A stretch of DNA of 64,000 bases from Macrostomum lignano (Eukaryota). The position numbers and the translations under genes were made by a program. The stretch lies in NCBI GenBank assembly GCA_002269645.1, contig NIVC01000765.1, positions 63,331 to 127,330 on the forward strand. The letters run 5' to 3'. The stretch's first letter is position 1. Every line of letters begins with the position of its first letter. Below the pieces are notes generated by a model, which saw nothing but the letters and a program-made list of their open reading frames with translations, ran no database searches and was not told the DNA's origin. Of this stretch, positions 1 through 64,000 are shown piece after piece.

Positions 1-590
1 GACTGACTGACTGACTGACTGACTGACTGACTGACTGACTGACTGACTGACTGACTGACTGACTGACTGACTGACTGACTGACTGACTGACTGACTGACT
101 GACTGACTGACTGACTGACTGACTGACTGACTGACTGACTGACTGACTGACTGACTGACTGACTGACTGACTGACTGACTGACTGACTGACTGACTGACT
201 GACTGACTGACTGACTGACTGACTGACTGACTGACTGACTGACTGACTGACTGACTGACTGACTGACTGACTGACTGACTGACTGACTGACTGACTGACT
301 GACTGACTGACTGACTGACTGACTGACTGACTGACTGACTGACTGACTGACTGACTGACTGACTGACTGACTGACTGACTGACTGACTGACTGACTGACT
401 GACTGACTGACTGACTGACTGACTGACTGACTGACTGACTGACTGACTGACTGACTGACTGACTGACTGACTGACTGACTGACTGACTGACTGACTGACT
501 GACTGACTGACTGACTGACTGACTGACTGACTGACTGACTGACTGACTGACTGACTGACTGACTGACTGACTGACTGACTGACTGACTGA
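1..590. repeat. (GACT)n microsatellite, intronic
   Basis: Perfect tetramer run ending 20 nt before the acceptor at 609-610. Confidence 0.98.
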
Positions 591-610
591 CAACCGCCGT
601 CGCCCTCCAG

Positions 611-12333
<11,723 letters not shown>

Positions 12334-12345
12334 AGTGAAATTCTG

Positions 12346-13232
12346 ACGATGAGATAGAATCCGATGAGATATAATCTGATGAGATATAATCTGATGAGAT
12401 AGAATCTGATGAGATAGAATCTGATGAGATATAATCGGATGAGATAGAATCTGATGAGATATAATCGGATGAGATAGAATCTGATGAGATAGAATCCGAT
12501 GAGATAGAATCTGATTAGATAGAATCCGATGAGATAGAATCTGATGAGATAGAATCTGATGAGATAGAATCTGATGAGATAGAATCCGATGAGATAGAAT
12601 CCGATGAGATAGAATCTGATGAGATAGAATCCGATGAGATAGAATCTGATTAGATAGAATCCGATGAGATAGAATCTGATGAGATAGAATCCGATGAGAT
12701 AGAATCTGATGAGATAGAATCCGATGAGATAGAATCTGATGAGATAGAATCTGATGAGATAGAATCTGATGAGATAGAATCCGATGAGATAGAATCCGAT
12801 GAGATAGAATCTGATGAGATAGAATCTGATGAGATAGAATCCGATGAGATAGAATCTGATGAGATAGAATCCGATGAGATAGAATCTGATGAGATAGAAT
12901 CTGATGAGATAGAATCCGATGAGATAGAATCTGATTAGATAGAATCCGATGAGATAGAATCTGATTAGATAGAATCCGATGAGATAGAATCTGATGAGAT
13001 AGAATCCGATGAGATAGAATCTGATTAGATAGAATCCGATGAGATAGAATCTGATGAGATAGAATCCGATGAGATAGAATCTGATGAGATAGAATCCGAT
13101 GAGATAGAATCTGATGAGATAGAATCTGATGAGATAGAATCTGATGAGATAGAATCCGATGAGATAGAATCCGATGAGATAGAATCTGATGAGATAGAAT
13201 CTGATGAGATAGAATCCGATGAGATAGAATCC
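12346..13232. repeat. 15-bp minisatellite (GATGAGATAGAATCY)
   Basis: Starts about 12 nt after the ACK stop codon. Confidence 0.97.
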
Positions 13233-13894
13233 GTTGACAGAATCTCACAGACTGATAAATATGTAAGGATTATATGTGTGAAATATGTAATAGCGTTAGA
13301 TATGCTTTTATTTCTCTCGCCCGCATTTGCTGATCAAAAATAGATTTGCAACTCTGCTTTCACAAGCGCCTATGTTCTTGCAATTGCGTGCGTGTGGGGT
13401 GGCGGTGCGTTCTCCAGCTTGCTAGCTGTCGTGGAGGACAAACTTTTACTCGTTATATTGTTGTCCGTTGGTTAATTATCAAACGGCATTTGTTGCATAT
13501 ATTACTACTACTACTTGGCTATTATCAGTAGTCTGCATGAACGATGCAAGTGTAAAATGATAATTGCATGAAATTTTGCAACCCCCGCTATACAAAATGC
13601 TGCTTTTATTACCTTCGTATTGAAACCTGTTTTTGCCTGGTGTTAAATGGGTCAGTCATTATCAACTATATGATATCTATTACTTAATTGCTACGATTGT
13701 GCTTCTAATGACCAGATATCCAGATTAATTGCCAGAATACGCACCTGCTATGACCTAAATGGTAAAATGGTAAAAAATGTTAAATGGTAAAATTAATAAA
13801 CTGTGTAACGGAGTGGACCAGACTAAACTTTCCCATTCTCCACACTGAATACGGCTTTTTAACACTGCTGTTTCGTGCATTTTTTCGTGCATCT

Positions 13895-15262
13895 TCCCAA
13901 CCCAGAAGAATCGTCCCCCCCCCCAACCCAGAAGAATCGCCCCCCCCCCAACCCATGAGAATCGCCCCCCCCCAACCCAGAAGAATTGCCCCCCACCCAA
14001 CCCATGAGAATCACCCCCAACCCAGAAGAATTGCCCCCACCCAACCCATGAGAATCGCCCCCCCCAACCCATGAGAATCGCCCCCCAACCCAGAAGAATT
14101 GCCCCCCACCCAACCCATGAGAATCGCCCCCCCCCCAACCCAGAAGAATTGCCCCCCACCCAACCCATGAGAATCGCCCCCCCCCAACCCATGAGAATCG
14201 CCCCCCCCAACCCAGAAGAATTGCCCCCCACCCAACCCATGAGAATCGCCCCCCCCAACCCAGAAGAATTGCCCCCCACCCAACCCATGAGAATCGCCCC
14301 CCCCCCAACCCAGAAGAATTGCCCCCACCCAACCCATGAGAATCGCCCCCCCCAACCCAGAAGAATTGCCCCCCACCCAACCCATGAGAATCGCCCCCCC
14401 CAACCCAGAAGAATTGCCCCCCACCCAACCCATGAGAATCGCCTCCAACCCAGGAGAATCGCCCCCAACCCCAACCCAGGAGAATCGCCCCCAACCCCAA
14501 CCCAGGAGAATCGCCCCCAACCCCAACCCAGGAGAATCGCCCCCAACCCAGGAAAATCGCCTTCAACCCAGGAAAATCGCCTTCAACCCAGGAAAATCGC
14601 CTTCAACCCTGGAGAATCGCCCCCAACCCCAACCCAGGAGAATCGCCCCCCCCCCAACCCCAACCCAGAAGAATCGCTCCCAAGCCAGGAGAATTGCCTT
14701 CAACCCAGGAGAATCGCCCCCAACCCAGGAGAATCGCCCCCCCCCAACCCCAACCCAGAAGAATCGCTCCCAAGCCAGGAGAATCGACCCAAGCCAGGAG
14801 AATCGCTCCCAAGCCAGGAGAATCGCCCCCAACCCAGGAGAATCGCCCCAACCCAGGAGAATCGCCCCCAACCCCAACCCAGGAGAATCGCCCCCAACCC
14901 CAACCCAGAAGAATCGCTCCCAAGCCAGGAGAATCGCCCCAAGCCAGGAGAATCGCCTTCAACCCAGGAGAATCGCCCCCCAACCCCAACCCAGAAGAAT
15001 CGCTCCCAAGCCAGGAGAATCGCCCTCAAGCCAGGAGAATCGCCTTCAACCCAGGAGAATCGCCCCCCAACCCAAACCCAGAAGAATCGCTCCCAAGCCA
15101 GGAGAATCGCCTTCAACCCAGGAGAATCGCCCCCCCAACCCAGGAGAATCGCCCCCAACCCCAACCCAGAAGAATCGCTCCCAACCCAGAAGAATCGCAC
15201 CCAAGCCAGGAGAATCGCCCCCAAGCCAGGAGAATTGCCCCGAGAATCGCCCCCAACCCAGA
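13895..15262. repeat. C-rich ~18-22-bp minisatellite (CCCCAACCCAGRAGAATCG)
   Basis: Immediately upstream of NTMT1. Confidence 0.95.
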
Positions 15263-15315
15263 ATTAATAATCTCCGCAGCCCATAAAATGGCGCCCACCC
15301 CATCGCAGCCCGAGC

Positions 15316-18300
15316 ATGACAACCGACTTAGCCAACAAGCCGGTCCAATTAAACGGCACTTCAAAAGACGCCGCTGATAAAACATCAAAGGATGCCGCCG
15401 CTGTCCCAGAAAATAAAGCTAATAATTGCGATGAGGCGCAGCAGCAGGAGGCTGAGTTCTACACTGATGCGGAGCGCTACTGGGCCACCGTGGAGGCCAC
15501 CGAGGCTGGCATGATGGGCGGCAACGACAGCCTCGATGAGATCGAAATCTCTTCATCACGGATGTTCCTGACCAGAGCTGCCGAGCTGGCCGGGCTGAGG
15601 CAGCTCAACCGGGCTCTGGATTGCGGCTCCGGCATCGGCCGGGTTACCAAGAAGCTCCTGCTGCCGATGTTTGCCACGGTTGACATGGCCGAGGTGACGA
15701 GCCACTTCCTGGCCAAGTCCAGGGAGTACATTGGGGAGCCAGATGCCTCCCGGGTGGGGCGACAGTTCTACTGCGGCCTGCAGGTGAATGGGATGGCCGG
15801 GTTTTGATGGGAAGATTTGGGATTTTTTATGATTTGGGATTCTTGATGAGGAAGATTTGGGATTTTTTATGGGAAGATTTGGGATTTTTGATGGCGAATA
15901 TTTGGGATTTTTGATGGCGAAGATTTGGGATTTTTATGGGTAAAGATTTTTATGGGGATGGTTTGGGATTTTTTTTGGGAAAGATGTGGGATTTTTTGGC
16001 GAAGATTTGGGATTTATTATGGCGAAGATTTGGGATTTTTGATGGGGAAGATTTGGGATTTTTATGGGGATGGTTTGGGATTTTTTATGGGGAAGATTTG
16101 GGATTTTTGGCGAAGATTTGGGATTTATTATGGCGAAGATTCGGGATTTTTATGGGGATGATTTGGGTCAGTGAGCCGCTCAGTGAGAACCAGCATGCCT
16201 TTCGGGCAGGCAGGTCCACGGAGAGCGCGCTTCACGTTCTGGTTGACATGCTGGAGAAAGCCGTTCTTGGTAATGGCTACGCTCTCGCTGTCTTCCTCGA
16301 CATTGTTGGAGCCTTCGATAATGTCCTCTTTGAGGCCTTTGACAGAGCTCTACGTGCTAGAGGAACCCACTCGCACCTCACCCGGTGGATCATGTATATG
16401 ATCAGCCACCGTACTGCCACCGCACACCTGTTGGGCCACCAACGGACGGTAACCGTCTGCAAAGGCAGCCCCCAGGGCGGTGTCCTCTCTCCAGTTCTCT
16501 GGAACATGGTCATCGATGAGCTCCTCCAGGACAGCCATCTTGACCCCATCCTCAAGGTCGGTTACGCCGATGATGTCACAGCCGTGGCATCCGGACCGTC
16601 ACCTGAAACCCTTAGAGATCTTTTGCAAAACTTCATTCGCTCTGCTGAACGTTGGGCGGACAGGTGCGGCCTCAGGCTCTCCGAGACCAAAACTGTCGCG
16701 ATCATGTTCACCAGCAGGGTAAACTGGCGTATTCGCCCACTAAAGCTTTACGGGGTGGAAATTCCATCCTGCAAGCAAACCAAGTGTCTCGGCGTTACGC
16801 TGGACCACCGGCTGAGCTGGTCCACCCACGTCCAGGCCAAAACCAAAAAAGCCCTCGCGATTCTTGCGCAGCTGCGCAGAGCCGTCGGCACCACCTGGGG
16901 CCTCACCCCAAAGCGTCTCTGGTGGATCTATACCGCAATGGTCCGACCGGCCGTTACATACGCCGGCCTGGTCTGGACCAGCGCCTTGCAGATTAAAACC
17001 TGCCACGAAGCCCTCAAAAAGGTGCAGGGACGTGCGTGCCGCATGATCCTGAATGCCCCGCTCTCTGCTCCCTTTGACGGCCTCAACGCCTTTCTCTGCC
17101 TCCCGCCTCTGGACATCTTTGTCCGTCGCGAGGCTGCTAAAACCACCCGCCGGCTCATCGAGGCTGGTGTTAGCTTCAAGCCACAAAGAGCGATGGCGAA
17201 GCGCAAGCTCCTGCCGCACTCTGACCTGTGCCTTAAAGTTCTGGAGGAGAGTGGGAGTGCGGCTGTCCTTTCGGACGCTGAACCGCGCTCCCTCAACCTC
17301 TACCAACGCTTCAAGGTCACGATCCCCTCCAGGGAGAACGCCAACGACAGCTGGGCCCCTCAGGAGGTTCACTGCTTCACTGACGGATCCTCCAAAGACG
17401 GTTTATCCGGCTTTGGAGTCTGCATCCTTATCAACGGCCGCGTGATTGCTACTCACGCCCAACACACTGGCAGACTCTCCAGCGTCTTCCAGAATGAAGT
17501 CCTTGCCATCAGCTCCTGTGCAGCTGAGCTCCACCGCAAGGACTTCAAGGACAGAAGAATCTTCTTCCACTCTGACAGCCAGGCCGCTTTACAGGCCCTG
17601 TGTCACACCACTACGAACTCCCGAACAGTCCGCGACTGTATCGGGCAGCTCAACAAGCTGGCTCGGAGGAACACCGTCCGGCTCACGTGGATCCCAGGAC
17701 ACGCCGGCTTCAAAGGTAACGAGCTCGCCGACTCCCTCGCTAAGGCGGGCTGTTCCGGCTCGCCCCTTGGCCCCGTGCCCCTGGCCCCCATCCCCGCCAC
17801 AGTCATTAATCGTCAGATTAACGACTGGGCGGACATCCTGCACTTGCGCAGATGGGATGGTATCTCCAACTGCCGCCAATCTCGTGCGGCAGTGCCCAAT
17901 CCGTCCCTCAAGCTGCGGAGAATCCTTTTGAATCAAAATCGAAAAGATATCCGCGCTCTCACTATGACCTTCACAGGTCACGGTTGCTTTGCCAGGCACT
18001 GCTTCCTCCGATGTGTTCGCCGGAGTGAACTCTGCCCCTTCTGCAGCCTCGAGAATGAAGATGCCATGCACTTCGTCTGCTACTGCCCGGCCTTCAACCG
18101 AGACCGGCTCAACCACCTCGGGCCCAACCCGTCCCTGGACGACGTTTGCCGGCCCGAGAACATCCCACGGCTCATCCGGTTCCTCCGGGCCACCAAGCGA
18201 GCCTCCGTCTTCCCCACCGAAGACAACGCTGCAGACAGGACCGGCAGACCTCCCTGACCGGCCCCGCGCCCTAGCCTATGCGGGTCTTTCAGGGATTAGC

Positions 18301-19775
18301 GGAATGGGCGACGCTCGCCTCCCCGCTGCGTCTTCGGACCGCCCTGCAGCTAAGTCAAGTAAGTAAGTCAAGGGGATGATTTGGGATTTTTTATGGGGAA
18401 GATTTGGGATTTTTTATGGGGAAGATTTGAGATTTTTGATGGCGAAGATTTGGGATTTTTGATGGCGAATATTTGGGATTTTTTATGGGGAATATTTGGG
18501 ATTTTTTATGGGGAATATTTAGGGTTTTTGATGGCGAAGATTTGGGATTTTTGATGGCGAAGATTTGGGATTTTTTATGGGGAATATTTGGAATTTTTTA
18601 TGGGGAATATTTGGGATTTTTGATGGCGAAGATTTGGGATTATGATGAGGAAGATTTGGGATTTTTGATGGGGAATATTTGGGATTTTTTATGGGGAATA
18701 TTTGGGATTTTTTATGGGGAATATTTGGGATTTTTTATGGGGAATATTTGGGATTTTTTATGGGGAATATTTGGGATTTTTGATGGCGAAGATTTGGGAT
18801 TTTTGATGGCGAAGATTTGGGATTTTTTATGGGGAATATTTGGGATTTTTGATGGCGAAGATTTGGGATTATGATGAGGAAGATTTGGGATTTTTGATGG
18901 GGAAGATTTGGGATTTTTGATGGGGAATATTTGATTTGTTTATGTCGAGGATTTGGGATTTTTATGAGATTTTTTAGATTTTTTGATAGTGGAGATTAAA
19001 GATTTTTCCATAAGGAAAATTTGGGATTTTTTATGGAAATATTTGGGATTTTTTATGGAAATATTTGGGATTTTTATATCCTGGCAAATTAGAAATGTTT
19101 CGATGGAGATGATTTGAGATTTTTGATTGCGAGATTATAAAATTTTTGTTGAGAAGATTTTCGGTTTATGTACGAGTGAGTAAAAGATTGAACTCGTCGA
19201 TGGGAAGTAAGATCGTGGGATATTTGGTGGAATTTCTAAAGAGCGGCTATTAGAAACTTTGATGATGGTTGAAGGTTAGGTTTGAATATACATATATCAA
19301 CCAGTCACTTGATAATTTCGAAGATTTCCTAATTTATAAACGCAAAATTATTTTATTGCTACTCTTAGTAGAGTAAATTGAAAATGCATTGAACGAAATA
19401 AATTAAACTCTATTAATTAATTACCCGCAGGACCTGACATTCCCAGCCGAGACCCGCTACGACCTGGTCTGGGTCCAGTGGGTCATCGGCCATCTGCGCG
19501 ACGCTCATCTGGTGGACTTTCTGCGCCGAGCCGCCGCCTCGCTCAGCCCCTGCGGCATGATCGGCGTCAAGGACAATGTCATCACCTCCCGGGACGACTC
19601 CGAGTACGACTTTGACGAGCAGGACAGCAGCGTCTGCCGGCCGCGGCGCTCCCTGCTGAACCTGTTCAACCAGGCCGGCCTGATCGTCCTGCTTGAGGAG
19701 ACTCAGGAGGGCTTCCCGGATGCCCTGTACCCGGTGCTGTCCTTCGCTCTGGTGCCCAAAGGCCGCTGCGTTTGA
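15316..19775 (+). CDS. NTMT1: Alpha N-terminal protein methyltransferase 1 (NRMT/Tae1 family), 2 exons
   Basis: Exon 1 15316-15783 (FY...YW, GMMGG, ALDCGSGIGRVTKKLLLP, CGLQ). Exon 2 19431-19775 (YDLVWVQWVIGHL, KDN, DEQDSSVCR, SFAL). Phase-0 GT-AG intron 15784-19430. Confidence 0.95.
15805..19075. repeat. ~23-bp minisatellite (GAAGATTTGGGATTTTTTATGGG) split by the LINE at 16168-18371
   Basis: Same unit on both sides of the insertion. Confidence 0.93.
16168..18371 (+). mobile_element. 5'-truncated non-LTR retrotransposon (RT + RNase H + C-terminal Cys/His knuckle; LOA/Lian-like, I group)
   Basis: Uninterrupted frame to the stop at 18257 with GSPQGGVLSP, YADD, FTDGS, WIPGHAGFKGNELAD and CPFC..H..C. 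3' end GCTAAGTCAAGTAAGTAAGTCAA. 14-bp TSD GGGGATGATTTGGG at 16154-16167 and 18372-18385. Clade call rests on resemblance only. Confidence 0.92.
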
Positions 19776-19777
19776 CA

Positions 19778-19950
19778 CTTTGAGTGTCAGACTGTTTGAG
19801 TGTCAGACTGTTTGAGTGTCAGACTGTTTGAGTGTCAGACTGTTTGAGTGTCAGACTGAGTGTCAGACTACATTTGATATTGTCAGGCTGTTTTTTGAGT
19901 GTCACACTGTTGAGTGTCAGACGACTGTTTGAGCTTCAGACTGCCTGAGT
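19778..19950. repeat. 16-bp repeat (TTTGAGTGTCAGACTG) directly after the NTMT1 stop
   Basis: About 5 clean copies, then decayed. Confidence 0.85.
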
Positions 19951-20324
19951 GTCTGTCTGTCTGTCTGTCTTTATCTATCCCTGTTTGTCTGTTCTATTTT
20001 TTGTTCTCCTAAATATACTCGTATAAATGCGCTGCCTGTTACAAGCTCATCTTGTTCCTTGATTGCTTACCTTAATGTAAGTTTTTATGTAATGCATTTC
20101 GTTCTGTTTGCGCTGTCGTTTTAGCGCTGAAGGCAGTGACTTTGTTTACGCAACTTCCTCTCTTAGTTTTTGTTTGTTACTTCTTTCTGATCTCTGTAAC
20201 GTATTTATCAGAGGAGCCCATAAATTATTAAAGAATTCCCTATTATAACTTGCCGGAAGCCTTCATGCAGTAACAACCTCTTTAAGGATCGCCACCCACT
20301 AATCACAAACCATTCCAAAACTAC

Positions 20325-20745
20325 AAACCAATCAGAAACCATCCTATAAACCGCCAACCAATCAGAAACCATTTAAAAATCGCCAACCAATCAGAAACCA
20401 TTTAAAAATCGCCAACCAATCAGAAACCATCCTATAAACCGCCGACCAATCAGAAACCATTCTATAAACCGCCAACTAATCAGAAACCATCCTATAAACC
20501 GCCAGCCAATCAGAAACCATCCTATAAACCGCCAACCAATCAGAAACCATCCTATAAACCGCCAACCAATCAGAAACCATCTTAAAAATCGCCAACCAAT
20601 CAGAAGCCGTCCTATGAACCGCCAACCAATCAGAAACCGTCCTATGAAGCGCCAACCAATTAGAAACCGTCAACAAATCAAAAACCGTCCTGAGAAGCGC
20701 CAAACAATCAGAAAACTCCCTTTAGACCGCCAACCAATCAAAAAC
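20325..20745. repeat. 30-bp minisatellite (CCAACCAATCAGAAACCATCCTATAAACCG)
   Basis: Upstream of the PCS-like gene; each unit carries CCAAT and TATAAA-like words. Confidence 0.92.
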
Positions 20746-20797
20746 AATCTAAAATTTGTCATCCAATTGGCAGCCACTTGAGAAAATCTCTCATTTC

Positions 20798-23081
20798 ATG
20801 TCATCCGACCGCTTGCTGGTGACCTTTCTGGACAGCGACGAAGGCCGACGCCGCCTCTTGGAAGTGTCGCCAATTCGTCCTGCCACGGTTGAAGGATTCT
20901 GCAAGAAGCTGCGCTGCGCCAGCTGCGGCATGGCCTCGATTTCGCTGGTGATGCGGGCGCAGACTGGGGATCAGGTGACCTATGCCGAAGACTTCATCTA
21001 CGACAGGTTTGTTTGTACGAAAAGTGCAGATAACCGGAACTAATTAAACTGTAGATAACCAGAACTAATCAAACCGTAGATAACCGGAAGTATTGGTAAT
21101 CAAACTGCAGATAACCGGAAGTAATCAAACTGCAGATAACCGGAAGTAATAAAAATGTAGATAACCGGAAGTAATCAAACTGCAGATAACCGGAAGTAAT
21201 AAAAATGTAGATAACCGGAAGTAATAAAAATGTAGATAACCTGAAGTTATAAAAATGTAGATAACCGGAAGTAATCAAACTGTAGATTACCGGAAGTAAT
21301 AAAAAATTGAAGTAGTATGGGTTTTCTCGGGGTGGCCTGGTAGGTCTTTGAATCCCACCGCTGCCACCAGTGAAGTACAGGCTGTTTTCTTCCCGGTTTA
21401 GGCACTTAAGATTACCTTAAGTCTCGAGCCTCTTCAGAGGGAAGTTCTCTCAAATCTCAGTAGCGTAAGTAGTGCTGCCACCAGTTCCTTCAGGTCTTGG
21501 CCTTCGGTGAGGTGAGCTTCCCGTCGGAACGAAATAACGAAGTCAACGAACACAGCACCTAGTGCAGAATTGCAGTTCAACGTACTAGGCGTCTCGTCAG
21601 CAGCACCTGCCGGGCTTGGATGGCAGAGGGAGGGCTGAGTTAGTCTCTCGTAGGCTTGGGGCGCTTCAGTCGGGTCTCAGTCAGACCACTACGAACATAC
21701 TCAATGTATGCAGAGACTCAGACACTCAGGACGTGGTCTCGGGAAGAACAAGACTAGCACAGAACTAGACGGAACAAGACTCCTTGACGGAAACAAGGGG
21801 GAGAGGGCTCCTATTTATAGCCGGGAAACACCCACGCAGAAGACCTCGTGACTCGTTCTATTTTTAGAACTGACGTCACTCGAGAGTCTTGGGCAGGGTA
21901 GAAGCGTGCGGAAGACCTCGTGACTTGTTCTATTTTTAGAACTGACATCACTTGAGGTCCCCGGCCAGAGTACACGCGGCTGTGACTCAGTTGCTATTTT
22001 TAGCAACATGAGTCACTCCTCTCCTTAGAGAAGGGAGGGGTCCGAAAGCACGTGACTCACCCGGTAAACAGGGCCAACGAGTGCAGTAAACATGTTTACT
22101 GCACTTTAGGACTTGAAGAACGCAGAGTCTGTCATGTGACTTGCTCACATGACAGAGGAAAACGGGACGGGAACGAAACAGAGACAGCCCACAGCAGAGA
22201 AGCTAAGGGCTGAGAACAAAGACGCAAAAGGCCAGAACAGGCCAAGGGCAGCAGCAGACAGACGAAAGGGAGGGGCGGGAGGCTGACCAGCGGCAGACAG
22301 CAACCCAGGGCGAAGGCGAGGGAACAGCTGACAAGGGCGACGCCTAACCATAAACTAGCGGCTCACTACAAAATGTAGATAAGCGAAAGTAATAAAAATG
22401 TAGATAACCTGAAGTAATAAAAAAGCAGATAACCGGAAGTAATAAAAAATGTAGATAACCGGAAGTAATCAAACTGCAGATAACTGGAATTATTAAAAAT
22501 GTAGATAACCTGAAGTAATAAAAAAGCAGATAACCGGAAGTAATAAAAAATGTAGATAACCGGAAGTAATCAAACTGCAGATAACTGGAATTAATAAAAA
22601 TGTAGATAACCGGAAGTAATAAAAAAGTAGATAACCGGAAGTAATCAAACTGTAGATAACCGGAAGTAATCAAATCTCAATTCCCAGACTCTCCGACATC
22701 AAACCACTGGCTGATTTGGATCAGCGCGGCATGACAGCCGACGATGTGGCCGCCTGCCTGCTGCGTCTCGGCGCCGCCTCCTCGGTACGGCGTCCTGGCA
22801 GCGCCGACGAGCTCCGCGATCTGGCTCTGACTCGCCTGGCTCAAGAGTCATCGTCTATCATTGCCAATTTCCATCTGAAAAGCTTGGGCTTTCCCTCCGA
22901 ATGGGGTCACCTGTCCCCTGTGGCAGCCTACCATCGCGACTCAGACAGTCTGCTCATAATGGACAATGACCCCAAGCCTAACGACCCCTTCTGGGTCACC
23001 ATGCAGGACCTCTACGAATCGATGCGGCCAGCGGACCCGGAATCTGGACTGCCCAGAGGACTCATTTTGGCGGAGTTTTAA
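20798..23081 (+). CDS. Phytochelatin synthase-like papain-fold protein, catalytic domain only, 200 aa, 2 exons
   Basis: Exons 20798-21006 and 22688-23081 (phase 2, 603 nt). Motifs SCGMASISLVMRA (catalytic Cys), RGMT and GHLSPVAAYHRDSDSLLIMD (His, with Asp at +18, the spacing of AtPCS1 H162/D180). Also PFWV and DPESGLPRGLIL. Confidence 0.85.
21040..22672. repeat. ~23-bp minisatellite (TGTAGATAACCGGAAGTAATAAAAA) split by the solo LTR
   Basis: Present at 21040-21307 and 22371-22672. Confidence 0.9.
21308..22370 (-). mobile_element. Solo LTR (TG...CA), in the intron of the PCS-like gene
   Basis: Ends TGTAGTGAG.../...TACTTCA on the minus strand. 4-bp TSD AAAT at 21304-21307 and 22371-22374, interrupting a minisatellite. 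CTATAAATA box on the minus strand near 21812-21820. Confidence 0.85.
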
Positions 23082-23419
23082 CCAAAGTCTACCGATATGT
23101 TGTGTAGTTAATTTTATGAACGTTTTATGACTATTGTGCCTGTCTACATATTTCAATAGGAAGCCTTTTACTTGTCTTAAAGTATAATGCAGTCGAACTT
23201 ATACTTTGAAAAAATATAAAACGCACATTTTCTACTTTAAGTAGCTTCATGAATTTGTATATTAAGCGAATGTCGACATTACCGAAAAACAAACTGGCTT
23301 TTGTTTGATTGACAGCTCAGATTCCGAAATTTCTTCATTATCGACACAGATGAAAGCCAGAAGTGCTGACTGTATATGCGCCATGTGCTCATGGCGAGAT
23401 TTGAAACTGGTGATATAAT

Positions 23420-23950
23420 ATATGGGTGAGATTCGGAACCAATTATCTCATGTGTGAGATTTGGAACTAATTATCTCATCTCATGGGTGATATTCGGAAT
23501 CAATCATCTCATGGGTGATATTCGGAACCAAATCATCTCATAGGTGATATTCGGAACCAATCATCTCATCTCATGGGTGATATTCGGAACCAAATCATCT
23601 CATAGGTGATATTCGGAACCAATCATCTCATCTCATGGGTGATATTCGGAACCAAATCATCTCATAGGTGATATTCGGAACCAATCATCTCATGGGTGAG
23701 ATTCGGAACCAATTATCTCATCTCATGGGTGAGATTCGGAACCAATTATCTCATCTCATGGGTGATATTCGGAACCAAATCATCTCATAGGTGATATTCG
23801 GAACCAAATCATCTCATAGGTGATATTCGGAACCAAATCATCTCATAGGTGATATTCGGAACCAATCATCTCACCTCATACATGTAGGTGACATTCGGAA
23901 CTATATTAAATCATCTCATCACATAGGTGACATTCTGAAATAATTATCTC
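23420..23950. repeat. ~29-34-bp minisatellite (GGTGATATTCGGAACCAAATCATCTCATA)
   Basis: Direct inspection. Confidence 0.9.
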
Positions 23951-24162
23951 ATCTCTTGGAATTTCGTCCGTGGCAGTACTACAGTTGGATTGCGAACAGC
24001 TATAAATTGGATTTCAAAGTCCGTTCATCCTCTTGCTATTGGTGCCAACACCCGATTGGCTGATCGAACCCCGTTCCGGTGCGGAAACTTCAGACAAACT
24101 TCCCATCTCCGAGCTTCTTCTATAAGTCGGCAGTTCCCCAGCTATTCCGTTAAAATTCCGAA

Positions 24163-25350
24163 ATGTCGAAATCAAGCAAGTCGCTAAGTGCCAAGGCGAA
24201 GCAGCAGCAGCAGCTTCAGCAGGAGGACCGCGGCTCCACCTCCACGGGCACCGAGGATGACGAAGGAGAGGATGGCAATGAAGGTCGCCGTCAGAAGTCG
24301 GAGTCCCGCAAGCGGCTGCAGCGGTCGTTTTCGCTGGTTCCGGAGCGACTTGCCGTCGGCGGCAAAGGAGGTGGCGGCAGCGGCGGCGGGCTGTTCAGGA
24401 AGTCCGCCAGCCGGATGCAGCTGTGCGAGGCCGTCCTGCAGGTGCTCATCGTTGGCCTGGTGGTGGCAACCTTCCCGTTCTCGCTGCTGCTGTGCCTGAA
24501 GGTGGTGGCCCAGTACGAGCGGGCGGTGATCTTCCGTCTGGGCCGCATCCGCAGCTCCGAGGCCAGCGGGCCCGGCATGATCTTCCTGCTGCCCGGCATC
24601 GACTCCATGAAGCTGGTGGACCTGCGCACCATGACATTCGACGTGCCCACCCAGGAGGTGCTGACTAAAGACTCTGTGACCGTGGCGGTTGAGGCCGTGG
24701 TGTACTACAGGATCTTCGACCCGGTCATGTCGGTTGTCAACGTCGAGGACTGCAGCCGCTCCACGAAGCTGCTCGCCCAGACAACACTGCGCAACGTCCT
24801 TGGCACGGCCAGTCTCTACCAGCTGCTGGCCGGCCGGGACGAATCCACCCTGCTGATGCAGGAGACTCTGGACGCCGCCACCGACACATGGGGCGTCAAG
24901 GTGGAGCGAGTGGAGATCAAGGATGTCCGCCTGCCGACTCAGCTGCAGCGGGCGATGGCCGCCGAGGCGGAGGCGGCCCGCGAGGCCCGGGCGAAGGTGA
25001 TCGCGGCCGAGGGCGAGCAGAAGGCCAGCAAAGCGTTGAAGGCGGCCGCCATCGAGCTGTCCGAGTGCGGAGTCGCCCTGCAGCTGCGCTACCTGCAGAC
25101 TCTGTGCAGCATCTCGGCTGAGAAGAACTCAACAATCATCTTCCCGCTGCCCATCGAGATGCTGCAGATGTTCCAGACCGAGCAGCAGCAGCCGCCGCCG
25201 CAGTCCACCGATGATTCTGACGCCACGGCACCGACTTCCTGTGCCAGGCCGGTGATCACCACCAGCCGGAAGTCGACGACGCATCCGCAGACCCAGCAGC
25301 AGATGGGAGCTGCTTCCGGTGCGAGCAGCAGCTTGGAGTCCGGCTGCTGA
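24163..25350 (+). CDS. Stomatin / band 7 (SPFH) protein, mec-2-like, single exon
   Basis: Intact 395-aa ORF with hydrophobic hairpin (..VATFPFSLLLCLKVV), YERAVIFRLGR, DVPTQEVLTKDSVTV, and coiled coil AMAAEAEAAREARAKVIAAEGE. Confidence 0.93.
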   Translation: MSKSSKSLSAKAKQQQQLQQEDRGSTSTGTEDDEGEDGNEGRRQKSESRKRLQRSFSLVPERLAVGGKGGGGSGGGLFRKSASRMQLCEAVLQVLIVGLVVATFPFSLLLCLKVVAQYERAVIFRLGRIRSSEASGPGMIFLLPGIDSMKLVDLRTMTFDVPTQEVLTKDSVTVAVEAVVYYRIFDPVMSVVNVEDCSRSTKLLAQTTLRNVLGTASLYQLLAGRDESTLLMQETLDAATDTWGVKVERVEIKDVRLPTQLQRAMAAEAEAAREARAKVIAAEGEQKASKALKAAAIELSECGVALQLRYLQTLCSISAEKNSTIIFPLPIEMLQMFQTEQQQPPPQSTDDSDATAPTSCARPVITTSRKSTTHPQTQQQMGAASGASSSLESGC

Positions 25351-25494
25351 TTGAAGGCTTTGAAGTGGGCTGACTGGGCTGCTTGACGGCCGTAGCAACT
25401 ATGATGCAGACTTGCGGGTCCTGTTTGTGTTTTGAGCAAAATTTCACTGGGTCTGTGAGACGGTAGTTGTCACCCTCCTGTTAAACACGAGTGG

Positions 25495-26412
25495 CCCCTG
25501 TTAGACAGGAATGTCACCTGTTAGACAGGAATGTCACCTGTTAGACAGGAATGTCACCTGTTAGACAGGGATGTCACCTGTTAGACAGGAATGTCACCTG
25601 TTAGACAGGAGTGGCACCTGTTAGACAGGAATGTCACCTGTTAGACAGGAATGTCACCTGTTAGACAGGAATGTCACCTGTTAGACAGGAATGTCACCTG
25701 TTAGACAGGGATGTCACCTGTTAGACAGGAATGTCACCTGTTAGACAGGAATGTCACCTGTTAGACAGGAATGTCACCTGTTAGACAGGAATGTCACCTG
25801 TTAGACAGGAATGTCACCTGTTAGACAGGAATGTCACCTGTTAGACAGGAATGTCACCTGTTAGACAGGGATGTCACCTGTTAGACAGGAATGTCACCTG
25901 TTAGACAGGAATGTCACCTGTTAGACAGGAATGTCACCTGTTAGACAGGGATGTCACCTGTTAGACAGGAATGTCACCTGTTAGACAGGAGTGGCACCTG
26001 TTAGATAGGATTGCACCACCTGTTAGACCGGATGGCACCTGTTAGATAGGATTGCACCACCTGTTAGACCGGATGGCACCTGTTAGATAGGATTGTGCCA
26101 CCTGTTAGACAGGAGTGGCACCTGTTAGATAGGGGTGGCACCTGTTAGACAAGAGTGAAACCTGTTAGACAGGGGTGGCACCTGTTAGACAGGGGTAGCA
26201 CCTGTTAGAGAGGAATGTCACCTGTTGGACAAGATTGGAACCTGTTACACAGGGGTGACACCTGTTAGACAGGGGTAGCACCTGTTAGACAGGATTGTGG
26301 CACCTGTTAGACAGGAATGTCACCTGTTGGACAAGATTGGAACCTGTTAGACAGGGGTGGCACCTGTTAGACAGGGGTGACACCCGTTAGACAGGGGTAG
26401 CACTGGTTACAC
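25495..26412. repeat. 20-bp minisatellite (CACCTGTTAGACAGGAATGT)
   Basis: Homogeneous to about 25990, diverged afterwards. Confidence 0.95.
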
Positions 26413-26749
26413 AGGTTTCTTTCTTAATTCTCATATGCAACTGCGCTCTAATAATAATCTATATTTATAGTAAAAGGAAATATAATGAACCGCTTGGCAA
26501 TGCAAACTGTTTAAGATTGACATGTACTTTATTCAAATCCTTCAACCGTGCTTTTAGCTTGGTCACGAATTTCATATCGTTCACCTATTAATTAATCAAT
26601 CAATCAATCAACAATAATGGATTTCCACCACTCAGAGATCAGTTGCTGCTCGGCTGTCCCCCACCGTCTGCTTAAGAAGCAGGCAGGGAAAAAACTTTAA
26701 GATAAAATCTTGATTGAAATTTTTATAATCCGCGTCTGCTCTGACTGTC

Positions 26750-27790
26750 ACTCTCCCGCTCACTGTCACTCTCCCGCTCACTGTCACTCTCCCGCTCTCT
26801 GTCACTCTCCCGCTCACTGTCACTCTCCCGCTCACTGTCACTCTCCCGCTCACTGTCACTCTCCCGCTCTCTGTCACTCTCTACTCACTGTCACTCTCCC
26901 GCTCACTGTCACTCTCTACTCACTGTCACTCTCTACTCACTGTCACTCTCCCGCTCACTGTCACTCTCTACTCACTGTCACTCTCTACTCACTGTCACTC
27001 TCTACTTACTGTCACTCTCTACTCACTGTCACTCTCTACTTACTGTCACTCTCTACTCACTGTCACTCTCCCGCTCACTGTCACTCTCCCGCTCACTGTC
27101 ACTCTTCCGCTCACTGTCACTCTCCCGCTCACTGTCACTCTCCCGCTCACTGTCACTCTCCCGCTCTCTGTCACTCTCTACTCACTGTCACTCTCCCGCT
27201 CACTGTCACTCTCTACTTACTGTCACTCTCTACTCACTGTCACTCTCTACTTACTGTCACTCTCTACTCACTGTCACTCTCTACTCACTGTCACTCCACG
27301 CACTGTCACCCCACGCACTGTCACTCCACTCACTGTCACTCCACTCACTGTCACTCCACTCACTGTCACTCCACTCACTGTCACTCCACTCACTGTCACT
27401 CCACTCACTGTCACTCCACGCACTGTCACTCCACTCACTGTCACTCCACTCACTGTCACTCCACTCACTGTCACTCCACTCACTGTCACTCCACTCACTG
27501 TCACTCCACTCACTGTCACTCCACTCACTGTCACTCCACTCACTGTCACTCCACTCACTGTCACTCCACTCACTGTCACTCCACTCACTGTCACTCCACT
27601 CACTGTCACTCCACTCACTGTCACTCCACTCACTGTCACTCCACTCACTGTCACTCCACTCACTGTCACTCCACTCACTGTCACTCCACTCACTGTCACT
27701 CCACTCACTGTCACTCCACTCACTGTCACTCCACTCACTGTCACTCCACTCACTGTCACTCACTCACTGTCACTCTCTGTACTCACTATC
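26750..27790. repeat. 18-bp/15-bp minisatellite (CACTGTCACTCTCCCGCT to CACTGTCACTCCACT)
   Basis: Direct inspection. Confidence 0.95.
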
Positions 27791-28569
27791 ACTGCGCATT
27801 TTCCTCAACTCCCACAGGATCCCCCAGTCAACAAAAATCTGTCGCCTTGAGATTGGCGGGAGAAAAGGGGATTTTTACGATCGCCTCAATCCTCGATCGC
27901 CTCGATCAATTTTCCAGCTAGAGAGGAGAGGAGGCGTGAAAAGCGTTGAAAAAAGGCACTTGCTCTTTTTCTGTCTAAGTGGCGTTTTTTATTTCCTTCC
28001 ACCTCTGCTCACAGCTTCTCAGTCCGGCCACTCACAGCCCCTTAGAATTATTTATGACAACCTGCAACGAGGAGTTGGGAGGGGATGAGGCGCCCTGAGG
28101 CTGGTACGGCGCTGCAAGGCCAAGCCTGACATTTGCGGGCGGCCCGATGATGGAGGAACTTGAAGTCTGCGCAATCATATGGATGCTGGGGGCTGGATGC
28201 GTACACTTGAGTTAAGAGTTAATCTCTCAGGCTAATCTCACACTCCTGGCGATTGTGTGTGTGTGCTCTGACACAGCTCAAGTTAATGCCAGTCTCTGCA
28301 GCAGTACTGTGGATGGAGAGAAACAGTCAATTGAGTGACTATACTCAAACACTCACATACAGACTGGGATTGCTGATAAAGCTGATTATATAGGTAGTTA
28401 CAGTTCTGCTTGGGCTTGAGAAAATTCAACAAAATCGGCTGTAGTTATTTAACAACTCGATAAAATGTTCGATTTAAAGTAGTAGCTAAACCGATGGTCT
28501 TAATGTCTAACAGGAAAGTTAAAAATCGATTCTCTTTCTTAGAAAGCGGCAGTTAAAAATCGGGTTTCT

Positions 28570-28705
28570 TTCTTAAACACAAGTAATAAAAAACCTTGTC
28601 CCTTTCTTAGAAACTGGTGATTAAAACTTTGTCTCTTTCTTAGAAACTGGTGATTAAAACCTTGTCCCTTTCTTAGAAACTGGTGATTAAACTGGTGATT
28701 AAACA
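28570..28705. repeat. Short repeat (TTTCTTAGAAACTGGTGATTAAAAC)
   Basis: 3-4 copies. Confidence 0.7.
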
Positions 28706-29023
28706 GGTTAGTCCGATAATAAAACCTCGAATTTTTCTGTTCTACTTTTACTTTTTTATTCATTCAAACCGGATTTCATGCTGAAACTACAGCGTAAAGT
28801 TAAAGCAAAAATACATGGACATAATATTAAAGGAAACAAGTGGCATTTTCTATTATTATAATCTATCTATTATAATCTCAAATTGCGGTCTCTAAAGTTG
28901 TCAATAATTTCTGGTTTCTTTATTCAGATAAAATCTGGACAAAACTCAAAAAAAATCAGGTAGCACGAGATCCACAAAATCCGTCTCGATCAGTTTTTTT
29001 ATGACACCACGAGCAGATGTGCA

Positions 29024-29329
29024 ACCGACAGCTCAGCCGCAGCTACTGCGCGGCGCATCTGAAGACTGCGTACGGCTGTTCAGTCCAAGGACTGGGGGTC
29101 GCCACACACACCCTCAATTACCCCAGCTAATGCTGGCACCCATTTTACAGCTGGGTGAACTGAAGCAATGCAGTGAGTTAAGTGTTCTGCTAAAGGACAC
29201 AAATTGTTCCAGTGGGATCGGGAATCGAACCCCCGGCCTTTCAGTCGTGAGTCAGTCGCTCTAACCCGGGAGATTGTGCTTCTCTGGCCGGTTGTCGCTG
29301 TCGCATAAGCTCCACTAGGCTACAACCCC
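29024..29329 (-). mobile_element. tRNA-derived SINE with CORE-like domain, copy 1
   Basis: Minus strand: GGGTTGTAGCCTAGTGG..TTAGAGCG (A box, split by a ~45-bp insert), GGTTCGATTCC (B box), then ACACTTAACTCACTGCATTGCTTCAGTTCACCCAGCTGTAAAATGGG, which resembles the CORE/MIR core. Confidence 0.7.
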
Positions 29330-29774
29330 ATTTTATCAGTAAAACAGGCCAAAATGCTTGTCTCAATCGATTCCCGCAGTCCCGATTCCCAGATCCCGTC
29401 CAAAGATGGATAAAATGGTAGCCAATATTATTGGCACTTATAGGGCTCAAATTCCACCACCATCAAGACAAAACGCCTCCCACTCGATTTGTTAAATGTA
29501 TTTTTCGATACATATCGGATCGGCAATATCTTTGTTTAGAAAAAGTTATATCGCTTTAACAAGGCCGGCCGATCTCGGCCAAGTGGCAGTGATGGAGCGG
29601 ATTTTCTCTCCCTCACCCCAGCGCAAAAGATTCTGGCTTAATTTTCGATTTTTTTCTCACAGTCTTCCCTTTCTCCAATCTGTCTCGCTCTGAAGTCCGC
29701 CGGCTTTCCTGGGCCGGTTCTTGGTTTTCGATTTTTACCGAATTTTCGAACATTTCCAATTCTATTGGGCTTAT

Positions 29775-30440
29775 CCATCTCTATCCACCTCTATCCACCA
29801 CTATCCACTTCTATCCGTCTCTATCCATCTCTATCTACCTCTATCCACTTCTATCCGTCTCTATCCATCTCTATCTACCTCTATCCACTCCTATCCATCT
29901 CTATCTACCTCTATCCACTCCTATCCGTCTCTATCCGTCTCTATCCACCTATCTATCTATGTCTATCAGACTCTATACACTTCTCTATCCATCTCTATCT
30001 ACCTCTATCCACTCCTACCCGTCTCTATCCGTCTCTATCTACCTCTATCCACTCCTATCCGTCTCTATCCGTCTCTATCCACCTATCTATCTATGTCTAG
30101 CAGACTCTATACACTTCTCTATCCATCTCTATCCATCTCTATCTACCTCTATCCACTTCTATCCGTCTCTATCCATCTCTATCCACCTCTATCCACTTCT
30201 ATCCGTCTCTATCCATCTCTATCCACCTCTATCCACTTCTATCCGTCTCTATCCATCTCTATCCACCTCTATCCACTTCTATCCGTCTCTATCCACTTCT
30301 ATCCGTCTCTATCCACTTCTATCCGTCTCTATCCACTTCTATCCGTCTCTATCCACTTCTATCCGTCTCTATCCACCTATCTATCTATGTCTATCAGACT
30401 CTATACTAGAGTCAGACTCTATCCGTCTTTATCGGTCTCT
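29775..30440. repeat. 10-bp minisatellite (CTATCCRYYT)
   Basis: Direct inspection. Confidence 0.92.
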
Positions 30441-31374
30441 ATCAGCCATTTTCTATCTCTAACCAGTACATCCATATCTATAATTATCCATTGATATCTA
30501 TATCTGTAGCAGTATCTAAGTGCATCTCTCCTTCTCTGTGTACCTCTATCTGTCTGTATCGCACTTATTCCAATCAATAATATCCATATTGATTGACCTC
30601 TATCACTATAAGCAACCTCTTTTTAGCTCTTTGATGCTGCAGTGAGTGCGTACACACTGCTTGATTAGAAAGCCAGCAAGCTTTAAAAATTGTCTCCAGC
30701 TGCCGGTCCTTGCGCCTCATCCTCTGCTGACAGCTGTTAAACCTTTACCGGGCAAATGTTTACCAACTGGAACTCTGCACCTACGCGTATTTGCGGGCCA
30801 GATGCCTTCTTCGTTTCGCCATGGACAGCGATGTCTTGGGCAGGGGGGCGATCTGGAATGGAACAATAGGAAACATTATACTAACTATTTGATTATATTT
30901 TCCAGAATCTCAGTACGTGTTGTTTTTTTGTGCAGGCTGGACTTTTTATTGTTGTTGCACTGTTCCAAGAATTTTGTATGAGTCACGGCGGCGATCAGTG
31001 CAGTTCCGCAGTGTCTGTGCAGTCCTGGGCGCGCCATGCACAGATCCTGGCTTTTTTTGCTGCGGCACTAAGGTCTGGCATAGCTGTAGCCTCTTGTGTG
31101 TGCGGTCTGCAGGGGATAAAATCTCCTAACTCCAAGTCCGAAGCTGAAATCCGCTGCGCTTAGATAAGCAAGCGGGTTGGCTTAGTTACCAAGGTGGAAG
31201 GTGGCCTGCTAGCGAATAACTCCGGCCACTGTCCGAGGGACCGCAGAGGTGCGCTGGGGGGGACCGAGGAGAACTGAAAAGTGAATCCTGCTACTGCTTT
31301 ACCAAATCCATGTTTTCATTTTTCAAGACACTAAAAAGTTAATTGCAAAGAGTTTTCACGCAGTTTGCACACAG

Positions 31375-31828
31375 TATGGCAATCTGTCTGTCTATAGCAA
31401 TCTGTCTGTCTATAGCAATCTGTCTGTCCATAGCAATCTGTCTGTCTATGGCAATCTGTCTGTCTATAGCAATCTGTCTGTCTATGGCAATCTGTCTGTC
31501 TATGGCAATCTGTCTGTCTATGGCAATCTGTCTGTCTATGGCAATCTGTCTGTCTATGGCAATCTGTCTGTCTATAGCAATCTGTCTGTCTATAGCAATC
31601 TGTCTGTCCATAGCAATCTGTCTGTCTATGGCAATCTGTCTGTCTATGGCAATCTGTCTGTCTATGGCAATTTGTCTGTCTATGGCAATTTGTCTGTCTA
31701 TGGCAATCTGTCTGTCTATGGCAATCTCTCTGTCTATTGCAGTCTGTCTGTCTATGGCAATCTGTCCGTCTATGGCAATCTGTCCGTCTATGGCAATCTG
31801 TCTGTCTATGGCGATCTGTCTGTCTATG
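31375..31828. repeat. 18-bp minisatellite (ATGGCAATCTGTCTGTCT)
   Basis: Direct inspection. Confidence 0.95.
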
Positions 31829-32255
31829 GTCTTTGCTAATCCAGACGATGGCTCAGATTCTCCTTGGCTCGCACATCCTGCCCCTCAGCTAGAAATAATA
31901 ACAGCAAAAAGTGCTGCATCAGGGTGCCACAGCTTGTAGGGGTCCCAGCTTCCTGCATCATCGCTGCTCCACCCTCAATCTGTGTTGCTAGGATGGTTAT
32001 GTTGCCACTGAATTTGGTCCCTGATTTTCCTACCTGCATTTGCGGATAGCTGTTCCAGTTCTTTAGCCAAGTGGGGGGATTATTGCAGGAAAAACCTAGG
32101 GATTTGGGCTTCGGATGCCTTTTTCCTTCCAATGATGAAGGAAATGGAAGCTGTTTCATCTCCTCATTAACTCTCCGTGTCTCTGCTGTCGTCTTTTGCC
32201 TCTGGTACTGTTCCAGTCATGTTGACTTTCGAGTAGTGTAAACTTCTTCAACTGG

Positions 32256-32394
32256 GTGAGTGAGTGAGTGAGTGAGTGAGTGAGTGAGTGAGTGAGTGAG
32301 TGAGTGAGTGAGTGAGTGAGTGAGTGAGTGAGTGAGTGAGTGAGTGAGTGAGTGAGTGAGTGAGTGAGTGAGTGAGTGAGTGAGTGAGTGAGTG
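32256..32394. repeat. (GAGT)n microsatellite
   Basis: Perfect run. Confidence 0.97.
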
Positions 32395-33237
32395 AACCTG
32401 TGACTTATACCCAACTGTAATCAGTTGTTAAAATTTGTGCTAATCAACTCCATAGTCGTATTGAAACTATGGGATAGATGAAGCAAAATCAATCATTCTG
32501 CCAGGGACCAATTTGGACTACCGGAAGCATTCTGTTCTTAACCTCCCTGATGGAGCCTGATTGATTGATTGATCAAATCAACTTTAGCTATAGGAGAGAG
32601 TGAGATACAGTGGTTCAACCGTCTGCTTCAGCTGGGTTTTTCAGCTTCTTCTAAAAGCAGACTTACGCCGCTGCATCAGGATGTGCCCCGGCAGCTGACC
32701 CGTCCGTTCCGAACAAAATGACACGAGAGAGAGCGTTGCAAAAGGAAAAATTAAGGATTTTTTTAGTTAAAAGCGCATGGAATACTGCTGCATATTTTTA
32801 GGTTAATCATCGCTTATTGCAGATTTCCAATCCAGATTGCTAGGCCTAGAAGTCCATGGGTTTTGTTGTTGAACTGGCGCGTGCAGCTGTTCGGTTCAAT
32901 ATAACTAGGAATCCGAACTGGGAGGGGAAAGCCAGTTTCTATTCATTGGCGCTGATTTTGCTGCTTCTACTAGCGCTAAAGCTAGTTGATTGCGTCTGAT
33001 CTCTGATCTCTGATGCCAGCTATGCTGTTAGCTGGTGCCAATTCCTGGCCTCCTCATCGCCAGAAACCAGCCTTATCTAAGCACTCTATCTCTTCTACTT
33101 CAGCGAAGTACTACTGTAAATGAAACAGTGTAGACTGGGTTTTTGATTATGCACCATCATTGGGTTGAACTTAAGTGGGCAGATCTTTAGTGCAGTGTGT
33201 GTGTACATTGCCTGATAATAAGAGAATCAGGGCCGCT

Positions 33238-36200
33238 GTGAGACAGGGGCGCCCACCAAGAGACAGGGGCGCCGACCTAGAGACAGGGGCGCCGACAACC
33301 AAGAGACAGGGGCGCCGACCACCAAGAGACAGGGGCGCCCACCAAGAGACAGGGGCGCCGACCACCAAGAGACAGGGGCGCCCAGCAAGAGACAGGGGCG
33401 CCCACCAAGAGACAGGGGCGCCCAGCAAGAGACAGGGGCGCCCACCAAGAGACAGGGGCGCCCACCAAAAGACAGGGGCGCCCACCAAGAGACAGGGGCG
33501 CCCACCAAGAGACAGGGGCGCCCAGCAAGAGACAGGGGCGCCGACCACCAAGAGACAGGGGCGCCCACCAAGAGACAGGGGCGCCCAGCAAGAGACAGGG
33601 GCGCCCACCAAGAGACAGGGGCGCCCACCAAGAGACAGGGGCGCCCACCAAGAGACAGGGGTGCCCACCAAGAGACAGGGGCGCCGACCAAGAGACAGGG
33701 GCGCCGACAACCAAGAGACAGGGGCGCCGACCACCAAGAGACAGGGGCGCCCACCAAGAGACCGGGGCGCCGACCACCAAGAGACAGGGGCGCCCAGCAA
33801 GAGACAGGGGCGCCCACCAAGAGACAGGGGCGCCCAGCAAGAGACAGGGGCGCCCAGCAAGAGACAGGGGCGCCCACCAAGAGACAGGGGCGCCCACCAA
33901 GAGACAGGGGCGCCGACCAAGAGACAGGGGCGCCGACAACCAAGAGACAGGGGCGCCGACCACCAAGAGACAGGGGCGCCCACCAAGAGACCGGGGCGCC
34001 GACCACCAAGAGACAGGGGCGCCCAGCAAGAGACAGGGGCGCCGACCACCAAGAGACAGGGGCGCCCAGCAAGAGACAGGGGCGCCCAGCAAGAGACAGG
34101 GGCGCCCACCAAGAGACAGGGGCGCCCACCAAGAGACAGGGGCGCCCACCAAGAGACAGGGGCGCCCACCAAGAGACAGGGGCGCCCACCAAGAGACAGG
34201 GGCGCCCACCAACAGACAGGGGCGCCCACCAAGAGACAGGGGCGCCCACCAAGAGACAGGGGCGCCCAGCAAGAGACAGGGGCGCCCACCAAGAGACAGG
34301 GGCGCCCACCAAGAGACAGGGGCGCCCACCAAGAGACAGGGGCGCCCACCAAAGAGACAGGGAGCGCCCACCAAGAGACAGGGGCGCCCACCAAGAGACA
34401 GGGGCGCCCACCAAGAGACAGGGGTGCCCACCAAGAGACAGGGGCGCCCACCAAGAGACAGGGGCGCCCACCAAGAGACAGGGGCGCCCACCAAGAGACA
34501 GGGGCGCCCACCAAGAGACAGGGGCGCCCAGCAAGAGACAGGGGCGCCCACCAAGAGACAGGGGCGCCCAGCAAGAGACAGGGGCGCCCACCAAGAGACA
34601 GGGGCGCCCACCAAGAGACAGGGGCGCCCACCAAGAGACAGGGGTGCCCACCAACAGACAGGGGCGCCCACCAAGAGACAGGGGCGCCCACCAAGAGACA
34701 GGGGCGCCCAGCAAGAGACAGGGGCGCCCACCAAGAGACAGGGGCGCCCACCAAGAGACAGGGGCGCCCACCAAGAGACAGGGGCGCCCACCAAGAGACA
34801 GGGGCGCCCACCAAGAGACAGGGGCGCCCACCAAGAGACAGGGGCGCCCACCAAGAGACAGGGGTGCCCACCAAGAGACAGGGGCGCCCACCAAGAGACA
34901 GGGGCGCCCACCAAGAGACAGGGGCGCCCACCAAGAGACAGGGGCGCCCACCAAGAGACAGGGGCGCCCAGCAAGAGACAGGGGCGCCCACCAAGAGACA
35001 GGGGCGCCCACCAAGAGACAGGGGCGCCGACCACCAAGAGACAGGGGCGCCCAGCAAGAGACAGGGGCGCCCACCAAGAGACAGGGGCGCCCAGCAAGAG
35101 ACAGGGGCGCCCACCAAGAGACAGGGGCGCCCACCAAGAGACAGGGGCGCCCACCAAGAGACAGGGGCGCCCACCAAGAGACAGGGGCGCCCAGCAAGAG
35201 ACAGGGGCGCCGACCACCAAGAGACAGGGGCGCCCACCAAGAGACAGGGGCGCCCAGCAAGAGACAGGGGCGCCCACCAAGAGACAGGGGCGCCCACCAA
35301 GAGACAGGGGCGCCCACCAAGAGACAGGGGCGCCCACCAAGAGACAGGGGCGCCGACCAAGAGACAGGGGCGCCGACAACCAAGAGACAGGGGCGCCGAC
35401 CACCAAGAGACAGGGGCGCCCACCAAGAGACCGGGGCGCCGACCACCAAGAGACAGGGGCGCCCAGCAAGAGACAGGGGCGCCCACCAAGAGACAGGGGC
35501 GCCGACCAAGAGACAGGGGCGCCGACAACCAAGAGACAGGGGCGCCGACCACCAAGAGACAGGGGCGCCCAGCAAGAGACAGGGGCGCCCACCAAGAGAC
35601 AGGGGCGCCCAGCAAGAGACAGGGGCGCCCAGCAAGAGACAGGGGCGCCCACCAAGAGACAGGGGCGCCCACCAAGAGACAGGGGCGCCGACCAAGAGAC
35701 AGGGGCGCCGAAACCAAGAGACAGGGGCGCCGACCACCAAGAGACAGGGGCGCCCACCAAGAGACCGGGGCGCCGACCACCAAGAGACAGGGGCGCCCAG
35801 CAAGAGACAGGGGCGCCGACCACCAAGAGACAGGGGCGCCCAGCAAGAGACAGGGGCGCCCAGCAAGAGACAGGGGCGCCCACCAAGAGACAGGGGCGCC
35901 CACCAAGAGACAGGGGCGCCCACCAAGAGACAGGGGCGCCCACCAAGAGACAGGGGCGCCCACCAAGAGACAGGGGCGCCCACCAAGAGACAGGGGCGCC
36001 CACCAAGAGACAGGGGCGCCCACCAAGAGACAGGGGCGCCCACCAAGAGACAGGGGCGCCCACCAAGAGACAGGGGCGCCCACCAAGAGACAGGGGCGCC
36101 CAGCAAGAGACAGGGGTGCCCACCAAGAGACAGGGGCGCCCAGCAAGAGACAGGGGCGCCCACCAAGAGACAGGGGCGCCCACCAAGAGACAGGGGCGCC

Positions 36201-36680
36201 CAGCAAGAGACAGGGGCGCCCACCAACAGACAGGGGCGCCCACCAAGAGACAGGGGCGCCCACCAAGAGACAGGGGCGCCCAGCAAGAGACAGGGGCGCC
36301 CACCAAGAGACAGGGGCGCCCACCAAGAGACAGGGGCGCCCACCAAAGAGACAGGGAGCGCCCACCAAGAGACAGGGGCGCCCACCAAGAGACAGGGGCG
36401 CCCACCAAGAGACAGGGGTGCCCACCAAGAGACAGGGGCGCCCACCAAGAGACAGGGGCGCCCACCAAGAGACAGGGGCGCCCACCAAGAGACAGGGGCG
36501 CCCAGCAAGAGACAGGGGCGCCCAGCAAGAGACAGGGGCGCCCACCAAGAGACAGGGGCGCCCAGCAAGAGACAGGGGCGCCCACCAAGAGACAGGGGTG
36601 CCCACCAAGAGACAGGGGCGCCCACCAAGAGACAGGGGCGCCCACCAAGAGACAGGGGCGCCGACCACGAAAAGACAGGG
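33238..36680. repeat. 3.4-kb 20-bp GC-rich minisatellite (GGGCGCCCACCAAGAGACAG)
   Basis: Direct inspection. Confidence 0.98.
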
Positions 36681-37386
36681 GCGCTCCTGTCTCATGTTTG
36701 GCAGCAACTTTTCCCTCCGTTCTGTGTTTTGTTTTTAATTTCTAAAAGAATATTCTTCAAATTAAAAGCCGTCTCTAAAATGGATCTTTCGCATTTTTTA
36801 ATGCGCAGCAGCAGAAAAAATTGCAACGCAAATCGAAATTTGACCCAGGAAAGAATTGTGTCCGTTTTGAATGCGGTTTGTGTTTTCTGTCTGTCTGCCT
36901 GCTTACCTTTGCCTAGCGGGAGAGGCCGGGACAATCAAGTCGACTTGTGTGTGTGGGGGGGGGGGTCCCCACGCGACCGCCTGCCTTCGACTTCCAAGTG
37001 GTTGACAACCGAACTTCCTAGTTCCACGGCTCGAATAGTTTTGTCCCCCGGTTTCCAAGCGGGGGGTGTTTCTGCACGAGTCCCTGTGCTGGTTTATTCG
37101 CAATCGAATAGCTCGAAGTTTCGAGGTAGGAAACTGGAAGAGTTTTCTGTCATCTCTGTCACCGAACGAATGCCAGTGCGGCCACACGGCTTTTATTTTT
37201 CTCGTACGCATTTTTCCCTAAAGCATTCGTGGGCGTAAAATTCGTTCTGATTTTTATGAAGCTCCCCGACCTCTGATGGGGTCTGGCATGCAGCTCCATC
37301 CAAAGCAGGTGAAGGGGCAAGGGGGTCGTTGCCCCCTCCCCAGAGTGTCCCTGCTGCCGGTGCCCTGTCAAAGGAAATGGCGTATC

Positions 37387-38001
<615 letters not shown>

Positions 38002-38835
38002 TAAGTGATTGTCGATTTCGAGTTTTTTAGCTATTACAAGACACTACTTTTCAGTTGAGCATCTGTTGCGAGTTTTTTGCTAAAATTTGCGCCAAACAAA
38101 AAACTTCACAGCCAAGCCGGTCGTGTCTGAGCCTGCAAATTCGTTGGTTTGTTGCAAATCCTGATTAAATGCTCAAATGAATTTAAGAGCGTATGAGCAG
38201 AGCTGCATGTGCATGAGTAGGCTTAACCATTTGGAAGTAACCATTCGGCCATACCAAAACGGCCCAAAAACCCAGAGATTGAAAAATGTCAATGGCATCA
38301 AAAAGCATCTCCCGATCACTACAGCAAGTGCCCAGTATGGCCTGATGTGCAGGTCATGACTGATTTAAGGAAGTCCATTGCGCATTTCCATTACGTTTTC
38401 ACTCAAATGTTAAAGGTGAAATAAAGGTGTGGGAATTCAACGTGTCTCATGCCAGATCCTGAAGCATGACGCATGGCTGCAGCAGAATACTGTCTTCTTA
38501 GCTGGAACGTCAGGTTTCAAAGAGAAACTTTTCATCTCGGCCTGCAGACAGTCCAGCAGGCAATTTCGTGGGTAGGAAGGTTTGAACAGGAGCTAGCAGA
38601 AAAACTTTGTGGTATACTTTACTTCTGGGCTTTTAGGCTGAGCACACGATTCAGCAAAAAAGACAAATTTGTCTTTGGGTTGCTTTGCAGGCCTTTGGGT
38701 TTTTAAGCGATCTGACGGAATCAAGCTTGGGCGCGAATAGTTTTTCATCATTCAGTTTTTCATATTTTGACTAATCTAATTTTTACACCATTTGGCGTAA
38801 CTCCAGTCTTCTTTAAGATACATCCCAATGAGATA

Positions 38836-39290
38836 GTCACTGTGACAGACACTGTGACAGACACTGTGACAGACACTGTGACAGACACTGAGGCAGACAC
38901 TGAGGCAGACACTGAGACAGACACTGAGGCAGACACTGAGACAGACACTGAGGCAGACACTGAGACAGACACTGAGGCAGACACTGAGACAGACACTGAG
39001 GCAGACACTGAGACAGACACTGAGGCAGACACTGAGACAGACACTGAGGCAGACACTGAGACAGACACTGAGACAGACACTGTGACAGACACTGTGACAG
39101 ACACTGAGGCAGACACTGAGACAGACACTGAGACAGACACTGAGGCAGACACTGAGACAGACACTGAGGCAGACACTGAGACAGACACTGAGGCAGACAC
39201 TGTGACAGACACTGAGGCAGACACTAGGACAGACACTATGACAGACACTGAGGCAGACACTGAGATACACACTGAGGCAGACACTATGGC
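38836..39290. repeat. 12-bp minisatellite (GACAGACACTGA / GGCAGACACTGA)
   Basis: Direct inspection. Confidence 0.95.
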
Positions 39291-39663
39291 AGGTAAGCCA
39301 TTGGCCCTATTTTAGTGTCTGCCTGTCCGCATCTTAACATTTTCACACTGAGAGCTGAATGCATGTGCAAATAAATTCTTTATCAGTGAGCCAAGCAGCA
39401 GTGCTGTGAAGAATTCGTGCATTTTATGGAAGCAGATAAAATTTGCATGTATCTATACATCAGCAGAGTTGCTTCTGAAGCCAGGGGACTCTTCAAGGCT
39501 CCAAGTGACTCTTCAATGAGACTGCCGGGGTTCTGCTGTGGTGAGCAGCAGAGCTGCAAATAATTGTTCAAAATTGTAGTTGGCACTCAAATCAGCAATA
39601 AATTCCTAATGTGTCTACTGGACTTTCAATACTAATAATAATATAATATTGGTTATACCTGCC

Positions 39664-39892
39664 ACCGACAGCTCAGCCGCAGCTATTGCGCGGCGCATCT
39701 GAAGGCTGCGTACGGCTGTCCAGTCCAAGGACTGGGGGGTCGCCACACACAGCCTCAATCACCCCAGCTAATGCTGGCACCCATTTTACAGCTGAGTGAA
39801 CTGAAGCAATGCAGAGTTAAGTGTCTTGCTCAAGGACACAAATTGTTCCAGTGGGATCGAGAATCGAACCCCTAACCACTAGGCTACAACCC
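39664..39892 (-). mobile_element. tRNA-derived SINE with CORE-like domain, copy 2
   Basis: Highly similar to 29024-29329, with a deletion between the A and B boxes. Confidence 0.7.
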
Positions 39893-40110
39893 ACACTTAC
39901 GGTGGACTGACTTTCCTGCATTTCCAATCGTCAGACATGTACTGTCTCTGTGCCTTGGAGGTTGGCCCTCAAGGCGTCATGGTTTTAAACATAGGCAGCT
40001 GAAGTGGAAGGAAGCTAAACTCGACTTTCTTAGAAATGAGCTGAAGCCCTGCGGGGAACGTATGTTTTCAATGGCCGGCTTTGCCTTAAACGAAGTTGGT
40101 ATAAAATAAT

Positions 40111-41448
40111 CCTCTCTAATTCGTACGCTCAATTTTACTAAGTGGAATCCATTAGCAATCAATTTTAAAGCTAAAAATTCAAAAAATTTAAATCCCCTCT
40201 GAGTCCTCTCCCCTCATCCGCTTGAGCCGCTCATTGTTGCTAGGCAATGAGCCAGGTAAATAGAATTTCACTCCCCAGTGTTTTAAGGCATCGCAGCGGA
40301 TTGCAGAGCCTCCCAGAACATCATCACACGAAGTAAAAGCTGCGGACTCAAAGCCAACTGCTACCAACGGCACAATGCTCTCTCTGCTCATCATCTGGAT
40401 TGTCATGGCAGCGGCTGCCACGGCTGAGAAGTCCTGCTGGAGTCTCCAGCGAGGCGACCTCGCCGAGTACCGGGTGCTGGCGGTGAAGCTGGCGGTCAAC
40501 GACATTCACTGCGTGACTTCTGCTGAGAACGCGGAAGCCGTCCGCTTCGACGCGGCCTTGGGCTCCTGCTCGCTGCTGGCGTGCGATCGGGGAGCGATGG
40601 ACGCCTGCAGGAAGTGCCGGCACGCCAGCGACTCCAGCCTGCCTCAGCTGTGGGTGAGTGAGCTGGGCTTTGCTTTGCGGCTTCTGCACTTTGCAGAAAG
40701 CAGAGCATCAATATGCGTGCACGAAATGCAGCACCGCATCAATATGCGTGCACGAAATGCAGCACCGCATCAATATGCGTGCACGAAATGCAGCACCGCA
40801 TCAATATGCGTGCACGAAATGCAGCACCGCATCAATATGCGTGCACAAAATGCAGCACCGCATCGCCCATTGCAGATGAGGAAGCCGGTGAAGTGCTGGA
40901 CGACCTTCCAGCACAGAGTCGACGGCTCCATCAGCTTCAACCGGAACTGGGCGGACTACGCGAGCGGATTCGGTCAGGGCGAGAGTCTCAACTACTGGAT
41001 GGGACTGGAGCAGCTCCACCAGCTCACCGCCACTGGAGTGTGGAGAGTCCGCTGGGAGTTCAGCGACTGGAACGGCACCTGGTACTGGGCTGAGAATGCT
41101 CCGTTCTCTGTTGGTCCAGCGAGCGACAAGTACAGGTGCTCGATGGGACCTCTGGACGCGAGCAGGTCGAGTGTCGGACAGCGGACTGAAGCGAACTTCT
41201 CGCCGAACAACTGGCAGTTCAGCACTCCGGACTCCGACAACGACAACTGGAGCGGTGGCAGCTGCGCACAGGAAAGGCAGGCTGGGTGGTGGTACGGCTG
41301 GTGTGCATTCATTGACCCGAACGCAGTCTACAAAGAGTACCCCAACACACAGGGGCTTTACTATTACCTTAAAGGCTCGGCTAGCAATCTGATCATTCTT
41401 TACTCGATGAAGACTTTTGAGTGTCTGATTTTTAATTGAGTTGCTTAG
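40111..41448 (+). repeat. Segmental duplication unit A (FReD gene)
   Basis: Near-identical to 49817-51090. Confidence 0.92.
40375..41439 (+). CDS. Secreted fibrinogen-related protein (signal peptide + Cys-rich PAN-like segment + FReD), copy 1
   Basis: Hydrophobic N-terminus MLSLLIIWIVMAAAATA. FReD motifs WTTFQHRVDGSISFNRNWADYASGFG, YWMGLEQLHQLT, FSTPDSDND, GWWYGWC. Probable phase-0 intron 40654-40875 (GTGAGT...TTGCAG) gives 280 aa; the unspliced frame is also open (354 aa). Confidence 0.9.
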   Translation: MLSLLIIWIVMAAAATAEKSCWSLQRGDLAEYRVLAVKLAVNDIHCVTSAENAEAVRFDAALGSCSLLACDRGAMDACRKCRHASDSSLPQLWVSELGFALRLLHFAESRASICVHEMQHRINMRARNAAPHQYACTKCSTASICVHEMQHRINMRAQNAAPHRPLQMRKPVKCWTTFQHRVDGSISFNRNWADYASGFGQGESLNYWMGLEQLHQLTATGVWRVRWEFSDWNGTWYWAENAPFSVGPASDKYRCSMGPLDASRSSVGQRTEANFSPNNWQFSTPDSDNDNWSGGSCAQERQAGWWYGWCAFIDPNAVYKEYPNTQGLYYYLKGSASNLIILYSMKTFECLIFN

Positions 41449-41770
41449 AATTACATTTCAAGGTTTGTAATATTGCGTCATTTTTTACCAGCCATACGAA
41501 CTTTTAGCGTCACACTCTAAGTTTTTAGCAGTGTGCACAGCATGAAAATTGGCTGTTTTTCCCTTATAGTCATCGTGCAGTTTCTCTGAAACAACAGAGA
41601 ACGCTCTATTGTGTAACGTGTAATTACCTAAGCTTTTTTCGTAGAGCCGTTCCAATGCGGAGAATTTTAACCCAATGCAGTACTTTTTGTGCTATCGTAA
41701 GTAATACAGAAAAATACCCTTCCCCGATTCTTAAAATCACATTTATTCGCAAGCAGCAATCAAATGCTAC

Positions 41771-44280
41771 TTTGACTTACTTGACTTAGCTGCAGGGGGG
41801 CTCCGTGCATCCGGATGCAGCGAGGAGGCGTTGCTGCCCATTTCGCTAACCCCTGGTGACCACGGGCAGCTGTTGCTGCGGTGGCGCGCAGGGAGATCCG
41901 GTGGTGACGGTTTCCGCAGCGCGGTCCCCCTTTGGGGAGTCCAGGAGTTGTAATGTCGCTCGCCCGGTAGTTCTTGGTAGCGGACGAGCTGGTAGAGATG
42001 ATTCTCGGGCCTGAAAATGTGGGAGAGGTCCGGGTTTGGGCCGAGGTAGGTGAGCCTTTCCTGAGTAAAGGCGGGGCATTCACAGATGAAATGCTCCGTA
42101 TTCTAGACAGCGGAGAGGCAGAATGGACATTCCTCGCTGAGGATTTTTCCCTGGAGGTGACGATGCCTGGCAAAACAGCCATGACTCGAGAGGCCATGGT
42201 CACCGCCCTGATGTCCTTGCGGTTGAGTCCAAGCAGGGCCTTGCGCAGGGCGGAGGAAGGACAGGGGACAGCCCATCTCTCCTTGTGCTTTGAGGCCTGC
42301 ATCCACTGGTTGATCCGATTGGTGACAACGGCGCTGGGGGGGGGACCACGGGCAGGGGACCACTAAAAGAACCGGTCGAGCCAGCCTTGGCCAGGCGATC
42401 GGCCAATTCGTTGCCGGGGTGGCCCGGGGATCCACCTTAGGGATCACCTTGTTGTAGTGTACTTCAGTGCGATGCACAATATTAGTCACGCGTTGCAATG
42501 TATTACGTAAGACGCATGCGCACGCAAGAACTTCGATCTGGAAGACGGTGGAGCAGGTGTCGGTGCGCTGGGAGAAGGTCGCCACGGTTCTCCCTCCAGA
42601 CACGATGCAGTAGCCGTAGCCAGAGGCGGAGTTGATTCGGGATCCGTCAGTGAAGCAGTGGATTTCACAGTTGTCCCTCGCTTCATGACGTGGTGGAATG
42701 CTGGTTTTGAATTTGAGCGGAGGGCAGAGCGTGGATGGGATTCCGTCCGAGAGGGTCAGCAGGCCTCCCGCTGCTTCCAGCTCTCGCAGGCTGAGGTCGC
42801 CGTGCGGGCGGAGGCTCCGCTTTCTGAAAGCGAACTGCTTCTTGATTAGGACACCCGCGTCAAGCAGACGGCGGGTGGTCTTCATTGCCTCGCCTCTGAC
42901 AAAGGGGTCAAGGGGGGCTGTCTAGGGAGTTCATGCCAGCAAAGGGCGTAGAGGGAGTCGCGCTCATGATAGCTCGACAAGCGCATCGTGCACCCTGTTA
43001 AGAGCCTCAAGAAACCCTTTCACCTCTAGGGCACTGTTCCAGATGAAGCCGGCGAATGAGATGGCTAACAATGGCTAACAATGGCAGTGTAAATCCACCA
43101 GAGGCGGCGGGGGTGAGCCCCCAGGTAGCGCCGAAAGCTCTGCAGATCTGCGCGAGAGTCGCGAGAGCTTTGCGGGCTTTGGTTTGGGTGTATGGAGTCC
43201 AGCTCAACCTGTGGTCGAGGGTGACGCCAAGACATCTGGTTTGTTTCTCCATGGCAACGGGTTTGGAATTGAGGGAAGCGGTTCGATCCTCCAGTTTCGG
43301 CGGCTGGTGAACATGATAGCCACGGAAGAGGCAACCGCACCAGGAGCTTCGGCGGCACCTGACGCTTCCGAAGTTCTGACCGGCGCGCGGGGTCCGCTCC
43401 CTTGTCGGATGTCGGCTCCTCCGCGGGATTCGCAGAGTTACCGGCACCCTCCTCAGAGGCAGCAGAAGAGGCGGCTTTCGCACTCCTCCGTTCCTCCGCT
43501 TTGCGCTGGAGAAAGGCTTTGTAGCGAGCAATGCTACGGGCCTTCTTTTTAGAGGTCTGAGGTCCGCTGTCCTGTTGTTTAGCCACTTCGGCAGTGTCCT
43601 GAGTGGCGGCAGGGGCTGACTGGGAGTCATCGGAGGTTCCGGTGTTTCGAATGTCCTGCTGGGCCGCGGTACCAACCTCGGTTGGCGCTCCAGCAGCTTT
43701 GAATACTCCATGAGTCGCTGAAAGGCGGATGGGGACTAGAGGTGAGAAGCTGCTGGGCCGTAACCCCAAACCCAACAGCCAGCCAAAAGATAGCGACCGG
43801 GGAGTGGCTTAAGCCCTTACCGGCCCGACCGCTAGCAACCGAGAAACTCCCCGGCTAAGAGCCCGGCTTGGAAAAACCAGAGGCCGAATCAAAGGACCAT
43901 CAGCGCGGTACTACACTGGGCCCTTGAGGGAAGCAGGAGGACTGCCTCCGGAGCCTGCGGACTGGCCGCATACCCTGTTAAGGTCAGAGGGTGGTACCTG
44001 TTCCTCAGAGCCGTGGCCAGAGGTACCTGAGACGCACAGGTGCACTAAGGAGCGGAGCCCGTACCCAAAGCGGCCAAGCCAAGGCCACGGATGGGCTGCC
44101 GCCGCCGGAGCTCAGTCAATCCAGCAGCCCTAGAACTGCCTTGAACACATGCGGGAGGTCAACCCCTGGGTCGGCTTGTGAGTCAGCTTGGAGAGAGTTC
44201 TCCTGCCATTCCTGCACCAGAATAGAGGGGGTGCAGGTGTATAGGATCGCAGACCTTAGCTCGTAGGCCTGGTCTGACTC
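41771..44280 (-). mobile_element. Degenerate, internally deleted non-LTR retrotransposon related to the 16.2-18.4 kb element
   Basis: Frameshifted RT C-terminus (CLGVTLDHRLSW) and RNase H (CFTDGS, LADRLAK), with an ORF1-like basic/Ala-rich segment fused at about 43325. Same 3' terminus CTGCAGCTAAGTCAAGTAAGTCAA. Candidate 7-bp TSD ATGCTAC at 41764-41770 and 44281-44287. Confidence 0.8.
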
Positions 44281-45230
44281 ATGCTACACCAGGCATTTGC
44301 AAGACCGTTTCGTTCTAGCACTTACCTGCCTTACAGAATTATTATACGGCACAAATGGTCGGCCAGAACAAGAATTAGATAGGCATCTAAACAAAAAAGA
44401 ACCGATTTCAATGTTTTTATGTTTTATTTTACAATAAAGAAAGACAAGAAGTTAACGTTAGTCCAAGTCCAAGGACAACGTAATTCCTTAGGAACGGTGA
44501 ACTCTAGAATCATGGTGAAAAAAGTATGAGGCTCGTTTAAAGGCATTGTTCAACTGCCAAGCCTTAAAAACCAGGAAAAGCCGAATAGCCACTTGGAAAG
44601 ATGTCGTAACTTGCCCCTTGAAACCATTTCTGTAGATTCACTGACTGGTGTTCTTGGTTCTGTAACGATGTCAACACCGGCTACTTCCTTCTTGAAAGTG
44701 ATGTATCCTATAAAAGCACCAGAATCTTTTGTTGAGCGTTATAATTATGCATTACTGATTGGAATGAATATATCCAAAGCATGCCTTACCTGCAATATAT
44801 AATAAATAGAAGCCTTTTCGGTCATGGATACATGTAGGTGCTTGATAGATTGCGGAATAGCATTCATTAAATGTTGAAAGCTCTTCTAGGCATCTGTGTA
44901 TCGCAGTAAACCTTAGTGTGACGTCCACTCATTTGGCGGTAAACACTGAACTCAGCTTCGAGCGGATCACTCTCTGAAGTTCAGCGATTAGAATGCACGC
45001 GCTGCTCCGGACCCAGCTAGCCGCCGTTCACACAGTTCCACAATGGCTCGAAGGGTATCACGTAAATTCGAAATGAGAGTCAAAACTTGCCGTCAAAATA
45101 TTCGGACAACGAAACTCGCCATGCCTCGCGCTCTTTCAGATCATTCGGAATGAATAAACCGTCGTCTTCTCATGACTGCTATTGTAGTTTGAGCAGAAAT
45201 TAAATAGGCTTTCTAGACATTGAATATTCC

Positions 45231-45985
45231 TTTTTGCGGCCTAGTTGGTACTGCAAGCTTTCAATTTAATCGGAAATCAGACGGAAATCAGACTTGCGAG
45301 ACTGACAATGTTCTGTCTATGGTCGACACGCGCTGGCATAGCGGAGTTCAATTTAATCCTAGGGCATCAATTTGATAATTCTATGCATTCAATGCACATT
45401 TTTACTGTCATCGTAACTTACTTTTAACTAGCTTGTTTTAATGAGTAATCCGGATGAGATGCTTGAATAGGGTGGCAGTGAGTGGAGTTTTGAAACTGCA
45501 AATAACGACATCGACCAGGCAAATTACGACATCGACTAGCCAGCCACCCCAAGTACACCGCGGTCAGTAAAACAAGATTAGCGATGAGAAGTACGGTCTG
45601 ATTGCAACCGCTTAAGAGTGCGGCGATAGTCCGATGAAGTTTATTCGAGCGAAGTTTATGTTGAGGTTTATTCCAGCCTGCATCGCCGGACAGTCAGTCA
45701 TCTAAACAATTTTTCGACTCGACGACATCCAGTGCTGAAGTGTTCATTTGTTTATTGTGTAGTTCTGTTTCCAGTTTTTCACAACGATAAGTAAACGACT
45801 TGTGTTCTAGCACAGGATATCTAAAGTTATATGATTAGAATGATCAAATTGATGCCCCAGGATTAAATTGAACTCCGCTATGCCAGCGCGTGTCGACCAT
45901 AGACAGAACATTGTCAGTCTCGCAAGTCTGATTTCCGTATCTATGATTAAATTGAAAGCTTGCAGTACCAACTAGGCCGCAAAAA
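45231..45985. mobile_element. Foldback/MITE-like element with ~145-bp inverted repeats
   Basis: 45231-45376 is the near-perfect reverse complement of 45843-45985 (TTTTTGCGGCCTAGTTGGTACTGCAAGC...). No TSD identified. Confidence 0.75.
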
Positions 45986-46115
45986 TATTTTCTGTCAAGG
46001 CCTCTTTATCCGCTTCTCCAGCACTCACGTGCTACATTCGCGTGTAGCCGTATCTGCAGTTAGGCTTGGCCATAGACCAATGCTTTCAAACGAGCCCCAT
46101 ACTCTTTTCACCACC

Positions 46116-47302
46116 CAAGGACAACTTGATAACTCAGGACCGGAAACGAGCCAATTCATGGCGAAAAAAGTATGAGGCTCGTTTAAAAGCATTGTTCTAT
46201 GGCCCATCCGTATGCGCATGCTTTCAGTTGCCAATGTATACTCGTATCATATTTGACTTTTTGATAGGCAGTCAGAAAGCGGGTGCACGGTCGGTTTTCT
46301 TAAATGTTGAATAGTTTTATTACATAAAGTAAACGTCGTGAAAATACACAATGGGAAAGCTGTACATGCAGCACATGTATAAGGAAACTCGAGAAAAATT
46401 TACGATTCTTTCTTCATCTGAACTACAAATAGAGAGGAAAATAACAATCTCAGAACGGGACAAGAGCTGACTATGATAAATAGTGAACATCTGCTTCAGG
46501 GAAGTAAAACTCGCCAACGGCAGCAAACAATTTCCGCACTCGCAAAGCACATGACGGTGATCGCAGCGAAATGAAGCATCCGAAACAGAGGCAAGCAAAG
46601 CCTCAGCAATCGTTATTTCCATCCAAGTTCAATATCCAATACCTGCACTGCAATATCCAAGCACGCATCTGAGTGTTTCGTTTCGACCCTATTTGATGGA
46701 GTGCAAATACGCTCGAATATTTGAATTAAAGCAGTAGAACTTCACAAACCTTGTGTTTGAACGAGGCAGGACTGCGGGACTCCGTCGAAAACTGATGGTG
46801 GATGTAGCGGCCTTTCATTTCTTCCCTTTTTTATCATTGGTGCATCTTGAGGCCAGTGCTTAGCACACACGCCCATGTAGTCTGTCACGGTCTAAACAAC
46901 AACAAAATTGTTAATGAATTCATGTGGCCAGGCTAAATCTGATTCACAAAGCACATTTGAAGAAAGTCTTACCGTCAGTTGATTAGGCAGAGACAGTCGC
47001 CAAGCCTCTCGTTCAGTTGCATCCTTAGGAAACAAAAATACTGCAACATTCCGATCACGGTTACGATTGTAGTTTGCACAACCATAGACAACGCTGCATT
47101 TTCTCGGCATGATATTTAGTTTCAGCGAGAATAAAAGTTCTCTCTCTCAATTGCAAGTGCATGCGAAGAACTCAATTTTAGCTCAGCTTTCTTCGCTTTC
47201 GTAGCTTTGGATGGGCCATAGAACAATGCTTTTAAACGAGCCTCATACTTTTTTCGCCATGAATTGGCTCGTTTCCGGTCCTGAGTTATCAAGTTGTCCT
47301 TG
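46116..47302 (-). mobile_element. Young non-autonomous P-superfamily element (1187 bp)
   Basis: 94-bp TIRs (46116-46209 and 47209-47302) starting CAAGG. 8-bp TSD TCACCACC at 46108-46115 and 47303-47310. THAP coding sequence inside. Confidence 0.9.
46742..47110 (-). CDS. THAP (C2CH zinc finger) domain protein, transposon-derived, spliced
   Basis: Exon 47110-46973 (MPRKCSVVYGC...FPKD...W) plus an 81-nt GT-AG intron and an exon from 46891 (TVTDYMGVCAKHWP...HPPSVF). All four C/C/C/H ligands are present. 95 aa if the possible donor at ~46750 is not used. Confidence 0.7.
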
Positions 47303-47334
47303 TCACCACCATAATTTTCGAGTTTACCGTCCAG

Positions 47335-47985
47335 GGGGGTCTTTCTCGAAAGCGACTTACGGTGTGCCATAGACGTAAGTTAGGGAGGAAGCACTTATGG
47401 TTTGCTCGAAAGGCTCGCAACTTGACACGAGGTACGATCAATCGCAACTTTACGAGCTCGTAACTTTACGCAAAAGACAGTTTCTCGAAAAGAGAGTAAG
47501 TCTATGGTCCTACTTAATATCGATCGTAAATCTGCGCCTGGTCGAGACCAAGCGTAAGTAGACATGAGCCCCCAACTTCATTCTCATCAGAGACTGGCGC
47601 AAGTTTAACTTTCCTAGTTTTAACCAAGGCTTTTTCTTTTTTACGAGTCACATAAAAAAGCTCTAAGAAGAATTTGACGAAGTCTTTGTCAAGTCTCAAT
47701 CTTTTCCGCAAAAAATAAAACAGGTGCCCAATTCCTACTACTGTTAGGGGAAAATATAAAGCAAGAAATCCATAATACTAAAAATAGCATTTTAGATTCG
47801 ATTTTTGCCTTCTCTCCCATAGACAAAATTTTATCGACCCAACTAGACTTACGAATTGCGTAAGTCACGCAAAGTCTAAGCGAGTTTTAAGAAACTGTCT
47901 TAGTATTGATCTTACGCAGAGCGTAAAGTTCTAACTTAAGATCGAACTTTCCATAGAACTTACGCAAATTTCGAGAAAGACCCCC
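47335..47985. mobile_element. MITE with 17-bp TIRs (PIF/Harbinger-like)
   Basis: GGGGGTCTTTCTCGAAA / TTTCGAGAAAGACCCCC, with CAG on both flanks and repeated subterminal ACTTACG/CGTAAG motifs. Confidence 0.7.
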
Positions 47986-47987
47986 CA

Positions 47988-49090
47988 GCGCTTTAAGTAT
48001 CTGCAGTTTGGAGTCAAATGAGCATTGGTCAATGACTTTGAAGCGCTCTTCGGGTTTGCAGTTGGAGCAACTATTACACTCTAAGAGATGGTTTTGGATA
48101 GCCGACGGTTTCAGCCAGTGCTCCCTGATTCTAGTGTGCAGGTGCCTTTTTGTCTTCCCCACGTAGGAGACGCTCTGGTCATCAGAGCAGCTGAACTGAT
48201 AAACGACACCAGCACGAAGAGCACAGGGAACACGTGACTCTAACTGACCGAGAAAGTTGCCAACCTTAGCAGAACGAAAGATGACGCGGATGTTGCAATT
48301 AAGCGAGTTGCGAAATAATTCGCAGATTTTATTTGTGAAGAGTTGAGAAGGATAGCCAAAGAAAGGCAGGACAAGAGTTGGTTCGTTGAGATCGATGCGA
48401 TCAGCTTTAGCGCTAGGCTGATTGACGAATTTCTTAGAGACGAATTTGTGAATGTGAGTATGGATAAACGCACGAGAATAACCATTTTGTTGAAAAAATT
48501 TGGTCAGAAAATTCACTTCTTGGGCAAAGTTGGTCCAGGTGTTGCAGACAGTGAAAGCTCTGTGGAGCAGACATCTGATCAGACCGGATTTCCACTGCCT
48601 TGGGCACAAAGCATTAAAGTTAAGGTGAGATTGGTAAACGTGCTTTGGTGGAGAAAAACTTTGGTGGAGAGGGTTCCGCAGTTAAAATCAATGTCGAGGT
48701 CAATGAACGGCCTCTGGTCGGAAGCAACCTCAGAAGTGAACTGGATGTTAGTGTGTGTGGAGTTAAGAGCGTCGAAGAAGCGGTCAATTTTCTTCTAGAA
48801 CCGTCGGCTATCCAAAACCATATCTTAGAGTGTAATAGTCGCTCCAACTGCAAACCCGAAGAGCGCTTCAAAGTCATTGACCAATGCTCATTAATTTGAC
48901 TCCAAACTGCAGATGCTTGAAGCGCTGTACATTAAAGCGCATTCCTCCAACCTCAACACTGAACTCCATCACAGTGGCGCGGGCCATGTTCTCCATGTGT
49001 TCTGAGGGAGGGGGAACTGGCTGTACATTCTGTACTGCTGGCTGCATTGCTAATAAAGCGTCCCTGGACTTTGCCTCTCGATTTATGGAC
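47988..49090 (-). mobile_element. Penelope-like retroelement remnant (RT C-terminus + GIY-YIG endonuclease) with an inverted copy of its 3' part
   Basis: Minus-strand ORF with GLIRCLLHRAFTVC, VVYQFSC, SYVGKTKRHLHTRIREH and ILKAL. 48797-48930 (+) is an inverted duplicate of 47988-48115. Confidence 0.8.
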
Positions 49091-49816
49091 TAACAAATAT
49101 TAAAATATTGATTAAATTTACATCCCAAAAATTTCGTATTTATTCACTTCCGATCTCTACACGTTTCTCTCGCTCAAAATAATATGGTAAACCTGAAGAT
49201 GCACACTGTAGTGCGAAATGCGTCGGTTAACTAAATGAATGTTGATTTTCGCTCTTCTCTTCATCCTAATTGCCAAGCGAGCAACTTTACCTGAAAAATT
49301 AATATTTATCCCCCACTTGCCACGGGCGAACGTCTATGGTCTCAGTGTAAATTTCATTTATTTGCATCGGTGCAAATAAACGGTTTATTTCACTCGCCCA
49401 AAGACAATATTAAAACGCTGTTTCTAACTGCTCACTTGGCTACATAGAGAGGATTGTCTGAAACATTCACCGCATGTCTGAATCTGCAGAATACGGTATA
49501 GAAATTCTGCTATAGACCATAGACATCAAATCATTTTTTTTAAAATTGTCTCAACTTTCTTAAAGCGCCCCCTTGACCCCGCTTTCCCTGTTACGCTGTT
49601 TCTACTTTTAAGTGGTGGATACATCACATATTTCCCGTTAATACCAAGTGTCTAGGGCAAAAATGCTTTATAAACCATATATATCATTGGGCTCGCAAGC
49701 ACAGAACATATACAGTTCTGTGCTCCCAAGCCGTCTTCAGTAGTAGGAGTTGAGGCTCTAGACAGAACACAATGCAGAAGTCACTTTCGCGTCAGAACAA
49801 ATGCTTTCTACGCTTG

Positions 49817-51090
49817 CCTCTCTAATTCGTACGCTCAATTTTACTAAGTGGAATCCATTAGCAATCAATTTAAAGCTAAAAATTCAAAAAATTAAAATCC
49901 CCTTTGAGTCCTCTCCCCTCATCCGCTTGAGCCGCTCATTGTTGCTAGGCAATGAGCCAGGTAAATAGAATTTCACTCCCCAGTGTTTTAAGGCATCGCA
50001 GCGGATTGCAGAGCCTCCCAGAACATCATCACACGAAGTAAAAGCTGCGGACTCAAAGCCAACTGCTACCAACGGCACAATGCTCTCTCTGCTCATCATC
50101 TGGATTGTCATGGCAGCGGCTGCCACGGCTGAGAAGTCCTGCTGGAGTCTCCAGCGAGGCGACCTCGCCGAGTACCGGGTGCTGGCGGTGAAGCTGGCGG
50201 TCAACGACATTCACTGCGTGACTTCTGCTGAGAACGCGGAAGCCGTCCGCTTCGACGCGGCCTTGGGCTCCTGCTCGCTGCTGGCGTGCGATCGGGGAGC
50301 GATGGACGCCTGCAGGAAGTGCCGGCACGCCAGCGACTCCAGCCTGCCTCAGCTGTGGGTGAGTGAGCTGGGCTTTGCTTTGCGGCTTCTGCACTTTGCA
50401 GAAAGCAGAGCATCAATATGCGTGCACGAAATGCAGCACCGCATCAATATGCGTGCACGAAATGCAGCACCGCATCAATATGCGTGCACAAAATGCAGCA
50501 CCGCATCGCCCATTGCAGATGAGGAAGCCGGTGAAGTGCTGGACACCTTCCAGCACAGAGTCGACGGCTCCATTAGCTTCAACCGGAACTGGGCGGACTA
50601 CGCGAGCGGATTCGGTCAGGGCGAGAGTCTCAACTACTGGATGGGACTGGAGCAGCTCCACCAGCTCACCGCCACTGGAGTGTGGAGAGTCCGCTGGGAG
50701 TTCAGCGACTGGAACGGCACCTGGTACTGGGCTGAGAATGCTCCGTTCTCTGTTGGTCCAGCGAGCGACAAGTACAGGTGCTCGATGGGACCTCTGGACG
50801 CGAGCAGGTCGAGTGTCGGACAGCGGACTGAAGCGAACTTCTCGCCGAACAACTGGCAGTTCAGCACTCCGGACTCCGACAACGACAACTGGAGCGGTGG
50901 AAGCTGCGCACAGGAAAGGCAGGCTGGGTGGTGGTACGGCTGGTGTGCATTCATTGACCCGAACGCAGTCTACAAAGAGTATCCCAACACACAGGGGCTT
51001 TACTATTACCTTAAAGGCTCGGCTAGCAATCTGATCATTCTTTACTCGATGAAGACTTTTGAGTGTCTGATTTTTAATTGAGTTGCTTAG
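49817..51090 (+). repeat. Segmental duplication unit B (FReD gene)
   Basis: Near-identical to 40111-41448. Confidence 0.92.
50080..51081 (+). CDS. Fibrinogen-related protein, copy 2 (1-bp deletion; only the unspliced frame is intact, possible pseudogene)
   Basis: Near-identical to copy 1. The putative intron 50359-50518 has 3 rather than 5 31-bp units. One G is missing between 50544 and 50545. Confidence 0.75.
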   Translation: MLSLLIIWIVMAAAATAEKSCWSLQRGDLAEYRVLAVKLAVNDIHCVTSAENAEAVRFDAALGSCSLLACDRGAMDACRKCRHASDSSLPQLWVSELGFALRLLHFAESRASICVHEMQHRINMRARNAAPHQYACTKCSTASPIADEEAGEVLDTFQHRVDGSISFNRNWADYASGFGQGESLNYWMGLEQLHQLTATGVWRVRWEFSDWNGTWYWAENAPFSVGPASDKYRCSMGPLDASRSSVGQRTEANFSPNNWQFSTPDSDNDNWSGGSCAQERQAGWWYGWCAFIDPNAVYKEYPNTQGLYYYLKGSASNLIILYSMKTFECLIFN

Positions 51091-51256
51091 TGCAGCTGTC
51101 GGCCGCTAGACTTCATCAGCTGGCCTGATCTCAATCTTGCACTCTAGAGTCCTTTCTTCACCCGTCACACATTCTTTACCTTCTACTCGTCAGTAGACGA
51201 ACTCAGAAGTTTTTAATTGTGCACAAACATAAGAATGTCTGTTTCCTTTAGCAATC

Positions 51257-52271
51257 TGAAGTACTTGGTGGTTTCCTGTCGCTACTTCCCAATCAATCAC
51301 GTGAGCTGCCTACCTTGCGAGCTCTTCTGGGAAGTCTCCGGGTTGATCTAGTAGCGTTGGTAGTGCTGCCACCAGCTTCGCAGAGTCGCAGCCTTCGGTG
51401 AGGTGCTGAGCTCGTAGAAGCAAATAACTAAGACGAGAGAAAGAGACTCGCACTTCGTGCAGATTTAGCAGTTCTCGCGCAGAGGTGCCCACCGTCAGCA
51501 GTCATTGCCGGGCTGGTGCGGGGTGAGAGCGAAAGTGCTAGCTTCGGGCGATCCGAACTGGCCTGCTAATTGATAGCAGGAGCAATCAAAGGCAGTCACG
51601 CGCAAAGTCGGGAGTCTTGGAGTTTAAGTTTAACGGGCGCGTTCAGAGTTCTTTAATGGCAGAGAGGCAAAGGGTCGGCAGAAAAGGGTTCTGGAAAGGC
51701 TTGTCTGAGCCAAGCCATGAGAGGGGCTGCATTTATAGAGGATCGATTGCACCATAGCACGAAAGACCCCCGCTGAGAGTCATGAGTGACTCTGTTACTA
51801 TTTTTAGCAACAAACAAGCGGGTCCTGCCTCAGAGGAGGCAAGGGGGTCCGGGCGCACGTGATCTCCCCATGAACACGAGCCCAGCGTACAATGATGAAA
51901 TCATTGCACTTTGGACTAAAGAAGGAAGAAGGCCTTGTCATGTGACTGACTCACATGACAAGGGGAAAAGGCCCACAAGTGAAGGCACTCGTGACCGTGG
52001 GACCGGAAAACAGGATAGCACTCCAAATTTGGAGATGCCTGACAGAGAACGAAACAGAGGCAGGCCAGACCAAGCTGTCTGGGCACTGCAAAAGGGAAAA
52101 CGAAACAAAAGGGGCAAGCGAGGACAAACAGACAGACAAACGGGCAAAGGACAGGCGGGAGGACAGGCGAGGAGGGACAGGCAACTGCCCAGCGGCAGAC
52201 AGAAGCCTGGGGCGAGGGCGAGGGCAACAGCTGACTAGTGCGGCGCCTAACTAAACTAGCGACTCACTACA
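51257..52271 (-). mobile_element. Solo LTR, same family as 21308-22370
   Basis: Shared termini TGAAGTA and TAAACTAGCG.CTCACTACA. 4-bp TSD AATC at 51253-51256 and 52272-52275. Confidence 0.85.
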
Positions 52272-54210
52272 AATCGTAGAGTACTTTATCGTGCAACTGT
52301 TACAATACGAGAATTCTAACGTAGTATGCTCTATACTTTTTGTATTGCTGTAAGGTACTATGCAATAAACTTTCCTCTGATCCTTAAAATCCCACTTAAA
52401 TACAAGCAGCAATCCAGTAATGCTACGAGCGTATATGCATGTACACGTACGTATGTAAAGTACTTGTCGACTTTTTTAATTTCGTTTATCAGGATGTTGC
52501 TGTCCTCTAGAAACTGGTAAGGATAGTGGGGTCGCATGCAGGCGTATAACAGTGATTTACATGTACTGTCTGTGCTGTATGTGTACGTATGTACTGTCTG
52601 TGCTATACATGTGTACTGTCTGTGCTGTATGTGCTGTATGTGCTGCAATGTACCAAGGGCGACGCCATGGATTTTATGGGGGTGAACAAAATCAAGAAAT
52701 TCAAATGTACATGACTATAAATTCCTAAATTTCCATTATACGAGTGCTGTATGAGCTGTATGTGCTGTATGTGTATGTATACGTATTAATATATGTATTA
52801 AGAATCGTGCTGTCAGCGTTCATTTTTGGCGCCGCAGGCACTCATTTTGGCGCCACAGCTGGGGACTCATTTTGGCGCCGTAGATACTCCTTTTGGCGCT
52901 ATTTTTGCGCCGTGAAGAAAAATTATTGATAACAACACAACAGGTCACAATGTGGGGTGGTGGTGGGGGGACAAAGCATTGGCATGTCCCCCATAGCTTT
53001 TACTGGGGGGAGGGACGTTCTTTTTCTTCACCCCCTCTCTCCTCTCCCTCTGCACCCATCAAAACTGTCATCAAAAAAGCAGACACCCAAAAAATCTGAG
53101 TCCGCAAAGCCAGTAGTTGATCCGAGAGCAGCTCTGCCGTGTTCAAGGATTCAATCAATGCAACTTTTTATGCCTTTTAAAAGCAGCCTCGGTTTATTAG
53201 TGATTCAACAGAGCATATTAATAGCAGATAGAATCCTCAGGTTTTCACACAGCTTCAGCAACATCAATATTGAATTATATTGAATATATGAACATCGGGC
53301 CTAGGCGTTAAGAAAATAGTGAACAAATAAGCAAATTGTGTCGAGAGCTGCAGGACTGCACACAGTTTCCCGCGATGAAGCCACAAAGACAGAAAAATCA
53401 AATTTCAAATTTTTGCCTTTTCATTTTCAACACATTATTAAGCTGCAGAAGATTTCCAACCAGCAACATACAAAGTGAATATTTACTGCACATACTACTG
53501 ATTTACAATTGCAAAAATACTGCTTTATAAAAATTGTTAACGAACGCATGAGAAAAGCTATCAGGCAAATATTAATAATATATATATATATATAATAGAC
53601 AAAAGATAGGCTTAGATTTATATATGCATATACATATATAGTGTGCAGGCCGACCCTGATAATGGCATCACAATGGCATCAACATTCGCTAATTTAGCTT
53701 GCGTTGAAATTCTGTACAATAGAAACAAAATTCGTTAACAATATTCGCATCACGCTACTGAACAAGTTAGAAATAGAATTAGAAAGGCTTATTATTAATT
53801 AAATTACAAAATTGGAAGTAGTAAAATTAGCTTGATGAGGGATGAATTTATTCGGGGCATAGGCAATTTCGCCTACTAACAGTAGGCAGTAGCATCTGTA
53901 GGCTGAGGCAGATTGTAGGCTGCTGATAAAAAAGTTTCTAAATTTTTGCAACTGAGAAACAGAGCTGAGAAACAGTTATGAGTAGTATGATGGGCATTTT
54001 TGTACAACACAAGTATAGAGAAAATGTCTATTCCCTACTAGTAGTAGTATGCGGAACCCTAGACATAGAAAGCTATATATAATTTTATATGCTATGTAGC
54101 TGTAATTTAGTTAGCATAATTAATTATTAGATCAATTAATGTGCAATATTCAGCAGGCAAATTTGATGCAATAAAGAATACAACGGCAGGTGAAGGATGA
54201 ATGCAAATGA

Positions 54211-54216
54211 TTTATT
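54211..54216 (-). promoter_or_regulatory. Candidate polyadenylation signal of Dscam
   Basis: AATAAA on the minus strand about 80 nt after the stop codon at 54294-54296. Confidence 0.5.
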
Positions 54217-54293
54217 TTCAACAGAAATTGCAACTCAAATTGCGCCCGTATCAGTCCTGTGTCTGCGCGCAACTGGTGTGCTCACGCTCTGGG

Positions 54294-55696
54294 TTACACG
54301 AATGTCACATTTCTCGTGTCATAGGTGGGGTCGTCTTCAGTGGAATCGGCCGAGTCGCGGCCATCGTCAGCGTCGGCAGCTCGCTGCTGCTGGGGGCCCG
54401 CCGGCGCATCCGCGGGCAGCCTGCGGAAAGGTTGAAAAGGAAAAGAAAAATTTAGCCGATATGTATGGAAAATTACTTAAATATATACAAATTGCGTGTA
54501 TTCTGTAGAGATCATTTAGGAAGACTGTCGATATGTATCGAATCGAAAGTAGACTTTGCAAATTACAATTTACGAACGTTGCCGATATGTATCGAAAGAA
54601 TATCTTTTGAAAATTAATATTTTATAGGACAGGGGATCAAAGCTATCAACCTTGCCGATATGTATAGAAAGTATATTTTTTTGCAAATTAATACTTTGTG
54701 AGACAGCGGGTCTAATTTATCAACTTGCCGATATGTATCGAAAGTGACTTTTCGTAACTTACTATTCTATAGGACAGGGATCACTTTGTCAACCTTGCCG
54801 ATATGTATCGAAAGTAAACTTTTAGCAAATTACTATTTTATTGGAAAAGGGATCGAATTTATCAATATTGCAGACATGCATAGAAAGTTTTTTTTAAGTA
54901 TACAATTGCATACTGTAGTTAAATGCTAGAAAACTGCCGATATGTATCGAAAGTATACTTTGTTGTAGAGAAAATTTTCAAATTTTAGAGGATCAGATTT
55001 AGCAACAACGTAGCCAATATACAAGACTGGAGTAAAATATTTACAAATAAGCCGATATGTATCGAAAAAATACTTTCAAAACTCTCACCTATTGCCGCCA
55101 AGCAGCTGTTGAACTTCATCTTCAACATCCTCCCTGGTGGCCGGCATCGCCGCCGCCGGCTGCTGCTGCCGCTCAGGCCAGTAGAGCCGTTGCGACGGCC
55201 TGTAGGAGTTGTAGATGCTGCTGCCGCCGGCGCCGCCTCCGGCCAGTCTGTGCCGAGGGCCCGGCTGGGTGCCGTAGTTGTAGGCGGAGTCCGTGGCCTC
55301 GTAGACCCCAGTGCCGTAGCTGTCCGCCTCCGACGGAGGCACCCGACGCTGCTGTTGAGGCTGCTGCCTGCCGTTGTTGTTGTTGTTGTTGTTGTTGTTG
55401 TTATTCTTGAAGCTCCGTCGGAACTGCTGCTGCTGTTGTTGCTGTTGCTGCGGCACTGAAGGGAGGGTGCCGTTGCGCGACTTCGGCATGAGGCCGCCCG
55501 TCAGGGTCAGCGAGCGCTGCATGACGTCATCGATGCTCTCGTAGGTCTGCTCGGACTCCGCCATAGACGGCTGCCGGCGGTGCCGACCCAGCATCGGCGG
55601 CTGCGGCTGGCGGGACCGCGGATCGTCTGCGGGTTGGAAGGGCCAGGTTGAAGGACTGGATGGATGGTGGGGACAGACAGAGACAGACAGACAGAC

Positions 55697-55767
<71 letters not shown>

Positions 55768-55772
55768 TAAGC

Positions 55773-55807
<35 letters not shown>

Positions 55808-55828
55808 TAAGCAGACAGACAGGCAGGC

Positions 55829-55859
<31 letters not shown>

Positions 55860-55984
55860 TAAGCAGACAGACAGACAGACAGACAGACAGATAAGCAGAC
55901 AGACAGGCAGACAGACAGACAGAAAAACAGACGGATAAGCAGACAGACAGACAGACAGACGGACAGATAAGCAGACAGACAGGC

Positions 55985-56057
<73 letters not shown>

Positions 56058-56092
56058 GGTAAGCAGACAGACAGACAGACAGACAGATAAGC

Positions 56093-56141
<49 letters not shown>

Positions 56142-56188
56142 GCCAGACAGACAGGTAAGCAGACAGACAGACAGACAGACAGATAAGC

Positions 56189-56254
<66 letters not shown>

Positions 56255-56276
56255 GCAGACAGACAGACAAACAGGC

Positions 56277-56309
<33 letters not shown>

Positions 56310-56371
56310 CTAAGACAGACAGATAAGCAGACAGACAGGCAGACAGACAGACAGACAGACAGACAGACAGG

Positions 56372-56407
<36 letters not shown>

Positions 56408-56444
56408 TAAGCAGACAGACAGACAGACAAACAGACAGATAAGC

Positions 56445-56504
<60 letters not shown>

Positions 56505-59500
56505 GGCCAGTGGCTCACCCTGCTGGTACAGCGGCACCTCGCAGGTGGCATTGCGCAGCTCGTTGGGGTTGGGCGGCAGGTTGGTGAAGTTTCTGATCCC
56601 GGGATCCGTGGTCTCGCTGCTGCCTGAGTTCTCCTCGTACTCGGCCGTGTGCGCAGGCAGCGGATGGTGCATCGGCGCCAGCTGTTGCAGCAGCTGCTGC
56701 GTCCGGTAGGCATCAACCAGCTCCTCGTGGTTGCTGCTCAGAGTGGTGGCAGAGCTCATGTGGCTGGCGCGGACGCCGAGGCCCAGAGCCGGGTGCTGGT
56801 GGTGGCCGGAGGGCTGCAGCTGCGGGCCGCCCTTCGCGTAGGGCCCGCCACCCGCCAGAGTTGATGACTCGTTCTCGTACGGCGGCAGCTGCTGCTGTTG
56901 CAAAATCTGCTTTGGCTGCTTTGAGCCGCCGCCGCCGCCTCCGCCTGCTCCAGGGCCGTTGCGGACCGGCTTTGTTGCACCGTCAGCGTCGAAGGTGGCG
57001 TAGGCGCGGATGTTGCCCTTGGAGTCCACGGACTCGCGGTCGTCCTCGTCGTCTTCGTATGGCACCGCGGCTGGCGGCTTGCCGACCAGGACCTGCGGGG
57101 CCCTGATGCCTTTCTCGTGTTGTAGCAGCAGGTGCTGCTGCTGCTGGTACTGCTGATGGTAGTTGCTCTGTGGGTTTAGGAGTCACACGGGTTCGCGAAG
57201 GGCTAGAAAAAATTCGTTAAGAGTTGGAAGGGCTGGAAGGGTTTGTGAAGGGTTGGAAGGGTTCGTGAAGGGTTGGAAGGGTTCGTGAAGGGTTGGAAGG
57301 GTTCGTGAAGGGTTGGAAGGGTTCGTGAAGGGTTGGAAGGGTTTGTGAAAGGTTGGAAGGGTTTTTGAAGGTTCGAAAGGGTTTTTGAAGGGTTGGAAGG
57401 GTTTGTGAAGCGTTGGAAGGGTTTAAGAAGGGTTGGAAAAGTTTGCAAAGTGCTGGAAGGTTTGTGAAGGGTTAGAAGGATTTGTGAAGGGTTGATAGGG
57501 TTTAAAAAGGGTTGGAAGTGTTTGTGAAGGGTTGGAAGGGTTTGTAAAGCGTTGGAAGGGTCCGTGAAGGGTTGGAAGGGTTCTTGAAGCGTTGCAAAGA
57601 TTTTCCGGAGCTTCAAAAGAAAGTCTCTCACCTGTACTGCTGTTGCTGTTGGAGCAGCAAGTGCTGCTGATGAGGCGGAAGCAGGTGGTGCGGGGGCTGC
57701 TGCTGCAGTTGATCAACTGGAATTCCCGGCGAGTGCTGCTTGTGCTGCCTGTACAGCACGGTGGTGCACACAGCGAACAGGCACACCAGCAGAAGGGCCA
57801 GTACACCGGCGGCCAAGATGTACGGCCAGTTCTGCCACCCTGAGATGCCGCCCGACGAGGGCATGCCGTTCGGCAAGTTCGGCTGGGATCGGGACGACTC
57901 CTTAGCTCCGCTGGTGCCGGCGTGGCCGACTTCGCCGCGACCGTCGATGCCGCGCAGGAGGAGGCCAGTGAGCTTCAGGCTGCTTTGGATCGTCAGGTTG
58001 CCGGCGGCGTTGTGCGCCACCACGGCGAAGTGCAGCAGTCGGCCTTCAGCTGACACTCCTCGTCTGGCGAGTCCCGTCAGAAGGTTCGAGTCTAGGACCT
58101 TTGAGCGCGGGGATAAGGATAGTGGAAACCATGAGTGCCTTTAGTGTAAAAATGTGCATTGATTTCTACGGAATTTCCATGGATTTTCCGCGGAACTTCC
58201 CTGGCTTTTCCACGGAATTTCCGTGGATTTTTTTCATAGAAAGCATTATTTCCTCACCTTTAGACAGCAGCCATTTTCCAGACTGTCTCGAGTGGCCACG
58301 GCGGTTGGCTGTAAAATGCCGCGCTCGAAACCGTTTTCCAGCGGGAGGCTGTTCAAATACACCAGATATTTGTAGGCGTGACAGCCGTCTCCCGGCAGGA
58401 TGTCGGTGAAGTTGAATTCGATTCCAATTCGATTGGTAAGAATCTGAGCGATGGGACCGGCGCCGCTGCGCAGCACAGGCCTGGATCCCAGAGTCCGCAT
58501 CTCCATGTACTCGGTGTAGGGGCTCTTCAGATCGAAGCCGTTCACTGCGCGTATTCGAAATTTCATAGCTGCGCCGCATTGGACCGGGTCGACCAGGTAG
58601 GACCGGTTGCGGGCGCTCACCGTTCGCGTGTCCTCGGCTGCCGAGTAGAGGTTGACATAGTTGAGATTGTAGCCAGCAATCAGGGAGTCGCCAGCCGCCA
58701 CAGGGATGGAGGCCGAGTCGCGAGATCCGATGCCCATCGGGCGCCAGATTACCTCTAGGGAGGAGTTGGTTCGCTGGCCGGGCAGCAGCCGCGGAGTCTG
58801 CGGCACAGCTGGAATTGACAACAAAAAAGTTACTGCCTAAAAAGGGCCGTTTTATATAAAAGAAATACTACTGTTAGGTACATGTAGATAGCTTATGTAG
58901 GCTTCCTGTAAGGGCCATTTTAACTATAGAACAGTTAGGTAGATAGCTTAGGTAGGTGCCTTAAAAGGGCTGTTTTAACTAAAAAATATAGGAAGATTAC
59001 TAAGGTTGGTGCCTTAAAACGGCCGTTTTAACTATAAAACTGTTAGGTAGACAGCTTAGATTGGTGCCCTAAAATGGCCGTGTTACACACAGGAATGAAG
59101 AATTATGCAAATAATTATTATATAGGCCTAAAAGAGTGGCAAAAACTTACGCAGATTCTGCACGGTAGCAACCTGAACATTGTAGGTAACTGAGGACGTG
59201 TCGTCCGTGTCGCTGCATTTATACCTGTGCGGACCGCCGATATTGCGAAGACCAGTAATAACAAGCGAACCATTGGGAAGCCGTTCGGTGCGAGGCGAGC
59301 TAAAATTTGTTCAAAGGTAATTTTTAATTCACTTCAGCTAAAAAGCAATGCTAAGATTTCATTAAAAAAGACCAGTTTCTCAGCACTTACTCCACAGTTG
59401 GCATGGTCCACCTGGGGCTGGTGTTACCGTGGCCCACAATATAGCAATCGAGCACTAGGCGGGCGCTCTGGGTAACCAGAAAGTCCTGCCGGAATGACAC

Positions 59501-62500
59501 AACTTGCAGTCGGGCTGAAATTTGCAAATTAAAAAACCAAAATCCTTATTACCAGTAGTTTATGTAGCAAATTTAGATAATTTTCAATATTTAACGTATA
59601 TTCCTTTTATCTCTACTATAAGTAGAATAGTTAATAAAAGTTTATTTTTTTACTTGTAAATTTAGTTCTTTCTACTGTCAGTAAAGTATCGAGAAAATGC
59701 TAAGTGTTTTCGATAACAATTTTTCTCTAAAAGGCCTCGTCTTCCATACAACACTTTGTCATTGCCATCTGCCCTGAAAAGGGCCGTTTTCTTTCATTTC
59801 GACCAAACAAACAAAACAAACTCACGGGTTTCAGAGACAAATAGCAACTCCCGTCGCGAATAGCGTCCCAAAAAATTGTCATTTTCGGCTGCCACACTGA
59901 ACTCGCATTGCGCATTGACTGACAGGCCGCCGATGAGCTGGTGCTCATAGTGAGACACCGGCCCGCCAGCTGGAAGGGGGTGATCAATCTCCGAGGCGGT
60001 TTTATCCGAGCAGGTGTACTTTATTTTGTAGCCTTTCAGGCGGCCGTTTGGCGCCTCAGTCTGGCGCCAGGCCAGCACAGCGTGGGTGGCGTTCACGCCG
60101 TAGGCGCGCACGTCGAGAGGCGGATCCGGCGGAGCGGACTGGGTGCGACAGAAAATCCTGCTGGTTGGCGCTGACCGTCCTTTGCTGTTGGCTACCGTGA
60201 CAGTGAATGAATAGTTGGTGTACATCTGCAGGCCGCTGACGAGGTGCTCGGAGCCTTCCGATGTCTCTTCTTTGGCGAGGGTTTCGTCTGTGTGAGAGAC
60301 AGCGTTGCTTGTGATTAGATTGTGATTAGTTCTTCATTAGATTGTCATTAGATTGTCATTAACTTGTCATTGGCTTGTCATTAGATTGTGATTAATTTGT
60401 CATTAGATTTTTATTAGATTGTCATTAGCTTGTCATTAGTTTATGATTAGCTTGTCATTAGCTTGTCATTAGATTGTCATTAGATTGTCATTGGCTTGTC
60501 ATTAGATTGTCATTAGCTTGTCATTAGATTGTCATTGGCTTGTCATTAGATTGTCATTAGATTGTCATTAGATTGTGATTAGTTTGTCATTAGATTTTTA
60601 TTGGATTGTCATTAGCTTGTCATTAGTTTATGATTAGCTAATGATTAGCTTGTCATTAGATTGTCATTAGATTTCTGTTAGATTGTCATTAGCTTGTCAT
60701 TAGATTGTCATTAGATTGTCATTGGCTTGTCATTAGATTGTCATTAGCTTGTCATTAGATTGTCATTGGCTTGTCATTGGCTTGTCATTAGATTGTCATT
60801 AGATTGTGATTAGTTTGTCATTAGATTTTTATTAGATTGTCATTAGCTTGTCATCAGTTTATGATTAGCTTGCCATTAGATTGTCATTAATTTTTTTTAG
60901 ATTGTCATTAGTATATCAGGTACACTCCCTGCGTGTCTTGGGGGCTGGCCCTCGTGAGCGGTCACGTACCAGACACGGAATCGAACCTGGGACCACTTTG
61001 ACACGTCTACTACTGAGCTGCACTGCTCCCCATATGGGAGAATTAGGCTGTAAGAAAAGCAGGTACTCACTCTGCTCAATGGCGTCCTGAGCTGGCATGT
61101 ACTGAATCTGATAGTCCTTAGCGATGCCGTTCACGCTGCTGGGGTCCGGGGCTCGCCACGACACCAAAATCTGCGAATTGGACTTCGCTTCGCATCTCGG
61201 ACTTGCCGGCGGCGATCTGGGAGCTGAAATTTGAAATTCATTTTGCATATATATACTCGTACATGTCGATTTACCCGCTGCAGCGGTGGGATCTGCTCGT
61301 ACATGTATGTCTAGGAATTTAGGGGGATTCCTAAGGGGAATTGGGGGATAATCTTAAGGGGAATTTAGGGCGATTCTTAAGGGGAATTCGGGGAGATTCT
61401 TAGGGGAATTACGGGGGGAGAACCTTAAAGTGAATTGGGAGAGATTCTTAAGAGGAATTGGGTACATTCTTTAGGGAATTAGGAGAGATTCTTAGGGGGA
61501 ATTGGGGAAGATTCTTAAGGGGGATTGGGGGAGATGTTTAGGGGAAGTTAGGGCGATTCTTAAAGGGAATTAGGAGAGATTCTTATGGGGAATTGGGGAA
61601 GATTCTTAAAGGGAATTAGGAGAGATTCTTATGGGGAATTGGGGAAGATTCTTAAAGTGAATTGGGAGAGATTCTTATGGGGAATTGGGGAAGATTCTTA
61701 AAGGGAATTAGGAGAGATTCTTATGGGGAATTGGGGAAGATTCTTAAAGTGAATTGAGAGAGATTCTTATGGGGAATTGGAGAAGATTCTTAAAGGGAAT
61801 TAGGAGAGATTCTTATGGGGAATTGGGGAAGATTCTTAAAGTGAATTGGGAGAGATTCTTAAGAGGAATTGGGTACATTCTTTAGGGAATTAGGAGAGAT
61901 TCTTAGGGGGAATTGGGGAAGATTCTTAAGGGGAATTGGGGGAGATGTTTAGGGGAAGTTAGGGCGATTCTTAAGGGGAATTCGGGGAGATTCTTAGGGG
62001 AATTGGGGGAGAATCTTAAGATTGGGGAATTAGAGATTCTTAAGGGAATTGGGGAGATTCTTAAGGGGAATTAGAAGATATTCTTAAGGGGAATTGGGAG
62101 ATTCTTAAGGGGAATTGGGAGAGATTCTTAAGGGGAATTAGGAGAGATTCTTAAGGGGAATTGGGAGAGATTCTTTAGGGAATTGAGAGAGATTCTTCAG
62201 GGGAATTAGGGAAACATTTTAAGAGGAATCGAAGGAGAATCTTACGCTCGAAGGGGAATTGGGGGAGAATATTAAGGGAAATCTTGAGCAGACATTTAGT
62301 AGGTAGGCCGCGGAGCAACTGCCGCTAAGAGTCCCCATAGATCAGGGGCTTACTGGACTCCAGTGTGCGCACTCGAACACAGTTTGGTGGACCGGCGCCA
62401 ACCGCGTTGAGCGGCGTCAGCCGAACCTGGTACTCGTGAACGCTTTCAACGGGTTGTGCTCGCTAAAGCAGATCGCCGGGCCGAGTGAGCCGGCGGCGCC

Positions 62501-63372
62501 TCCGCCAGGTCTGCTGTCGCTGCGCGGCCCGATGAAGGCCGCGGTGCCGGGGCAGCGGAACTGCACCTGCGGCAGGTGCGGAAGATGCAGAGGCTGAGAG
62601 GACTCAGAGAAGCATAGGAAAAATGTCAATACTGTTTTATTGACGCCAAGGTTCGAGCTTTTGAAGTCTATAGGTTATATGAAGTCTCTAGATTATAAAG
62701 TCTCTAGATCATGCAGTCTCTAGATTATACAGTGTCTCTAGATCATGCAGTCTCTAGATTATACAGTGTCTCTAGATCATGCAGTCTCTAGATTATACAG
62801 TGTCTCTAGATCATGCAGTCTCTAGATTATACAGTGTCTCTAGATCATGCAGTCTCTAGATTATACAGTGTCTCTAGATCATGCAGTCTCTAGAGTCTAG
62901 ACCAAGATCACCTCCCTACCTTGGCATCGCTGCCAGCGAGCTCGCAGTCGTTAGCGCCAGCCGTTGCAGACACGGGCCAGACAGTCACCGAATAGTTGGT
63001 CATTCGTCCGTTTCGTTTCAGCAGCTCCGGAGGTTGCCAGGTCAAACGCAGCGCCGACGCGCCCTCGGCGATAACAGTGAGGTCCTGCACGGGGCCGGAG
63101 GGCGCCCGCTCCTTGGTGACCACCCGGCAGCTGGCCTCGGGTCCCGGGCCGACACTGTTCACCGCCGTTATGTTGAAGATGTACTCCGTCCCCGGCTGCA
63201 GCCCCTTGAAGGTGTAGCTCTTCTGGTCCACAGACAGATTCTGTACGGCTAGCCGACCGGTGGGTTCCAGGTAGGCGATGGCGTAGCGAACAATCTCCTT
63301 GTGCCCATTGCTGGCCGGTGCCTCCCACTGCAGCGTGGCTGAGTTCTGGTCGTGATCCGTTGTAACGAAATT
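54294..63372 (-). CDS. Dscam: Dscam-family Ig/FN3 cell-adhesion receptor, 3' portion (5' exons beyond window)
   Basis: Exons (minus) 63372-62920, 62566-62354, 61223-61071, 60287-59826, 59514-59391, 59299-59151, 58808-58258, 58098-57632, ~57165-56519, 55626-55089, 54420-54294. Domain order 4xFN3-Ig-2xFN3-TM equals DSCAM. The tail has AYATF, SSNHEELVDAY and GIRNFTNLPPNP, resembling vertebrate DSCAM YEELARAY / GICRFTASPPKP, and ends VTFV*. The model needs one 1-bp correction near 62435. Confidence 0.88.
54460..55070. repeat. Diverged ~60-65-bp repeat (core GCCGATATGTATCGAAAGT) in the last Dscam intron
   Basis: The core word recurs about 9 times. Confidence 0.75.
55673..56504. repeat. (GACA)n microsatellite with GATAAG interruptions, Dscam intron
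   Basis: Direct inspection. Confidence 0.97.
57225..57600. repeat. 20-bp minisatellite (GGGTTGGAAGGGTTYGTGAA), Dscam intron
   Basis: Direct inspection. Confidence 0.9.
60310..60910. repeat. 11-bp minisatellite (TTGTCATTAGA), Dscam intron
   Basis: Direct inspection. Confidence 0.92.
60915..61030 (-). mobile_element. tRNA-like SINE fragment in a Dscam intron
   Basis: Minus strand AGCTCAGTAGTAG (A-box-like) and GGTTCGATTCC (B box). No full cloverleaf seen. Confidence 0.4.
61310..62280. repeat. ~22-23-bp minisatellite (GGGGAATTGGGGAGATTCTTAA), Dscam intron
   Basis: Direct inspection. Confidence 0.92.
62690..62895. repeat. 34-bp minisatellite (TCTCTAGATCATGCAGTCTCTAGATTATACAGTG), Dscam intron
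   Basis: About 5 near-perfect copies. Confidence 0.92.
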
Positions 63373-63454
63373 CTGGAATTGTTCCAAATCGAAGTGTTTT
63401 TGGAGCTCAATCTCGATTATCGTTCGGAAAATCCCAGTTACTCCAATGGGATAA

Positions 63455-64000
63455 ATAGGGGAAAATTGGGATCACGACTATAATTGGGAAAATCCCCATT
63501 GCCTTAGTAGGTTAATAGGGGAAAATTGGGATCACGGCGATAATTGGGGAAATCCCCATTGCCTCAGTAGATTAATAGGGGAAGATGGGGATCAGGACGA
63601 TGATTGGGGAAATCCCCCATTGCCTCAGTAGGTCAATAGGGGAAGATAGGGATCACGACTATAATTGGGGAAATCCCCATTGCCTCAGTAGGTCAATAGG
63701 GGAAGATAGGGATCACGACTATAATTGGGGAAATCCCCATTGCCTTAGTAGGTTAATAGGGGAAGATAGGGATCACGACTATAATTGGGGAAATCCCCAT
63801 TGCCTCAGTAGGTCAATAGGGAAGATAGGGATCATGACTATAATTGGGGAAATCCCCATTGCCTTAGTAGGTTAATAGGGAAGATAGGGATCACGACTAT
63901 AATTGGGGAAATCCCCATTGCCTCAGTAGATTAATAGGGGAAGATAGGGATCAGGACGATGATTGGGGAAATCCCTCATTGCCTCAGTAGATTAATAGGG
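63455..64000. repeat. ~59-60-bp minisatellite containing GGGGAAATCCCC, Dscam intron
   Basis: About 9 copies, running off the window end. Confidence 0.92.

What the first reader, a model, noticed from the sequence alone, without database searches (positions are those of the whole stretch)
20798..23081. Half-size, prokaryote-style phytochelatin synthase-like gene with a spliceosomal intron in an animal genome
Seen: a 200-aa protein consisting only of the catalytic domain, with the Cys-His-Asp triad intact and no signal peptide. Established: plant, fungal and most animal PCS enzymes have an extra C-terminal region and a W.WF.E...CC segment, whereas cyanobacterial NsPCS (Alr0975) is domain-only. 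From memory, LVTFLDSDEGRRRLL, YAEDFIY and IKPLADLDQRGMTADDV resemble NsPCS (LIGFNSNEGEKLL, FTQDNFF, RQGMTLDEL) more than the eukaryotic form. Inference: a domesticated horizontal transfer or a distinct animal PCS-like lineage, perhaps acting as a glutathione or GS-conjugate peptidase rather than a polymerase.
Basis: partly seen in the sequence, partly recalled or inferred. Interest (0 to 1): 0.8.

Follow-up and report, generated by a model that had tools for sequence, protein, structure and literature searches.

The report
Short phytochelatin-synthase-like gene in a flatworm
A real, transcribed, three-copy gene of the flatworm Macrostomum lignano encodes only the catalytic domain of phytochelatin synthase; it lies outside the usual animal form of the enzyme and lacks the residues needed to build phytochelatins, so it more likely just cleaves glutathione-type peptides.

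Summary
Exons 20798-21006 and 22688-23081 (GT-AG intron, phase 2) give a 200-aa protein. It hits Pfam Phytochelatin (E=7e-22). Its predicted structure matches Nostoc NsPCS over its full length (TM 0.89), and the Cys43/His144/Asp162 triad is intact.

The window is Macrostomum lignano contig NIVC01000765.1. The gene is already annotated from transcripts (PAA77091.1, BOX15_Mlig005282g2). It has three intact homeologous copies and begins at an annotated spliced-leader trans-splice boundary.

It is not a truncated canonical animal PCS. A profile of long eukaryotic PCS fits worst (88 bits) and the bacterial type fits better (125 bits). A short, signal-less eukaryotic group fits best (145 bits); that group includes sea urchins, a crinoid, an acorn worm and marine protists. 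No relative exceeds about 40% identity, and the tree leaves the protein on an unresolved long branch, so horizontal versus vertical origin is open.

- The oxyanion-hole Gln is Lys37, unique among the 82 compared sequences.
- The acceptor-site residues (NsPCS Arg173/Lys206/Tyr207) are Leu133/Pro167/Asn168.

The positions I recall as the gamma-Glu contacts (Asp186/Arg193) are kept.

Best reading: a cytosolic gamma-Glu-Cys peptidase acting on glutathione or its conjugates, not a polymerase; it may be a weak enzyme. Moderately interesting.

The parts
20798..20800 (+). Start codon as it stands in this assembly. It lies immediately 5' of the annotated mRNA/CDS start (20801), the 5' boundary of gene g2, which I infer to be a spliced-leader trans-splice site.
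   Evidence: The GenBank CDS PAA77091.1 starts at SSDRLL, i.e. 20801. The M. lignano spliced leader ends in ...TTGCATG (PMC8629364), so the leader can supply the AUG in frame.
20801..21006 (+). Exon 1 (residues 2-70 plus two bases of codon 71). It contains Lys37 (20906-20908), which replaces the oxyanion-hole Gln, and the nucleophile Cys43 (20924-20926).
21007..22687 (+). Spliceosomal intron, phase 2, GT...AG, 1681 nt. The two homeologs have an intron at the same site of only 381 and 331 nt.
21020..21304 (.). Left part of a 25-bp tandem array (AAAATGTAGATAACCGGAAGTAATA) that makes up the ancestral intron.
21307..22369 (.). Interspersed repeat of about 1.06 kb inserted into the intronic array in this homeolog only. 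A diverged copy lies at 51346-52280.
   Evidence: No tRNA gene was called in it.
22370..22674 (.). Right part of the 25-bp intronic tandem array.
22688..23081 (+). Exon 2 (the rest of codon 71 to residue 200, plus TAA). It contains His144 (22908-22910), Asp162 (22962-22964), the remodelled loop DPKPND (residues 164-169), Asp186 (23034-23036) and Arg193 (23055-23057).
15310..19775 (+). Upstream same-strand gene (Methyltransf_PK family). It is probably gene 1 of the same transcriptional unit, the PCS-like gene being 'g2'. This homeolog carries a LINE/RT insertion at 16168-18371.
   Evidence: Gene calls in L006, L007 and L008. Colinearity. The 1025-bp gap to the PCS-like gene is mostly tandem repeats. 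Operon criteria come from PMC8629364.

Best explanation
This is a genuine, transcribed Macrostomum lignano gene (BOX15_Mlig005282g2). It encodes a 200-aa protein with no signal peptide that consists only of the papain-fold catalytic domain of the phytochelatin synthase family (Pfam PF05023).

The protein is a very divergent member of the non-canonical, domain-only part of the family. It resembles most closely a short eukaryotic group found in echinoderms, a hemichordate and marine protists.

Inferred mechanism: Cys43, activated by His144 and Asp162, attacks the Cys-Gly bond of glutathione or a glutathione S-conjugate. The substrate's gamma-Glu end is held by Asp186 and Arg193. Gly is released and a gamma-Glu-Cys thioester forms. 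The pocket that positions a second glutathione for transpeptidation in real phytochelatin synthases is gone: NsPCS Arg173/Lys206/Tyr207 are Leu133/Pro167/Asn168 here. There is also no Cys-rich metal-sensing C-terminal domain. The acyl-enzyme is therefore most likely resolved by water. On this reading the protein is a gamma-glutamylcysteine-releasing peptidase, not a Cd-activated polymerase.

The oxyanion-hole Gln is replaced by Lys37, which predicts altered or lower catalytic efficiency.

Shown: gene structure, fold, family membership, residue states, copy number, exclusion from canonical PCS. Inferred: substrate, hydrolytic outcome, cytosolic location. Origin (old vertical lineage or horizontal acquisition) is unresolved.
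For: - Gene model and domain.
- Full-length structural match to NsPCS, including its acyl-enzyme form 2BU3, TM 0.89-0.90.
- Triad and Asp186/Arg193 are invariant across the 26-sequence alignment. In the 82-sequence set they are invariant or near-invariant across all groups.
- Acceptor-site residues are Arg in 18/18 canonical and 30/30 bacterial-type sequences. They are Met or Leu in 23/26 short-group sequences and Leu133 here. Lys206/Tyr207 are likewise replaced.
- R152K and K185R abolish AtPCS1 activity (PMC3855540).
- Profile fit: short eukaryotic group 144.8 bits, bacterial type 125.3, group D 113.3, canonical 87.9.
- Labelled members of the short group: Saccoglossus, Strongylocentrotus, Antedon, Diadema and MMETSP protists.
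- Host context: colinear homeologs with the same intron site, all ORFs intact. Exon GC is 0.59-0.60, like neighbouring exons.
- The annotation is transcript-derived, with gene boundaries set at trans-splice sites (PMC5730564).
Against: - Lys37 replaces the oxyanion-hole Gln. That position is Gln in every other sequence with a residue there, apart from three bacterial-type sequences with Glu. Q50N and Q50A essentially kill AtPCS1. The protein could therefore be a poor enzyme, use another substrate, or be non-catalytic.
- Membership of the short eukaryotic group is not resolved by the tree. Only 90/200 bootstrap replicates unite it with that group.
- It lacks that group's one-residue deletion and its WPxTE motif.
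- The three copies differ too little for a selection test (2-4 substitutions).
- No orthologue from any other flatworm was found.
- The gamma-Glu-binding roles of Asp225/Arg232 are recalled from the NsPCS structure paper. I did not read them here.
- There are no biochemical data.
Confidence: 0.6

Rival explanations
1. Lineage-specific horizontal transfer. A bacterial or microbial-eukaryote half-size PCS-like gene entered the Macrostomum lineage and was domesticated, gaining an intron, trans-splicing and triplication with the genome.
For: - No orthologue was found in any other flatworm or spiralian among 5.8 billion clusters or 1.84 billion representatives.
- The family's distribution in animals is patchy.
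- The domain-coding sequence is intronless in the sea urchin, crinoid and acorn-worm relatives.
- The M. lignano intron position is not shared with them.
- In the NJ tree the nearest leaves are two orphan long branches. One of them, P0153, has a bacterial-looking membrane anchor (87/200 replicates).
- The only solved homologue is cyanobacterial.
Against: - No candidate donor: the best non-Macrostomum identity is about 37%, and only one hit scores below 1e-30, which is M. lignano itself.
- The bacterial-type profile fits 20 bits worse than the short eukaryotic profile.
- All 30 bacterial-type sequences keep Arg173, and Lys/Arg206 and Tyr207 are near-invariant in them; this protein lacks all three.
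- Exon composition is host-like.
- A long-branch artefact explains the orphan grouping equally well.
Confidence: 0.3
2. Secondarily truncated canonical metazoan PCS: the Schistosoma/C. elegans type that lost its C-terminal half.
For: Canonical PCS occurs in parasitic flatworms (PMC3101182 and PMC9220675). UniProt gives the protein the canonical enzyme name.
Against: - The canonical profile is the worst fit (87.9 against 144.8 bits).
- Pfam score is 78 bits, against 256-282 for canonical proteins.
- It lacks WKGPWRWF..CC, Arg152, Phe184, Lys185 and Tyr186, which are invariant or nearly so in 18 canonical sequences.
- It is sister to a canonical sequence in only 16/200 replicates.
Confidence: 0.03
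3. Catalytically impaired relic or pseudoenzyme. The fold is kept, but loss of the oxyanion-hole Gln and of Gln157/Tyr55-type residues means it no longer turns over glutathione. It may bind a gamma-glutamyl ligand or be drifting towards loss.
For: - Lys37 in place of Gln is unique among the 82 compared sequences.
- Q50N and Q50A inactivate AtPCS1.
- AtPCS1 Gln157 corresponds to Phe138 and Tyr55 to Ser42.
- It is the most divergent member by Pfam score.
- No conservation outside M. lignano can be shown.
Against: - Triad and gamma-Glu-contact positions are intact in all three homeologs, with no frameshift or stop.
- The gene is transcribed and processed, according to the transcript-based annotation with a trans-splice boundary.
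- A lysine ammonium group could in principle stabilise an oxyanion.
- From memory, papain Gln19 mutants lose activity only partly.
Confidence: 0.2

Closest known systems
Nostoc sp. PCC 7120 Alr0975 (NsPCS), the 'primitive' half-size phytochelatin synthase (PDB 2BTW, 2BU3, 6TH5, 6THO)
   Same: It is domain-only at about 200 residues and has the same papain-like fold (TM 0.89-0.90). The Cys-His-Asp triad matches, as do the Asp/Arg pair at NsPCS positions 225/232. It has no WKGPWRWF..CC segment and no C-terminal domain. NsPCS is described as mainly a glutathione hydrolase with weak PC2 synthesis (discussion quoted in PMC11314372).
   Different: Sequence identity is only about 24-25%. NsPCS has Gln64, Arg173, Gln178, Lys206 and Tyr207; this protein has Lys37, Leu133, Phe138, Pro167 and Asn168. 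NsPCS is made with an N-terminal leader, whereas this protein starts at the domain. The residue four before the catalytic Cys is Asn in NsPCS and Arg39 here.
Short eukaryotic PCS-like proteins of Ambulacraria and marine protists: Strongylocentrotus purpuratus XP_003730583.1 (219 aa), Saccoglossus kowalevskii LOC100368764/LOC100369208, Antedon mediterranea XP_071964499.1, Diadema XP_071476120.1, and MMETSP transcripts
   Same: They are 200-250 aa with no signal peptide and no C-terminal domain. Their profile fits this protein best (144.8 bits). They have Met or Leu at the Arg173 position and have lost the R-Y/F-K-Y loop. The loop before the catalytic His is one residue longer. They sit in large animal scaffolds.
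   Different: Identity is only 26-32%. They keep the oxyanion Gln and mostly Gln178. They carry a WPxTE motif with a one-residue deletion that this protein lacks. Their domain-coding sequence is intronless, whereas this gene has a mid-domain intron. Monophyly with this protein is unresolved. As far as I could find, none has been characterised.
Canonical eukaryotic phytochelatin synthase (AtPCS1, C. elegans PCS-1, Schistosoma mansoni PCS; EC 2.3.2.15)
   Same: It shares the Pfam family and the catalytic triad, and presumably the first acylation step on glutathione.
   Different: Canonical enzymes have a Cys-rich C-terminal domain and conserved N-domain cysteines. They have the Arg152/Lys185/Tyr186 acceptor cavity and Gln50. 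This protein has none of these, and the canonical profile is its worst fit.
Half-size PCS-like proteins of algae (diatoms, red algae, prasinophytes, extremophile Chlamydomonadales), 'group 1' of PMC11314372
   Same: They are a precedent for domain-only PCS homologues in eukaryotes. Horizontal transfer from bacteria has been proposed for some of them.
   Different: That work covers algae and cyanobacteria only. It defines groups by Asn or Asp/Glu near the catalytic Cys, and this protein has Arg there. I did not test whether the protist members of my short group coincide with their group 1.

Membership tests
Phytochelatin synthase family (Pfam PF05023) | Significant match to the family profile above the curated cut-off | tested here: met
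   78.1 bits, E=7e-22, cut-off 24.9; residues 34-194 match model positions 41-209 of 210.
Phytochelatin synthase family (Pfam PF05023) | Papain-like fold superimposable on the solved family member | tested here: met
   The AlphaFold2 model (pLDDT 92.4) matches NsPCS chains with TM 0.88-0.90 and E about 3e-16. The next-best fold is staphopain at TM 0.52. This rests on a predicted structure, not a solved one.
Phytochelatin synthase family (Pfam PF05023) | Cys-His-Asp catalytic triad | tested here: met
   Cys43, His144 and Asp162 occupy columns that are invariant or near-invariant in all groups.
Phytochelatin synthase family (Pfam PF05023) | Oxyanion-hole Gln six residues before the catalytic Cys (papain Gln19, NsPCS Gln64, AtPCS1 Gln50) | tested here: not met
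   The residue is Lys37 in the window copy and in both homeologs. Among the other compared sequences that have a residue at this position, 74 have Gln and 3 have Glu. The role of the Gln is stated in PMC3855540.
Phytochelatin synthase family (Pfam PF05023) | Residues at the positions I recall as contacting the gamma-Glu moiety of the acyl group (NsPCS Asp225, Arg232) | tested here: met
   Asp186 and Arg193 align with them; the Arg column is invariant and the Asp column near-invariant. Their role is from my memory of the NsPCS structure paper, which was not held in the library.
Canonical eukaryotic phytochelatin synthase (EC 2.3.2.15) | Cys-rich C-terminal domain | tested here: not met
   The stop codon lies at residue 200. 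The transcript-based annotation ends at the same place. tblastn with 27 C-terminal tails finds nothing in the window.
Canonical eukaryotic phytochelatin synthase (EC 2.3.2.15) | Second-substrate (acceptor) cavity Arg152/Lys185/Tyr186 (NsPCS Arg173/Lys206/Tyr207) | tested here: not met
   The residues here are Leu133, Pro167 and Asn168. Canonical sequences have Arg 18/18, Lys 18/18 and Tyr 16/18. R152K and K185R abolish activity.
Canonical eukaryotic phytochelatin synthase (EC 2.3.2.15) | Conserved N-domain cysteines in the WKGPWRWF..CC segment | tested here: not met
   The segment is present in P0023 and P0024 and absent here. The protein's cysteines are C35, C40, C43 and C93 only.
Canonical eukaryotic phytochelatin synthase (EC 2.3.2.15) | Metal-activated synthesis of (gamma-Glu-Cys)n-Gly | not testable with these tools
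   This needs an enzyme assay.
Bacterial/cyanobacterial half-size PCS-like (NsPCS type) | Best profile fit and tree placement with bacterial-type sequences | tested here: not met
   The bacterial-type profile scores 125.3 bits against 144.8 for the short eukaryotic group. The protein is sister to a bacterial-type sequence in 11/200 replicates.
Bacterial/cyanobacterial half-size PCS-like (NsPCS type) | Retains Arg173 and the R-Y-K-Y loop; has an N-terminal leader or anchor | tested here: not met
   Arg173 is present in 30/30 bacterial-type sequences, and Tyr207 in 28/30. This protein has Leu133 and DPKPND. It has no hydrophobic N-terminus.
Short eukaryotic PCS-like group (Ambulacraria plus protists; my 'group A') | Best profile fit; hydrophobic residue at the Arg173 position; no leader; longer pre-His loop | tested here: met
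   The profile scores 144.8 bits, the top score. The protein has Leu133, against Met19/Leu4 of 26 in the group.
Short eukaryotic PCS-like group (Ambulacraria plus protists; my 'group A') | Monophyly with the group; WPxTE motif with a one-residue deletion after the catalytic Asp | tested here: inconclusive
   A clade of this protein with at least 80% of the group appears in 90/200 NJ bootstrap replicates. The motif and deletion are absent here, the loop being DNDPKPNDPFW with the 'long' spacing.

The most novel reading that the evidence does not exclude
The Macrostomum protein, and perhaps the whole short animal/protist group, is a functionally new offshoot of the phytochelatin-synthase fold. 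It would be a cytosolic cysteine peptidase or transferase with a rebuilt acceptor pocket and, in Macrostomum, a lysine oxyanion hole. It would act on a gamma-glutamyl thiol other than plain glutathione, or perform a reaction other than phytochelatin synthesis or Gly release. It would have reached animals by one or more horizontal transfers.
Probability: 0.15. Interest if true: 0.7.

Novelty: new variant of a known kind. Interest (0 to 1): 0.45.

Why it matters
Animal phytochelatin synthases are discussed as metal-detoxification enzymes and, in parasitic flatworms, as drug targets. Database pipelines give this gene and its sea-urchin relative the full enzyme name.

The residue analysis here suggests that a whole set of short animal and protist homologues cannot carry out the polymerising step. 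Their presence should therefore not be read as evidence that an animal makes phytochelatins.

If the predicted hydrolase activity is real, these proteins would be a cytosolic route for removing Gly from glutathione or glutathione conjugates in animals. That route would be independent of gamma-glutamyl transpeptidase. M. lignano is transgenic- and RNAi-tractable, so the question can be tested.

The patchy distribution, intronless relatives and lack of a close donor also make this a reasonable but unproven case for studying gene transfer or extreme loss in animals.

Tried and rejected
- **Word-indexed homologue searches** with the protein, a 26-sequence profile and the nearest short homologue P0010. 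They returned few hits and almost no new taxon names, so they did not reveal other spiralian members.
- **Transcript evidence.** Support for the junction therefore comes only from the transcript-derived GenBank annotation and the homeologs.
- **dN/dS among the three homeologs.** There are only 2-4 substitutions per pair, which is uninformative.
- **Shared intron positions with ambulacrarian genes.** Their domain-coding sequence is intronless, and the one Saccoglossus intron lies in an N-terminal extension. This gives no evidence either way.
- **NJ trees**. They do not resolve the position beyond exclusion from canonical PCS. No maximum-likelihood program was available.
- **C-terminal PCS domain** elsewhere in the window: none found.
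- **Intronic insert as a tRNA-derived element.** ARAGORN calls no tRNA there; its class is left open.
- **Spliced-leader 3'-end matches** at other gene starts in the window: nothing convincing.
- **NCBIfam:** no hit.
- **A canonical full-length PCS in M. lignano.** I could not determine whether one exists; no tool gives access to the whole genome.
- **NsPCS structure paper and the Rea 2004 review:** not held in the library.
Full report
**1. What is in the sequence**

On the + strand an ATG lies at 20798-20800. It opens a reading frame that runs to a CAG|GTTTGT donor at 21006/21007. The frame resumes after a TTCCCAG| acceptor at 22688 and ends at TAA, 23079-23081. The two exons (209 + 394 nt) give 603 nt in frame and a 200-aa protein.

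Exon GC is 0.59-0.60 and intron GC is 0.45. Neighbouring host exons have GC 0.59-0.65. The intron is a 25-bp tandem array (21020-21304 and 22370-22674) split by an interspersed repeat of about 1.06 kb. A diverged copy of that repeat lies at 51346-52280.

**2. Family and fold**

- The protein matches Pfam PF05023 (Phytochelatin) at 78.1 bits, E=7e-22, well above the 24.9-bit cut-off.
- By sequence, the only solved relatives are the Nostoc Alr0975/NsPCS entries, E about 1e-13, aligned over residues 12-197.
- An AlphaFold2 model built on a 26-sequence alignment is confident (pLDDT 92.4, pTM 0.91).
- The model superimposes on every NsPCS chain at TM 0.88-0.90, including the acyl-enzyme 2BU3. The next fold, staphopain, reaches only 0.52.

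So 200 residues make a complete catalytic domain. Cys43, His144 and Asp162 sit on the catalytic triad.

**3. Whose gene it is, and whether it is real**

The protein is 99-100% identical to Macrostomum lignano database entries. Locus L008, from Mlig_3_7 contig NIVC01000765.1, is base-for-base identical to window 14801-29081. The gene is BOX15_Mlig005282g2 (PAA77091.1), listed as a 199-aa 'partial' hypothetical protein. UniProt calls the same protein glutathione gamma-glutamylcysteinyltransferase. The gene is therefore not new to databases.

Two further loci, L006 and L007, are colinear: methyltransferase, then the PCS-like gene, then stomatin. Both carry intact 200-codon copies with the same GT-AG intron site. 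Their introns are only 381 and 331 nt. This fits the hidden polyploidy of the species.

The Mlig_3_7 annotation is built from RNA-seq and de novo transcripts. Gene boundaries inside 'transcriptional units' are cut at experimentally mapped spliced-leader sites (PMC5730564). That gives indirect transcript support for the junction and for the gene's ends.

No PCS C-terminal domain exists anywhere in the window. The next gene, stomatin at 24163, is unrelated. One UniProt model (P0005) wrongly fuses the two.

**4. The 5' end**

GenBank starts the CDS at 20801, directly after the genomic ATG, and labels the gene g2. Given how the annotators cut genes out of transcriptional units, I infer that this boundary is a spliced-leader trans-splice site.

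The M. lignano spliced leader ends in ...TTATTGCATG (PMC8629364). The leader's AUG joined to UCA UCC gives the same M-S-S-D start.

A trans-splice acceptor needs AG. The three Mlig_3_7 copies read TTTCATG or TTGCATG there. UniProt models read His-Phe-Gln-Ser-Ser, a Gln codon (CAA or CAG); if CAG, the genome would read TTTCCAG|TCA, a good acceptor. I believe those models come from the older assembly.

Mlig_3_7 was polished with Pilon using RNA-seq reads. I therefore suspect that the genomic ATG is leader sequence written into the assembly. This is an inference and does not change the protein.

The upstream methyltransferase gene ends 1025 bp away. About 620 bp of that gap is tandem repeat. By the published criteria this would count as an operon.

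**5. Relatives**

An exhaustive phmmer scan of 1.84 billion representatives gave 1602 hits. Only one scored below 1e-30, and it is M. lignano itself. Everything else is at most about 40% identical.

The hits fall into four sets:
- **Group B:** long canonical PCS, 330-800 aa, with WKGPWRWF..CC and Pfam scores of 256-282 bits.
- **Group C:** bacterial-type proteins, 230-270 aa, with N-terminal leaders. NsPCS falls among them.
- **Group D:** a small set that I presume to be bacterial.
- **Group A:** short proteins, 200-250 aa, with no leader.

Group A turned out to be eukaryotic. Labelled members are:
- two tandem genes in Saccoglossus kowalevskii;
- Strongylocentrotus purpuratus XP_003730583.1 on a 37-Mb chromosome;
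- Antedon mediterranea and two Diadema species;
- MMETSP protist transcripts.

**6. Placement**

Profiles built from each set score the M. lignano protein as follows:

| Group | Bits |
|---|---|
| A, short eukaryotic | 144.8 |
| C, bacterial type | 125.3 |
| D | 113.3 |
| B, canonical | 87.9 |

In NJ trees the protein is a long branch near the split between groups A and C. It usually pairs with two other orphans, P0087 and P0153. In 200 bootstrap replicates its sister was:

| Sister | Replicates |
|---|---|
| orphan(s) only | 87 |
| group A only | 42 |
| group A plus orphans | 15 |
| canonical (B) | 16 |
| group D | 15 |
| bacterial type (C) | 11 |

A clade of this protein with at least 80% of group A appeared in 90 of 200 replicates.

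The exact affiliation is unresolved.

Intron positions do not help. The ambulacrarian genes have a single-exon domain, and the one Saccoglossus intron lies in an N-terminal extension.

**7. Active-site anatomy**

This is the main new result. I mapped NsPCS and AtPCS1 residues onto an 82-sequence alignment.

| NsPCS / AtPCS1 residue | Role | State elsewhere | State in M. lignano |
|---|---|---|---|
| Gln64 / Gln50 | oxyanion hole | Gln in every sequence with a residue here, except Glu in 3 bacterial-type | Lys37, in all three homeologs |
| Arg173 / Arg152 | acceptor cavity | Arg in 18/18 canonical and 30/30 bacterial; Met or Leu in 23/26 group A | Leu133 |
| Lys206 / Lys185 | acceptor cavity | conserved in canonical and bacterial types | Pro167 |
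| Tyr207 / Tyr186 | acceptor cavity | conserved in canonical and bacterial types | Asn168 |
| Gln178 / Gln157 | cavity | mostly Gln | Phe138 |
| Tyr69 / Tyr55 | cavity | mostly aromatic in canonical and bacterial types | Ser42 |
| Asp225, Arg232 | gamma-Glu contacts (from memory) | Arg invariant, Asp near-invariant | Asp186, Arg193 |

The oxyanion-hole role of Gln64/Gln50 (papain Gln19) and the statement that Q50A and Q50N essentially abolish AtPCS1 activity come from PMC3855540. The same paper describes the acceptor-cavity residues as strictly conserved and reports that R152K and K185R destroy activity.

**8. Mechanistic reading**

Conserved elements are the nucleophile, the general base, the orienting Asp and the gamma-Glu anchor. 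Lost elements are the acceptor pocket, the conserved N-domain cysteines and the C-terminal metal-sensing domain.

This pattern fits an enzyme that still acylates on a gamma-Glu-Cys-X substrate and then deacylates to water. That would be glutathione or GS-conjugate Gly-releasing peptidase activity, the side activity known for PCS and dominant in NsPCS (discussion in PMC11314372).

The Lys-for-Gln change predicts altered kinetics. It leaves open a weak enzyme, a different substrate or a non-catalytic binder.

The absence of a signal peptide suggests a cytosolic location. All of this section is inference from residues; nothing here tests activity.

**9. Origin**

Arguments for horizontal acquisition:
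- No orthologue is seen in any other flatworm or spiralian in very large databases.
- The distribution in animals is patchy.
- The ambulacrarian relatives are intronless.

Arguments against a recent bacterial source:
- No donor is closer than about 37% identity.
- The bacterial profile fits worse than the eukaryotic short profile.
- All bacterial-type sequences keep residues that this protein has lost.
- Composition, the intron, trans-splicing and three homeologs all indicate long residence in the host.

I leave the origin open, at roughly 0.3 for lineage-specific transfer.

**10. Comparison with what is known, and novelty**

Half-size PCS-like proteins are well known in bacteria. They have recently been catalogued in algae, with transfer proposed for some (PMC11314372). 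Animal PCS literature treats the canonical enzyme. A Saccoglossus BLAST hit is merely listed as another phylum with PCS (PMC3838358). I found no paper on short animal forms, on M. lignano PCS, or on the sea-urchin 'PCS 2'.

I rate this a new variant of a known kind. It belongs to a known family and a known domain-only architecture. However, it sits in an uncharacterised short eukaryotic branch with a rebuilt acceptor site, and it carries a unique oxyanion-hole substitution. Interest is moderate (0.45).

The practical message is that these genes should not be counted as evidence for phytochelatin synthesis in animals. The open questions are the real substrate and the origin.

Noticed in passing
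window 20792-20800; L006 and L007 positions 5992-6000: The genomic ATG lies exactly where a spliced-leader acceptor AG is expected. The three Mlig_3_7 copies read TTTCATG or TTGCATG, the last 3 or 7 bases of the spliced leader. UniProt models of the same protein read a Gln codon here (HFQSS). Mlig_3_7 was Pilon-polished with RNA-seq, so leader sequence may have been written into the assembly at trans-splice sites.
   Followed up: partly
window 15310-23081: The PCS-like gene is 'g2' of a transcriptional unit. The same-strand Methyltransf_PK-family methyltransferase gene ends 1025 bp upstream, and most of that gap is tandem repeat. The arrangement is conserved in all three homeologous loci, so this is a likely two-gene operon resolved by trans-splicing.
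   Followed up: partly
window 16168-18371: A LINE-type reverse-transcriptase/RNase H element (ORF 15936-18257) is inserted inside the methyltransferase gene in this homeolog. It is absent from the colinear locus L006.
   Followed up: partly
window 21307-22369 and 51346-52280: An interspersed repeat of about 1.06 kb with no long ORF is inserted in the PCS-like intron of this homeolog only. Both copies end in ...CTAGCGRCTCACTAC. It contains a stretch resembling a tRNA 3' end or primer-binding site (…CCCACCGCTGCCACCA) near 21355-21390. ARAGORN calls no tRNA there, and the element's class is undetermined.
   Followed up: partly
window 40375-41439 and 50080-51081: Two nearly identical ORFs that look fibrinogen-related by eye lie about 9.7 kb apart. 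One carries an extra internal repeat of a short Cys/His-rich segment. This looks like a recent local duplication.
   Followed up: no
window 5147-11534, 12067-13248, 13755-15290, 26710-27921, 33171-37238, 55500-56430: Very long minisatellite arrays fill a large part of the window. One of about 4 kb has GC 0.70 and AT skew 0.99 (33171-37238). They produce spurious ORFs of more than 1000 codons in several frames.
   Followed up: no
P0005, P0002, P0003, P0004 (UniProt M. lignano entries): Several UniProt models of this gene family are frameshifted or chimeric. P0005 fuses the PCS-like exon 1 to the downstream stomatin gene. P0002 and P0003 carry unrelated names (inositol-pentakisphosphate 2-kinase, EF-hand). 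These are likely artefacts of the earlier error-rich assembly.
   Followed up: partly
L005 8001-8621 and L009 1501-4044 (Saccoglossus kowalevskii GL010720.1): The acorn worm has two tandem short PCS-like genes about 6 kb apart. One is intronless. The other has a single intron in a 25-residue N-terminal extension that might be a targeting sequence.
   Followed up: partly
P0006, P0007, P0009, P0020, P0026, P0027 (metagenomic or transcriptomic hits): Some homologues carry two or three tandem PCS-like domains in one protein. In P0006 and P0027 the first domain has lost the catalytic Asp, yet its post-Asp loop (APPKPQPLW) resembles the M. lignano DPKPNDPFW.
   Followed up: no
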